DNA from: an uncultured Planctomycetota bacterium
GTDB lineage: Bacteria > Planctomycetota > Planctomycetia > Gemmatales > Gemmataceae
Length of the DNA: 64,000 bases
Assembly (NCBI GenBank): GCA_963849325.1
Contig: CAWKHF010000011.1
Location: forward strand, 94,457-158,456
Direction of reading: 5' to 3'
Shown: piece by piece, positions 1 through 64,000 of the stretch
How positions within the stretch are numbered: position 1 is the stretch's first letter
Layout: every line of letters starts with the position of its first letter
Notes under the pieces: model-generated
What the model was told of the DNA's origin: nothing
Seen by the model: the letters and a program-made list of their open reading frames with translations, nothing else
The model's database searches: none
Program-made: the position numbers and the translations under genes

Positions 1-648
1 GGCGCGAAGAACGTCGAAGAGGGCGGCCGCCTTCCGCGGCCGCGGCGCGTGTGGGGACGGCAAGAGCCGATCGAGGACGTCTTCCAGGGTGGCGCTGCCC
101 AGGTACGGCATGCGCACGACCGTTAGCCCGGTGGCATGGTCTCGCCCGGCCGACAGGATGGGGACGATGTGCGGATGGGACAACCGGCCCATCGTCCGCG
201 CCTCGATCTCGCCGCCGCGGGAGAACTTGACGGCCACCAGCCGGCCGCCGGTGGACGTTTCGCGGGCCAGGAATACTCGCGCGAAGGCGCCTCGGCCGAG
301 CTGCCGCACGATGGTCAGATCGCCCCGCTGTTCGCCCGCGACCGGACAGCCAGCCGTCTCCAGGCCGAAGTATTGCGGGTTCTTCCCTGCGAACAGGTCG
401 ATCTGAAGCAGGTTCTGCAACGCGCTGCGGCAGGAAGGGAAGCTCGCGCAGTAGCTCGACAGGTCGAGCCGTTCTCCTTCCTCCAGCCGGCGATAATACT
501 CTTCGTAGGCGTGCTCCAGCAGGACGGATTTCGAGACGGGCGGCGCATCGGGGTCGCGGCGAGCCGACGGAGCGATTTCCGTCGGCGGGCCAGTGGCGGA
601 GACGGCGACGTCCCACGCCTCGGAGGCAGCCTTCTCCGCCGGTGTCAT
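1..648 (-). CDS. Ser/Thr protein kinase, N-terminal part (runs off window start; frameshift ~475)
   Basis: Manual translation gives LLEHAYEEY...RQLGRGAFARVFLA...VAVKFS...LSHPHIVPI...MPYLGSATL (Gly loop, VAVK Lys). The ATG overlaps the TGA of the upstream ECF gene (ATGA 645-648). Confidence 0.85.
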   Translation of the reverse strand, partial: MTPAEKAASEAWDVAVSATGPPTEIAPSARRDPDAPPVSKSVLLEHAYEEYYRRLEEGERLDLSSYCASFPSCRSALQNLLQIDLFAGKNPQYFGLETAGCPVAGEQRGDLTIVRQLGRGAFARVFLARETSTGGRLVAVKFSRGGEIEARTMGRLSHPHIVPILSAGRDHATGLTVVRMPYLGSATLEDVLDRLLPSPHAPRPRKAAALFDVLRA

Positions 649-1225
649 GGCGCCTTGTGCTCTCGGTTCAACTTCTGCAGCACGCGATGGATCATTCGGG
701 GAGGGACGCCCAGGCAGTCGGCGATTTCGCGCTGCGAATGTCCCTGGCGCAGCATCCACAGGGCCATACGGACCTTGGGAGGGAGATCCTGCAGCAGGCG
801 CTGCCATTCCTCTTCCGCGATGGCCAGTTGACTCGGTGTGGGGTGCGGCCCCGCCGGCTCATTGCCGGGATCGTCTTCCGTCGGCAGCCGCAGCTCCTCC
901 ACGTCCCGATCGTTGTGCTTGGCCGTCTGTTGCCGCTGCCGGAAGGCATCGATGATCTTGCGGTGCGCGAGTCGAACCAGGAAGGAGACGAGTTCCTTGG
1001 GATCCTTGAAGGTGTAGCGCTCCGCCGGAAGGTGCAAGAAGGACGCCCAGGCGTCCTGGGCGAAGTCCATCGAATCGAACTGGGCGCGCAGCGCTCGTCC
1101 AGGCGACGGCGGACGACCATGTGAATTTCTTTGCCGTAGCGCTCGAAGAGCCTGCCGACCGCTTCCGGGCAGCCCGAGCGGACGGCCTGCATGAGCTGCT
1201 CGAATTCATTCGTCTCCATGGACAT
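645..1225 (-). CDS. ECF sigma factor, kinase-associated type (frameshift ~1092)
   Basis: MSMETNEFEQLMQAVRSGCPEAVGRLFERY..VRRRL joined to FDSMDFAQDAW..RLAHRKIID..LQDLPPKVRMALWMLRQGHSQREIADCLG (sigma regions 2 and 4); GGAGG upstream. Confidence 0.85.
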
Positions 1226-1554
1226 ACGGAGCCTCCACTCGGGGAACCGGGCTGTGTCCCTCCGGCGGGACTCCCCCTTCTTCGGCCCGCGAGATCCAAG
1301 CTGCGGGCGGCACAGCGACGCGGCAGATGATACGAGGTATCGCCTAAAAGGGATAGGATAGACCGACTCGCAACGTCGATGCAAGGGAAAAACGGGAGGC
1401 GGTCAGGCACGCCGTCGGCGGCAGCGGCAAATTGCTCTTTACAGCCCCCGTCGTTTGTGGCATAGGCTCTCCCTCTCACGGTTCACAGTCGGAAGGGAGT
1501 CGGCCAGATCGCTGGGGGGCGATCGGCCCAGGGGGATCGGCCGGGAGGGGAGCC

Positions 1555-2130
1555 ATGCGCAGAATGGGGGCGGGGGGGGTGGCAGCGGCCCTGATCGTGG
1601 GTCTGGCAGCAGCCGTCGCGGCGGCGGGGGACATCGACGCCAAACCCGCGCCTCGGGGCATCCTGGCCGGCTGGTTCGGCGACAAAGCCAAGGACAAGGA
1701 AGAGAAGACGATGCCCGCCGAGGAGAAACCCGCGCCGCTGAATACACCCGAAATGGCCGGCATCGAGCAACAGCGACAGATGAACGCCTATCTCCGCCGT
1801 GTCGAGGTTTGTCTTCGGCTCCGCCAAATCGCCGAGCAAACCGGCAACGCCGACCTGCAGCGCCAGGCCGAGGAACTGGACGCGCGAGCCTGGGAGGTCT
1901 ACCGCCGGCAGACGGCCCACCTGTCCATGCCCGTGCCGGCGATGCTCTCCGGCACGAAGACCGTGGAGAAGAGGCCGACCGCCAAGCCGAAGACCGGCGC
2001 AGGCACCAACAAGGTACGCGCCGCGGAATTGCCGGCCCCGAAACGGTCGCCGCAACCTTTGGGTGGGGATTTTGAGCAACAGGAGCAGGGGCTTCTCAAC
2101 GGCACATTCATGGGGGGGAACAAGCCGTGA
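1555..2130 (+). CDS. Secreted hypothetical protein
   Basis: Signal-like N-terminus MRRMGAGGVAAALIVGLAAAVAAAG, GGAG upstream, helical core, overlaps next gene (GTGA). Confidence 0.7.
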   Translation: MRRMGAGGVAAALIVGLAAAVAAAGDIDAKPAPRGILAGWFGDKAKDKEEKTMPAEEKPAPLNTPEMAGIEQQRQMNAYLRRVEVCLRLRQIAEQTGNADLQRQAEELDARAWEVYRRQTAHLSMPVPAMLSGTKTVEKRPTAKPKTGAGTNKVRAAELPAPKRSPQPLGGDFEQQEQGLLNGTFMGGNKP

Positions 2131-2396
2131 CACGCCAAGGATGTTTGGTGCTGGCCCTGGCCCTGGCCGCTTCGGGCTGTTTCAGTCCGCCGACTCGCCT
2201 GGACGAGGAATCGCACAAGGCGCCGTCCTTGACGTCGCTGCCGCTGCCGCCGGCGATCGTCACGCCGGATGAAGTAACGGAGGCCAACGCCGCCGAAAAG
2301 GCCCAGGCGTTGGCCCGCGAACTCGATTACGCCGCCAACGATCACCCAGCGCCGCTGCCGCTGGCGACGTTAAAGGAAGGGCTGACGAAACCGTGA
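2127..2396 (+). CDS. Small putative lipoprotein
   Basis: Hydrophobic stretch and lipobox-like LALAASGC; translationally coupled to upstream gene. Confidence 0.7.
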   Translation: MTRQGCLVLALALAASGCFSPPTRLDEESHKAPSLTSLPLPPAIVTPDEVTEANAAEKAQALARELDYAANDHPAPLPLATLKEGLTKP

Positions 2397-2508
2397 AATC
2401 CGCCGCTGGCGGCTTGGCGCCAAGCCGTAAGCGGGGCGAAAACGAAGGGTGGGGGACGGCAACAGGGAGCCATGCTCCCCGTTGCTCGTTTTCCCACGGC
2501 ATCGTGGC

Positions 2509-3606
2509 TCAGGGCCAGTTGACGACATCGTTGGCGTCGCGGGTGATGAGGGCCTTGAGCGTGGCTTCCGGCGTGTTCGCCGGCAGACTACGAACCGAAC
2601 CATCGGCCAAAAGGACGTTGAAGCCGCTGCGAAAATGCGTGCTCAACCGAGGCGCGATGGGTTTGTTCGGGTCAAAGGCAATGTCGTCGGGCTTGGTCCA
2701 CGGCACCGCCTGGGCCGCCTCGACGATCAGGATGGTGTTCGATATGCCATCCTTGAACTCCCCCAGAGGCAGACCGCTTGTCTTCTCGAAGGCGGCGCCG
2801 TTGCCGACGAATACCTGATAGTGCGTGTGATCGGGCGGCGTCTGGTCGTCGTTGGGGAGCTGATAAACCTTTGGCATTCGCGTCAGCAGCTTGATGTTAT
2901 TGGGACCGTCCCACGGCTCATCGAGCTTGAACTGGTTGTAGAGGATCTGCTCCTCAACAAAAGGCAGGAGGGCAACGCGCCAACTCAGCCGAGGTTTCCT
3001 CGCCTTGGGAGGTTGCAGCGGATCGCCAATGGCCGACGGCGGGAAAGTGTTATAAGTGGCGTTGTAATTGTGCATCGCCAGCCCCATCTGCTTGAGGTTG
3101 TTCGCCGATTGCACGCGGACGACGGCCTCGCGTGCCTTCTGTACGGCTGGCACCAGTAGCAGCGTCGGTATCAAGCCGATGCAGGACAGGAGTGTGCCGG
3201 CGCAGGCGGTGCTAATCCCGGCGATGGCCAACCCCCGTCCGCCGAGGCGCTCGCGGCTGCGGCCGATGTCGCGCAGAGCGAGCAAACCGAGGATGAGGGC
3301 CGGGATTCCGGTCAGGATGTTGCAAAACAAGGAGCAGATGCCGAGGACGAGACTGGCCGTGGCCTTGCCGCTGGTGCCCGTTGGCGCGTCAGCGGTCGGT
3401 TCCTCCTCGAAATCGGGGGCCAGGGCGGGACGTGCCGGCCGACCGGCCGCCGCGGGCTGGATGTCCTCCTCGACCGCCTGGATGGCATCCGCGCCCACGG
3501 CTGGGACGGTCTGCTGTCGGCCGCAGACGGGGCAAGCGACCCGCTTGCCCGCGTTCTCCTCGCGCACTTGCAGTTGCTTGCCGCACTCACAGACGAAGCG
3601 AATCAT
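2509..3606 (-). CDS. Zn-ribbon + DUF4190-like TM + DUF1559 domain protein
   Basis: [73 protein letters not shown] (H-X9-DG-like). Confidence 0.9.
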
Positions 3607-3694
3607 GGTGGGCCTCGCAGGAACGGGTCGCCGTCGTCGCTCGAATCATGGACCAGTGTAACGGCTGAGAGGGCCCTGTCCAGGGGCCAGGCGG

Positions 3695-3724
3695 TTGACC
3701 GTCCCCCGGAATACATGCTATAAC
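3695..3724 (+). promoter_or_regulatory. Putative sigma70 promoter of the kinase gene
   Basis: TTGACC-18 nt-TATAAC with TGn extended -10. Confidence 0.55.
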
Positions 3725-3881
3725 AGTTGTCCGCGATTTCCTCCGCGCTCCCGGCGCGGCGGAGAGGAATGAAATCTTCGTAACAATCGACTTCGATTCC
3801 GGGTATTGGTGAACGCTTTCGCGGTTCCGTCGTCTAAGAAGTGGCGCCATGTACGAGCCGGGTCCGCCCCGAAAGGAGACC

Positions 3882-5260
3882 ATGAGTGTCCCGCAGCCCA
3901 TGGATCGAAGGACGTTTCTGGCCAACCTGCGCCAGAGTCAGCTGTTGACGAAGGCCCAGCTCGCCGAGGCGCTGCGCGATCTGCCCGCGACCAACCGCGG
4001 CCGGGCCGTCGCTCGCGCCCTGGTCGAGAAGGAGCTGCTGACGCGCTTCCAGGCCGAGCGTCTGCTGGCCGGTCGCAATACCGGCTTTCTGCTGGGACAA
4101 TATCGCATCCTCGACCAACTCGGCCGCGGCGGCATGGGCCGCGTCTTCAAGGCCGAGCACGTCACCATGAAACGCCTGGTCGCCCTCAAGGTGCTGGCCC
4201 CCGGCCTGCTCCAGTCCGAGCGCGCCCGCGAGTTGTTCTTGCGCGAGGTCCGCGCCATCGCTCAGCTCGTCCATCCCAACATCGTCACCGCCTTCGACGC
4301 CAGCCACGATGCCGGCTGCTATTACCTCGTCTTGGAATACGTGGACGGTCCCAACCTCGACCAGCTGGTGCGCAAGCAGGGGCCTCTGCCGATCGGCCTC
4401 GCCTGCGACTACGTCAAGCAGGTGGCCAACGGTCTGCAAGCCGCTCATGCCGTGGGCATGGTCCACCGTGACATCAAGCCGGCCAACGTCCTCGTGCAGC
4501 GCCGCGGTCTGCAAGAGCACTCGCCCGGCCTAATCAAGATCAGCGACTTCGGCCTGGCCCGGCTGCACTCTCCCGATGTCAGCGCCGACGCGCCCCGCCA
4601 CGCGGGCACCATCCTGACCAAGGAAAACACGGTCATGGGCACGCCCGATTATCTGTCGCCCGAGCAGGCCCGCGACCTGCATCGAACCGATATCCGCAGC
4701 GATCTCTACAGCCTGGGCTGCACCTTCTACTTTCTGCTGTCCGGCCGGGTGCCTTTCGCCGGCGGCACCGCCCTGGAGAAGTTGATCCGCCACAACACCG
4801 AGTCACCAATCCCTATCGGCGACCTGCGCCCCGACGTGCCGGCGCCGGTGGCCGAGATCGTCCGGCGTCTGCTGTCCAAGAAGCCCGACGACCGCTACCA
4901 GGCACCCCTGGACCTGGCCGCCGTGCTGGAGCCGTATGCCGTGAGTGGACCGACGCCGTGGGCGTCGTTGCCACCGCCGTCCCATCCTTTCCTCGACGCC
5001 GCCGCCACACCGGTGGGCGATGCCGCCGACGCACCGGGCAGCGTCCTGGAGGAGAGTTCGTCCGATCCTTTCTCCGCCCTGTCGAACACGGAGTCGCCGG
5101 ACCTGTCGGCCACCGTGGAAGATGAGTCGGAGGAAAGCCCGCTTCTTCGCCGCCGGCGCCTTCTCCGCGCACGGCGGACCGGGCGGTCCTCGTATGGTTT
5201 GTCATCGTTGCCGCTGCCCTGATCGGCGGCCTTGCCTTGCTGATGTCACTGATGAGTTGA
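3882..5260 (+). CDS. Ser/Thr protein kinase with C-terminal TM helix (frameshift ~5170)
   Basis: GRGGMGRV, VALK, LFLREVRA, HRDIKPAN, DFG, GTPDYLSPE, DLYSLG; AAAGGAG RBS. The alternate frame supplies TM VLVWFVIVAAALIGGLALLMSLMS*. Confidence 0.92.
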
Positions 5261-5262
5261 TC

Positions 5263-5321
5263 GTAGGTGCCGCGAGCCGAGCGGCACGGCGGAACCGTCC
5301 GGCTCGGCTCGCCGGACCTAC
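5263..5321. repeat. REP-like inverted repeat (GTAGGTGCCGCGAGCCGAGC family)
   Basis: GTAGG...CCTAC-bounded imperfect palindrome between convergent genes; second copy at 23322-23380. Confidence 0.7.
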
Positions 5322-7193
5322 CGAGAGACGTCCTGATCCAGGCCGCGCACGCGGCATTGCTCCTCGATGAGCGCCAGGAACAGCATCCCGAAGTTGCGCA
5401 GACGTTTATCGCCGACGCCGGGGACCAGGCGCAGGCGCTCCGGTGTCGAGGGGCGCACGCGAGCCAGCTCGCGCAGGGTGCTGTCGGTGAAGACGATGAA
5501 CGGCGACACTTGCCGGTCGGCGGCCAACTGTACGGCGCAGGCGCCGCAGCGCCTCGAACAATTCGCGGTCCACGCCCTCCCACGACGTCGTTTCGACCTT
5601 CGATTTCTCCGGCCGTTCGCCTTTTTTGCGGCGTGCCATCCGCACCAGTCGGATCTGCCGCTGGCCGCGCATCACTTCCCACGAGGCATCGTTGAGTTTC
5701 AGCACCGGATATTCGTCGCCGACCTGCAACAGCACGCCCTGGCCGATCATCTGATAGATCCAGTCGCGCACGTCCGGCTTGCTGTGGCCCTTGAGGAGAC
5801 CGAAAGTCGTCAGCTGATCGTGGCCGCGCTTGCGGACGTTCTCGGTGTTTTCGCCGCGTAGCACGGCGGTAACGTGGCCGATACCGAAGCCCTGTTTGAC
5901 GCGAGCCACGCACGACAGGATCTTTTGCGCCGCCACCAGCGCGTCGGGCACTTCCTCGGTGTCGCCCAGGCACAGGTCGCAGGCATTGCAGTACTCCGCC
6001 TCGTAGGGCTGGCCGAAATACTGTACCAGGGCGCGATGACGGCAGAGGGCGCCGCGACAGTAGCGGTCCATGTCGTCGAGATGCTTGAACACGCCCGGCA
6101 AGTGCGTCTCGTTGCCGGCTTCGCGGGCGGATTTCTCCAGCATCGAGCGGAAGGTGTAGGTATCGCCGCCGGAGTAGAGCAGCACGCACTCGGCCTCCAG
6201 ACCGTCGCGTCCAGCGCGGCCGGTCTCCTGCTGATAGTGCTCCAGCGATTTCGGCATGGCCGTGTGCAGCACGAAACGGACGTTGGAGCGATCGATCCCC
6301 ATGCCGAAGGCCACCGTGGCGACGATCACATCGACTTGCTCGGACGAGAACGCTTCCTGCGCCGCCTGCCGCTCCTCGCTGCTCATGCCGGCGTGATACG
6401 GCTTGGCCTTGACGCCCTTCTTTTGCAGAGCGGCGGCCAACTCATCCACGTCGCGGCGGCGCAGGCAGTAAACGATGCCGGCCTCGCCCTCGTGCCGCTC
6501 GAGCACTTCCAGCGTCTGCTTCAGCGTCTCATGGCGCGGCAACACCCGATAGGTGAGGTTCGGCCGATCGAAGTTGCCGACCAGCAGCACCGGGTCTTTC
6601 AGGGCGAGTTGGACGATGATGTCCTGACGCACCTGCTCGGTCGCCGTGGCCGTGTAGCCGTGGACGGCGGCCTTGGGGAAGAACTCGCGCAGGCGGCTGA
6701 GCTGGCGATACTCGGGGCGGAAATCGTGGCCCCAGTGGCTGATGCAGTGGGCCTCGTCGATGGCGAAGGCGTGGACGTCGATCTTTTGCAGGACGCGATA
6801 CAAATCGCTTTGCACCAGCCGTTCCGGCGACATGAACAGCAAGCGTACCTCGCCCTGGCGCACGTCCATCTCGTAGGCGAAGCGCTCGCCCGCTGACAAC
6901 GAGCTGTCAATCTGCGTCGCCGCGATACCGCAAGCTCGCAGACTATCGACCTGGTCCTTCATCAAGGCGATCAGCGGCGAGACGACGACGGTGGTGCCGC
7001 CGCGGAGGACGGCCGGCGCCTGGTAGCACAGCGATTTGCCGCCGCCGGTCGGCAGGACGACCAGCGAATCGCGGCCGTCGAGCACGGCCTGCATGGCCTG
7101 GTCCTGCAACGGCCGCAACGTGCGGAAACCCCAGTGACGGACGATGATCTCTTGCAGCTCCGCCAGGGACCAGGTTGAGTTTGGGGAAGACAT
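5318..7193 (-). CDS. recQ: ATP-dependent DNA helicase RecQ (frameshift ~5525 in HRDC domain)
   Basis: [47 protein letters not shown], Zn site [32 protein letters not shown]. Confidence 0.95.
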
Positions 7194-7274
7194 CGGCTGG
7201 GACTCCTGCAATCCCGTACATCATGCGCGATGAAGGAGGGATTGAGAAGCCCAGTCGTCCGCATTCGGTTCCGC

Positions 7275-8810
7275 TTATTTCTTCCGAAGTCGCAGGTAGA
7301 CGATGAGCACGTCCGCCTTGGGGTTTTCTTCGAGGAGTTCGGGCACCGTATTCCAGAGGCCGAAGGGTTTGGGTACTGCGCCTGGAGCAATCCTCTCCTG
7401 CCTTCGGTTGCGAATCACCCACAACATCGGCGTCTCCGTCGCGGAGCCAGCTCCACGAGAGAACGAACCACTGCTGCCCCCGTCGCTGAAGTCAAATAAT
7501 TCCTTCGGCACGTCGGCGCCCCCCGCACCCGTCATAAACCACTTGTGCCATCGGTTTCCACCGATTGCCAACTGCACTTGCATCCGGCAGTGTCCCTTCC
7601 GCGCCCCCGCCAGCGGAAGGTAATCCAGGTCCGCCGCGAGTAGAGCGACCTTCGCGCGACGGAATAGGCTCTTATCCTCGGACAGTTCCGTAAAGATCCT
7701 GCCGTTGATGTCCGGCAAGGCCCAATTCGTCTTCTGTTTCTTTCCGTCCTTGTACACGTCGATGTCCACGCCAAGGGCCGTGAGCGGTCCCTCCGGTCGT
7801 AGTTCGACCTCCCTCACCTCTTTGAAGATATGGAGCAGCGACGCCACATCCCCACCATCGTCCTCGGGGTGTGTGATTTTCATCGCCAGGGTTTCTTTCG
7901 CGGCAGGCTCGGCCGCCGGTTTCGGCTCCGCCGCCGGCTTTTCCTCCGCCGCCCGCATGGGGGCGAAGAAGGAGGCACTCAGCACGCCCAGCACGCCCAC
8001 CGTCGCCAGGAACGCCGTCAGGAGCTTCACTTTCGTCAGAAGCATCATTTGCAGTACCTCTTTCATGAGGAAGGCCGCCGGGGTCGTGACGGTTTGTCCC
8101 GCCGCGACCCGCAGGGCGTCGCCGGCCGTCGAAACAAGCAAAGAAGGCGATACCCAGGCGGATGCCGTCTCGCTCGACAGCGCCCCCGACAGCATCGCCG
8201 CCGAAATCGCCAGATGGTGCCGAGCCAGTCGCTTCGCCAGCATTTGCCGAGCCGTCGCCAACCGGCTGGACAGAGTACCCTCGGGCAGACCGAGCTGCCG
8301 CGCGACCTCCTGGCGCGATCGTCCTTCCAGATGGCACAGGACGATGGGCGTTCGATAGCGTTCCGGCAAGCGGCTCAGTTCGCGCTCCAGCAAGGGGCGC
8401 CAATCCTGCGGCTCGGCGGGCGGCACTTCGGCGGCTGTCGCCGCCTCCAAGGGCGCCTCCCGAGTGCGGCGCCGGGCGATGCTCTTGCGAGCTTGCAGGG
8501 CGGTACGATACGCCACGCCATACAGCCAGTTCCCTATCGCCTCGCCGTTGCGCAGAGTAGGGGGCTTGTGCGCCAGCACGAGAAAGACGGCCTGGAAGGC
8601 GTCCTCCGCATCCTGGACGTGGCCCAGCACTCGCCGGCATACGGCGAACACCATGCCGCCATGACGGCGCACCAGGGCCGCAAACGAGGCTTCATCCCGG
8701 CGAGCGACGAAGCAGGCCAGGAGCTGTCCATCCGTGGCAGCCCCCTCGGCGCCGGGCGGAAGCGCTCGGTGAAGGTGCGCGAGGACTTCTTTCAGTCGGC
8801 CGCGGAGCAT
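7275..8810 (-). CDS. ECF sigma factor with TM helix and C-terminal extension (planctomycete type)
   Basis: DGQLLACF..RDEASFAALVRRHG..DAEDAFQA..WLYGVA..LPERYRTPIVLCHLEG..GTLSSRL, then TM VKLLTAFLATVGVLGVLSASFF and ~230 aa extension. Confidence 0.9.
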   Translation of the reverse strand: MLRGRLKEVLAHLHRALPPGAEGAATDGQLLACFVARRDEASFAALVRRHGGMVFAVCRRVLGHVQDAEDAFQAVFLVLAHKPPTLRNGEAIGNWLYGVAYRTALQARKSIARRRTREAPLEAATAAEVPPAEPQDWRPLLERELSRLPERYRTPIVLCHLEGRSRQEVARQLGLPEGTLSSRLATARQMLAKRLARHHLAISAAMLSGALSSETASAWVSPSLLVSTAGDALRVAAGQTVTTPAAFLMKEVLQMMLLTKVKLLTAFLATVGVLGVLSASFFAPMRAAEEKPAAEPKPAAEPAAKETLAMKITHPEDDGGDVASLLHIFKEVREVELRPEGPLTALGVDIDVYKDGKKQKTNWALPDINGRIFTELSEDKSLFRRAKVALLAADLDYLPLAGARKGHCRMQVQLAIGGNRWHKWFMTGAGGADVPKELFDFSDGGSSGSFSRGAGSATETPMLWVIRNRRQERIAPGAVPKPFGLWNTVPELLEENPKADVLIVYLRLRKK

Positions 8811-8900
8811 ACGACGTTCCTCTACTACTTACTGGGTCGCCAGCGTTCCGCGCGTCGATCTTTTTTCGGAATTCCGTAGCGAAAAGAAGCGTCCGCGTCA

Positions 8901-8951
8901 GAGCCCGCAGCGTCAGCGAGGAGCCATTTCCCTCGCTGACGCTGCGGGCTC
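8901..8951. repeat. REP-like palindrome (GAGCCCGCAGCGTCAGCGAGG family)
   Basis: 21-bp perfect inverted repeat; same arms at 45004-45055. Confidence 0.8.
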
Positions 8952-8972
8952 CGAGAAAGGAAGAGCCCGCGA

Positions 8973-9512
8973 TTACTTTTTGTCGTTGGCAGGTTTGCCC
9001 GCTTGTTCTGGCTTCTTGTCCTTGTCCGGTTTCTCGAATTTCGTGTCCGTCGCCCCGGAGTCAGACGGCGGCAGAGAACTGCGTACTCCAATGACGTAGC
9101 CGACCATGAGGGCGCCGAAGATGAGCAGGAACCACAGCAGACTGTTGAGCAAACCCGTCGTCGCGTCGCCGTCCGGGTTCCAGTTGGCCATCCAGCGGCG
9201 AAAGCGCGTCTGCTTGCGCAGCTTCTGGAGCCAGCGACGGCCCGGCGCGGTCTGATCGAACTGGCGCACGGCCGTGGCCACCTTGCCGACCTGCCGCCGT
9301 GCCGTGGCGTTGTCCGGATCGACTTCCAGCACGGCCAGGTATGCCCACACGGCCTCGCCCAGTTCGCCGGCGCGGGTCAATGCCTCCGCCTGAGACAGCC
9401 CCTCGCGAAGGTCATCGACGTAGTGGACCAGCAGCGACACATCCGTGCGGCAGTTGAGGCACTCCTTCTCCAGCCCGCGCAGCTTTTTCTTGCACATCGG
9501 GCACGTCAGCAT
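8973..9512 (-). CDS. Zn-ribbon / TPR-like / TM protein
   Basis: MLTCPMC..ECLNC; AEALTRAGELGEAVWAYLAVLEVDPDNATA (TPR-like); TM SLLWFLLIFGALMVGYVIGV. Confidence 0.8.
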   Translation of the reverse strand: MLTCPMCKKKLRGLEKECLNCRTDVSLLVHYVDDLREGLSQAEALTRAGELGEAVWAYLAVLEVDPDNATARRQVGKVATAVRQFDQTAPGRRWLQKLRKQTRFRRWMANWNPDGDATTGLLNSLLWFLLIFGALMVGYVIGVRSSLPPSDSGATDTKFEKPDKDKKPEQAGKPANDKK

Positions 9513-9537
9513 GGGTGGCGTCCTTGAGTGTCCATCC

Positions 9538-9588
9538 GAGCCGCGACCGTTAGGGAGCGGAGACACCGCTCGCTAACGCTCGCGGCTC
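9538..9588. repeat. REP-like palindrome (GAGCCGCGACCGTTAGGGAGCGG family)
   Basis: Imperfect 23-bp inverted repeat; related copies at 15218-15269, ~40697 and ~40915-40957. Confidence 0.75.
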
Positions 9589-9602
9589 GGCTCGCCAGCA
9601 GG

Positions 9603-11341
9603 TCACAGCAAATAGGCGTAATTGAGCAAGCGATCGTTGAGCGTGGCGCTGGCGTCTTCCATCTTCTTGCGATCGCCCGAACCCATCGCCTGGCGCACGA
9701 TCCGGCACAGTTCCTCCAACTCCTTGCGATCTTCCGGGTTGTCGATGCGCGGGATGACGTCCTGCTCCGTCTTCTTGAGCACCTCAATGGCGTCCTTGTA
9801 CTCCTGCGTGCTCTCCAACTCCAGCGTGCGATTGACCAGCTCTTCGTTGATGCGCTTCAGCTTGATGAGCTGCGAAGCGTCCATCTGATCCTCGCCGGCC
9901 TGCTGGATGGCGAAGCGCTTTTTCTGGCCGGCGTAGGGATCGTGGATTTGCACGGTCAGAATGCCGTCGTCGCCGTACTCGAACGACACGTCGAGTCCGC
10001 CGTCGCGTTGCGGCCGCGGCGGCTTGAACTCCCAGGGGATTTCCGCCAGCTTGACGTTCTCCGGCGAATCCGGGTTGTCGTACAGGTCGCCTTCGTAGAC
10101 GCTGATGAGCACGCGGTCGGCGGGGTCGGCCACCGGATAATACATCTTGCTGAACGAACACGGAATGTCCGAGCCGCGCTTGATGATCGGATCGAGAAAG
10201 ACGCGATTGGTGCGCTGATCGACCGGGTTGGCGCACAGCGAATGCTCCAGCTTGACGCTGTAGGCGTAATTGTCCAGGCCGGGCGCCCCTGCAGGATGGC
10301 CGACACGATGGCGGCGCCCTGGGCGACGCACGTCATCGGATCGACGCGATCGAACCCCTCCGGCTCCTTGCCGGCCAGTTTTTCCGCGACGTAACGACGG
10401 ACCAGGGGAATCTTGCTGGTGCCGCCGACGAGCAGCACGCGATCGATGTCGCGCGGCCGCAGCTTGGCCAGCTTCATCGCCTCGTCGATGGCCGTGCCCG
10501 ACTTGATGACCAGCGGCATGATGAGACGCTCGAACTCGCCTCGGCTAAGTTCCTCTTCCAGGCTCAGGTGTCGCTCCGGCACCAGCTCGGCCTTGCGAGC
10601 GACGGCCATCTGCTCCGCGGACAGGTCGATCTTGGCCCGCTCGACGGCGAGCATGAACTGTTGCCTGTATGGCGAATTGAGGATGTCGAAGCCGGTCTTG
10701 TCGTGGAAGCGCTCGGCCAGCACCTTGGCGAGAATGGCGTCGAGGTCGTCGCCGCCGAGCTTGCCGATACCCTTGCTGGCGACTTCCTCGAAGATGCCGT
10801 GATGGATCTTGAGGACCGTCACGTCGAGCGTGCCGCCGCCGAAGTCGTAGACCAGCACGGTTTGATCGTCCTGGGCATTGAGTCCATAGCAGATGGCGGC
10901 GGCGGTCGGTTCGTTGATGAGCGTCAATACCTGAAGACCGGCGGCGCCGGCGCATAGCTTCGTGGCGTGGCGCGCCAGACCCTTGGAGTTGGCCGGAATG
11001 GTCACGACGGCCTTGGTGAAGCTCTCGCCCAGGACCGACTCGGCGTCTTTCTTGAGCAGGCTGAAGAGCATGACGGCGATCTGCTCGGTGCGCAGGTTCT
11101 GGCCGACCAGCGGCACGCGCTCCGGCGTGCCGAGGATGCGCTTGATGGAGCGAATCGAGCGCTGCTCGTCGAAGTTTTCCTTGGCTTCCTGACCGAAGGC
11201 GAGGGTGCCGTCGCGGCGCAGCGTGACGATGGAGGGCGTCCACTTCAGCCCCTCGTGATTGGGCACCACCTCGGCCTGACCGTACTGGAAGTTGGCCACC
11301 ACCGAATTGCTGGTCCCGAAGTCGATGCCGATGTAGGGCAT
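9603..11341 (-). CDS. Hsp70-family chaperone, atypical DnaK paralogue (frameshift ~10290)
   Basis: GIDFGTSNS, SIKRILG, AVVTIPA, INEPTAAA, YDFGGGTLDV, LGGDDLD, LVGGTSKIP, VAQGAA; SBD-like ISVYEGD..VSFEYGDDGILTV; helical lid. Confidence 0.92.
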
Positions 11342-11359
11342 GGAAGCTACCTCATGAAG

Positions 11360-11576
11360 AAAAACCACGAATCACACGAATAAGAAGCTGTAACTTTTTG
11401 GCGAGCGGGGGGCGTAAGCCCCCTGTTTTTCGCCGTCAACAGGGGGCTTACGCCCCCCGCTCGCCTATTTGGGTAGTGCCTCTAAGACAAATAACCGTGC
11501 CACCGGCGCCTTGCCCACTTCTTATTCTTTTTCTCTTCTTCTTTATTCGTGTGATTCGTGTGATTCGTGGTTTTTT
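11360..11576. repeat. Nested inverted repeats between grpE and hsp70
   Basis: Outer arms ACCACGAATCACACGAATAA / TTATTCGTGTGATTCGTG..GTGGT; inner perfect 28-bp IR at 11400-11427 / 11438-11465. Confidence 0.8.
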
Positions 11577-11583
11577 GTCTTTC

Positions 11584-12189
11584 TTATTCGGAAACGATGA
11601 CCTTGGGCCGGCGCAGGACGAATTCGGGTTGCTGGCTGGCGTAGCCGCGCTCGATCTGTTCGGCGACGAGCAGCGGTCCCATGCCCTCGACGCGCTTGCT
11701 GCCGACGCGCTCGTGGATGGCCGGGTTATACGCGGCGCTGATGACGGCGTCATACGGCTGAATACCGTGCCGCAGCAGGGCGGCGTCCACCTTGCGCGAC
11801 TCGACCTCGACCGCTTCGATCCAGCGCTTCACCGCCTCCAGGTCATCCAGCGACGGGCGGGCGGCGACGATGGCCCGCAAATCGTGAGCGGTTTCGATTA
11901 ACTCGTTGAGCAGGGCCAGGCTGACGCGCTTCTCGCCGTGCGTCTCCTGCCGCAGCTGTTGGTAGGCGCGCTGCGTGTCGGCCGCGAAGCTGTTGAAGCT
12001 CGTCTTCAGCTCGTCGCGGACCTTGTTGAGCGTCTGCTCCAGAGAGCGCAGCTGGCGCTTGTCGTACTCGCGCAGGGCGATGACTTCCTCGCACAGCTTG
12101 TACATCGTGGAGGAGCCGAGCGTATCGAGATCGCGGGAGGTCCCCGGTTCGGAGTTGCCGGGCACGCCCTGCAAAAAATCAGCGCTCAT
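11584..12189 (-). CDS. grpE: GrpE-like nucleotide exchange factor
   Basis: Coiled-coil N-half; LLNELIETAHDL; LLRHGIQPYD..AYNPAIHERV..VAEQIERGY..VLRRPKVIVS matches the GrpE C-terminus; adjacent to hsp70. Confidence 0.85.
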   Translation of the reverse strand: MSADFLQGVPGNSEPGTSRDLDTLGSSTMYKLCEEVIALREYDKRQLRSLEQTLNKVRDELKTSFNSFAADTQRAYQQLRQETHGEKRVSLALLNELIETAHDLRAIVAARPSLDDLEAVKRWIEAVEVESRKVDAALLRHGIQPYDAVISAAYNPAIHERVGSKRVEGMGPLLVAEQIERGYASQQPEFVLRRPKVIVSE

Positions 12190-12199
12190 TTCGGTAGTC

Positions 12200-12720
12200 C
12201 TAGTTCGGAATTCGGACTTCGAGTTCAATGGCCCAGGGATCCAGCGGTTGTTGTACGAGACGTTCGAGCAGCAGCGGCACGGCCGGCACCTCTTCGGGCA
12301 CCTTGGGCACGACCAGGGCGGCACGGACGGCGTTGACGTTCGGGCACTTCGGCGGAGGGCCGGTAGTCGGCCAGCGCCTTCTCGCTGTCCTGCGGCTGCC
12401 ACAGGCGACCGGCCTGGCCGTCTTCCACGCCGTAGCGCCGCGAACTGCGCCAGCACGCCGTCGCTGGTGTCGGCGTTGAGGCTGGCGGCGTCGGCCCGGA
12501 TGCGCCGCTCGGTATCGTGCAGGACCTCGCGGGCCCAGTTGATGTCCTCCAGCGGGACCTTGGATTGTCCCTTCCGCGCCCACTTCAGACGGTCGGCCCA
12601 GTGGGCGTCGATGGCCTTCTGGTCCGCCGCCTTGTCGAGACCGAGCAGCAGAAACGGCCCCACCTGCTCGCGCGGCAGCGTGGCCAACTCCAGCACAACG
12701 GGTTCCGGACTTCGACCCAT
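12200..12720 (-). CDS. J-domain-like protein lacking HPD (frameshifts ~12445, ~12340)
   Basis: GPFLLLGLDKAADQKAIDAHWADRLKWAR..LEDINWAREVLHDTERR aligns by eye to J-domain helices I-IV; directly upstream of grpE. Confidence 0.6.
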
Positions 12721-12733
12721 AATGTCCTCTCAT

Positions 12734-12854
12734 TTCACCGCAGAGGACGCAGAGAGCGCAGAGAGAAGACAGACAAATACCTTGCTCCGTCTTCGATTCT
12801 TTCAGGTTTCTCTCCTTTTCTTCTCTTTGCGCTCTCTGCGTCCTCTGCGGTGAA
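12734..12854. repeat. Long inverted repeat (TTCACCGCAGAGGACGCAGAGAGCGCAGAG family)
   Basis: ~35-bp arms with one mismatch. Confidence 0.8.
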
Positions 12855-12862
12855 TCTTTATT

Positions 12863-14477
12863 TTACGCGCCCATCGAGCGGCACGCTTCCATCTTTTTAT
12901 CGATATGCTCGGCCAGGTCACGCACGATGCGGCGATGTTCGTCGTTGCTGACCAGCGGCAGGCATTTGCCGGTGATACGGCGGAGCTTCTGAAACTCGCG
13001 GAGCAGGTCGCGCATCACCTCGCGCACCGCCGACCAGTTAATCTGGTAATTGGGCAGGTTGCGCACCTGATCGATGACCTTGCTCATCTGGTCGGTCAGT
13101 TGATCGCATAGGTTGCCCATCAGCGGAATGACGTTGCCGACCATGCTGATCGCCCGCTCCTCGACGCGGGTGTCGTTGGGGTAGCGCTTGAGGATGCGGT
13201 CGATGTCGGACAGCAGTTTTTCGATGTCGTTGAGTCCCTTGACCTCGATGAGGTCGAGTTCGTACAGCTCGTACTGCGGTTCGCCGGGCCGCAAGCGTCG
13301 CAGCTGCTTCCAGGGTGCGGCGGGCGTCCTGCGGCCGCTTGGACTGATTATACAGGTGGAAGAGGCGTTCGAGCGTGTCCGGGTCGTTGGGCCGCAGATG
13401 GGCGGTGCGCTGGACGTAGCTGAGGGCGCTGGACCATTTCTCTTTCTCGCCGTAGCGCGACGCGAGCCGGCCCAGGCTCTCGTAGGCCAGGTGCTCGATG
13501 TACTTCGGGATGTCCGGCGGGGCCGGCACGCCATCGTCCAGCAGGTCGAAATAGCGGTTCCAGTACGGATCGGCCTGAGCCAGTTCGCCCTTGAATTCGT
13601 AGATGAGGGCCAGGTTCTGGTGCAGGCGGGCATCGTTGGGGGCCAGTTTGATCGCCGCGGCGAAGTGCTTGATGGCGTCATCGAATTCGTGCGTCATGCC
13701 GGCGCAGCAGCCGAGCAGGTTGAGCAGGGCGACTTGCGTGGCTCGGCTGCCGCTCCGTTCGCGGGCCAGCGGACGCAGCAGCAGCTCGGCGTCGGTCCAG
13801 GCGCAGCGATCGATTAGCTCCTTGGCCTTGACGAGCACCGCCTCCAGGTACGCCTCGCGCACCGCCACGCTGCGCGGCCGGGCCTCGGTCAAGGTCTTCA
13901 GCAGGACATGCACGGTGTCGAGCTGGCCGAGGCTGCGAACGACCTGGAGCAGGCGCTGCTCATCGTCGGAGGTCAGCTCGGCCAGGAGCGGCACGTCCGG
14001 CGGCGCGCCGTTCGCCTGGCGGCACGCCTGCAACAACGCCTGCAAGACCAGCAGGAAACGCCGTTCCTCCCGCGTCTCGCCGGGACGATGGGCCAGCAGT
14101 TCGATGGCGTTGGGGATGAGGGCGAGACAGTCCTCGACCTTGCCGAGCGTGAGGCGCGTCAGCAGCAGGTTGTGACAGATTTCGTAGGAACCGGGGTCCA
14201 TCTGCCCGGCGCGGGCGAACTCGTCCTCGGCCTGGGCCAGCTGATTCTCTTGCAGCGACAGCAGGCCCATTTGCAGGACGACGTTGGCGTCGGGCCGCTG
14301 GATCTTGCGCAGGGCGTTGCGGGCCTCGGTGAGCTTGCCCTGCCGTTTGTGGGCCAGGGCCAGCATGTATAGCACGTTGGCGTCCTGGCAGCCGGACTGG
14401 ACGGCACGTTCGAGGACCTGAGCCGCCACCTCGTAGGGCGACAGGATTGGCTCCGCAATGGGGATTACTTCGGACAC
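12863..14477 (-). CDS. TPR-repeat protein with C-terminal helical domain (frameshift ~13310)
   Basis: TPR units LYMLALAHKRQGKLTEARNAL and AIKHFAAAIKLAPNDARLHQNLA; GTG start after GGAGAG; ORFs 13038..14531 and 12863..13681 joined. Confidence 0.85.
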
Positions 14478-14487
14478 AAGGCTCTCC

Positions 14488-14546
14488 AGTTCTGAGTTCT
14501 GAGTAACAGAAGCACGTCGATTGTTTTTCACTCAGAACTCAGAACT
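14488..14546. repeat. Heptamer-built inverted repeat
   Basis: AGTTCTGAGTTCTGAGT / ACTCAGAACTCAGAACT (17-bp arms) at the TPR-TPR junction. Confidence 0.7.
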
Positions 14547-17327
14547 TACTGAATACAGCAAGTCGCTGCCCGGCCCGCACCAGGGCGAGGGTCATCAACG
14601 GCCCCAGGCGGCGATCGCGCAGGCCGAGCTTGCCGGCCTCGCGGAAGCGGTCGGCCGCCTGCTCGAAGCGACCATTCTCGTAGGCCAATAGCCCCGACAG
14701 CAGCACCGTCTGCCGCAACGGCTCGTCGAATTGCCACTCGCCCCGCCTGGGAGGATCGACGCTATTCCACCACTTGATGGCCTCGTCGTAGGCGCCGCGG
14801 TCGAAGCTCAAACGGCCCAGCATGGCGCGGGCGTAGACCGCCGACGGACTTTTCTCGACCGCGGCCACCTTCAGCAACGCTTGCTGAGCGGCAGCAACAT
14901 TGTTCTGGTGCAAATAGGCCCAGGCCATCAAGAACTGACTTTCCACGGCCAGCGCCTCGTCCTCGGCGGCCCGCTGGCTCAATTCGAGGACGGTCCCGTA
15001 ATTGTTCGCGGCCAGGTGGCAGACGGCGCCGAGGTAGTGGAAGCGCGGATCGCGCACCTCGGGGCGATTCATCGCCGGCGCCTGCGCCGCCAGGCCGGCT
15101 CGATCGCCCAGGACCGAGCGCACCGCCGCCAGACACCACAAGGCATCGATGTGGTTCGGATCGTCGCGCAGGCATGTCTCCAGCAAGGTCAACGAGGATG
15201 CCAGCGAGGAATGATCCGAGCCGCGACCGTTCGGGAGCGATTGCCCCCGCTCGCTCACGCTCGCAGCTCGGTTGTTGCCCAAGGTCTCGCGCAAGGCCAG
15301 CCGAGCGCCCAGGAAGGCGATGGCGGCACGGAGCGGGCCGCGGCGTCAGCCCCAGGGCGCGGTCGATGGCCTTGGCACGACGGTCGGCGTTGCCGCGCTC
15401 CTGCTCGATGATGGCCTGGCGCACCAGCGGCCAATGATCGGTCGGGGCCAGGCGGTGCCAGCCGGTGAGGAGGGCCACGGCCCCATCCATGTCGCCACGA
15501 CGGTAGTTCAGGCACGCCAGCCGATCGTGTCCGGCGATGCTCGACGGGTCCAGGCGGAGCAGCACCTCGACGCAGACTGCGCCGGCTCCTGGTGCCCCGA
15601 CTCCTCCTGCGCGGCGCGAGCGCTCCAGCAGGAACGATTCGCCGTGGGCCGCGTAACTGCCGCCGAGCACGCCAGGGTACTGTCCCGGCGCGCTCAGCGG
15701 CGCTGCGCTCCAGGTAGGCGTACTCGGCGTCGTCGAAGCTCCACTGCTGCTGCTCGAAGTAGGCACGGGCAGCGCCGGACTCGGCGAAGGTGCGGGAGAA
15801 CAGGTCGAGATCACGGTCACTGCTGGAGCCGTGGACGGTGGCCGCCCGCACGTACAGGAAGGCGTGCCGCGGCCGGACGGCGTCGGGGAACGTGCGCGGC
15901 CAGGTGAGCGTAGGCGTCGGCGGCCTGCGGGTCGGTGGCGTGAACCGAGGCGAGCACGTCGCACAACTGGAGCTGCTCGTCCTTGCCCAGCGTCATGTTC
16001 AGCCGCCGGGCCTCGGCGTGGACGGCGCGATGAGGCCGGCCCACTCGGCGTTGTCGAAGACGGGATAGCGGGCCAGCAGGCGGATGGCCCAAGCGACGTT
16101 GCGCGGCTTGTCCTCGGGGTTGGTTGGCTTGCCCAGGGCGCCGCACAGGCCGAGATAGCCGGCCGTGAAGGGATCCTTGGGTTCTTCTTGTTCCAGGGCG
16201 ATGCGCAGGTGCTTGTAAGCCTGGTCGTAGCGGCCGCAGCGGGCCAGGGACAGGCCCAGACCGCGCAGCAGCGGCACCGTGGGAGGACTGTCTTGCAGAA
16301 GCTTGGCGAAAAGGTCGGCCGCTTCCGGGAAGTCGCCGTGACGGTAATGCGCCTGCGCCATGGCGAACCGCCCCTGCCGCAGAATGACGGTCAGGTCCGG
16401 ACCGAGGACGGGGCAGACGTAGGGATACTTGTTGGCCAAGCGGCGAACGTAGGAGTGTGCTTCGGGAAAGGCTTCGACCCAGGCGCGCTCCGGCCGGGCC
16501 GTCCACAGCCCGAAGCCGCGCGGCCCCAGGGCGCGTTGCAGGGCGCGCAGGGCGAGTCCGCTATCGCCGCCCGCCGCGACGAGGGAGGCACCCATCTGGC
16601 AGGTCACGAACGGACAGCTCGCCTCGACGCGGTTGGCCTCAGCGAGATAACGCAAACTCTCCTGCGCCTTGCCTTGCCGATAGAGCAGCACACCGAGATA
16701 GAACGCCGGATCGAGATAGTGTTTGCCGGCCTGTTCGTGCGCCGTCGCCAGGGCGGCCATCGCCTCCTCGATCTTTTCCTGGCGGACCAGGCACAACCCT
16801 TTCCAGAAGGACGCTTCCGGGCACGGCGGCCGCACGGCGAAGATGCGTTCCAGCAGGTGCAGGACGGCTTGCGTGTCTTCCCCCTCACCCCTTCCCCTCT
16901 CCCCCCCAGGGGGGAGAGGGGTTAGGGGTGAGGGGGTGGCGGCGAACAGGCGCCGCGCCTCGGCCAGCATCGCCTCGACGATGCGCGTGCGCTGTTCGTC
17001 CTGGTCCAGTCCGAGGCGAGCGCCTGCTTCGAGAGCGTGTCGCAGAGCTTCCTCGAAGTTTTTTTCCTTGAGCATCTGCTCGGCGCCGCGCTGGTGGCAC
17101 TCACCGGCGACGACGCGGAGACGATCTTGCCAGACGGGCGGCAGCCGCGGCTCGGCCAGCAGGGCCGTCACGATGTCCAGCGCGGGCTGCCAGTCGCCTT
17201 GTTCGAGCAGGCGCTGAGCGTGGCGGAAGGCGCGATGGCGGCGCGGCCCGCGCCCCAGCAGCAACCACAGGCACAGCGCCAGCGAGAGCACGAAGACGGC
17301 GACAAGGAGGAGGATCTTAACAGTCAC
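14539..17327 (-). CDS. Large membrane-anchored TPR-repeat protein (several frameshifts ~15350-16030)
   Basis: N-terminal TM MTVKILLLVAVFVLSLALCLWLLLG; many TPRs (FYLGVLLYRQGKAQESLRYL, AMAQAHYRHGDFPEAADLF, LSGLLAYENGRFEQAADRF) across consecutive frames. Confidence 0.8.
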
Positions 17328-17384
17328 AGCGGTCGTTTCCTTCGCGGTCCAATCCGCTCGGCGTGCAGGGGCGATCTCTCCTCA

Positions 17385-20021
17385 TTATGGCGGATTCCAT
17401 CGCCGAAGGGCAGCTTTTGCTTCGCGTGTTTCGGGCGTCAGGGCGCCGTCGGCGAGTTTCTCCAGGATGCACCGCGCCTCCGACGTGCCGATGCGTTCGA
17501 GCACGGCGATGGCCCGCAGCGTCCGCAGGGCTTCCTTCGACGGCCGCCTCGGTTGGGCGAGAAGGGCCTCCAGTCGTCGGCGCATCTCCAGCGAGGGCCG
17601 GCCTTGCAATGCCCGTCGCAGCAGAGGCTCGGCTTCGTAGCATGTGCGGCTCAACTCCTGAGAAGCTGCCTCGCGCGTCCGGAACGAATCGTCATCGAGA
17701 TCGGCCAACAGTTTCTCGATGTGTTGGACTTTCTTATTCGACGCCGGCTCCAGATTCGTGCGCAGCAACGGCACAGCTTGCTCCGGTGTGGCTGCCAGCG
17801 TGTGGAGGGCGCGAGAAGCCTTGCGGGCATCGCCGGCCAGATCGGACCATAGCGACGCCAACCCCTTCGGACCAAGCTCTCGCTTCGGCTTGTGGCCCGA
17901 CCATGTCGAAACTTCCAGATCCCAGAGGAGAATATCTCCCTCCGCCATGCTCGCGGCGACACGACCGCCCGGCAGGGCGACCAGGGAAGGAACGTAGGGC
18001 CAGCCCAAATCGTCCAACGTCTTTGCGATGCTGTCCGGCCACGCCACCTGATGCAATTTCTCACCCGTGACTGTATCCCAGACACACAGGTTCTTATGAT
18101 CCGACACGATCAGGGCGCGACTATCTGGGCTGAAGGCAATGGTATTGGGAGCTGGCAAGTTCAGGCGGACAACCTCCTCGCCCGTCGCCATCTCGATCAA
18201 CGACCGCACCTCGATACCTTCATGCTCCGGATCTCCATCCTTCGCCGACCGGATCAACGCGGCGAGAAGTCGTCCATCGGAGGAAAAAACCAGCGGACTC
18301 TTTACCTCCCTGGGCAACTTCGCCAGCAAACAGCCGGTCGAGACTTCCTCTATCCCCAACCGCTTGCCCAGCCAGACGCTTAACCGCTCGCCGCCCGGCG
18401 CCAAGTCCGCATGGCCGTCGCCGATTAGTCCATCGACTTCGCCGCGGATCTTAAATTGGTAGGGTCGTTGACTCAACCGTTTCCCGGAGTCCGCGTCCCA
18501 GACGACGAGTTGCCCGGGCGGATCTTCCTCCTTCGAGTAGACCCCCGCAAAGTATTTGCCATCGGCGGAAAGGGCCGCCGTATGCAGACAAGCAATTTTC
18601 CCCTTGCCCTCCCCGTCGATGATCCGTCCCAGCGGCTTGCCATTGGTCACATTCCAGACATGAAAAGTGAAATGAACTCCGCCGGACCACTCCATGGCTC
18701 CCAGGTTTCCGGCCGCGACGCGCTGACCATCGCTGGAAAGGAAGCAGTCGGTGATGAAAAGGTTCCTTTCCTGCCATTTCCGGAGTTGTCTGCTCGTGGT
18801 GGCGTCCCACAGGCGCAGAACCCCATCGTGGTCCCCGGAGGCGATGATCTTGCCATCGGGGGAAGCGGCCAGCGCCAATCCGATCTGGTCGTGTCCGGGC
18901 CGATGGTGCAGGGAGCGACCCGAAGAGGTGTCATAAAGGCGAATGGCGCAGCCGTCATGGCAGGCGAGCGTTTTGCCGTCGGGCGCGAACGTAAGCCGGC
19001 TTCCGTGGCGTGCCGGCAATTGTTGCATTTGCTGCGCCTTCGATAGATCCCAGAGGAGTATGTGATGGGGTATCTCGAAAGTGAACCCGTGCGGGAGGTA
19101 TCGGCGCGTGCCCCAAATCGCAGCAAACCATCGCCCATCCGGAGAGAAGGTAGGCTCATGGACAAAGTTTGCGGCGGCCATCGACGGTGCTCGCAACCGC
19201 GACTTCTCCTCCAGGGTATCTGCCGCCAAGAATCGAACTACCGCCTCGTCGCGTCCACCCACAGTCAGCGTCTTGCCGTCGGGCGAAAAAGCCATTGAGC
19301 CGGCATCGATCCGGCGAAGGTTTTTCCTCGCGCGGAGCGATTGACCCGTGGTCGTGTCCCAGAGAGAAAGATCAAAACGCGAATCGACGGACGTTCCGGG
19401 GATTGTCTCGGATCTCGGCGATCCCAGCCAATCGTTTGCCATCGGATGTGAAAACAACATTCGACAGCTGGATCTCAGGAGGAGTTGCCAATGTTTGATG
19501 GAGTTGAATCGTTTCTACATTCCATATTTGTGTGACGTACTTCCGAGCGCTCGAGCACATCTGGAGCATTAAGAATTTGCCGTCCGTGGAGAATTTCATG
19601 AGTTGATGAAGAAGGGCGGTGCCAAGGCACGGGATCCGGCCCCGTTCTCTGCCTGTACTGGTGTCGTACAGATATACCGTCTCGCCGTCCCAAGTCGCCG
19701 CCATGGTCCCGCCGGGCGACAAGGACACGGCCACGAACCGCTTATCCTTTCGCGGTTTTCCGGGCAACTGTTGTCGCCACACCAGCTTCCCCGAGGCAAC
19801 GTCCCAGATGCGGATTTCGCCATCGCGGTCACAGGAGATCAACTGGCTACCGTCCTTCGAAAATACTACCTTGGCGCCGGCGTGCCGCAACCGCACCGTG
19901 CCCAGGCGAGCTACGGCGCCGGGCGGCAGCGGATCGCCATACAAATCCACACGCGGCGCCTCCCCCTTGAGAGAGCCGTGCTTCCCAGCAGCATGAGAGT
20001 GGTGAATACCGTGCGATTCAT
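17385..20021 (-). CDS. Secreted WD40 beta-propeller protein (frameshifts ~19965, ~19455)
   Basis: Signal MNRTVFTTLMLLGSTALS; VDLYGDPLPPGAVARLGTVRLRH; many FSPDG..LWD repeats; C-terminal LLADLDDDSFRTREAASQEL..RAIAVLERIGT. Confidence 0.85.
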
Positions 20022-20078
20022 GACCGAATCTCCGTCAACCGCTTGCAGCCTGGCGTACTCCGTTAAGCCGCAAGCGTC

Positions 20079-22772
20079 TCAGAACGACCCTTCCAATAAC
20101 CCGGCGTCATCGCCCGGTGTTAACCGTCGATTCTGAAGCAGGTTCGCCACCTTCTCGACCTCCGTCCCCAGCCGGTTCGTGTCGCGCAGCACGGCCAGCG
20201 GCTCCGTCTTGATGCGCTGACTCAGTCCCCGCGCCTGGGCGGCGATTTCGGTCAGGCGCGTCTCCAGGTCGGCGCGTTGACGTTCGCGCACCTGCTTCCA
20301 CACGGAGGACAGGTAGGCGCGGAAGCGTTCGAGTTCGGCGCGGGCCTCTTCCTCGGGCGGACGGCTCGGTCGCGGCGGACGCGGCAGCGTGTCGCGCAAC
20401 AGCTGCGTCAGATAGCCGCCGTACTTCTCCAGGTTCTCGTGACACTCGCGGTACAGGGCTTGGTTGTGCTCCTCGTAAGCCTGCTCGGCGTAGCGCTCCT
20501 GGGCGCGGATGTGCTCGCTCAGTTCGTCGCGGTCGCGGCCGGTCTTGTCGGCGACCTCGGCGGCCAGATCGAGGCAATGATGCACCAGCTGGACGAAGCG
20601 CGGCCAGGGTGGATCGAGTGTCTGACCGTGGCTCGTCTCCAACTGCTGCAAGAGCTCGCGCAGCTCGGCCATGCGCTGGATGGCCTTCGGCTCGTCGTCG
20701 TAGCGCAGCGCCTCGAAGAGATCCTGACGGATTTGCTGCGCCCTGGCCCGCAGGCGCGTGCGGAAGCTGCCGCTGAACTGCGGTAACAGATCGTCAATTT
20801 GCTTCTGCACCTCGTCGATGTCGGCGCGGGTCGGCCGTCGCGGCGGCGGCGGCGCCTCGATGGTCGCCGTCTCGCAACGCTCGTAGGAATTGGACAGGCG
20901 GAGGCGCACGCGCACCTCAATGACGTGCTTGACATCGATGGCGAACTCGACCTCGACCGGCGAGCCGACCGGCAGGCTCGGATCGAGGTCTTCGATCACC
21001 ATCTGTTTGACGACGCGGTTCTCCTCGAAGATGGGCACGACGATGCGGCCGGCCTGGTCGTGTGTGCGGCAGATGCACTGAAACACACCCGGCAGTGTCG
21101 CGCCGACGGGCGCCACCACCTGCTTGACGCGCTGGCCGCCGCGCGACAGCACTTCGATTTGCAGCGGCTTGGTGATGAGCTGCGTCGGCAGTACGGCCTG
21201 GCCCAGATGCCGCGCCTCGCTCTGATGCCGCACGACTACGACGACGCGGGCCGTCTCCTGTCCGGAGCCGTCGCAAACCGCGAACTCCAGAGCGTTGTCC
21301 GTCTCCGCTTGCAGCTCCAGCTCGTGGGCGAACGTGCCGCGCTCGTCGAGAAATGCCTCCTCCGTCAGCCCCGTCGCCAGCGCCCGGATGCGCACCGAGC
21401 CGCCCTCCAGCGTGGCCTCCGTCGATTCCAGTCGCACAACGCCGGTTGCCTGGTAAGCAAGGTCACGGGTGTTGACCGGACTGGTCAGGTGCAGTCCGAT
21501 GCCGGGGAAGAGATACTGTGTCCCGTGGGTCGCGGCCCGGAGGGCGGCGCCGTAAGCGACGCACAGGTCCGGCTCGTGCAGCAGCGGGTCGAGACAGCGG
21601 ACGTGCTCGGGCAGTTCCGGGTTGCAGAAGGCGGCGCGGACGGTGTCGCGGACCAGGGGGACGCGGCTGGAGCCGCCGACCAGAACGACGTAATCGATGT
21701 CCGACAGGCCCAATCCCGCTCGCTCCCGAGCGCGGGCCAAGGCGTCGCGGCAGCAATCGATGGTTCGGTCCACCTTATCGCGGATGAGACGTTGAAAGAC
21801 GCTTCGCTCAACGCTCGTCTCCAGCGTGATGCCCCGGCCGTCGGCGTCGCGGACCAGGTCGGGCAGATAGCGCTCGACGCGCTCGGCATCCGTCAAGGCG
21901 ATCTTGATGCTCTCGGCGGCCTGCACCAGCCCGACGAAGTTCCCCGCGCCGGCCGGCGTCGAGAGGTCGAAGAGCGCCGAGAGCGTCTCGGCCGGGACCG
22001 GCGCTGTTCGCTCGCCTTCCCGACCCGCGAACCACGAGCTATTCTCCACGAGATGCGTGGCCAGCAGGCGGTCGAAGTCGTCGCCGCCGAGAAAGGGATC
22101 GCCGCTGACCGACAGCACTTCGTAGTCGTCGAAGCGGCGGCGGATGATCGATACGTCAAAGGTGCCACCACCGAGGTCGTAGACGAGGTAAGTGGCGTCG
22201 CCGTGGCCGCCGATCCAGGAGTAATAGATGGCGGCGGCGGTCGGCTCGTGCAGCAGTTCGACCACCTCGAAGCCGGCCCGTTCGCCGGCCTGCCGGGTCG
22301 CCTCGATCTGATTGTGATTGAAGTACGCCGGCATTGTCAGGATGGCCGAGTCGATCAGCCGGCGCGGATCGTTCAGCGTGCGGGCCAGCATGTCGCGTAG
22401 AAGGCCCAGGATGCACGCCGACACCTCCGGCGGCGTCAGCCGCTGCGGCCCCAGGGCAAACTCGCGCGGCAGACCCATGAAGCGTTTGACCGAGGCCAGC
22501 GGCAGCTGGGTGGAGGGTGCTTCTTCTCCCTCCACTCTCCACCCTCCACCCTTCACCCGTTGGGCGGCGCGGCCGGCGACGAGGCGGTCATGCTTCGGGT
22601 GATAGCCGACCAGCGAAGGGAACGTGCGATGGCCGTGTTCGTCCTGTCCGGTGAGAATCGTGCTGTCGGTGGGATCGAGCAGGGCGATGACGCTGTTGGT
22701 GGTGCCCAGGTCGATGCCGACCGTTTTGCGGATGCGGAGAGGCGATGAGGAGAGAGGAGAGGTGTGCGGCAT
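20079..22772 (-). CDS. Long atypical Hsp70-family protein (~897 aa)
   Basis: GIDLGTTNS, SVKRFMG, MPAYFN, HEPTAAA, YDLGGGTFDVS, LGGDDFD, LVGGSSRVP, VAYGAA; then beta-rich insert, SBD-like region and long helical tail. Confidence 0.92.
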   Translation of the reverse strand: MPHTSPLSSSPLRIRKTVGIDLGTTNSVIALLDPTDSTILTGQDEHGHRTFPSLVGYHPKHDRLVAGRAAQRVKGGGWRVEGEEAPSTQLPLASVKRFMGLPREFALGPQRLTPPEVSACILGLLRDMLARTLNDPRRLIDSAILTMPAYFNHNQIEATRQAGERAGFEVVELLHEPTAAAIYYSWIGGHGDATYLVYDLGGGTFDVSIIRRRFDDYEVLSVSGDPFLGGDDFDRLLATHLVENSSWFAGREGERTAPVPAETLSALFDLSTPAGAGNFVGLVQAAESIKIALTDAERVERYLPDLVRDADGRGITLETSVERSVFQRLIRDKVDRTIDCCRDALARARERAGLGLSDIDYVVLVGGSSRVPLVRDTVRAAFCNPELPEHVRCLDPLLHEPDLCVAYGAALRAATHGTQYLFPGIGLHLTSPVNTRDLAYQATGVVRLESTEATLEGGSVRIRALATGLTEEAFLDERGTFAHELELQAETDNALEFAVCDGSGQETARVVVVVRHQSEARHLGQAVLPTQLITKPLQIEVLSRGGQRVKQVVAPVGATLPGVFQCICRTHDQAGRIVVPIFEENRVVKQMVIEDLDPSLPVGSPVEVEFAIDVKHVIEVRVRLRLSNSYERCETATIEAPPPPRRPTRADIDEVQKQIDDLLPQFSGSFRTRLRARAQQIRQDLFEALRYDDEPKAIQRMAELRELLQQLETSHGQTLDPPWPRFVQLVHHCLDLAAEVADKTGRDRDELSEHIRAQERYAEQAYEEHNQALYRECHENLEKYGGYLTQLLRDTLPRPPRPSRPPEEEARAELERFRAYLSSVWKQVRERQRADLETRLTEIAAQARGLSQRIKTEPLAVLRDTNRLGTEVEKVANLLQNRRLTPGDDAGLLEGSF

Positions 22773-23260
22773 GGGTTGTCCCGCTCGTCCTTCTTCCGCT
22801 GGGGAAAAAGGAAACCCGTGGCTCGGCCGGATCGGTAGGTAGCTTATCGGGCCCGCTGAGGTGTGGAACAAATCCCGGCTTGCAAGCAAGCCGCAACGCT
22901 CAGCACCGTATCAGCCGAAATCCAGCCAGGCAACGGGTTTCGCGGAAACCATGTGGCGTTTCGACTGGGACACCTCCTGTTTACCTCGGCCAGGAGTCGG
23001 CTTGCGGGAGACGGGATCGGGGAACACGAAATCGTTCTTTTTGGGGGAGGGCGTTGGCCACCCAAATCCGTATGTGCCGAAATCCCCTCGAGCAAACCTC
23101 CTCGTTGTTGCCCGCCCTGCGGCCCAGAGCCAGCAGAGCTTCCCGACCCACAGGCCGCGAGAAGAGCAGATGAGACGGCCTACGGGCCAGAATCTTGAAG
23201 TGCGCCTTCTAGTGCTCAACGCCTCGCGGCGTCACTGGGTGAAGTAGTCTACAACCTCAC

Positions 23261-23289
23261 CTTATACCCCCGTACCCCCAAGTTGTCAA
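23261..23289 (-). promoter_or_regulatory. Near-consensus sigma70 promoter facing the Hsp70 cluster
   Basis: Minus strand TTGACA (23289-23284), 17-nt spacer, TATAAG (23266-23261). Confidence 0.75.
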
Positions 23290-23321
23290 CCATCAAATTT
23301 CTTTTTTTCGGCGCGGCGAAA

Positions 23322-23380
23322 GTAGGTGCCGCGAGCCGAGCAGTATTTGGAGGCCGACTCGCTCGGCTCGCGGGGTCTAC
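23322..23380. repeat. REP-like inverted repeat (GTAGGTGCCGCGAGCCGAGC family)
   Basis: Same left arm as 5263; ends GCTCGGCTCGCGGGGTCTAC. Confidence 0.7.
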
Positions 23381-23480
23381 CGCCGGCTGGTTATTCTTCT
23401 TCCGTGTCCCGATCACGGGCGTTAGGATCAAGACAGTGGCAAAGGTTCGTTTGGGGGCCGTTCGTCGAAGGAGAATCCTG

Positions 23481-24866
23481 ATGAGCCATCAGGGGGCGCT
23501 CACCCGGGTTGTGCCGATTCGCGCCGGCAACTCACGCCGAATCGCCGGAGTTTCCTGAAAGCCGGTGTCCTCGGCAGCGCCGGACTCAGCCTTGGCGAAC
23601 TTCTGCGTCAGGAGGCGCGAGCGGTCATCTCCACCACCTCCGGGCGCAAACCGTCGGTCATCATCCTGTGGATGCGCGGCGGTCCCAGCCACATCGACAT
23701 GTGGGACCCCAAGCCAGACGCCCCGGTCGAGTATCGCGGCGAGTTCGGCGTTACGCCGAGCAAGGTGCCCGGCATCCTCCTGGGCGACCTGCTGCCGATG
23801 TCCGGCCGGATCATGGAGAAGTGGTCCATCGTCCGCAGCCTCCACCACCACGACGCCGGCCACTCCACCGGCGATCAGATTTGCTTCACCGGCTATCCCT
23901 CCGGCCCCAACCCGGACGAGAACGTCCATCCCAGCTGCGGCTCGATCGTCGCCCGGCAGCTCGGCCACGAAGATCCGCGTCTGCCGGCCTACGTGATGAT
24001 CCCGCGCATGGTGCCGGGGACGGGGCCGGCCTATCTCGGCGTGGCGAACAAGCCGTTCGAGACGCTGGCCGATCCGGCCCAGCCGGGCCCGTTCCGCATG
24101 CCCAATTTCGCTCTGCCGGCCGGCCTGACCCTGGAGCGTCTCGGCGAACGTCGCCAGCTGCTCGGCGAGCTTCGATCGCCTGCGCCGCGACGTGGACGCC
24201 GGCGGACAGATGAACGCCCTGGACCGCTTCCATCAGAAGGCGTGGGACATCCTCACGTCCGCCGCCGCACGCGATGCCTTCGACCTGGACAACGAGCCGA
24301 TGGCCGTCCGCGAGCGTTACGGCTTTCTGCCGCCGTTCGATCCCGGCGCGTCCAACCGCTGCGGCGCGCCGGCGTGGAGCCAGCGCATCCTGCTGGCCCG
24401 CCGCCTCGTCGAGGCCGGCGTGCGCCTGGTCACGGTCGATCTGCGCTGGTGGGACACGCACGTCAAGGGCTTCGAGTCGCTGCGTCTGGGCTTCCTGCCG
24501 CGCTTCGACCGGGCGTACACGGCGCTGATCGAGGACCTGGAGCAGCGCGGCTTGCTGGAATCGACGCTGGTGATCGCCTGGGGCGAGTTCGGCCGGACGC
24601 CGCGCGTCAACAACGACGCCGGCCGCGATCACTACCCCAACGTCTTCAGCGCCGCCCTGGCGGGCGGCCCGGTCAAGGGCGGCCGGGTGGTCGGCGAGTC
24701 CGACGCGAAGGGGGCGTTCCCGAAGACGAACCCCAAGACGCCGCAGGACGTGCTCGCCACGCTGTATCAGCACCTCGGCGTCGATACCGAGCAGCAATAC
24801 CTCAACAACACCGGCCGTCCCATCTCCGTCCTGCCCAGCGGCAAGCCGATCGAAGAGCTGACCTAG
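23481..24866 (+). CDS. DUF1501 domain protein (frameshifts ~23545, ~24170)
   Basis: Tat-like ..FLKAGVLG; IILWMRGGPSHIDMWDPKP; LLARRLVEAGVRLV; WDTH; WGEFGRTPRVN..GRDHYP. Confidence 0.9.
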
Positions 24867-24888
24867 GACCAATCGAAAAACGCATTCC

Positions 24889-24955
24889 CGTTTCGCCGCG
24901 ACGCGCAGCGGAGCGCGGGGCAATCCCGCGCTCCGCTGCGCGTCGCGGCGAAACG
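24889..24955. repeat. 31-bp perfect inverted repeat between convergent genes (possible bidirectional terminator)
   Basis: CGTTTCGCCGCGACGCGCAGCGGAGCGCGGG and its exact reverse complement. Confidence 0.8.
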
Positions 24956-24965
24956 AAAAGCCGAG

Positions 24966-26417
24966 CTACCATCCTATCTTCGGAAGGCGCTGGGCGAGCG
25001 AGATGAGGAAGTAGGCGGCGATACCGGCGAGGATGGCCAGCATGATAATGCCCAGCGTGCCCATGCGCTGAAGGGTCGTGGCGGGCGCCGGCGCGGGCGT
25101 TTCAACCGTGGCCTCGTCGGCGTGCGCGTCCTCGAACTCGACTGGCGCCGGGAGCGGCGGTGCGGGAGCGTGTACGGCCGGTTTTTGGGCGTGCTCCGAG
25201 CGCGGCAGCTTGCCCGCCGGCACCGGCGGTCGCGGCGGCGACAACGAACCGCCGCGCGGGCGCGGCAACTCCCGCGGCGCCGACGGTGCCACGGGTGGCG
25301 TGGCCGCGTCGAGCCGGCCGCCTTCCGGTCGCGGCAGCTTGACCCGCGGCATCGCCATCGTCGCCCGCCGTACCGGCACCGAATTGGCGCCGGCGAACGG
25401 TCGCAGCGCCTCCAGCAGCTCGGCGCAGCTGACGTAGCGGCTGGACGGCGACTTCTGCATCAGCTTCTCCACCACCTCGATCAAACCGTCCGGCACGTCC
25501 GCGTTCAGTTCGCTGATAGGCGTTGGCTGCTTGTGCTGGTGGCTCATCATCTTTTCGACCGCCGTGCCGTCGGGGAACGGATAGCGGCCGACCAGGCAGT
25601 AATACAGCACGCAGCCGAGACTGTACTGGTCGCCGATCGGCGTCAAGTTGGTCGGGTCCATGATGCTTTCGGGACTGGCGCAATCCAGACCGCTATTGAC
25701 CGAATTGGCCGTGGACATGGTATCGACCAGCGATTCGCCCTCGGTCTCGGCCAGGAGGCAGCCGATACCAAAATCGAGGATGCGCACCTGGCCGTCGGTG
25801 CCGACCATGAGGTTCGACGGCTTGAGCAGACCGTGAAACAGCCCTTGCTGATGGCACTGCTCCAGCCCCTCGGCCGCTTGCAGGAGGTACTGAGCGGCCT
25901 GCTCGGGGCTGAGCCGGCCCTCGCGTTCGACGACCTTGTCGAGCGTCTCGCCCTCGACGAGCGGCCAGGCCAGGTAGTGCATGCCGCCGGAGGTGCCGAC
26001 GTCCACGAACGGTACGACCGACGGATGTTTGCACTGCTCGAAGGCGCGGACCTTGCGGCGGGCGATGCGCACGTTCCACATGCTGCGCCGCGGCAGCACC
26101 TTGACGGCGTACCAACCGCTGTCCGTCTTGGACTGCGCCTTGTAGACGGTGCCCATGCTGCCGCTGCCCAGGGCGTCCTTGAGGGTGAACGGCCCGAGTA
26201 CGAAGCCCTGCGTCTTGCCTTGCAGCAGGCGCTCGGCCTGGAACTCCGTCAAGACGCCCTGACCGATCAGGTACTCGGCCAGGGCCGGCGGCTCGGCGCC
26301 GGGGTTTTTGTTGAGGAACTCCCCGATGACCTGGTCGAGCTGGCCGCGATCGATCAAGTTGCTGCGGCGCAAGTCCCACACAAACCATTCGCAAGCCCCA
26401 AGGTCCGTTGTCAACAT
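24966..26417 (-). CDS. Ser/Thr kinase-like protein, predicted pseudokinase, C-terminal TM
   Basis: GSGSMGTVY, YAVK, DFG, ASPE, DQYSLG present, but catalytic loop HGLLKPSN; Pro-rich linker and TM GIIMLAILAGIAAYFLI. Confidence 0.88.
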   Translation of the reverse strand: MLTTDLGACEWFVWDLRRSNLIDRGQLDQVIGEFLNKNPGAEPPALAEYLIGQGVLTEFQAERLLQGKTQGFVLGPFTLKDALGSGSMGTVYKAQSKTDSGWYAVKVLPRRSMWNVRIARRKVRAFEQCKHPSVVPFVDVGTSGGMHYLAWPLVEGETLDKVVEREGRLSPEQAAQYLLQAAEGLEQCHQQGLFHGLLKPSNLMVGTDGQVRILDFGIGCLLAETEGESLVDTMSTANSVNSGLDCASPESIMDPTNLTPIGDQYSLGCVLYYCLVGRYPFPDGTAVEKMMSHQHKQPTPISELNADVPDGLIEVVEKLMQKSPSSRYVSCAELLEALRPFAGANSVPVRRATMAMPRVKLPRPEGGRLDAATPPVAPSAPRELPRPRGGSLSPPRPPVPAGKLPRSEHAQKPAVHAPAPPLPAPVEFEDAHADEATVETPAPAPATTLQRMGTLGIIMLAILAGIAAYFLISLAQRLPKIGW

Positions 26418-26658
26418 AGCGCGGCGTCCTTTGTAGGAATACGGAAGATCGGCGCGGGCGTACCAAATCCAAATTGCAGCGCGCTCGATGGCAGGGGATC
26501 GAGGGAACGGGACTGCAATGGGGTTGCCACTTCTCTAGCCGAAGAATGGGACACAAACGCGGCAGTGTCAAACGAGGCGGCGCTTCCCGCTCGCGGCGAC
26601 ATCTGCTATCTTGACCGCAACATTCGATCACCCGGTCCTGACTAACAAGAAGGTCGTC

Positions 26659-28787
26659 ATGGCACAAGATCCCTACGAGCCGTGTACCTGCGGCAGCGGC
26701 AAGAAGTTCAAGTGGTGCTGTCAACCGATCTTCGTCGGCATCAACCGGGCCTGGGAGCAAGAGGCCGCCGGCCAGCATGAGGCCGCCCTGCGCGTCCTGG
26801 ATCAGGTCGTTCAGGAGCACGAGGGCAACCCGGAGGCGTGGGGCCAGAAGGCGCGTCTGCTGTTCAGCCAGGGCAAGGTCGAGGAGGCCGAGAACGCCTT
26901 GCAGAAGGCGTTCGACCTCAATCCGAACTACCCGGCCGGGCTGCTGCTGTGCGCCACCTTTCGTTTCCAGGAAGGCGAAGTGCCGGGCGCTTTGCTGCTG
27001 GCTCGGCGGGCCGCCGAAGCCTACGATCCCGAGGCGAGATCCTACCTGGCCGAGGTCTATTACCTCATTTTCGAGTGCGAAATGCGCCAGAACCGGCCGG
27101 TAGCCGCCCGCGCCGCCCTGCGGTTAGTGGCGCACCTGGCGCCGGCGGAGGAAGACCTGCGCAAGTCCTTCGAGTCGCTGTTCGGTCCCGAGGGGCGGTT
27201 GCCGGCCGCGGCGCGGCGCGAGTACACCTTCCACAGTCCGGCCGCGGCGGCCGGACCAAAGCGGGCCGCCTGGGACCGGGCGCTGCACGACGCCGACACG
27301 CCGCGCCTGGGCGACCTCGTGCGCGTCTTCGAGCCGCTGACCCGCAACGACCCTGCCGACACGCCCGCATGGTTCAATCTCGGTCTGTCCCACGCCTGGC
27401 TGGGCGATAACCGAGCGGCGCTGGAAGCGCTGCGGTCCTACGTCGAGAGGGAGACCGACGAGAACGCCGCCGGCGAGGCGAGCGCCCTCATGGAAGTGCT
27501 GCGCTGTGGTCAGGGGTTGGAGGACGAGTGCGACTATCACGAGTACGCCTTCGGCCACCAGTTCCGCGATCCGCAGCCGGTCGTCAATCTCTTGCAGGAG
27601 TGGGACCGGACTGGCCGACTCGTCGCCCTGCCCAGCCAGCAAGAGGGCATGTTCATGGGCCTGGTGCTGGAGATGACGACGGCGGCGCTCATCACCGTGG
27701 GGGCGCCGCCGGCCGACGCCGGCCGGCTGGGCGGTTACGTCGTCCTCATCGGCAATCTGCTGCAAGTGACCAGCCCGTTGAAGGAGCCGTTCGACCGCCT
27801 CCGCGACGAGGTGCGTCAGCGCCTGGCGCTGGGCCTGACCGATCTGCCGGATCGGCGGGCGCCGATTCAGTTTCAGGACGTGGTGGCCGACGCCCTGCTG
27901 TTCCCGCTTCAGCGCGCCGACGACAGCGCCGAGCGCGTGCGGACCCACGCGCAGAAGCACTACGAAGAGATGTGGATTCACAAGCCGCGCCGTTCGCTGG
28001 CCGGCAACACGCCCGTGGACGCCGCCGCCCATCCGGTGCTGCGCAAGCACCTCCGCGGCGTCGTTCAGTTCATCCAGGATTGCGCCACGGTGGTATGATC
28101 GCCGACTACGACTTCGACCGGCTGCGCCGCAAGCTCGGTCTGCTCGATGGTGGGACCGGCGTCTCGCCGGTCGAGAAACAACAGACTGACGGGGCGCCGG
28201 TCCCAGCGGGCGCTCCCACCTTCGACGTTGCCGGCATGGGCAGCGCCGAATTGGCCGGCCTGGACGCGGCCAGCTTGACCGACGAGCAGCTGGAGCACGC
28301 CTACCAGGCGGCGGTCAAGCTCGACGCCGAGGAGTTGGCGGCTCATTTCGCCAAGAACCTGATCGTCCGGCCGCCGCGCCCCGAGCATACGGATCGCTTC
28401 CCCTGGTACTCGTACTTGACGCAGTACGCCTTGAAGACCGGCGACAAGGACGCGGCACTGGATTACGTCAATGAGGGCGAGAAGGTGGACTGTGAGCATA
28501 ACGAGGGGCGTCGCCGCAACGATTACGAACTGCGTCGCGGCCAGGTCCATGTCAAACGCGGTGAGGCCGAGGCGGCGGCCGACGTGTTCGGACGGCTGAT
28601 CGAGCGTGTGCCCACTAACTTCCGCTTTCGCGGCAGCGCCGCCGAGGCCATGCTGTCACTGCGGCAGGGCGACAAGGCGCTGCGCTTCGCCGAGGAAGGC
28701 GTGGCAGCAGCCCGGCAGGCCAACGACCGCGACTCCGAGCAATACTTGTTGGAGCTGGCGGCGGCGGCAAAGAAACAGATGGGGTAG
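26659..28787 (+). CDS. SEC-C motif / TPR protein (frameshift ~28085)
   Basis: DPYEPCTCGSGKKFKWCC (SEC-C); N- and C-terminal TPRs; WIHKPRRSLAGNTPVDAA. Confidence 0.85.
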
Positions 28788-28859
28788 AGAAAAGCCGCTG
28801 GCGGCTTGGTATTCTCCCCAGCCGCCAGCGGCGCCGAAAGACCTCTCACGGGACGAGAG

Positions 28860-29696
28860 ATGCACCCCTTACGCGGCAAGGTCGTCCTCATCACCGGCGG
28901 CTCGTCCGGCATCGGCCGGGCGACGGCCCTGCGCCTATCTTCTTTCGGCGCGCGCGTCGCCCTGGCGTCGCGTACCCCGGACGCCCTGGAGGAAGTCGCT
29001 CGGCAGATCAAGGCGCTCGGCGTTGAGGCGCTGACTGTACCCACGGACGTGACCGACGTCGAGCAGTGTCGCCGGGCCGTCGAGAGGACCGCCGACCATT
29101 TTGGCCGTCTCGACGTGTTGTTGTGTTCGGCGGGCGTATCCATGCGCGGCATGTTCGCCGACGCGGAGCCGGCCGCCCTCGAACACGTCATGCGCGTCAA
29201 CTTCTTCGGCACTCTCTATCCGACGTATTTCGCCGTGCCGCACGTCAAGCGCTGGCGCGGCTCGCTGGTGGCTATCAGCAGTCTGACCGGCAAGCGCGGC
29301 ACGCCATCCTATGCCATTTATGGGGCCAGCAAGTTCGCCGTGCGCGGCCTGTACGACAGCCTGCGCCTGGAGTTGGCCTCCGACGGCGTACACGTCGGCG
29401 TCGTGTCGCCGGGCTTCGTGGCCACGCCGCTGCGTCAGCGCGTGCTCGACGCCAGCGGCCGGCCGTGGCCTAGCCCGCCGGTGCCGCCGTTCCGCGTTTG
29501 GCCGCTGGAAAAATGTGTCGATCGCGTTGTGCGTCTCCTCGTCAAGCGTCAGGCGCAGGCACTGCTGCCCGGATTCGTCGGCCCTTTGCTGGCCCTGGAT
29601 GAAGTGACCGGCGGAAGGCTGGGCGACTGGTACCTGGGCGGCAAGTTCGACCCCGCCGATGCCACGCCTCCAGAAGATGATACGGTGAAACGGTAG
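28860..29696 (+). CDS. SDR family NAD(P)-dependent oxidoreductase
   Basis: TGGSSGIG, VNFFG, AISS, YGASK. Confidence 0.92.
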   Translation: MHPLRGKVVLITGGSSGIGRATALRLSSFGARVALASRTPDALEEVARQIKALGVEALTVPTDVTDVEQCRRAVERTADHFGRLDVLLCSAGVSMRGMFADAEPAALEHVMRVNFFGTLYPTYFAVPHVKRWRGSLVAISSLTGKRGTPSYAIYGASKFAVRGLYDSLRLELASDGVHVGVVSPGFVATPLRQRVLDASGRPWPSPPVPPFRVWPLEKCVDRVVRLLVKRQAQALLPGFVGPLLALDEVTGGRLGDWYLGGKFDPADATPPEDDTVKR

Positions 29697-29926
29697 GAAT
29701 ACCTCTCGGAGTCCACAGCGTAACAGCCGCTGGAATCGGCTCGCGTACCCCGCGGAATAATTATCTTTCCGTCAACTATTCGCTTGCCTTTCGGTCCTGG
29801 GCCTGCTACAACCAGACGCATTCCGGAGAAGGCCTTCGCCATTCTCGTATCCGTTAACACGATCGATTACACGTCCTGTCGTCGGGACGTGGCCTGGCTT
29901 CCGGAGTCACCCCAAGGAGACGCCTC

Positions 29927-32408
<2,482 letters not shown>

Positions 32409-32414
32409 GGGTTC

Positions 32415-32441
32415 GGCGGGGCCGGTTCCACCGGCCCCGCC
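32415..32441. terminator. GC hairpin between convergent genes
   Basis: GGCGGGGCCGG-TTCCA-CCGGCCCCGCC; no U tract. Confidence 0.5.
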
Positions 32442-33040
32442 TATCTGGCCCACTGGATCACAATACGCTGCTTCAGACGGGCAATTTCAGCGCGACAGGC
32501 CGGGATTCGGACGGAACGCAGGTAGTTGATCCCCTCCCGATAGGATGCGGCTTCCTGACGATCTCGACTGGTTTTAATGCGCTTTTCGAGATCGAGTATG
32601 CATTTTTCATGTATATGGACGCATTCCTCGCCCCACTTGATACCCTCCTCGCCGCCGCGGAGGCTCTCGCGGAGAAAGGCGTTGATGATAGTCACGCTCT
32701 CATCGCGCGTGCCGGCCCGAAAGGTAAAGCGGATGCGGCGTTCTTCGCCTTCTGCCGTGATGCGAATGTTTTTCGTCAGCCACGGGCGGGCATTCTCCAT
32801 GCGAGCGACCGAGGGCAGCCTTCGCACCTCGGGAGAGGACATCCCGCACGTCGAAAGGGGGTGAGTCTGGGCCGCGATCACCCTCTGGCGATATTGTTCC
32901 GCCGTCTCCCCCTTGGGTGGCGGTCCGATGTCCAGGATCGCGTAAGGCTCGGGAGCCGGCGCGGCCAGCACGCTCATCAGTGGCAGCATGGCGAACAGCA
33001 CCAAGGCGAACAGCATCAAGGCGGCAAGGCGGTAACGCAT
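32441..33040 (-). CDS. Secreted hypothetical protein
   Basis: Signal MRYRLAALMLFALVLFAMLPLMSVLA-APAP; GGAGG RBS; C-terminal coiled coil. Confidence 0.7.
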   Translation of the reverse strand: MRYRLAALMLFALVLFAMLPLMSVLAAPAPEPYAILDIGPPPKGETAEQYRQRVIAAQTHPLSTCGMSSPEVRRLPSVARMENARPWLTKNIRITAEGEERRIRFTFRAGTRDESVTIINAFLRESLRGGEEGIKWGEECVHIHEKCILDLEKRIKTSRDRQEAASYREGINYLRSVRIPACRAEIARLKQRIVIQWAR

Positions 33041-33218
33041 GGCGGATCCTCCGGTAGAGAGACAAATTGATCCCCCTGCTTGTACCCGGACGTTCTTGCG
33101 CTGTCAACCGTTGTGCGGACCTGCCTTCCCGAAGGCCGACAGCCGGCGTCAACCGGCTGATAGGGTCGGCCAGCCGGCTCATGCAGAAAGCTGTCCGCGA
33201 GAGAAAGTCCACCTTCGC

Positions 33219-33662
33219 TTACGCTTCCGGCTCGGATGAAATGGTTTTTTCCGCTGGGATGCCGGCCGCCGTCAACGAGGTCCACGACGGCGGATCGCTG
33301 GCGGGGAACGAATCCACCGAGGCGTCGTCCACCCGGCTTGCGTCTGTGCCGGATGCCGGCGACGAACCTTCCTGATTCTGCCGCACCGCCCGCATCAAGT
33401 CATCGGCCACGCGATCCAGGGCACCCTGGACATCCGCATCGCCCGCCTCGGCCGTCAGCGTCGCGGAAGGCAGAGGCAGGACCGCCCTCACTTCATAGCG
33501 ATTCGCCTCCGGCCGATGCTGGACCCGGAGATCGAGCCGCGGTTGCTCTGGAGCTTGCGGCCCGAGCAATTCCTCCAGCCGAGATTGCTTCGGCTGCCAG
33601 TAATTCCGCACCTGGGTCTGTACATTTTCCGCGCAACTCTGAAACACAGCTGTCGTGTACAT
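33219..33662 (-). CDS. HPF/RaiA-like protein with C-terminal SFPASDPPSW motif
   Basis: VRNYWQPKQSRLEELL..RYEVRAVLPLPSATLTAE..ALDRVADDLMRAVRQ fits the HPF/S30AE pattern; GGAGG RBS; tail VDDASVDSFPASDPPSWT. Confidence 0.65.
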   Translation of the reverse strand: MYTTAVFQSCAENVQTQVRNYWQPKQSRLEELLGPQAPEQPRLDLRVQHRPEANRYEVRAVLPLPSATLTAEAGDADVQGALDRVADDLMRAVRQNQEGSSPASGTDASRVDDASVDSFPASDPPSWTSLTAAGIPAEKTISSEPEA

Positions 33663-33724
33663 GATTATCCTCCCGAGGTCGTTCGCTTCCATTCCGAAAG
33701 TTTGCGAAAACCCCCTCTCTTTCT

Positions 33725-33740
33725 TGCAATCGGGATGCCG
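33725..33740 (-). promoter_or_regulatory. Putative sigma54 promoter
   Basis: CGGCAT-CCCGA-TTGCA (GG-N10-GC) ~65 nt upstream of the HPF-like gene. Confidence 0.55.
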
Positions 33741-33932
33741 AGATTCGGCGAACGGGGCAAACCGCGACGCTTGCGCGGCCTGCGCGGCCCTCGTCCGGCT
33801 CGGGATGGTGCGGGTGGGGCGCTTTGACCGCCTGTCGCCTTCGCGCCGTTGCCGAAACTACCTCCAGCGCGGCCCCGTCCGCAGGAGCAGATGGCGGGGG
33901 CGTCTTTCCGAGTCCCGAGCAGGATGCACACC

Positions 33933-36900
33933 ATGGGTCTCTTCCCGCGAGCGCGCACCGACCCGAACAGCCCTCCCCCGCACGGAAGCAAGTGGAAGCG
34001 ACGGCTGCTCGGCGCCTTCGTTGCGTTCCTCCTGCTGGCTCTCTTGTCGCCGATCCTCATCGCCCGGACGCCGCTGCGCAACTGGATCGCCGCGAAGGCG
34101 CTGGCGCGGCTCCAGGGCGAGGTGCGCATCGGCGGCGCCTCGCTGTGGTGGTTCTCTCCACCCACGTTCACCGACATTGAGGTCCGCGACGCAGCGGGGC
34201 GGACCCTGCTCCGCGCTCCGCGGGCCGAAGGCGGCAAGTCCCTGGTCGCCCTGTTATGCCACCCTCTCGACCTTGGCGAATTCCGCATCACGCAGCCGGA
34301 CCTGCACGTCGTTTGCTCGCGCGATTCGACCAACGTGGAGACGGCCCTATCCTACTGGCTGCAAAAGAAGGACAACCAGGAGGATGCCGGGTTGGCGCTG
34401 CAGGGCATCGCGGCCCGCGCCGAACTCACCGAGGGCCGCCTGTCCGTCGAAGATGAGGACACCGGCCGAACCTGGACGCTCGACGCGGTGAATGTTTCCG
34501 TCGCGGTCCCGCACGACCGCCGCACGCCGCTCCAGCTTCGGCTGAGCGCCGCCGTGGCGGATGCGCAGCAGCCTGGCCACCTGAATGCGGAACTGGCCGC
34601 GAGGCTAGTCGAGGCGTCCGGAGCCGCCCCGCGTCCGCGGGTCGAGGGCGAGTTGCACGCGGAGGGCGTTCCCCTGGCGGCGGCCGAGCCGTTCCTGCGC
34701 CGTTTCGAGCCGCACCTCAAGCTCGATGGCCGGCTCGGCATCAACCTGACGCTGCGGCAGGGCGACGGCCAGGCCGGCGCGCCGGACCTGCGGCTGGAAG
34801 GCGACGTTTCTCTCTCGACCCTGGCGCTGGGAGATCCCTTGATGGGACCGGACGTCCTGCGGTTGGCACGGGTGCAGGCGCCGTTCCGCCTCACCCTGAA
34901 CGGCAACCGACTGGTCGTCGAGCAGGTCGAGATCCAGTCCGACGTTGGCCAGGCGAGCCTGGCCGGCACGGTGGACCTGACCCGAGACCCGCGCGAGGCG
35001 CTCACTCAACCCGGCCATCGCGTCGATGCCTCGCTCGACCTGGCTCGACTCGCGGGGCTGGTGCCCAACACCCTGCGTCTGACGAAGGACACGCACATCG
35101 CGTCGGGCACGCTGTCGCTGCGCGTCCGCAGCTCGGCCCGGCCCGACGGCGTGCTGTGGGAGGGCGACCTGCGCACCTCCGACTTGCAAGGGCTTTACCA
35201 GGGGCAGCATTTGACCTGGAAGGAGCCGCTCGCCGTCGTCTTCGCCGTGCGCCAGGAGGCGAACGCCTGGCCGGTGGTCGAGCGCTTCCGCTGCGATTCC
35301 GACTTCTTGCGTCTGGAAATGTCCGGCTCGCTGGACGAATGGACGGCCCGCGCCGGCTTCAACCTCGGTCGGCTGAGCGAGCACCTGGCCGGCTTCGTCG
35401 ATCTCGGCCCTGTCCGTCTGCTCGGCGAAGGTTCGGCGCGGCTGTCGGCCAAGAGGAACCTGCGCGGCGGCTGCCGCCTGCAAGGCGACGTCCAGGTCGC
35501 TCAACTCCAGTTGACCGACGGCGGCCAGGCGTGGCGTGAAGATAATCTCACCGTGCGCCTGGATCTGGTCGGCGAGCCGATGGGCGGCTCCTATCGCGTC
35601 AACGCCGGCGGACTGCACGTCCTGGCCGGCGACGACGGCATCGACCTCGACCTGCTCGAACCGATCGCCAACGTCACGGCCGCCAGCGCCGCCAGCGCTC
35701 GTGCTGCGCGTCCACGGCGACCTGGCTCGCTGGCACGGCCGGCTCGCTCGCCTGATCGGCGCCCTCGACGGCGTACAAGTCGCCGGGCAAATCGAACTGG
35801 ACGGCCGGCTGCGCTACGAGGGAGAAGCCATTCGCCTTGACGATGTCAAAGTAGCGGGCCGGACCATCCGGCTGCGCGGTTACGGCCTGTGCGTGGAGGA
35901 GCCGACGCTGGATTTCACGACCTCGGGCCGCTGGCTGGCGGCGCGGGAGGCGTTGGAGCTGCAGCAAACACGGCTGTGCTGCCCGACCGTCACGGTCCAG
36001 GCGCCGGCCGTGTCGCTGACGACGGACCCGGCGGGGGCGTTGCAGATCACGGCCAGCGCGGCCGTGCAGGGCGACGTGGCGCGTCTGCACCGCTGCGTGT
36101 TCGCCTCGACGGCGAACACGCCGGATTCGCTCGGCGGCGCATTCGCCGGCCGCATCGACCTGCGTCCCGACGAGGGCCGGCAAGTCGTGCAGCTGGATGC
36201 GAACGTCTTGAACCTGGCCTTTGGAGCGCCGGCGGCGCCGGCCTGGCGCGAGCCGCGCGTCCACCTCGCCGCCCACGTCGTCTACGACTTCCTCAAGGAC
36301 TCGGTACAGATCGTGCAGCTGCACCTGGAAAGTCCGACGCTGGGCTGCGACGCCGCCGGCCAGGTCGCCGCCCTTCGCGGTGACATGGAGTTGTCACTGG
36401 AAGGAAAGCTCAGCTGCGACCTGGAGAAGCTGGAACCGCAACTGCGGCCGTACCTGGGTCCGGGCGTGAAGCTGTCCGGCCGCGACGTTCGCCCCTTCCG
36501 CATCGCCGGCGCACTGGCGCCGCCGGATCTCCTCGGCCACCTGCGCGGCGAGGCTGGCCTGGCCTGGCAATCCCTGCAAGCGATGGGCTGTCAGGTCGGT
36601 CCCGCCGATCTGCACGGCCGATTGGCCGATGGCTGGTTCCGTGTCTCGCCCATCGACACGACGCTGAACCAGGGCCGCCTGCACCTGGAGCCGAGTCTGC
36701 GCCTCGATCCGGTCCCGCTCGAAGTCCAGCTGACGAAAGGCCGCGTCGTCGAGCACGCCCGCCTGACGCCGGCCGCTTGCGCCAGCGCCCTCGGATTCGC
36801 CCTGCCGGTCATCGCCAACGTGGCCCAGGCCGAGGGCGAGCTGTCGTTGGACCTGGACGCCGGCCGGCTGCCGCTGACCGAGCCGACCCGCGCCGAGATG

Positions 36901-37377
36901 GCCGGACGGATCACCATTCACTCGGCGCAGGTCAGCCCCGGTCCACTGGTCCAGGAACTGAGCGTGCTGCTCAAAGGCCCAGCCACGCTCACGCTGGCGC
37001 GCGACAACGTCGTGCCCATCGTGATGAAGAATGGCCGCGTCTACCACAGCAATCTGGAGCTGCACTTCCCCGAGCTGACGGTGCGAACGGCCGGCTCGGT
37101 CGGCCTGGACGGCAGCCTGGCCCTGGTCGCCGAGATGCCGGTGCCGCCGAAATGGCTCGGTTCGGGCCGCCTCGCCAGCGCCGTCGCCGGGCAGACCATT
37201 CGCCTGCCCATCGGTGGCACCCTCAGCAGCCCGAAACTGGATCAGCAAGCGCTGCGCGCCGCCGCCGCCCAGTTCGCGCGGGAGACAACCGAGAACGTCC
37301 TTCGGCAGGACGTGGACGGCAAGCTGAAACAGGAAGCCGAGAACGGGTTGAAGAGATTGTTCCGTCCCCGGAAGTAA
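33933..37377 (+). CDS. Large AsmA-like envelope protein (frameshift ~35695)
   Basis: N-terminal TM LLGAFVAFLLLALLSPILIA; long amphipathic-strand body; C-terminal TAGSVGLDGSL..IRLPIGGTLSSPKLD typical of AsmA-like ends. Confidence 0.75.
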
Positions 37378-37388
37378 GAGGCTCTTGT

Positions 37389-37440
37389 CCGAGCCTGAAG
37401 CGTAAGCGAAGAGTACTCTTCGCTTACGCTTCAGGCTCGG
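37389..37440. repeat. REP-like palindrome (CCGAGCCTGAAGCGTAAGCGAAG family)
   Basis: Perfect 52-bp palindrome; copies at 47805-47879, 61651-61704 and a half copy at 33213-33236. Confidence 0.85.
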
Positions 37441-37632
37441 AGGCATTTTGCCCGCTCACTCCCGTCCGCGCACACTTCCCCATGACAACAAGCCGGCGGC
37501 TCTTTACACTAGCGCAGACAGGATGCAACCGCACCCGCGGCGGTGATGGTCATACCCGGGCAGGCGTTCCCCGAGCGAACCGGCGCCGCCCACGGATAAA
37601 CGTCGGACACTATTTTGATGGAGGGAGTTGAC

Positions 37633-37788
37633 GTGAGCATCGTTCGTGTCGGCCTGGCCGAAACCAAGAACTTCTCCGAGGGCTACGAGGCTATTTTCGG
37701 CAAGAAGAAAACCGGCGAAGCCAAGAAGACCAAGGCGGTCGCCAAGAACTCGGCCGCGAAGAAGAAAAAGAAGGCCAAGAAGAAGTAA
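37633..37788 (+). CDS. Small Lys-rich basic protein (51 aa), not in ORF track
   Basis: GAGGGAG RBS + GTG; MSIVRVGLAETKNFSEGYEAIFGKKKTGEAKKTKAVAKNSAAKKKKKAKKK*; codons mostly end in G/C. Confidence 0.8.
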   Translation: MSIVRVGLAETKNFSEGYEAIFGKKKTGEAKKTKAVAKNSAAKKKKKAKKK

Positions 37789-37850
37789 TCTCCACTCCTC
37801 TGGCCGGAGGGACGGGGTAGACTGAAACCGCCATCCGAAAGCAAGCTCCG

Positions 37851-37896
37851 CTCCCCTGCATTCTCGGAAACCCGTGTTTCCGAGAATGCAGGGGAG
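37851..37896. repeat. 21-bp inverted repeat, possible terminator
   Basis: CTCCCCTGCATTCTCGGAAAC / GTTTCCGAGAATGCAGGGGAG. Confidence 0.6.
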
Positions 37897-37927
37897 TTTT
37901 CGTGTCGAATCGCCGAAGGGCCATGCC

Positions 37928-39226
37928 ATGATCCTCTTGTTGCAGCTCGGCCCTTTCGTGCTCCTGCTTCTGGCGATCGCGCTGCTGCCGCTCGTGGCGG
38001 AGAGATTCTGGCACCCCAACCGAACCAAGGCGCTGGTGAGTCTCGCCCTGGCCCTGCCCTGCGTGGTGTGGCTGCTGGCGCAAGGGCCGGCCGGCGTTCA
38101 TCGCCTGCTGCACGCCCTGGGCGAATACCTGCAATTCATCCTGTTGTTGGCGGCCCTCTATGCCATCTCCGGCGTCCTCGTGGTGCATGGCGACCTGCCG
38201 CGCGGCCCGGTCGGCAACACGCTCTGGCTGGCCCTGGGCGCCGTGCTGGCCAACCTGATTGGCACCACGGGAGCCAGCATGTTGCTGCTGCGCCCGCTGC
38301 TGTGCGCCAACCACCACCGCCGCCGCAACCGTCATGTGCCCCTGTTCTTCATCTTCGTGGTCGGCAACTGCGGCGGTCTGCTCCTGCCCCTGGGAGACCC
38401 TCCCCTCTTCCTGGGTTTTCTGGAAGGCGTTGATTTCTTCTGGACGTTACAACTGTGGCCGCACTGGCTCGTCGTCAACGGACTGGTGCTCCTCATTTTC
38501 TACGCCTGGGACGCTCGCGCCTGGCGTGCCGATTGCCTCCATCCGGCCGCGCCGACAGCCACGCCGCGGCATCCCCTGCGGATCGAGGGTCTGGGGCTGG
38601 GGACGGTCCTGGTGCTCGGAGTGATGGCGACGTTGCTTCTGCAAGCGCCGTCAATCGCGCGGGCGCTGGGCCAGGAATTACGGCGCGTGCATGCCAACAT
38701 CCCGGACCCGCTTCTGCCCGCCTGGGCCGGAGGGGTGATCCTGGCCGTGTTGACCGGACTGGCGGCGGCGGCGATTCACCGCACTCCCCGCGAGACGCGC
38801 GTGCTGGTGTGGGAGCCGATGCTCGAAGTCGCCATCCTGTTCGCCGGCATCTTCATCACCATGACGCCCGCGCTGCATCTGCTGAGTGGGCTGCCGCCTT
38901 TGCCGTGGACGGAGGCGCCTGCTGTGGATGGCCGGGGGCATGTCGAGCATGTTGGACAACGCGCCAACTTATCTCGCCTTCGCCACGTTGGCCAACCCGG
39001 GCGGCCCGCGCCCCTCGCCGAACAGCCGCGCATGCTCCAGGCACTCAGTTGCGGCGCCGTCTGGATGGGGGCGCTGACCTACATCGGCAACGGTCCCAAC
39101 TTTCTCATTCGGAGCATCGCCGAGCACATGGGCTATCGAATGCCTTCGTTCTTCGGCTATCTCGGTTACTCGCTGCCAATCCTGCTGCCCGTCTTCGCCC
39201 TGGCGACCCTCCTGTTTTTCCGATGA
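37928..39226 (+). CDS. Sodium:proton antiporter-like membrane transporter (compensating frameshifts ~38910-39010)
   Basis: ANLIGTTGASMLL, GNCGGLLLPLGDPPLFLGF, EVAILFAGIFITM, alternate-frame SSMLDNAPTYLAF, GALTYIGNGPNF. Confidence 0.85.
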   Translation: MILLLQLGPFVLLLLAIALLPLVAERFWHPNRTKALVSLALALPCVVWLLAQGPAGVHRLLHALGEYLQFILLLAALYAISGVLVVHGDLPRGPVGNTLWLALGAVLANLIGTTGASMLLLRPLLCANHHRRRNRHVPLFFIFVVGNCGGLLLPLGDPPLFLGFLEGVDFFWTLQLWPHWLVVNGLVLLIFYAWDARAWRADCLHPAAPTATPRHPLRIEGLGLGTVLVLGVMATLLLQAPSIARALGQELRRVHANIPDPLLPAWAGGVILAVLTGLAAAAIHRTPRETRVLVWEPMLEVAILFAGIFITMTPALHLLSGLPPLPWTEAPAVDGRGHVEHVGQRANLSRLRHVGQPGRPAPLAEQPRMLQALSCGAVWMGALTYIGNGPNFLIRSIAEHMGYRMPSFFGYLGYSLPILLPVFALATLLFFR

Positions 39227-39256
39227 CTTCCGAGAAGACGCGCAGCGGGAGGCGGC

Positions 39257-39750
39257 TCATTTCTTGGGCAATTGCACGCGCGCCCATCCAGCCAGATCGT
39301 CAGCTTCTCCCCCGGATGTACGACGATGGTGCGCGACTGGATGGTTTCGGGTCCGCCGGCAAGGGGGAACGAGCGTAGCTGTCCATCGGGGCCGCGGACG
39401 GCCACCACCCTTGACTGGCTCACGGGCCGGGTGACGGAAACCACGACATCGGAGACGGGGGCTTCCCGATGGACGCTGGCGACCCAGGCCGGCGGTCGGG
39501 ACGAAGCGGCCGCCGCCGAGAACTCCTCGACCGCCTGCTTGTAGTGCTGGATCTTCATCGTGTACTGGTATCCCTTGTCGCTGGGGTAGATCTGATACGA
39601 CTTCAGACCCGTGTAATAGCGGGGATACGGATACGCCGTTCGGGCGGGGGCGTGGCCGAGAGGAGAACTTTGGGCCGAAGCGGATGAGGTAGCGAGAAGC
39701 ACGACGCACAAAAGCGCCAGGCTCTTGCCCAGGGAGAGAAGGCGAGCCAT
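39257..39750 (-). CDS. Secreted hypothetical protein (C-terminus probably frameshifted ~39280)
   Basis: Signal MARLLSLGKSLALLCVVLLATSSASA; Tyr-rich region; VRGPDGQLRSFPL. Confidence 0.65.
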
Positions 39751-40088
39751 GAGATCAGCACCTTTCGCGTCCCAGGCGGATCACGAAAACGCTTGCCGAT
39801 CGCGCTGCGCGGATGACCATCGTTGGAACAAGCCTGTACCTGGCCGGAGAGGCATCCCTGCGGGCCAGACCTTCAGCTTGGAGGTGGGAGGGTGGTTCGT
39901 TTCCGACCGTTCGGACGCCGTTGGGGTCAAGAGAACCGACGTACCAGCTCGCCTCCGGCGAACCCGTTTTCTTCACGTCACCCGCGCCCACTCGCTCTCA
40001 CCGCCTTGAGGCACAATCCATCATTCATTATATCGGCCCGAGGGAGCGGTCACGAACCTCCTTTCTTTTTTTTCACGAACCCGGACGA

Positions 40089-40468
40089 TCAGGATGGACC
40101 TCCGGGACGAGCCGACACGGGTGGGTTTTTCTTGGGAGATCGTCCCGTCTCCGTGGGCGGGACGCGCTTGCCAGTCGCACTCCGGAAATAAACCTTCAGG
40201 ATCTCCTTGCTGTGCGGCCTGGCGATTTCCATACGCAGGATGACCGCGTCGGCCGGAATCTCCTCGTACTTACAGGGCTGGCCATTGAGCAGGATTTCCG
40301 TCTCGCCGTGATGCGATACTCGTCACGGGGCTGGGTGAGGGTCAACGGTTGGAGACCCTCGGTCGGAACCTTCCGTGGACGATCCGCCGAATCGTTGCGA
40401 CTTCGAGTGGCCAGCACGGGCGAGGCCGTGGCGAGGACGCAAACCAAACACAGCACCAGGCGCTTCAT
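40089..40468 (-). CDS. Small secreted hypothetical protein (frameshift ~40305)
   Basis: MKRLVLCLVCVLATASPVLA; shifted frame continues GETEILLNGQPCKYEEIPADAVILRMEIA..ILKVYFRS to TGA at 40089. Confidence 0.6.
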
Positions 40469-40522
40469 CTCTTCCTCTCGGATCAAACTCCAGTGGCTAC
40501 TTGTCGCCTCACGGAAGTGTTT

Positions 40523-40538
40523 CGCAAGGACCGTGCCA
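40523..40538 (-). promoter_or_regulatory. Sigma54 promoter
   Basis: TGGCAC-GGTCC-TTGCG, 55 nt upstream of ATG 40468. Confidence 0.7.
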
Positions 40539-40964
40539 GCAGGGCTGGCAGCGACGTGGTTGTTTGCAAAGCGTTTAGGTCAAAGGGATTACGGAGAGAG
40601 TGATTTCGCAGAAGAGGAGAGAGGAAAGCACGTCGCTGCCTGAGTTGCTGGCATCTCGTGTCGAGAAGGCAGGCAGTCGGGACTGGCGGACCCAACCGAG
40701 CCGCGACCGTTACAGTAGTTTCAAGGTTGGGTGAGGGGGTAGTTGGCGAAATCGCTTGTATTCTCGGCGTTTTCTTTCGCCCTCGCCCTTGCTGACTCCT
40801 CTCCAGCCAGCGCCGAACTTTCGGCGCGAGCTCGACTGTTGCAAGTCCTTCAAACAAAGCGCCTTGCAACAACAGCGCCGAAAGTTCGGCGCTTCAGAAC
40901 CTTGAAACTGCTGGTTAGGGAGCGGAGAATCTCCCGCTCCCTGACAGTCGCGGCTCAGACGGTA

Positions 40965-41339
40965 TCAGTCGAAGAAATCGCGCAGAGCGTCGAGAAAGTT
41001 CGTCTGCTTCGGGCCGGGCGGTTGTGGACGAGGAAGAACCCAGATCACGTTTTGACTGCTGGCTCCCTGGACCTTGGCGAGGTAGCCTTGCTGCTGGGCC
41101 TCAAAGCCAAGCTGGCGAGCCACTACGGGCCGGCGTGCGGAGAGCTGGGGGGCCGGGCTGGCCGACCTGGAGGAACCCGGCGGAGGGGCTGTTTTCCGCT
41201 TGGCGATTCGTACCTCGTCTCCTGGAAGAGAAGTTTTTTTGCCGCTGGAGGGTGGCCCGGCGGCCGCGCTCAGCGTCAACCCGAAGAGAATTGCCGTCGC
41301 CAGCAACCCACCGGGAAGAGATCCGCGTACTTGCGACAT
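40965..41339 (-). CDS. Small secreted basic hypothetical protein
   Basis: TAAGGAGG RBS; signal GGLLATAILFGLTLSAAA. Confidence 0.6.
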   Translation of the reverse strand: MSQVRGSLPGGLLATAILFGLTLSAAAGPPSSGKKTSLPGDEVRIAKRKTAPPPGSSRSASPAPQLSARRPVVARQLGFEAQQQGYLAKVQGASSQNVIWVLPRPQPPGPKQTNFLDALRDFFD

Positions 41340-41524
41340 GCTTCGCTTCCTCCTTAATTGTCCCTATCCTCCCGGCGTTTCTGTCCTGCCGAAACCTCCG
41401 GGGATGACGGGCCGGCTCGCGGACATACCGGAGTCGGCCCGTGGATTTCATCAGCGCTTGGGGCGATCGATCTTCAGCTTTTTCCGGAGGAAGCGAGCGG
41501 CCCAGCCGGCCGGGCCGCTTGGTC

Positions 41525-42460
41525 CTACTTGCCGATCTTGAGCTTGAGGACGCAATCCTGCCGGATCGCTCCGCTAACGCCGATTACCTTAACGTCCTGC
41601 TCTTTTTCCGCGGCGTCGGCAGCGGCAGAGACGTGTACGTAGACCTTGCTCTTGTCGGCGGCAACCGTCGTATTCGGGAGAGTGACGCCGGCCGGCACGG
41701 ACTCGAACTTCAGGGCCACCGGCCCATCGAAATCGGTGCGGATCAGCTTGATGGGCAGCAGCTTGGCTCCGCCCGCTGGTAGGCTCAACATCTCCGGCAT
41801 CACCAACGTCAGCGTGCCTTTCCGAACCAACGTCTCCACCTTCGGGGCGGCCGGCTCCCCTATGGGCGCGGGTTTGGGCTTGGGTTTCGGCGTCGGCAAT
41901 CGCTCCGGCTTCTTCTCCGGCTCCGTCTTCTTCTCCGGCCCCGGTTTGTTCTCGTCTTCCGTCTTCTTCTCCGGTCCCGTCTTGGGGGCCGATTTTTTCT
42001 CCGGCTCCGTCTTTTTCTCCGGCTCCGTCTTGGGAGGCGCTTTGTTCTCGGCTACCGTCTTCTTCACAGGCTCGGGAGTTTTCTCCGGCTTTGGTTTCTT
42101 CTCGGCCTCCGCTTTCTTCTCCGGTGCCGGAGGGGGCAGTCCCCGCAGGTCGAGCGTGATGGTCTCGCCGGCCCAGACCACGGTTTTGGTCTGGCGTATC
42201 ACCTCCTTGTCGTTCTCCTTCCAGACACCTTTGACCTGGTAGGAGAACTTCCTGCCGGGGACGAGGGGCGGCGTCTCGAATTCGCGCGTCTCGCCGCTCT
42301 GCTGACACTTGTAATCGCCGAAGTACAACTCGGCGTCGGCGGGCAGACGAACGATGACCACCGCGGGTTTTTTCTCCGCGGCATCCGACTCCTCGCCGAA
42401 GGACGGGGCCGCCCCGCCCAACAGGGTCAAGGCGGCGAAAATCAGAGTGATCCGGCGCAT
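41525..42460 (-). CDS. TIGR03000 domain secreted protein with KKTEPE repeat linker
   Basis: AVVIVRLPADAELYF..SGETREFETPPLVPGRKFSYQV..VVWAGETITLDL; K/E/P repeats; Ig-like C-terminus. Confidence 0.85.
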   Translation of the reverse strand: MRRITLIFAALTLLGGAAPSFGEESDAAEKKPAVVIVRLPADAELYFGDYKCQQSGETREFETPPLVPGRKFSYQVKGVWKENDKEVIRQTKTVVWAGETITLDLRGLPPPAPEKKAEAEKKPKPEKTPEPVKKTVAENKAPPKTEPEKKTEPEKKSAPKTGPEKKTEDENKPGPEKKTEPEKKPERLPTPKPKPKPAPIGEPAAPKVETLVRKGTLTLVMPEMLSLPAGGAKLLPIKLIRTDFDGPVALKFESVPAGVTLPNTTVAADKSKVYVHVSAAADAAEKEQDVKVIGVSGAIRQDCVLKLKIGK

Positions 42461-42505
42461 AGATGTCTCCATTTGGTCTGCCCGAGTGCTAACCAAAAAG
42501 GGGCC

Positions 42506-42602
42506 TCACGCCAAGGCGCAAAGAACGCAAAGGAAAAACAGAAGGCTTCCTTTCGCCGTTTCCATTTTATTCTTTCTTTGCGTTCTTTGCGCTTGGCGTG
42601 AG
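42506..42602. repeat. Long inverted repeat (CTCACGCCAAGGCGCAAAGAACGCAAAG family)
   Basis: ~28-bp arms downstream of amt. Confidence 0.75.
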
Positions 42603-42615
42603 ATCCTTCTTGTCA

Positions 42616-44683
42616 TCACACCAGGCTGGGCGAGCGCTCCGAAACGCGGGAGACGCCGCGGTACACATGGGCGGAGACGGTCGTTCCGCGGACGTTCTTG
42701 CGGATCAGCCGCTCCAGGGCGTCGCAGACGGCTTCCGGGTCGCCGTCGCGGAAGGTGAAGGTTTTGCCCTGCAAGGTCGTCATGAGCGGGTAGATGGTCA
42801 GGAAGTCGGCGGACGGATCCTTTTCGCCCGGCTGACACAGGTCCGACCAGATTTGTTTCAACAGGTTCGGCTCCAGCCCCTCGATGACGATGGCGAAGCG
42901 TTTGCCGTTGGGCGGGACCGTGGCTTGCCGCGGTTCGGCGGACGGATGACGGAGGTGCCCTTCGGGGGTCTTGGGATCCTCGTTGATGTAGCCGAACACA
43001 CCCAGTTCGGGAACGTCCAGACCCTGCAATCTCCACCGCCGCGCTGACGCGGTTGCCGACCAGCTTGTTCAGGATCCAGAAGACGAGGAAGGCGGAGAGT
43101 CCGACCCAGACCAGGTTGGAAGCGACACCGATCAGTTCGGCGCCGAACTGCGACGGGTTGCCGTAAAGCAGGCCGGTGACGCCCTGCTCGGCGGCACCCT
43201 CGGGCAACTCCTTCAACTTCTCGGGGAACCATTTCAGGCTGCCGTCGGCCATCTTGTACCAGAAGCTGCCGTTCATGCCGGCGCTGTATGTGCCATCCGC
43301 GAACAGTCCCAGGGACAGCACGCCCCAGGCGCCATTGACGCCATGAACGCCGACGGCGCCGACGGGGTCGTCCACCTTGAGGACGCGCTCGACGAACAGG
43401 CAGCCCCAGACCACGAACAGGCCGGCCAGCAGCCCGATGAACACGGCGGCCCAGCTGGTCACGAAAGCGCACGGGGCCGTGATGGCCACCAGACCGGCTA
43501 GCAGGCCGTTGCACATGAAGCTGGGATCGGGCTTCTTGTAAACCAGCCACATGTACAGCGACGCCGAGAAGGCGCCCGCCGCCGAGGCCAGCATGGTATT
43601 GGTGGCGATGCGGCCAATGTTCAGGTCGGCGCCGGCGTTGGTACTGCCGGGATTGAAGCCGAACCAGCCGAACGCCAGGATCAGCGTGCCGACCACGTAC
43701 ATCGGCACGTTATGGGCGGGCAGGACATTGGGCGAGCCGTCCTTGTTGTACTTGCCGATGCGCGGCCCCAACATCCAGGCGCCGACCAGGGCCGTGAAAC
43801 CGCCGACCATGTGGACCACGGACGAGCCGGCGAAATCGACGTGGCCGTGGCCCAGACCGTAGTTGGCGCCCAGCTTCGACAGCCAGCCGCCACCCCACAC
43901 CCAGTTGCCGTAAACGGGATAGATGACGATGCTGATGAAGAAGCCGTACAGCGCGAAGGAGAGGAACTTCCAGCGCTCGGCCAGGGCGCCGGTGGGAATG
44001 GTCGCGGCCGTGTCCATGAACACCATCTGGAACAAAAACAGCGTCATCACGCCGGTGTCGAAGGCACGGCCGGCCAGGAAGAAGCCCTCGTAGCCGATCA
44101 ACCCCCAGGGCTTGCCGCTGATCTCCAGAGTGAAGCCTTTGTTGAGCAGCTCGCCGCCGCCGAAGGGGCCGATCGCCCCATAGTTGCCGAACATGAAGGC
44201 GAAGCCGCACACCCAGAAGCCGAGCATGCCGATGGCATAGATGCCAATGTTCATGGCCATCGTGTGGGCGACGTTCTTGGCACGGGTCAGGCCGGTCTCA
44301 ACCATGGCGAAGCCGGTCTGCATGAACATGACCAGGAAGCCGGTCAGCAGCGTCCACATCATGTTGACGGCGGCGCGGTTCTTGCCAATCTCGTTGCCGA
44401 GCGTCTTTACCTCCGCCAGCGTCTTGTTGGCCATCACGTCCTTGACGTCAGGGTCCGATTTCGACACTTCAATTTCGGGGATCGCTGGAGGTTCGCCCAG
44501 GAGGGAACGGTCGCCAGTGTTGGCCCCGGTCGGGTCCGGTTTGGCTTCCGGCTTCTTGGCTTCGCTCGTCGGCGCAGAGGCGTCGGGTTTGGCCGCGTCT
44601 TGCGACCAGAGCACGTCGGCGTGAATCAGCAGGGTGAAGCCTATCGCCACGGCGAGGAGGCTTTTGATGAGAGCCTTTTTCAC
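42616..44683 (-). CDS. amt: Ammonium transporter with C-terminal extension (frameshift ~43025)
   Basis: FMQTGFAMVETG, FQMVF, GALAER, DFAGSSVVHMVGG, WFGFNPGS, NGLLAGLVAIT, DDPVGAVGVHG, GLDVPELG. Confidence 0.95.
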
Positions 44684-44825
44684 GGCTGGAGACCTCGGGA
44701 TGGGGCGCAACCAAAGAAAGACGGCCCCCAGCCATCTCTCCGGAGAACCGCGAGAGCGGGTTGGTTGTCGTACCCCGAAAAGCCGGTACAAGCTGCCAGG
44801 CTACAGCGTAAGTTTTGGGGCAGGC

Positions 44826-44841
44826 AGCAATTGATGTGCCA
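44826..44841 (-). promoter_or_regulatory. Sigma54 promoter of amt
   Basis: TGGCAC-ATCAA-TTGCT, full consensus. Confidence 0.8.
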
Positions 44842-44961
44842 CAGAGAAATCTAGAGAGGGAGAAGCGACTTTAGCTATCTATGATGCACGACTTACGCCG
44901 TTTTCGCCTCCTGCCGCCAGCCCGGGCGGTTAGCCGATCTGCCCACATTGCCATCGGCTCA

Positions 44962-44978
44962 TGCCCACAGAGCGAGCA
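44962..44978. promoter_or_regulatory. Candidate NtrC-like activator site
   Basis: TGC-N11-GCA (TGCCCACAGAGCGAGCA) ~120 bp upstream of the -24 box; second TGCCCACA half-site at 44940. Confidence 0.35.
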
Positions 44979-45003
44979 GAGAGCGTCCGAGCCGCGATCG
45001 TCC

Positions 45004-45055
45004 GAGCCCGCAGCGTCAGCGAGGGAAAGTCCACCCTCGCTGACGCTGCGGGCTC
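45004..45055. repeat. REP-like palindrome (GAGCCCGCAGCGTCAGCGAGG family)
   Basis: Same arms as 8901-8951; flanked by remnants of another family. Confidence 0.8.
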
Positions 45056-45288
45056 CGACCAGAACGTTTGCTCCGCTCGCTCTAACGGTCGCGGTTTTTC
45101 AACGATTCTGCCGGAAATTCCGTGGAGAACGATCATGTCGGACGTGCGGGATTTCCGATGAGAACCCTGAAAGACGCTCTTGCGTTTCTCTGGCGTCCCA
45201 GGCTGCCCGCCTGCTCCTCTCCCTGCCGGGTTCTTCAAGAAGTCTCGATCGTGCGTGGATAGACTCAGGTGGTCCACCGGAGGCTGCG

Positions 45289-46872
45289 ATGTTGCAGTAT
45301 GTCCTGGCAGCCGCTGCTTTGGTGTCCGGGCAAGCTCCCCTCGCTCAGCCCGATAGTGCTCCTCCCGCTGCGAGCCAAAGCGCGGAAAGTCCTTCTCCCG
45401 TGCTGGAGGCGCCAGGGACGCCCTTGCCGGACATTGCCGACCCCGCCGAGACTGCGTCGTCCCCCGAGGATCATCCCGAACCGGGGCCGGCGCTGACGGA
45501 CGTGGAGGCGGTGCCCGAGTCGCCGGCCACGGACGCACTGACCTCGCTGCGATCAGCGGCCCTCTTGACGCGGCAGCAACCGACGCCGCTGGAAGCACCG
45601 GCCGTGGAGCCAACCAACGTGGTGGCGCCGTTCCTGCCGGCCGCAACCCAGCCGGTGGTGGCCGCCGGACTCGCTCCGACGGGGGCCGCCGTGGTCCTGC
45701 CCGACCGCTGGTGGCTCATGCGCCAGGCCCAGGGCACCTGGCTGGGCGCCTTGCTCGATGACAACCGGATGTATCTGACCGGCTGGATCGAGCAATCCTA
45801 TACTGCCAGCACCAACAAGGTCAGCAACGTCACCAACGTCTGGAACGATCGCTCCAACCAGTACCTGCTCCAGCAAGGCTGGATCCGCCTGGGACGCAGC
45901 GTCGTCACCACCGGCACCACCAGTCCCAGCTTCGGCTTCCAGATCGACGTGCTGACCGGCAGCGATTATCGCTTCACCCTGCCGCGCGGCCTGTTCAACA
46001 GCCAGCTCTACAACTCGGCGGGAGGGCAGAACCTCTATGGCGTGGACCCCATCCAGGAATACGTGTCCATGTACGTGCCGACGTTGTTCCGCGGCGTCGA
46101 GTTCCGTCTCGGCCGCCTGTATACGCCGTGGGGTGTGGAAAGCCTCGAAGCCGTCAGCACGCCGTTACTGTCCCGCTCCTACGCCTTCAACTGGTCTCCC
46201 CCCTTCACGCATTCCGGCCTGGGCGCCTACGTCACGTTCACGCCGGAGTGGTCCGGCGTGTTCATGCTGACCAACGGCAACGACGTGTATTTCGGCGACC
46301 CGTCCGAGGAGCTGCGTTTCGTCGGCAACATTCGTTATTTGCAGCCGGGCGGCCGCAACAGCGTGACGCTGGCGACCTCGCTGGGCCGCGGCAAGTTCAA
46401 CCCGGCCTACGCGACCCCGCCCCAGCAGAGCACGACCGCTCTGGCCACCGAGCCGTTCGGCCGCAACAACTTCAACGCCTTCGACATTGTATATACGCAC
46501 AGCTTTAGCCCCGTGCTCAGCTACAACATGGAGGGCATCTACGCTTACCAGTACAACGTGCCGCAGGACGCCCTGGCCGTCGGCAGCTACAACGGTTTCG
46601 CCAACTGGTTCTCCATCGCCCACTACCTGTTCTGGACTATATCACCTAAATGGAGCGCCATTGTCCGTTATGAAAACTTCGACGACGCCCAGGGGCAGCG
46701 TACCGGTTTCGCCGGCCTGTACACGGCCGTCACCACCGGCGTCCAGTACCGCATCAACAAAAGCATGATCGTCCGTCCCGAGCTGCGCTATGACGACAAC
46801 GCCCTGCAAAAGCCGTATGAAGGCAAACACGACATTTTCACGGCGGCCTCGGACCTGATTATTCGCTGGTAG
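45289..46872 (+). CDS. Outer-membrane beta-barrel protein (BBP2/DUF1597-like putative porin)
   Basis: GGAGG RBS, signal peptide, Pro-rich region, GWIEQSYT..WNDRSNQYLLQQ..GSDYRFT..GRLYTPWGVE..PFTHSG..RPELRYD..DLIIRW (aromatic C-terminus). Confidence 0.85.
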   Translation: MLQYVLAAAALVSGQAPLAQPDSAPPAASQSAESPSPVLEAPGTPLPDIADPAETASSPEDHPEPGPALTDVEAVPESPATDALTSLRSAALLTRQQPTPLEAPAVEPTNVVAPFLPAATQPVVAAGLAPTGAAVVLPDRWWLMRQAQGTWLGALLDDNRMYLTGWIEQSYTASTNKVSNVTNVWNDRSNQYLLQQGWIRLGRSVVTTGTTSPSFGFQIDVLTGSDYRFTLPRGLFNSQLYNSAGGQNLYGVDPIQEYVSMYVPTLFRGVEFRLGRLYTPWGVESLEAVSTPLLSRSYAFNWSPPFTHSGLGAYVTFTPEWSGVFMLTNGNDVYFGDPSEELRFVGNIRYLQPGGRNSVTLATSLGRGKFNPAYATPPQQSTTALATEPFGRNNFNAFDIVYTHSFSPVLSYNMEGIYAYQYNVPQDALAVGSYNGFANWFSIAHYLFWTISPKWSAIVRYENFDDAQGQRTGFAGLYTAVTTGVQYRINKSMIVRPELRYDDNALQKPYEGKHDIFTAASDLIIRW

Positions 46873-46928
46873 GGCCATCAGTCCTCAGCGGTCAACTCGA
46901 CCCGAAACCCAAGGAGGAAGGAAGGGGT

Positions 46929-47795
46929 ATGATCCAAACGGTGAAGAAGAACCTGGCCATCCTGTCGGCCATGACGGGAGCGCTGTTGCCCCTGTCGTTG
47001 TCGGCCCAGGAGAAGACGCCCGTCCCGTCGGGGACGCCGGTGACCATTACCGTCCAGCCGGCCGCCTCGTCGGCGCCGCCGGTGACGATCACGTTGGGGC
47101 CGCGGCACGGCCACGTCACGCCGGTGCGCCAGGGCTGTACGCACACCGGCGGCGGCAACATCAACGTCGCCCAGCCGGCGCCGGACACGGTCATTGTCAA
47201 CATGACGGGAGCGGCGATCGCTTACGGGGCCATCCACAACGCCTCGGCGGGGATGAACTTCGACCTGGAGCAGTGCTTCGAGGTCAACTTCGACAATCCC
47301 AAGCTCAAGAAGGCCAAGCTGACCCTGGAAGGGCGCGTCATCGGTCTGCTGCGCAGCCACTGCCGCAGCGACGGCGCCGCCTTCGACCAGGCCTGCGCGG
47401 GCGTCCTCAGCGGCCCGACGACCATCCTGCGCCTGTGCGTGCCGCCGCACTCGGTCGGCGGCAAGGAGGCCCTGTCGGTCAACGATCACAATGGCCCGGT
47501 CAGCGTGCCGGTCGTGGCCGGCAAGTACACGTTTCGCCAGACGTTTGCCATTCAGGCGGAGGCGCACGGCTATGTGGTACCGATCAAAGGTCCGTCGGCC
47601 GAGTTCGCCCCGGACCCGGCCCTCGATCCGCTGTGGTTGCCGTACAAGGAACCGTTCCACGGAGCGACCAAGAAGGACTTCGGCTACCAGGTCATCCTCA
47701 AGGTCGCCGAGGACACCGAGCCGGAGAAGCCGGAGAAACCAGAGCCGCCGGCGCACGAAAAGCTGCCGGAACCTCGGCCGGAACCGGAACGCTGA
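46929..47795 (+). CDS. Secreted hypothetical protein
   Basis: RBS, signal peptide ..LLPLSLSA-QE, beta-rich Cys/His-containing domain, EP-rich tail. Confidence 0.75.
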   Translation: MIQTVKKNLAILSAMTGALLPLSLSAQEKTPVPSGTPVTITVQPAASSAPPVTITLGPRHGHVTPVRQGCTHTGGGNINVAQPAPDTVIVNMTGAAIAYGAIHNASAGMNFDLEQCFEVNFDNPKLKKAKLTLEGRVIGLLRSHCRSDGAAFDQACAGVLSGPTTILRLCVPPHSVGGKEALSVNDHNGPVSVPVVAGKYTFRQTFAIQAEAHGYVVPIKGPSAEFAPDPALDPLWLPYKEPFHGATKKDFGYQVILKVAEDTEPEKPEKPEPPAHEKLPEPRPEPER

Positions 47796-47804
47796 AACGT
47801 GGCA

Positions 47805-47879
47805 CCGAGCCTGAAGCGTAAGCGAAGAAGAGCGGTAACCGAAGGTTGCCGCTCTTCTTCGCTTACGCTTCAGGCTCGG
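47805..47879. repeat. REP-like palindrome (CCGAGCCTGAAGCGTAAGCGAAG family)
   Basis: Extended inverted repeat between convergent genes. Confidence 0.85.
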
Positions 47880-47886
47880 ACGATAA

Positions 47887-48842
47887 TTACCAGGGCAACT
47901 CGTCGAGGTTGACGTTGCCGCCGCTGAGGACGACGCCGACACGGCGCAGCCCGTCGAGGGAGCGGAACTCCGTCGAGAGCACGGCGGCGACGGCGACGGC
48001 GGCGCTCGGCTCGATGAGCAGCTTGGCCCGCTCCCAGCACAAACGCATGGCGCGAATGATCTCCTCCTCCGTGACGGTGACGACGCGCTCCACCCGATCG
48101 CGGATCACCGGCCAGGTCAGCTCGCCGAGGCTCGTCAGCAAACCATCAGCAATCGTCCGGGGCCCGGTCTGGGGAACCAACGTGCTCGCGGCCTTCGAGC
48201 GCGCGGCGTCGTCGGCACCGGCCGGCTCGGCGGCGAAGACGCGCACGGCGGGCGCAGCTCGTGTACGGCCAGGGCCAGACCGGAGACTAGGCCGCCTCCG
48301 CCGACCGGCGCCACCACGGCATCCAAACCGGGAACCTGTTCCAGCAGTTCCAGGGCGGTCGTGCCCTGACCGGCGATGACGTCCTCGTGGTTGTAGGGGG
48401 GGACCAACGTCGCGCCGGTCTCGGCCCGCACTGCCGCCGCCGTCGTCTCTCGTGCGGCCAGGGTCGGCTCACACGCGACGACGCGGCCGCCGTACTCCTC
48501 GACGGCGCGGCGCTTCACCGGCGAGGCGTTGCGCGGCATGACGACGTGGGCCGGGATGCCGCGCAGCCTCGCCGCCAGCGCCAGGGCCTGGGCGTGGTTG
48601 CCCGAGCTATGCGTCACCACGCCGCGCTTCGCCGTCTCCGCGTCCAGCTTCATCACGGCATTGCAGGCGCCGCGGAACTTGAACGCACCGGTCTTCTGGA
48701 GGTGTTCGCACTTGAAGAACAGAGAGCGGCCCGCCAGGCGATCGAGCGTGGTACACGTCGCCACGGGAGTGCGGTGGGCCCATCCCGTCAGACGCCGGGC
48801 AGCGTCTCGAATGGCCTGCAAGTCAGCGGCGTAAGAGTTCAT
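47887..48842 (-). CDS. PLP-dependent serine/threonine dehydratase (serine racemase-like; frameshift ~48255)
   Basis: HRTPV, KCEHLQKTGAFKFRGA, HSSGNHAQA, GQGT, PVGGGGL, TIADGL, EPSAA, VLSGGN. Confidence 0.92.
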
Positions 48843-49894
48843 GGCCTCCCTTTCTCCGCGGCGACGGCGATGAATACATCCATTTGCTGTCCGACATAGG
48901 GTCGTTCCGTGCCCGGTTCCAACTCGTAGATCACCTGCAACACCCGCGAATCCGTGCGTTCGCTGACGTCGCCGGTGAGGGCGCGTTTGCTCACGACCAG
49001 CGGTTCGACGCGGACGAAGCGGAGCGAGAACGTCGGCTGCGGCGAGCCGCGGCGCGTGGCCGTGGCCGCCGCCTCGGGGCGGAAGCGGCCGATCTGCTGC
49101 TCGTCCAGATCGACGCGCAGATGCAAGGGGTTCGTCTCGCCCAGGAGGATGGGCGGCGGCTCCGGCCGCGCTCCGACCGCCTCGCCGACGCGCACGTTCA
49201 TCTGCAAGATGGTGCCGGCCACCGGCGCGGACGGTCAAACGCTCCAGGTCCGTTTGCACCTGCCCCACCATCGCCTCGGCTTCGGCGATCCGCGCCGAGC
49301 AATGGCCTTGTCCGTCTCCGCGGCCCCGGATTTCAGCAGGCGGTCGTCCGCTTCCGCCCGCGCCTGCTGCTCCCGCGCCGCCTCCATCATCGCCTGGCGC
49401 TGCTCCAGGTCGTCGGCGCCGATCAAGTTTTTCCGCAGCAGATCGCGGCCGCGTTCCAGGTGGAGGGTCCGTTCGTGGAGCACCGCCCGCGCTTCGCGGA
49501 CATGGGCGGCGCTGGACAGCAGCTCCTCCGGCCGCCGCAGATGTTCCAGGCGATCCAGCTCCGCCCGCGCCGTCGTCAGGCGGCTCTCGCGGACCCGGCG
49601 CTCGGCCAGCAGCGGGCGGTCGTCGAGAGTAAACAGCGCTTCGCCGGCCGAGACGTGCCGGCCGGGCCGGACGAGTACCCGAGCGGCAATGCCCGGCACC
49701 GGCGACGCCACGGCGACATTGTCCGTGCTGGCCTCGACGATGCCGGCGGCGGCCAGGTTGTGCTCGAAGGGCGACTCGACCGGCGCTACGGGCGGCGCGG
49801 CCGGCGGCTTCTCCGCGGAGCTGCGCACCACGTGGACCACGGCGAAACCCAGCATCGCCACCGCCAACAGCGGCACCACGTATTTGAGGATCAT
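48839..49894 (-). CDS. HlyD/RND-type periplasmic adaptor (frameshifts ~49290, ~49230)
   Basis: N-terminal TM, AAGIVE..VASPVPG..VRPGRHVSAGEALFTLDD, coiled coil, GTILQMNVRVGE, LHLRVDLDE, ERTDSRVLQVIY..YVGQQMDVFI. Confidence 0.85.
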
Positions 49895-50047
49895 CGTCCA
49901 CCCATCCGAACAGGGGCAGCACATCGAGCTTCCTTTTGGCATAATCATAACGCCGAAAGGCCGAACGTGTCGTCACCATCTGCCATCCGAAGGCGTCCGC
50001 TCCTCCGCCGACCGGCGGCGCGGACGCCAGAGAAAAGGGTAATTGCC

Positions 50048-51847
50048 ATGATGAACACCGCCTTGAGGGAAGCCGTCGAGCGTCTGCTGCCGCGCGTGCA
50101 GACGCCGGCCCAGTACATCGGCGGCGAGCTGAACAGCGTCGTCAAGGACCATCGGCAGGTGCGCGGCAAGCTGTGCCTGGCCTTCCCCGACACCTACACC
50201 CTGGGCACCAGCCATCACGGCTTGCAGGTGCTGTACACGATCATGAACGACGACCCGCAGTGGGCCTGCGAACGCGCCTTCACCCCCTGGCTCGACTTCG
50301 AGGCCGAGCTGCGCCGCGCTCGGCTGCCGCTGTACAGCCTGGAGACGTTCACGCCGCTGCATGAGTTCGACCTGCTCGGCTTCAGCCTGCAATACGAGGT
50401 CTGCTACACGAACATCCTGACCATGCTCGACCTCGGCGGCGTCCCGCTGCACAGCAAGGACCGCACGCTCGACCATCCGCTCGTCATCGCCGGCGGCCCC
50501 GGCGGCCAGAACCCCGAGCTGCTCGCCCCGTTCATCGACCTCTTCGTCATCGGCGACGGCGAGGAGAGCCTGCCGTGGCTGATGGACCGCTGGATGACGC
50601 CTCAAGGAGCGCGGCGGCCTGTCCCGTGACGACATGATCGCCGACATCGTCGGCAACACGACCTGGGCCTACGCGCCGATGTTCTACGAGCCGGAGTACC
50701 ACGCCGACGGCACCCTCGCCGCCATGCACCGCACGCGCTCCGACGTGCCGCGCGAGGTCATGGCCTGCACCATCAAGCAGGACTTCGACGCCATCCCGCT
50801 GCCGACGCGGCCGATCGTCTCGTTCGTGCAGACGCCGCACGACCGCATCGCCATCGAGATCATGCGCGGCTGTCCCTGGCAGTGCCGTTTCTGTCAATCG
50901 ACCGTCATCAAACGGCCGCTGCGCGTGCGCTCCGTCGAAACCATCGTGCAGGCGGCCCTGGAAAGCTACCGCAACACCGGCTACGACGAGATCAGCCTGC
51001 TCAGCCTCAGCACCAGCGATTATCCCTACTTCGAGGAGCTGGTCCAGCGCATGCACGAGGTGTTCGCGCCGCTGGGCGTCAACGTGTCGCTGCCGAGCCT
51101 GCGCAGTCAACAACCAGCTGCGCTCGGTGCCGAAGCTGATGAAGGGCGCCCGCAAGGGCGGCCTGACGCTGGCCCCGGAGGTGGCCCGCGACGACATGCG
51201 CGAGCAGATCCGCAAGAAGATCAAGAACGACGACCTCTACGAAGGCTGCCGCGAGGCGTTCAAGAACGGCTGGCAGCGGGTCAAGCTGTATTTCCTGTGC
51301 GGCCTGCCCGGCGAGCGCATCGTCGACCTCGACGGCATCGTGGACATGGCCGAGCACATCGCCCACATCAGCAAGGAGGCGACCGGCCGCTACAAGGAGG
51401 TGACGGCGTCGGTGTCGAACTTCGTGCCCAAGCCGCACACGCCGTACCAGTGGAACGGCATGCAGACGCGCGAATACCTGCGCTGGGCCGGCGACTATCT
51501 GCGGAAGCGCGTCAAACTGCGGGCGGTGAAGGTCAAGCAGCACGACGTCGAGTGCAGCCTGCTCGAAGGCATTCTGACGCGCGGCGACCGGCGCGTGGCG
51601 CCGGCGCTGGAGGAGGCGTGGCGGCGCGGCGCCGGCTGGACGGCTGGCGCGAGTGCTTCCAGCCGGAGTTGTGGTGGCAGACGTTCGCCGACCTGGGCAT
51701 CGATACGGCGTGGTACTCGCAGCGCTCTCGGCCGATGACGAGGTGCTGCCGTGGGACCACGTCAACGTCAAGAAGGGCCGCGAATATCTGGAAAAGGAGC
51801 AGAACCGCAGCCTGGTGCAGCTGCAAGTGATGGCGGACGCGAAGTGA
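50048..51847 (+). CDS. B12-binding radical SAM protein, TIGR03960-like (four frameshifts)
   Basis: PAQYIGGELN, LAFPDTYTLGTSHHG, FSLQYEVCYTN, EIMRGCPWQCRFCQ (CxxxCxxC), SLSTSDY, LTLAPE, KLYFLCGLPGE, FVPKPHTPYQW. Confidence 0.9.
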
Positions 51848-51856
51848 AAGGAGACC

Positions 51857-52589
51857 ATGATGAATCCCACGATTGACTATCCGCGGCTTCATCGCTGGAC
51901 GCCAGACGAATATTTCCAGATGACCGATCTGGGTTGGTTCCGAGATCAAAAGGTGGAACTGATCGGCGGTGAAGTGCTTGTTCATCCAGGGCTAGATGCC
52001 GAACCGCCTGGGCCGGAGAAGCTTCCCGCACGGCGCTGGACGCGCGACGAATTTTTCCAGATGCTCGAACGTCGGTTGGTTCCAGGGCCAGCGCGTGGCA
52101 CTGATCGATGGGGAGGTGGTGGAGATGCCGGCTCAAAGGGATTATCATGGCGCGGCTATCACCTTGACGATGGATGCTCTTCGCCTGGCCTTCGGCCAAG
52201 GTTTCTGGGTTCGCAACCAAATGTCTTTGGATCTCAGCCCGCGATCTGTCCCCGATCCCGATTTAGCCGTGGTGCCCGGCTCTCCCCGAGGCATAACGGC
52301 AGCCACGGCGACTCCGACAAGCGCTCTTCTTATCGTGGAAGTGGCCGAGACGACCCTTGCCTACGATCGCATCCACAAGAGCAGTCTCTACGCCGCCGCG
52401 GGCATCGCCGATTACTGGATCGTCAACCTGGTGCAGCGCCAGCTCGAATTCTACCGCGATCCCATCGCGGACAGTACCCAGTTATTCGGCTTCCGCTACG
52501 GCAGTCGAACCATCCTCGATCCGCCCGACACGGTCTCGCCGCTGGCGGCCCCGCAGGCCAGCATCGCCGTGGCGGACCTGCTGCCGTGA
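51857..52589 (+). CDS. Uma2 (DUF820) family endonuclease-like protein with duplicated N-terminal module (frameshift ~52070)
   Basis: RWT.DE.FQM..GWF..V.LI.GEV twice; PDPDLAVV, LIVEVAETTL.YDR, KSSLYAAAGIADYWIVNL. Confidence 0.9.
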
Positions 52590-52635
52590 TGGTAGAGTGA
52601 ATGTTGCCAGCATCACGTTTCATCTCGGAGGTATC

Positions 52636-52972
52636 ATGTCCAATACGGCTCATCCGGAGTTGCCTCCCCGAGCGGGAGTCCCCGACGGCGCCGAACAGGG
52701 CCACGTTCCTTCTGTCCCGGCCTCCCCGCCGTCTTCCACAAATGTTCACTCGGAGCTGGGAGAATTCCCCGAGGAAATCGCTAATGAATGGCGATGGATT
52801 TTTACAGCGCGAGCGCGGCGATTTGGACGCCTATCGAGGTCAATACGTGGCCGTCCTGGAAGGCCGAATCTTGGGCAGCGGTTATGATCCCCAGCTGTTG
52901 CGCGAACTGCTGGCGCTGAAGCATCATCTCGATCCAAACCGAATTGTCACCGTTTACGTCGGGACTTGGTGA
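52636..52972 (+). CDS. Small DUF5678-like protein (frameshift ~52805)
   Basis: GGAGG RBS; ANEWRWIF..LDAYRGQYVAVLEGRILGSGYD. Confidence 0.65.
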
Positions 52973-52996
52973 GCGATCACGTCGGTGGAGGAGTGC

Positions 52997-53497
52997 ATGG
53001 CTCGAATTCGCCTCTACGTTCGACAATCCCTGCGGACGAGTGCGGAGCTTCTTACCGACAACAGAGGGGAACAGTTTCTTGTTCCGTTCCTCCGTGTCTA
53101 TGGCCACGTGCGAATGGGAGAACGAACCAGGTACGCGCAGGACTGTATCGTGGACACGGGTGCCCCACTGACGATCTTCCCCGTGAGACAGTGGAAACAT
53201 TTCGCGGATGAGATCGAATGGTTGTCTCCCTCCAGCCTTGCAACCGCGTCCTGGCTGACCCACATTTCGGGGAAGACCGGAGGGGAATGTCCGTGCCGTA
53301 TCGGCTATGTCTTGGGCGAGCCTTTCGACCTCGGGCCTCCCCTGCACTTCTTAAAGCCGTCGAAAATCCTTGCTTTCTTTGAAGAGGCTCCGAGCGGCGA
53401 CGATCAGATCATCGTCGGGTTGCACGCGGGCATTCTCGCCGGCCGGCGATTGATCGTCGAGCCGAGTTCAGGCGAAGCCTATCTGGAAGATGCGTAA
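52997..53497 (+). CDS. Retropepsin-like aspartyl protease
   Basis: [23 protein letters not shown] motif; C-terminal IIVGL. Confidence 0.7.
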
Positions 53498-53505
53498 CTC
53501 GGTCC

Positions 53506-54385
53506 TCACTCGATGATCTTGTTCAGCGGATACTCGACGATGCCGCACGCACCCGCCTGCTTGAGCTGCGGGACGATGTGGCGGACGATGTTCTCGTCGA
53601 GGATGGTGTTGACCGCGACCCAGTGCGGGTCGGACAGCGACGAGATGGTCGGGTTTTGCAGGGCCGGCAGGATTTGCAGCACGGCCGACAGGTCTGCCTG
53701 GCGCACGTTCATCATCAGGCCGACCTTGCCCTCGGCGGCCATCGCGCCCTGCAGCATCAGCACGATGTCGTCCATCTTCTCGCGCTTCCACGGGTCGGCG
53801 TAGGCTTGCTCGTTGGCGATGAAGCGCGTCGTGCTTTGCAGCAGCTCGTCGACGATGCGCAGGTTGTTGGCCCGCAGCGAGCTGCCGGTCTCCGTCACCT
53901 CGACGATGGCGTCGGCCAGGCGCGGCGGCTTGACCTCGGTGGCCCCCCAGCTGAATTCGACGTGCGCCGTCACGCCGTGCTCGGCCAGCCAGCGCCGCGT
54001 CAGGTTGACGACCTCCGTGGCGATGCGCTTGCCCTGCAGGTCCTTGACGGCACGGATCGGCGAATCGTTCGGGCACCGCCAGCACCCAGCGCACCGGCCG
54101 GCGGCTCACCTTGCTGAAGATCAGCTCGGCCACCTCCTGCACCTTGGCGTCGTTCTCCAGGATCCAGTCGTGGCCGGTCAGGCCGCAGTCGAGCGAGCCG
54201 TCCTCGACGTAGCGCGGCATCTCCTGGGCGCGGATCAGCGTACAGTGGATTTCCGGGTCGTCGATGGCCGGGTAGTAGCTGCGGCTGGCGTAGGTGATCT
54301 TGTAGCCGGCTTTGGCGAACAAGCGTGCCGTCGCTTCCTGCAGGCTGCCCGCCGGGATGCCGAGTTTGAGGATCGCTTGACTCAT
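53506..54385 (-). CDS. hisG: ATP phosphoribosyltransferase, long form (frameshift ~54070)
   Basis: [59 protein letters not shown]-terminal [10 protein letters not shown]. Confidence 0.93.
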
Positions 54386-54754
54386 TTCTTGTACACCTGC
54401 CTCGGGTCGAAGACGCGCTCGCCGATCACCTGGCAGTCCGTCGCCCTCGACGCGGCGGAAGAAGCAGCTGGCGTAGCCCTCGTGGCAGGCGGCGCCGCCG
54501 ACCTGGTGGACCTTGAGCAGGATGGTGTCGGCGTCGCAATCGATGAAGATCTCGCGCACTTCCTGGACGTGGCCGCTCTCCTCGCCCTTGCGCCAGAGGC
54601 GGTTGCGGCTGCGGCTGAAGTAGACGGCCCGGCGCGTGCGCAGCGTCTCCTCGTAGGCTTCGCGGTTCATCCAGGCCAGCATGAGGACGGCGCCGCTGTC
54701 GGCGTCCTGGGCGATGGCCGGCACCAGGCCGCCGCTTTTGTCGAAATCGATCAT
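54382..54754 (-). CDS. hisI: Phosphoribosyl-AMP cyclohydrolase (frameshift ~54435)
   Basis: [45 protein letters not shown]. Confidence 0.95.
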
Positions 54755-54781
54755 GGTCCTTTCTCACCCTATTCGGTTCGG

Positions 54782-55453
54782 TCAGGAGAAGGCGTCCTTG
54801 ACTTCCGGCTTGTTGAGCACCACTAGCCCCCAGATGCCAAAGGGCAAACCCAGAAGACAACAGTTCACGCACGGGATCATGGCCAGGATGCAGGCGGTCA
54901 TGGCCAGGCCATAGCTGCGCATCTGTTTCATTTTGACCGCGCCGAAGAGGATGAGGATCCCCAGGACCAACGATAGGATACCCAAGAGGATGTTGACACC
55001 TATGCTGGCCAAGAAGTCGGCATTGACGTTGCCGCGACGATTGCCGGCCTCTAGCGCCATCACGCTGATGCCCAGTACGGGTGCCAGGAACCTCAGCAGG
55101 GCAAAAGCGACATCCAGTCCGCCCACGACCATCAGGGCGCTGGCCGGGCCGCTGACGGACGACGAGGCCGCGGTCAACGAGGGCCGGCGCCGTCGGCGCC
55201 GCGGGCGTTCCTCGTAGTCGTCCTCCGGTTCGTCGTCGGGCGGCGGACCTTCGTCCTCTTCGTCCGCCGGCCGAGAGGGCCGGCGACGACGCGAAGGAGC
55301 CGGCTCGTCCACGACGCCCTCGGGGTGAGCCGGCCGATCCAGTTCGGCAAGAAACGTCGTCTGACACTTGGGGCACTTCACGTTCTTGCCGAGCAGATCC
55401 TCCGGCACGCGCAACGTCGCCTGGCACTCGGGACAGTGGATTTGTTCGGGCAT
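54782..55453 (-). CDS. Zinc-ribbon (MJ0042-like) membrane protein
   Basis: IHCPEC..VKCPKCQTTF; acidic/Arg linker; TM segments; GLPFGIWGLVVLNKPEVK. Confidence 0.85.
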   Translation of the reverse strand: MPEQIHCPECQATLRVPEDLLGKNVKCPKCQTTFLAELDRPAHPEGVVDEPAPSRRRRPSRPADEEDEGPPPDDEPEDDYEERPRRRRRRPSLTAASSSVSGPASALMVVGGLDVAFALLRFLAPVLGISVMALEAGNRRGNVNADFLASIGVNILLGILSLVLGILILFGAVKMKQMRSYGLAMTACILAMIPCVNCCLLGLPFGIWGLVVLNKPEVKDAFS

Positions 55454-55466
55454 GGTCAGCTCACGG

Positions 55467-55978
55467 TTAATAGCGGATCAAGCTGAAGACCTCGTGCGGC
55501 CGTAGCTTGTCGCGCCCGCCCAGAAACGACAGCTCGACGAGGAAGGCACAGCCAACCACCTGTCCACCCGCCTGGCGGATCAGCTGGCAACTCGCCGCCA
55601 TGGTGCCGCCGGTCGCCAGCAGGTCGTCGATGAGCAGCACGCGCGCCGCGGGCGTAGCGCGTCGATGTGGACGTGCAGCTCGGCACTGCCGTACTCCAAT
55701 TCGTAGCGCAACGAATGGGTGCGGTGCGGCAGCTTCCCGGGCTTGCGCAACGGCACTAAGGGTTTGCGCAGTTGGAGTGCCAGGGGAGCGGCGAACAGGA
55801 AGCCCCGCGCCTCGGCCGCCGCCACCACGTCCACCGTCGCGCTCGGATAGTGCTCCGCCAGCCGGTCGATGGCGTACTGGAAGGCGCGCGGCTCGGCCAG
55901 CAAGGGCGTGATGTCCTTGAAGACGATCCCCGCTTTGGGAAAATCGGGGATGTCGCGGATATAACAAGCCAGGTCCAT
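55467..55978 (-). CDS. apt: Adenine phosphoribosyltransferase (frameshift ~55655)
   Basis: [52 protein letters not shown]. Confidence 0.95.
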
Positions 55979-56097
55979 GTTTCCATCGTTTCCATCCGCC
56001 CCCAGCCAGGCAGCCAGGGGAAATCGCCGTCCGCTCGGCGAATGACACGACAGACGGTGGAATGAAAACCTAGGAAGTTTCACCCCTTGAGGCAACC

Positions 56098-56553
56098 ATG
56101 TCGCTGTTGATCCGTCGCGCCGCTCCCGCCGATGCCGCCCTCGTCGTCGAGTTCAACCATCTGTTGGCCCAGGAGAGCGAGGGCAAAACGCTCGACCCGG
56201 ACTTGCTTGGCCCCGGCGTAGCGGCGGGCCTGGCCGATCCGCGGAAGAGCATCTACTTCCTGGCTGAGGATGACGGCATGCCCGTCGGCCAGATCATGTT
56301 CACCACGGAGTGGAGCGACTGGCGCAACGGCTGGTTCTGGTGGATCCAGAGCGTGTACGTCCGCCACGAGGCCCGGCGACGGGGTGTCTTTCGCGCCCTG
56401 TTCGAGCACGTCGAGCAGGCCGCGCGGGCCGATGCGAACGTGATTGGCCTGCGCCTGTACGTCGAGAGCGATAATTACACCGCTCGGGAGACGTATCGGC
56501 GGATGGGCATGGAAGCCACCAGTTACGAGGTATTCGAGCGCTATCCGTTGTGA
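56098..56553 (+). CDS. GNAT family N-acetyltransferase
   Basis: EWSDWRNG..WIQSVYV..RRRGVFRAL..LRLYVE..N..A..Y..MG. Confidence 0.9.
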   Translation: MSLLIRRAAPADAALVVEFNHLLAQESEGKTLDPDLLGPGVAAGLADPRKSIYFLAEDDGMPVGQIMFTTEWSDWRNGWFWWIQSVYVRHEARRRGVFRALFEHVEQAARADANVIGLRLYVESDNYTARETYRRMGMEATSYEVFERYPL

Positions 56554-56578
56554 AGGGACCGCGAAGCCGCAAGCGGCC

Positions 56579-57373
56579 TCACAATCCCAGCACGTCGTTC
56601 ATGGTGTAGCGTCCCGGCGGGCGGCCCGCCAGGAACTTGGCGGCCAGAAGCGCCCCCCGCGCGTAGCTGTCGCGCGTGTGGCCCTTGTGGACCAACTCCA
56701 GCGTCTCGCCAAGCGTGCTGAAGATGATGGTGTGCTCGCCAACGTTGTCGCCGGTGCGCAGGGCGTGCATGCCGATCTCGTGCGGCGGACGCTCGCCGAC
56801 CAACCCCTCGCGGCCGTGCCGCAGCTGCGTCTGCCCCATTACCTCCTGCACCAGCCGCGCGAAGTGCAGGGCCGTCCCGCTCGGCGCGTCCTTCTTGAAA
56901 CGATGATGCCGCTCGACGATCTCCACGTCGAAGCCCTTGTCCTTGAGCAGCGCCGCCGCCTGCCGCACCAGTTGGAAAAGGACGTTGACGGACAGGCTCA
57001 TGTTCGGAGCCATCAGCAGGGCGGTGTGGTGGGCGGCGGCCTCAATCTGTTGTCGCTGGGCCGGCGTGTGTCCCGTGGTCGCCACCACCAGCGGGATGCG
57101 CCGCTCGACGCAGATCGGGAGTACCGCCATCGTCCCTTCCGGCATCGAGAAATCGATGAGCACGTCCATCCGCGCCTCGCACGGCACATCGGCACGGACA
57201 GGGATGCCCAGCGTCCCAAGTCCGGCCAGCTCGCCAGCGTCGCGTCCCTGTCGGGGGTGGTTGGCCGCTTCCAATGCGATGCCGAGTGCCAGTTCCTTGT
57301 CCTCGCAGGCCAGGCACACAAGGCGCTGTCCCATGCGCCCGGCGGCGCCGTTGATGCCGATGACGGTCTTCAT
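56579..57373 (-). CDS. dapB: 4-hydroxy-tetrahydrodipicolinate reductase
   Basis: GAAGRMG, DVLIDFS, VATTG, APNMS, ERHHRFKKDAPSGTA, GEHTIIF. Confidence 0.96.
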   Translation of the reverse strand: MKTVIGINGAAGRMGQRLVCLACEDKELALGIALEAANHPRQGRDAGELAGLGTLGIPVRADVPCEARMDVLIDFSMPEGTMAVLPICVERRIPLVVATTGHTPAQRQQIEAAAHHTALLMAPNMSLSVNVLFQLVRQAAALLKDKGFDVEIVERHHRFKKDAPSGTALHFARLVQEVMGQTQLRHGREGLVGERPPHEIGMHALRTGDNVGEHTIIFSTLGETLELVHKGHTRDSYARGALLAAKFLAGRPPGRYTMNDVLGL

Positions 57374-57514
57374 GGCTTACCTCCCCTGCTATGGTAGAGA
57401 AAACTCGGTGTCGTGCGGAGGACAAGGCCGACGGACTGCTCTTGCACGGCGGAGCACGGCCGGCTATCGTCCCACCGCTTCCTTTCCAACCCGGTCCCTG
57501 AGGAGGACAGAGCC

Positions 57515-57892
57515 ATGTCCCGTCACATCGGGATGATCGGCGCCGCGGCGCTGCTGGTCGTCGCGGCCGGCTGTTCGGCCAGTTCGTTCCTGCTGTCGTT
57601 CGCCAGTCCGAACGGCAAACAGCAGGTCGTCAGCGGCTCGGTCGATCAGGTTTCGATGAAGCTGCAAGGTACACTGAGCCATGCCGGCTTCGCGGTCACG
57701 TCGAACCGCCAGGGAGAGGACGTGCGCTTGGCCGGCGTCACCAAGTCGGGCAAGAAGTTCGCTCTGTTGCTGAAACGGCAGAAGACGAACAACGGCGAAA
57801 ACACGGTGGTCTCCGTCGAATGGGAGAAGGACGCCGACGAGCAATTCTGGCTGACCGTGCTGGAGATGTTGGCGGCGGCCGAGGCGCCCTGA
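57515..57892 (+). CDS. Putative lipoprotein
   Basis: GAGGAGG RBS; lipobox-like VVAAGC. Confidence 0.75.
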   Translation: MSRHIGMIGAAALLVVAAGCSASSFLLSFASPNGKQQVVSGSVDQVSMKLQGTLSHAGFAVTSNRQGEDVRLAGVTKSGKKFALLLKRQKTNNGENTVVSVEWEKDADEQFWLTVLEMLAAAEAP

Positions 57893-57971
57893 GACGTTCG
57901 CCGGCGCCGGCGTAGGTCCGTAGAATGGCCGCGTGTGTCCGCCCTGCCGGCCGCAACGAGGACCAGCCGAC

Positions 57972-59639
57972 ATGACCGGAGTGGAAGCCTTCCTGGACGT
58001 TCTCGCCGCCGCAGGCATCCGCTACATCTTCGGCAATCCCGGCACGACCGAGCTGCCGCTCAACGACGCGCTGGTGCAGGATCGGCGCTTCCAGTACGTC
58101 TTCGGCCTGCACGAAATCCCCGTGGTGGCGATGGCCGACGGTTTCGCCCAGGCGTCCGGCGGCGTCGGCGTGGCCAACGTCCACATCTGTTGCGGCCTCG
58201 GCAACGCGATGGGCATGCTCTACAACGCCCACTGCGAGGGGGCGCCGCTGCTGCTGACGGCGGGACAGCAGGACCGCCGCCTGCGCTTCGAGGAGCCGGT
58301 GCTGGCCGGCGACATGGTGAGCGTCGTGCGGCCGTGGACCAAGTGGGCCGCGGAGGTGCCGCGCGTCGAGGACGTCCCCGCCGCGGTACGCCGGGCTATC
58401 CAGACGGCGTTGACGCCGCCGACGGGTCCGGTGTTCCTGGCCCTGCCGGTGGACGTGCAGATGGAGACGTGCGACGGGCTGGACCTATCGCCGCCCTCGG
58501 TGGTGGATCGGCGCGTCCGTCCGCCGCTCGACGCCTTGCGCCGCGCCGCCGCTGTCTTGGGGCAGGCGCGGAACCCCGCTATCCTGGCCGGCAGCCGCGT
58601 TACGGAGTGCGGCGCCACGACCGAGTTGGCCGCCGTCGCCGAGCACCTCGGCGCCCCCGTAATGGTCGAGCAGGCCACCGCGCACGGCCGCGTTCCCTTT
58701 GCCACCGATCATCCGCTCTACGCCGACGGCCTGCCGCTGTGGTCGCCGGAGGTCCGCCGCTGCCTCGCCGACTTCGACGTCCTTCTCGTCGTCGGCATGA
58801 ACCTGCTGCGCAGCTACATTTACCACGAGCCGGCCCGGCCCATCCCCGAACACATCCGCCTCGTGCAGATGGACAATGACGCCTGGCAGATCGGCAAGAA
58901 CTACCCCGTCGAGGTCGGCGTGCTCGGCGATCTGAAGGCCGGCCTGGCCGAACTCGATCATCTGCTGGGCAACGTCATCACCGGCCCGCAGGCGACGGCG
59001 GCGCGAGCGCGGCTGGACCGCGCTGCGACGGCGCGGCACGCCGCACGCGAAGCACTACGGACGAAGATCGCCGCCGAGCGCGGTCGGCGGCCGATGACGC
59101 CGCTGACGTTGATGGCGGCGTTGGCGAAGGTACTGCCGCCGAACGCCGCCGTCATCGAGGAGGCGGTAACGACGACGAACGCGACGCTGGAGCGCCTTGG
59201 TGCGTTGAAAGACCCGGCGGGATATTTCGGCCATCGCGGTTGGGCGCTGGGATGGGGTCTGGGCTGTGCCCTGGGCGTCAAGTTGGCCTGGCCGGAGCGA
59301 CCCGTGCTGGCCATCCTCGGCGACGGCGCGGCATTGTACGGCATCCAGGGGCTATGGACGGCGGCGCATCACCGCATCCCCGTCACCTTCATTCTCTGCA
59401 ACAACGCGCAGTACCAGATCCTCAAGCACTGCGGCGATGCCATGCCGTTGCCGCGCATGGCCGCCCGCCAGTACCTGGCGATGGATCTGGTGCAGCCGGA
59501 GGTCGATTTCGTGGGACTGGCCCGTTCCCTGGGCGTCGAGGCGCAGCGGATCGCGGAGCCGGATGAGCTGAGCGAGCGCGTTCGCGCCGCCCTGGCCGGC
59601 GATAAGCCGGTGTTGTTCGACGTGCCGATTACGCGCTGA
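57972..59639 (+). CDS. Thiamine-diphosphate enzyme, benzoylformate decarboxylase-like
   Basis: FGNPGTTELP, GLHE, NVHICCGLGNAMG, GDGAALYG..NNAQY. Confidence 0.9.
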   Translation: MTGVEAFLDVLAAAGIRYIFGNPGTTELPLNDALVQDRRFQYVFGLHEIPVVAMADGFAQASGGVGVANVHICCGLGNAMGMLYNAHCEGAPLLLTAGQQDRRLRFEEPVLAGDMVSVVRPWTKWAAEVPRVEDVPAAVRRAIQTALTPPTGPVFLALPVDVQMETCDGLDLSPPSVVDRRVRPPLDALRRAAAVLGQARNPAILAGSRVTECGATTELAAVAEHLGAPVMVEQATAHGRVPFATDHPLYADGLPLWSPEVRRCLADFDVLLVVGMNLLRSYIYHEPARPIPEHIRLVQMDNDAWQIGKNYPVEVGVLGDLKAGLAELDHLLGNVITGPQATAARARLDRAATARHAAREALRTKIAAERGRRPMTPLTLMAALAKVLPPNAAVIEEAVTTTNATLERLGALKDPAGYFGHRGWALGWGLGCALGVKLAWPERPVLAILGDGAALYGIQGLWTAAHHRIPVTFILCNNAQYQILKHCGDAMPLPRMAARQYLAMDLVQPEVDFVGLARSLGVEAQRIAEPDELSERVRAALAGDKPVLFDVPITR

Positions 59640-59675
59640 GGGCCACTTGCGGCTTCGCGCGGGGCCGCCAGCGGG

Positions 59676-59681
59676 TATAAT
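59676..59681 (+). promoter_or_regulatory. -10 box 7 nt upstream of the hpnC ATG (possible leaderless transcript)
   Basis: TATAAT-tccgccc-ATG with no SD. Confidence 0.55.
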
Positions 59682-59688
59682 TCCGCCC

Positions 59689-60610
59689 ATGAGCAATGCT
59701 TTCGCCGTGGAGCTGGCGCGTTTCGGTCCCGAGCAATCCTACGCACCACCCTCGCGCGCACGGGCACAGTTTTATTGCAGTCGCCTGGCGCGGTCCCACT
59801 ACGAAAACTTCACCGTCGCCTCGGTCCTGCTGCCGCGTCCCCTGATCCGTCATTTCCACGCCGTCTACGCCTACTGCCGCTGGGCCGACGATCTGGCGGA
59901 TGAGTCCGGCGGCGGATCGCGCTCCCTGGCCCTGCTCGGCTGGTGGCGTCAGGAGCTGCGCCGCTGTTACGACGGCCAGCCGCACCATCCCGTCTTCGTC
60001 GCCCTGCGCGACACCATCCGCCGATTTGACATTCCGCCCCAGCCGTTCCTCGACCTGCTCGCCGCCTTCGAGCAGGACCAGTTCGTCAAGGGCTACGACA
60101 CCTTCGAGGATCTGCTCGGCTACTGCCGCTGTTCGGCCAACCCGGTTGGCCGGCTCGTGCTCTACCTGTGCGGGGCGTTCGACGTGGAGAGGGCGGCGCT
60201 GTCGGACCACGGTATGCACGGCGCTGCAACTGGCGAACTTCTGGCAGGACGTGGCCCGCGATTTCGCCATCGGCCGCGTGTATCTACCGCGAGGAGACCG
60301 CGAACATTTCGGCTACGGCGAGGAAGACCTGGCTGCCCGGCGCTTCACGCCCGCCTTCGCCGAACTGCTGCGCTTTGAAGTGGACCGCACGCGCGACCTG
60401 TTCTATCGAGGCATGCCGCTGGTCGGGCGGATGCCGGAAGCGATGCGGGCCGATGTCGAACTGTTCATCCACGGCGGTCTGGCTATCCTGCGCAAGATCG
60501 AACGCTGCGGTTACAATGTGTGGACGCGACGGCCGGCGCTGGCCAAGTGGGAAAAGGGCGCGCTTCTGGCCGGCGCTCTGTGGCGGCGACTGTCGAAGAG
60601 GGCATGGTGA
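59689..60610 (+). CDS. hpnC: Squalene synthase HpnC (frameshift ~60210)
   Basis: HYENFTVAS, YCRWADDLADE, DLLAAFEQDQ, YCRCSANPVGRLVL, CTALQLANFWQDV, GRVYLP. Confidence 0.92.
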
Positions 60611-60642
60611 TCGCGGGTGACAAGGTGAAAGAGTAACAGGAC

Positions 60643-61593
60643 ATGAATCATCCGATATTTCCCGTTTCCGCCGCGGTCCCGAGCCGTCCGGTCAGCTTGT
60701 CACCTTGTCACCTTGTCAGCTTGTCACCTTGTCATCTTCTGACGCGGACGCAATCGTATGTGTGGTGCGAACGTCTGGCACGACGGCAGGCCGGCAATTT
60801 CTACCACGCCTTTCGCCTGCTGGCCACGCCGCGGCGTCGGGCCATGTGCGCCCTGTACGCCTTCCTGCGCGTCGCCGACGACTTGAGCGACGGCCCGGAG
60901 TCGGTCGCGGACAAAAGCGTGGCCCTGGCCGACTGGAGGCAACAGTTCGACGAGGCGCTGGCGGGGCGCTATCACCATCCGCTGCATCCGGCGTTTCATC
61001 ACACCGTCGAGCACTACGGCATCCCGCGCCGCTATCTCGACGACGTGCTCGACGGCGTCGGCATGGACCTGGATACCGACCACTACGAGACCTTCGCCGA
61101 CCTGTACCGTTACTGCTATCGCGTGGCCTCGGCGGTCGGCCTGTCCTGCATCCACATCTGGGGCTTCAACGGCGACAAGGCCCGAGAACACGCGGAAGCG
61201 GCCGGCATCGCCCTGCAACTGACGAACATCCTGCGCGACCTCGGCGAGGACGCGGCGCGCGGCCGGGTGTATCTGCCGTGCGAAGACCTCGAACGCTTCG
61301 GCTACCGGGCCGAAGACCTGGAGCGCGGCGAGCGCGGCGAACGCTTCCACGAGTTGATGCGCTTCCAGGTCGAGCGCGCGCGGGGCTATTACGAGGCGGC
61401 GGCGCCGCTGGCCGGCCTGCTCGACCCGGCCGGCCGGGCGGTGTTCCTGGTCATGCTGCGTACCTATCGCGGCTTGTTGGAGGCGATCGTCCGCCGCGAT
61501 TACGACGTGTTCCGCAGCCGAGTACGGCTGAGCCGGCTGCGCAAGTTGTGGCTGGCGGCGCAGGTGTTGCCGCTGCGCTGGGGGTGGGGTTGA
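60643..61593 (+). CDS. hpnD: Presqualene diphosphate synthase HpnD (phytoene/squalene synthase family; start uncertain)
   Basis: NFYHAF, ALYAFLRVADDLSD, DGVGMDL, YCYRVASAVG, ALQLTNILRDLGED..GRVYLP; follows hpnC. Confidence 0.8.
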   Translation: MNHPIFPVSAAVPSRPVSLSPCHLVSLSPCHLLTRTQSYVWCERLARRQAGNFYHAFRLLATPRRRAMCALYAFLRVADDLSDGPESVADKSVALADWRQQFDEALAGRYHHPLHPAFHHTVEHYGIPRRYLDDVLDGVGMDLDTDHYETFADLYRYCYRVASAVGLSCIHIWGFNGDKAREHAEAAGIALQLTNILRDLGEDAARGRVYLPCEDLERFGYRAEDLERGERGERFHELMRFQVERARGYYEAAAPLAGLLDPAGRAVFLVMLRTYRGLLEAIVRRDYDVFRSRVRLSRLRKLWLAAQVLPLRWGWG

Positions 61594-61650
61594 AAAAGGG
61601 CGGCGTGACGGCGACGCGGCCGGCGTGCCGATAAGACAAAATGTGTTTAT

Positions 61651-61704
61651 CCGAGCCTGAAGCGTAAGCGAAGAAAGAAGACTTCGCTTACGCTTCAGGC
61701 TCGG
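61651..61704. repeat. REP-like palindrome (CCGAGCCTGAAGCGTAAGCGAAG family)
   Basis: Same arms as 37389 and 47805. Confidence 0.85.
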
Positions 61705-61796
61705 AGCCGCCGCGTGCAGGTTATAATGACAGTGGCGGTGGGATGGAATGAGTCGATTCTCGCCATCGACGACCGGCGATGGTTCCAGGGTCTGCG

Positions 61797-62550
61797 ATGA
61801 TGCGTTTGCTGACTTATAACATTCACAAGGGTGTCGGCAGCGATCGCCGCTACCGGCTGGAACGAATTATCGAGGTCATTCGGGAGCAGAATCCCGACCT
61901 CGTTTGCTTGCAGGAAGTGGACCGCAACGTGCGGCGGTCGCGCTTCCACGATCAGCCGGCGATGCTGGCCGAGTGCCTCGGCGCCGCAGCCCATCTGTAT
62001 CAACTCAACGTGCCACACCGCGAGGGCGGCTACGGCAACCTCATCCTGTCGCGTTGGCCCTTCCGCAGCCGGCAGCAGGTGTCCATTCGCCATCGTCTCC
62101 GCAAGCCGCGCGGCGCCAGCTGGTCGTTGTCCGGACGCCGGAGGGACCGCTGCACCTGGTCAACTGGCACCTCGGCCTGCGCGAGAAGGAGCGGCGCTGG
62201 CAGGCCGTGCATCTGCTCGGCCACAGCTGCTTCCTCGAATTCGCGCATCTGCCGACAATCATCGCCGGCGATTACAACGACTGGCGCAACACCCTGGGCA
62301 AGCATCATTTCACGCCGCATGGCTTCCGCCAGGCGACCGATCCGGTTCGCCGCTTCCGCAGCTTCCCGTCCTTCCTCGCCCTGGCCGCGCTGGATAAGGT
62401 CTACTACCGCGGCGACATCGACGTCCGCCACGCCGGCATCGTGCGCACGCCGCGGGCTCGGCTGGCCTCGGACCACCTACCGCTCGTCCTCGACTTCCAC
62501 CTGGCCAATCCCGCCCAGTTTGCCGACGACGCGGCGGCCACTCCGGCTGA
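61797..62550 (+). CDS. Endonuclease/exonuclease/phosphatase family protein, YbhP-like (frameshift ~62115; stop uncertain)
   Basis: LLTYNIHKG, DLVCLQEVD, YGNLILSR, NWHLGL, AGDYND, LDKVY, ASDHLP. Confidence 0.88.
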
Positions 62551-62596
62551 GTGCGCCCGGGCGGGACCGGCGTCTCGCCGGTCGGGGGACTGCGCC

Positions 62597-63828
62597 ATGC
62601 TCGACGCCGAGCTAGGACGGCCACCCGACGAGGGGATCGAGGAGGCCAACAGTTCGCCGCCCTCGGCGGAGTCCGGCCCCGTCTGCGTGACGGTCGCGGG
62701 CAATCACTTGACGCTGTTCGTGCAGACCTGGCCGCTCATCGAGTCGATGCTGCGCGACCTTCGCGCCGCCCGGACGCGCATCTGGCTGGAGACGTACATC
62801 TTCCACGATGACGCGGCCGGCCGGGCCGTGGCGGAGGTTCTGCGCAAGCGCGCCGTCGCCGGCGTGCAGGTCCGCGTCCTCTACGACGCCATCGGCAGCA
62901 AGGACACCTCCGCCGCCTTTTTCCGCGCCCTGGAGCAGGCCGGCGCTCAGGTCCACGCCTTCCATTCCGTGCGCGAGGCGCTGTGGAAGTTTTCCTTTCT
63001 TGCGCATCCTCAATCGCCGCAATCACCGCAAGGTGCTCGTCCTCGACGATACGGTCGCCTACTTTGGCGGCATGAACGTGGTAGACACCACGCTCGGCGC
63101 CCTCGCCGAGGCGGATCATTTGCCGGTCTCGGCTGGTCTGGCGCGACGTACACGTGCGGCTGAGCGGGCCGAAGCAGCGCGAGGTCGCCGAGAGCTTCGA
63201 GCGTTCCTGGCGGAGGGCGCACGGCGAGCCGATCGAGCGGCGGCCGCGTGCCTATCGCCGCGCTCAGCTGGCGGCCGGTGCCGAGAGTATTCAGTTCTTC
63301 GACACCGGACCCGGTTTGAAGCACGCCAGCGCCGCGCGCCTGTTCACGCGCCTTCTCCGCGCGGCGCGGCGGCGGATCACGTTCTCGATGGCGTACTTCT
63401 TGCCGGTGGGCCGCGTCCTGGACGAACTGCTGCGCGCGCCGCGCCGCGGCGTGCCGGTGCGCGTCGTCGTACCGGGCCAAAGCGACGTGGCCGTGGTGCA
63501 ATACGCCAGCCGCTATCTGTACACGCGCTTGCTGCGTCGCCGCATCCGCGTCTACGAGCGCCAAGCCGACATGCTGCACAGCAAAGTCATGATCGCCGAC
63601 GCCGCCTGGGTCGTGGTCGGCTCGTGCAACCTCGACGCCCGCAGCCTGTACATCAACTTCGAGTTCCTCGCCGTCATCCATTCGCGCAACCTGGCCCGCG
63701 TGCTCAACCGCGTCGTCGGCGAGGAGATCGCCCACAGCAAACGCATCACGCTGGAGCAATTCCGCGAACGCAATTGGTGGCGTCGCCTCGTCAACCGCCT
63801 GGCGTGGTCGCTGCGCTGGTGGTTGTAG
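62597..63828 (+). CDS. Cardiolipin synthase-like phospholipase D (ClsB-like; frameshifts ~63000, ~63135)
   Basis: GNHLTL, IWLETYIF, VRVLYDAIGS, HKD motifs NHRKVLVLD and LHSKVMIAD, GSCNLDARS. Confidence 0.9.
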
Positions 63829-64000
63829 GAGCATCAACGAAACGGCTCGAAATGGCGGGTTTTGTCTCGATTCGGATCGCCTGGTCACCAGGGCCGGAAA
63901 AGGCCGGAAAGCCGTCTTCTCGCGGGCTTCCCGTGCTTCTACAATGACTTCCGTCGCCGTTCGGAGAGGTGCCGGAGCGGCCGATCGGGCCGGTCTCGAA

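Follow-up and report, generated by a model that had tools for sequence, protein, structure and literature searches.

According to a 2021 review (PMC8215388), H33 of DnaJ contacts the backbone of L391 and P34 contacts P419 of DnaK, while D35 contacts R167 and Q378 and K48 contacts D477. Proteins with a recognizable J domain whose HPD motif has undergone non-conservative replacement are classified as type IV or pseudo-J proteins (PMC13254874), and the examples, i.e., Pam16/Tim16, DnaJB13, and the Plasmodium type IV JDPs, are eukaryotic. In Escherichia coli, HscC represents a divergent, specialized Hsp70 with its own J proteins DjlB and DjlC, which carry HPE (PMC13254874); it is said in PMC8215388 not to use GrpE, and its locus also has repeat (Sel1) proteins. 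A grpE-like gene that is co-transcribed with a DnaK paralogue has been described for GrpS-SglK (MxDnaK2) of Myxococcus xanthus, where the paralogue serves a specialized cell-envelope or motility function and the J partner is unknown (10.64898/2026.08.28.747804; PMC11019930); a J-like gene is not reported for this operon.

The current study deals with a J-like gene of an uncultured bacterium of the Gemmataceae (Planctomycetota; GenBank assembly GCA_963849325.1, contig CAWKHF010000011.1). The window, i.e., the whole stretch of DNA analyzed, comprises 64,000 nucleotides. Judged from the sequences, the encoded protein and its neighboring Hsp70 look like a rewired chaperone machine. The genes of the module are, in the order of their reading direction:

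14539..17360, minus strand: large TPR protein, homologue of a 936-aa protein of the related genome G009; frame breaks
12863..14531, minus strand: TPR protein, homologue of a 556-aa protein of G009; immediately precedes the J-like gene; frame broken once, near 13310
12200..12720, minus strand: gene for the J-like (pseudo-J) protein, from the ATG at 12720 to the stop at 12200-12202; roughly 170 aa if both frame breaks are bridged
11584..12189, minus strand: gene for a GrpE-like nucleotide exchange factor (PF01025, E = 6.6e-13, 49.1 bits versus a cut-off of 25.8), 10 nt past the J-like stop
9603..11368, minus strand: specialized Hsp70 with T167 and the AYSVK linker; frame broken once, near 10280-10330; PF00012 in two pieces, E = 4e-84
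8973..9566, minus strand: zinc-ribbon / TPR-like protein, hydrophobic segment close to the C-terminus; last gene of the module

The following features were located within the J-like gene:

12481..12672, minus strand: J-domain-like four-helix domain, residues 17-80, with predicted helices at 17-26, 34-49, 57-68, and 70-79 (AF2, Foldseek, VIA-align, hhalign)
12553..12582, minus strand: end of helix II and helix II-III loop, W47-A48-R49-K50-G-Q-S-K-V-P56, the site of HPD in canonical J domains
12438..12439, minus strand: first frame break, a 2-nt deletion versus three relatives (DNA alignment; position approximate)
12340, minus strand: second frame break, a 1-nt insertion (A) versus three relatives (DNA alignment)
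12233..12247, minus strand: P-L-D-P-W motif at the C-terminus, second family hallmark of the J-like proteins

The first frame of the J-like gene breaks after residue 94, and the stop is reached in a third frame. With the intact G009 homologue as query, tblastn accordingly matched the gene in three frame pieces (q1-94, q94-128, and q122-167), and the genes of the relatives are intact (166-181 aa). Two frame breaks within about 100 nt might indicate a decaying pseudogene with real frameshifts, but this explanation is hardly credible: the correct frames contain no premature stops, the neighboring genes are also broken and yet 74-95% identical to intact relatives, and the assembly (14 contigs) has a completeness of only 84.7%. 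Moreover, rpoB and rpoC of the same genome are split into at least four and at least three frame pieces, respectively, and both breaks in the J-like gene are therefore most likely sequencing or assembly errors. By comparison with its homologues, the reading frame is not a chance ORF, because the family is present in 21 of the 24 other genomes of the same taxonomic family and in 160 representative clusters (E ≤ 0.001 among 1.84 billion proteins), with a mean dN/dS of 0.09 for residues 1-94 (45 pairs within the genus). The preliminary description of this DNA had quoted a peptide from the gene, which corresponds to residues 22-73 of the minus-strand frame starting at ATG 12720. Its argument that the absence of HPD is not an indel artefact stands, since the loop KGQSKVP (residues 50-56, 12553-12573) precedes the first break, and so does the adjacency of grpE, as the PF01025 gene starts at 12189 and is followed by the Hsp70 gene.

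Both the predicted fold and reciprocal profile searches identify the N-terminal domain of the protein as a J domain. AF2 models show the four-helix J fold with helices II and III as a long antiparallel hairpin (residues 1-95 of the window's protein: mean pLDDT of 81.9, pTM of 0.66). The top Foldseek rows for the model of residues 1-95 are titled J domain or J-domain-containing, with a best E value of 0.048 and a probability of up to 1.00, and no row reached E ≤ 0.001 for the models of the domain. In a VIA-align comparison of the same model with 48,161 chains, the best Z score was 8.8 and almost all of the 22 chains with Z ≥ 5 are titled J domains (next Z ≤ 4.2); J domains also top the list obtained with a second AF2 model, with Z scores of up to 7.9, and the tool warns that values of 7-9 can be common for small helical models. 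Profile comparison pointed in the same direction. Aligned by hhalign with 26 canonical J domains of the relatives, the family gave a probability of 89.7% (E = 1.9e-6, 52 columns), and the family profile (alignment A6, 27 diverse members) matches J domains in 20 of 22 genomes of one Bacillota class (E of about 1e-6 to 1e-7), HPD being present in 12 of the 12 matches examined. The landmarks of helices I, III, and IV are still recognizable, with (P/Y)(F/Y)xxLG at the beginning and a final D..(K/R)R..D.

The N-terminal 95 aa of the window's protein matched no Pfam family at E ≤ 1, the gathering threshold of PF00226 (27.8 bits) was not reached (match in only 4 of 18 homologues, best E = 0.037), and a genome scan with PF00226 misses the gene. 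Among PDB sequences, a profile search had no significant match (3r0a, E = 0.81; J domain 6rzy, E = 1.1). The protein is not covered by any family in PADLOC or NCBIfam, and nothing therefore points to membership in a known defence system.

The domain differs from its canonical counterparts at the HPD site. None of 19 family genes and 16 distant representatives carries HPD, and the motif is likewise absent from all 27 rows of alignment A6. In the hhalign register, a 9-residue deletion at the helix II-III loop spans P34 to E42 of E. coli DnaJ, and DnaJ K48 corresponds to E58 of the J-like family. All 18 family members compared have W47, A48, and R49, and helix II ends with basic residues in distant members as well. 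Alignments and predicted structures together show that the N-terminal domain descends from a J domain whose HPD loop was deleted, with a short basic W-A-R-K-G loop in its place, and across the homologues compared the absence of HPD is ancestral and maintained. As estimated from dN/dS values of about 0.07 for the J-like core and 0.035 for residues 44-60 around the loop, the domain is under strong purifying selection. The C-terminal motif is similarly stable, with P162 and W163 invariant and D161 nearly so in the 27 diverse members, and it is retained in distant members. Both a missing J fold and HPD-bearing homologues had been named in the preliminary description as findings that would speak against its reading of a J-domain-like protein without HPD; the predicted structure has the fold, and the homologues lack the motif.

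The Hsp70 of the module has changed at the sites that read HPD. The window's protein is 94-95% identical to the intact protein of G009, and all 13 Gemmataceae module Hsp70s compared have T at DnaK position 167, V at position 378, AYSVK instead of VLLLD in the linker, and N/K/G instead of Y145/N147/D148. At the same time, they retain D8, K70, E171, D194, T199, and D201, and also N170 and T173. A homologue from a Bacillota-labelled genome, 45-47% identical to the module Hsp70s, shows T167, A378, and the AYSVK linker as well. The genome's DnaK, the Hsp70 of a second module, and E. coli HscC have R167 and Q378, and their hydrophobic linkers end in D. Thus, the alignment shows that the cognate Hsp70 keeps the catalytic residues and has lost the HPD-receiving residues of DnaK (R167, Q378, and the VLLLD linker), i.e., the very features by which the Hsp70 of a canonical DnaK-DnaJ-GrpE system can be recognized.

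The second module, on contig C10 of the same genome, is built alike, with genes for a TPR protein, a small J protein, a GrpE-like protein, an Hsp70, and a zinc-ribbon protein in the same order. Its J protein of 97 aa passes PF00226 and carries HPE in the source genome and HPD in two relatives, and its Hsp70 retains R167, Q378, and an SVLVD linker. With these normal features of a J-Hsp70 pair, the second module provides an internal control against which the loss on both sides in the window's module can be judged.

The gene neighborhood is largely conserved. Of 16 loci in relatives, 15 have the GrpE-like gene after the J-like gene, 13 have the Hsp70 gene next (it is not directly downstream in the other 3), and 14 have a TPR gene of the 556-aa type before the J-like gene, while a homologue of the zinc-ribbon/TPR protein is found after the Hsp70 in 11 of 13 loci. 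The complete order of five genes (TPR, J-like, GrpE-like, Hsp70, zinc-ribbon/TPR membrane protein) also occurs in one Bacillota-labelled MAG. GrpE-like and J-like genes overlap both there and in G009, with PF01025 scores of 36.3 and 48.1 bits, respectively, and no second J-type gene is seen in either of these two modules. The cross-phylum case is one lineage in three near-identical records that rests on the taxonomic label of a MAG; the only two records found in a metagenome scan are near-identical to the Bacillota-labelled locus and not independent of it. A sample of 401 Planctomycetota genomes yielded two matches, i.e., the source genome and one weak match (E = 3.5e-4), and the family was thus not found in the other Planctomycetota of this sample. 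A related-locus search with the distant representative P0243 as sole query gave no match. The 14 sequencing runs listed (shares 0.05-0.08) include no RNA runs. Look-alike clusters in the ESM Atlas, from Myxococcota (score 0.93) and in one case with PF00226 in 45% of the members (score 0.89), are leads only.

Compared with the described systems, the J-like protein shares with canonical J domains the four-helix fold, the II/III hairpin, and the adjacent genes of the GrpE and Hsp70 types, but it lacks HPD, has a loop that is 9 residues shorter in the hhalign register, and remains below the Pfam threshold. It also differs from DnaJ by the absence of a G/F region, of a zinc-finger domain, and of substrate-binding domains at the C-terminus, and instead has a tail of about 90 aa ending in the DPW motif. 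With its J fold, its profile matches, and W-A-R followed by K-G-Q-S-K-V-P, it qualifies as a type IV or pseudo-J protein. Unlike the eukaryotic examples, it is bacterial, and its cognate Hsp70, which has lost the HPD-receiving residues, can be identified from the operon. A loss on both sides was not found described in a limited literature search, and the survey of bacterial J proteins by Barriot et al. (2020) may list HPD-less families.

The HscC system resembles the module in its divergent Hsp70 and dedicated J proteins, and both Hsp70s lack the residues from about 76 to 101 of DnaK and carry an insertion in loop 1 of the substrate-binding domain (PMC8215388). However, the module Hsp70 is only 27-29% identical to HscC, HscC retains R167, Q378, and a VILTD linker, and the module encodes a GrpE-like protein; an HscC-type system was therefore rejected. 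The GrpS-SglK pair is similar in the linkage of a grpE-like gene to a DnaK paralogue, but the linker of MxDnaK2 is reported in PMC11019930 to be almost identical to that of MxDnaK1, which, compared by description only, is of the canonical type and unlike AYSVK, and membership in the same subfamily was set aside. GAP1-N2 GTPase conflict systems with Hsp70, GrpE, and DnaJ/TPR fusions (PMC7159879) were also considered, and no GTPase was found among the module genes scanned.

We consider it about 50% probable that the J-like gene encodes a conserved pseudo-J ('type IV' J-like) subunit of a five-gene module, which would be a tether or regulator of the specialized Hsp70 without the classical HPD trigger. 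The module would consist of one or more TPR scaffold proteins, the J-like protein, the GrpE-like exchange factor, the divergent Hsp70, and the zinc-ribbon/TPR membrane protein. We infer that the J-like protein would dock on its Hsp70 despite the loss of HPD and might link it to the TPR and membrane components or to clients, perhaps via the C-terminal DPW motif, whose role is purely conjectural. It would act as a tether or regulator rather than as a classical trigger of ATP hydrolysis, and the ATPase cycle would be set by the GrpE-like protein and the substrate. Direct binding to the module Hsp70 received weak in silico support. A complex prediction of Hsp70, J-like protein, and ATP reached a median score of 0.38 (runs of 0.37, 0.38, and 0.60) versus 0.00 for the best of three controls, with a partner pLDDT of at least 62, at least 95% of contacts in agreement between the runs, and the verdict 'weak support'; the prediction yields no interface. 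In the calibration, 116 of 157 solved complexes and 2 of 215 mismatched pairs reached the mark, but only 18 of these solved complexes, and both of the passing mismatches, did so at 0.60 or under. Because solved J-Hsp70 complexes exist, the pass may also reflect likeness to these.

That both partners have lost the HPD contacts would be just as compatible with an end of all communication between them, and the same changes can be read in still another way. Being reciprocal and invariant on both partners, and in the case of the loop under very strong purifying selection, they might mean that the W-A-R-K-G loop and the T167/V378/AYSVK surface co-evolved, so that a functional J protein with a rewired trigger stimulates the ATPase independently of HPD. 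The retention of the catalytic residues, N170, and T173 would agree with this, as would the exchange factor in the operon, which is most sensible if nucleotide cycling is still driven, and the fact that HPE works with the divergent HscC testifies to some plasticity of the trigger (PMC13254874). However, the whole loop is deleted here and not merely substituted, and the hydrophobic linker and D393, both central to DnaK allostery, are altered as well, which makes a rewired trigger a doubtful proposition. The preliminary description had also listed an inhibitor of J-Hsp70 coupling among its functional options. This is the least favored of them, because the cluster contains no canonical J gene and the operon Hsp70 lacks the HPD-receiving residues; the two absences argue for a dedicated, rewired pair rather than for interference with a normal one.

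It is unlikely that the J fold has been recycled for a task without any contact to Hsp70, e.g., as an assembly factor or as a partner of the TPR or GrpE-like proteins. The J-like gene is indeed linked more tightly to the upstream TPR gene (14/16 loci) and the GrpE-like gene (15/16) than to the Hsp70 gene (13/16), all of the known HPD contacts are gone on both sides, and pseudo-J proteins for which an interaction with Hsp70 is unknown do exist, e.g., DnaJB13 (PMC13254874). Nevertheless, the basic end of helix II persists in distant members, the order of five genes including Hsp70 is preserved across phyla, and the complex prediction exceeds all three controls, if weakly. A further model is provided by Pam16, the best-known HPD-less J-like protein, which dimerizes stably with the Pam18 J domain (PMC13254874), and the structural matches include the Tim14-Tim16 entry 2guz (Z of 5.6-6.4). 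Such a regulator would form a pair with a genuine J-domain protein from another locus and adjust the latter's action on an Hsp70. No such heterodimer partner is seen in the module, i.e., no second J-type gene accompanies it in G009 or in the Bacillota-labelled locus, none of the four PF00226 matches in the genome (E ≤ 0.1) lies on the window's contig, and the module Hsp70 lacks the residues that a true J domain would use; a Pam16-like function is considered very unlikely, although a partner may be encoded elsewhere.

For the biology of the J fold, the family represents a simple bacterial test case in which a pseudo-J gene is under strong purifying selection and the operon itself points to the likely Hsp70 and exchange factor. 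The module Hsp70 lost exactly the residues that read HPD, and the sister module with its normal J-Hsp70 pair provides a built-in control. On a more tentative note, the module may be an undescribed prokaryotic Hsp70 machine beside DnaK, HscA, and HscC, with a J-Hsp70 interface rebuilt on both partners, i.e., on the J-like subunit with its W-A-R-K-G loop and DPW motif and on the T167/AYSVK Hsp70, a GrpE of its own, and a TPR/zinc-ribbon membrane scaffold. Its presence in both Planctomycetota and a Bacillota-labelled lineage would then reflect great age or mobility. The module Hsp70 would add a distinct subtype to the three prokaryotic ones of the 2021 review (PMC8215388). If the J-like protein and its Hsp70 still communicate, the pair would represent a second way of coupling the J fold to Hsp70; if they do not, it would show a J domain on its way to becoming a pure scaffold.

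The J-like gene of the window is encoded on the minus strand, and the peptide quoted in the preliminary description is exactly residues 22-73 of the ORF that opens with the ATG at 12720, with the loop K-G-Q-S-K-V-P at residues 50-56. The frame breaks behind residue 94 and a second time some 33 codons further on, and the C-terminus (P-L-D-P-W plus 10 residues) is reached in a third frame, with the stop at 12200-12202. The relevant positions are as follows:

12720, minus strand: ATG start of the J-like ORF, from translation of the window
near 12438/12439, minus strand: first lesion, a 2-nt deletion, from DNA alignment with three relatives
12340, minus strand: second lesion, a 1-nt insertion, from the same alignment with three relatives

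A GrpE-family gene (PF01025, E 6.6e-13) lies 10 nt downstream of the J-like stop and is followed by an Hsp70 gene (PF00012) that is also split by a frame break. The assembly (8.16 Mb, 14 contigs, estimated completeness of only 84.7%) contains many indel errors, because rpoB lies in four or more frame pieces and rpoC in three or more (C1:334967-343005), and frame breaks of the window without read support should therefore not be taken as pseudogenes. Nearly all genes around the J-like gene are broken once or twice, yet they are 74-95% identical to intact relatives. Taken together, assembly quality, the broken polymerase genes and the conserved neighbors indicate that the J-like frameshifts are probably not real, and the gene was treated as intact in the organism; that the two lesions mark a true pseudogene of this strain is highly improbable.

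Direct sequence searches fail to recognize the N-terminal domain. A Pfam scan of the window peptide returned no family, PF00226 was found in only 4 of 18 homologues (best E 0.037), and a sequence-profile search of the PDB reached a J domain at E 1.1 only. Profile comparison was more sensitive: when the family was compared by hhalign with 26 canonical J domains that carry HPD, from the genomes of relatives, the probability was 89.7% (E 1.9e-6, 52 columns). In the other direction, the profile of the broader alignment (A6, 27 members) matched J domains in 20 of 22 genomes of one Bacillota class at per-genome E values of about 1e-6 to 1e-7, and all 12 examined proteins were classical J domains with HPD. 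AlphaFold2 predicted a full-length homologue with moderate confidence (pLDDT 66.9), the confident part being a four-helix domain, and residues 1-95 of the window protein with a pLDDT of 81.9 and a pTM of 0.66 (30-row alignment). The top Foldseek rows were all J domains or J-domain-containing entries (best E 0.048, probabilities up to 1.00), with no row at E <= 0.001. VIA-align, run independently of Foldseek against 48,161 chains, returned 22 chains at Z >= 5, nearly all titled J-domain proteins (best Z 8.8, rmsd 2.9, 66 residues), below which Z falls to 4.2 or less; Z scores of this size can occur for small helical models. The assignment rests on no single score, since fold and two-way profile evidence agree, and the J-domain-like identity proposed in the preliminary description is thus borne out as a predicted J-derived fold.

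The absence of the HPD tripeptide, likewise proposed before, is genuine and conserved: HPD occurs in none of 19 family genes, 16 distant representatives and 27 A6 rows. In the hhalign register (DnaJ numbering from the E. coli dnaJ sequence), H33 of DnaJ lies opposite a variable residue, P34-E42 are deleted in the J-like family, F47 faces an invariant Leu and K48 a Glu. Where HPD is expected, helix II ends in W-A-R (invariant, 18/18); a basic residue and a Gly come next, and most distant members show A-(R/K/Q)-(R/K)-G. In 45 pairwise comparisons of genus-level genes (dS about 1), dN/dS was 0.09 over residues 1-94, 0.07 in the J-like core and 0.035 in the region of the loop, and these low ratios indicate that the HPD-less state is maintained by selection.

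By homology search, the family is narrow and unannotated. A search with the first 95 residues matched 21 of the 24 other genomes from this taxonomic family and, weakly, 2 of 15 from a sister family (E 0.002-0.004), and the source names of matched proteins indicate Gemmataceae; 18 of the extracted genes are full-length and intact (166-181 aa) and one is truncated by a contig end. Among 400 further genomes sampled from the phylum, one had a weak match. When 1.84 billion representative proteins were searched exhaustively with the family profile, only 160 clusters reached E <= 0.001, 43 of them E <= 1e-30. A word-indexed search gave 1435 proteins at E <= 0.001, the best 120 of which carry no Pfam domain and, where named, are called 'hypothetical protein'. 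The second hallmark of the family is a C-terminal D-P-W, with P and W invariant in all 27 A6 members. An N-terminal extension preceding the J-like domain (P-V-V-L-E-L-A-x-L-P-R-E, residues 7-20) is conserved in Gemmataceae members of both family alignments (A1 and A6); it is missing in distant members and in a Bacillota-labelled copy and has low confidence in the models.

The J-like protein belongs to a conserved module. The genes of the best relative (G009) run in one direction and encode, in order, two WD40 proteins, TPR proteins of 936 and 556 aa, the J-like protein, a GrpE-like protein whose gene overlaps that of the J-like protein by 17 nt, Hsp70, a 181-aa zinc-ribbon protein and RecQ. 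Of 16 relatives' loci, 14 have the 556-aa TPR gene upstream of the J-like gene and 15 have the GrpE-like gene after it; 13 have Hsp70 downstream, and in 11 of these 13 the zinc-ribbon gene comes next. Hsp70 is not directly downstream in the other three (G016, G017 and G012; loci L063, L064 and L065), being absent within 3-4 kb of the J-like/GrpE-like genes; in G016, the GrpE-like gene after the J-like gene is also missing, and a 764-aa ORF stands in its place. The same order of TPR, J-like, GrpE-like, Hsp70 and zinc-ribbon/TPR/membrane protein genes is present on a Bacillota-labelled MAG contig (L076, 3-4971), with a 151-aa J-like protein ending in DPW, an overlapping GrpE-like gene (PF01025, 36 bits) and a 563-aa Hsp70 that is 45-47% identical to the Gemmataceae copies. 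Lateral transfer of the whole module is suggested, because only 1 of 22 genomes of that Bacillota class has the family; two metagenome records (L093, L094) are near-identical to this locus and add no independent support.

Two further observations concern this gene string. A 936-aa frame (20079-22889, minus strand) starts with the nucleotide-binding domain of an Hsp70 (PF00012, E 1.5e-63, profile positions 2-237 and beyond), has no Pfam match in its remainder and represents a second non-canonical Hsp70; a similar gene is located upstream of the TPR genes in another relative (G023). The 142-nt spacer between the TPR and J-like genes harbors a 36-nt inverted repeat (12734-12854; 97% complementary, arms 49 nt apart). 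A 28-nt pattern from one arm occurs nine times in the genome at <=3 mismatches (reversed control, 0), as four pairs (C11, C1, C8, C4) and a single site on C12, and the repeat looks like a small dispersed palindromic element.

The module Hsp70 shares about 30% identity with DnaK and 27-29% with HscC, and its scores are far under the NCBIfam cut-offs for DnaK and HscA; DnaK, HscA and HscC are the three prokaryotic types described by Mayer (2021, PMC8215388). According to the same source, H33 of DnaJ bonds the backbone of linker residue L391 of DnaK, P34 packs against P419, D35 bonds R167 and Q378, and K48 is paired with D477. Thirteen intact module Hsp70s were aligned with E. coli DnaK, the DnaK of the window's own genome and the Hsp70 of a sister module.

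Substitutions in the module Hsp70s (E. coli DnaK numbering)
167: R to T, 13/13
378: Q to V, 13/13
389-393 (linker): VLLLD to AYSVK, 13/13
145, 147, 148: Y, N, D to N, K, G, 13/13
218: V to E, 13/13

Of the DnaJ-contacting residues, only P419 is unchanged in every copy. Position 477 remains acidic (E) in 12 of 13, but its partner on the J-like side is Glu, a reversal of the K48 charge. The catalytic residues D8, K70, E171, D194, T199 and D201 are retained in all 13, as are N170 and T173. The Bacillota-labelled Hsp70 likewise has T167, N-K-G at 145, 147 and 148, and the AYSVK linker. R167, Q378 and the hydrophobic, Asp-ending linker are all kept in the genome's own DnaK, the sister-module Hsp70 and E. 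coli HscC. As read from the alignment, the module Hsp70 has a loss of HPD-receiving residues that matches the loss of HPD.

The sister module serves as an internal control:

contig C10, locus L024, about 436-6200: TPR protein (about 850 aa), 97-aa J protein, GrpE-like protein (about 300 aa), Hsp70 (about 600 aa), zinc ribbon

It is intact in two relatives (G004, L072, 1824-7756; G008, L071). Its J protein passes PF00226 and reads S-P-E-H-H-P-D in two relatives and H-P-E in the window's genome, HPE being described as the one tolerated HPD variant (PMC13254874), and its Hsp70 retains R167, Q378 and the linker. In this comparison HPD loss and receptor loss go hand in hand, both occurring in the J-like module and neither in its sister.

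The J-like protein fits the type IV or pseudo-J-domain definition of a recent review, which calls the relevance of this class unresolved; the examples considered here (Pam16, DnaJB13 and Plasmodium type IV proteins) are all eukaryotic (PMC13254874). A thematic parallel to the TPR-rich module is the hscC locus of E. coli K-12 (L079, 674000-688000), with a divergent Hsp70, the J proteins DjlB and DjlC and the Sel1-type repeat proteins YbeQ and YbeT. A limited keyword search of open-access literature retrieved no description of the module, and none of an HPD-less J-like protein from bacteria with a partner Hsp70 of this kind.

Complex prediction for a single pair, the Hsp70 and J-like protein of G009 with separate alignments and ATP, returned 'weak support' (median 0.38; runs 0.37, 0.38 and 0.60; best of three controls 0.00), with a partner pLDDT of at least 62 and agreement of the runs in at least 95% of contacts; the interface was not given. 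In calibration, 116 of 157 solved complexes and 2 of 215 mismatches pass this mark; with scores no higher than 0.60, only 18 of these solved complexes pass, as do both of the passing mismatches. The model may also be biased by solved J-Hsp70 complexes, and the prediction is a small push towards binding and no more. It tips slightly against a J fold put to another use that involves no Hsp70 contact, which is unlikely, even with the three loci without a neighboring Hsp70. A rewired J protein that still stimulates its Hsp70, whose catalytic residues are intact and whose HPD-receiving residues are replaced, is the most credible of the alternatives, if clearly a minority view. That the protein resembles Pam16 and pairs with a true J protein encoded elsewhere is quite improbable. 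We favor a J-like protein that still docks on its Hsp70, with the DPW motif possibly providing a second binding site, and that would serve as a tether or regulator towards the TPR and membrane components of the module rather than as a classical trigger.
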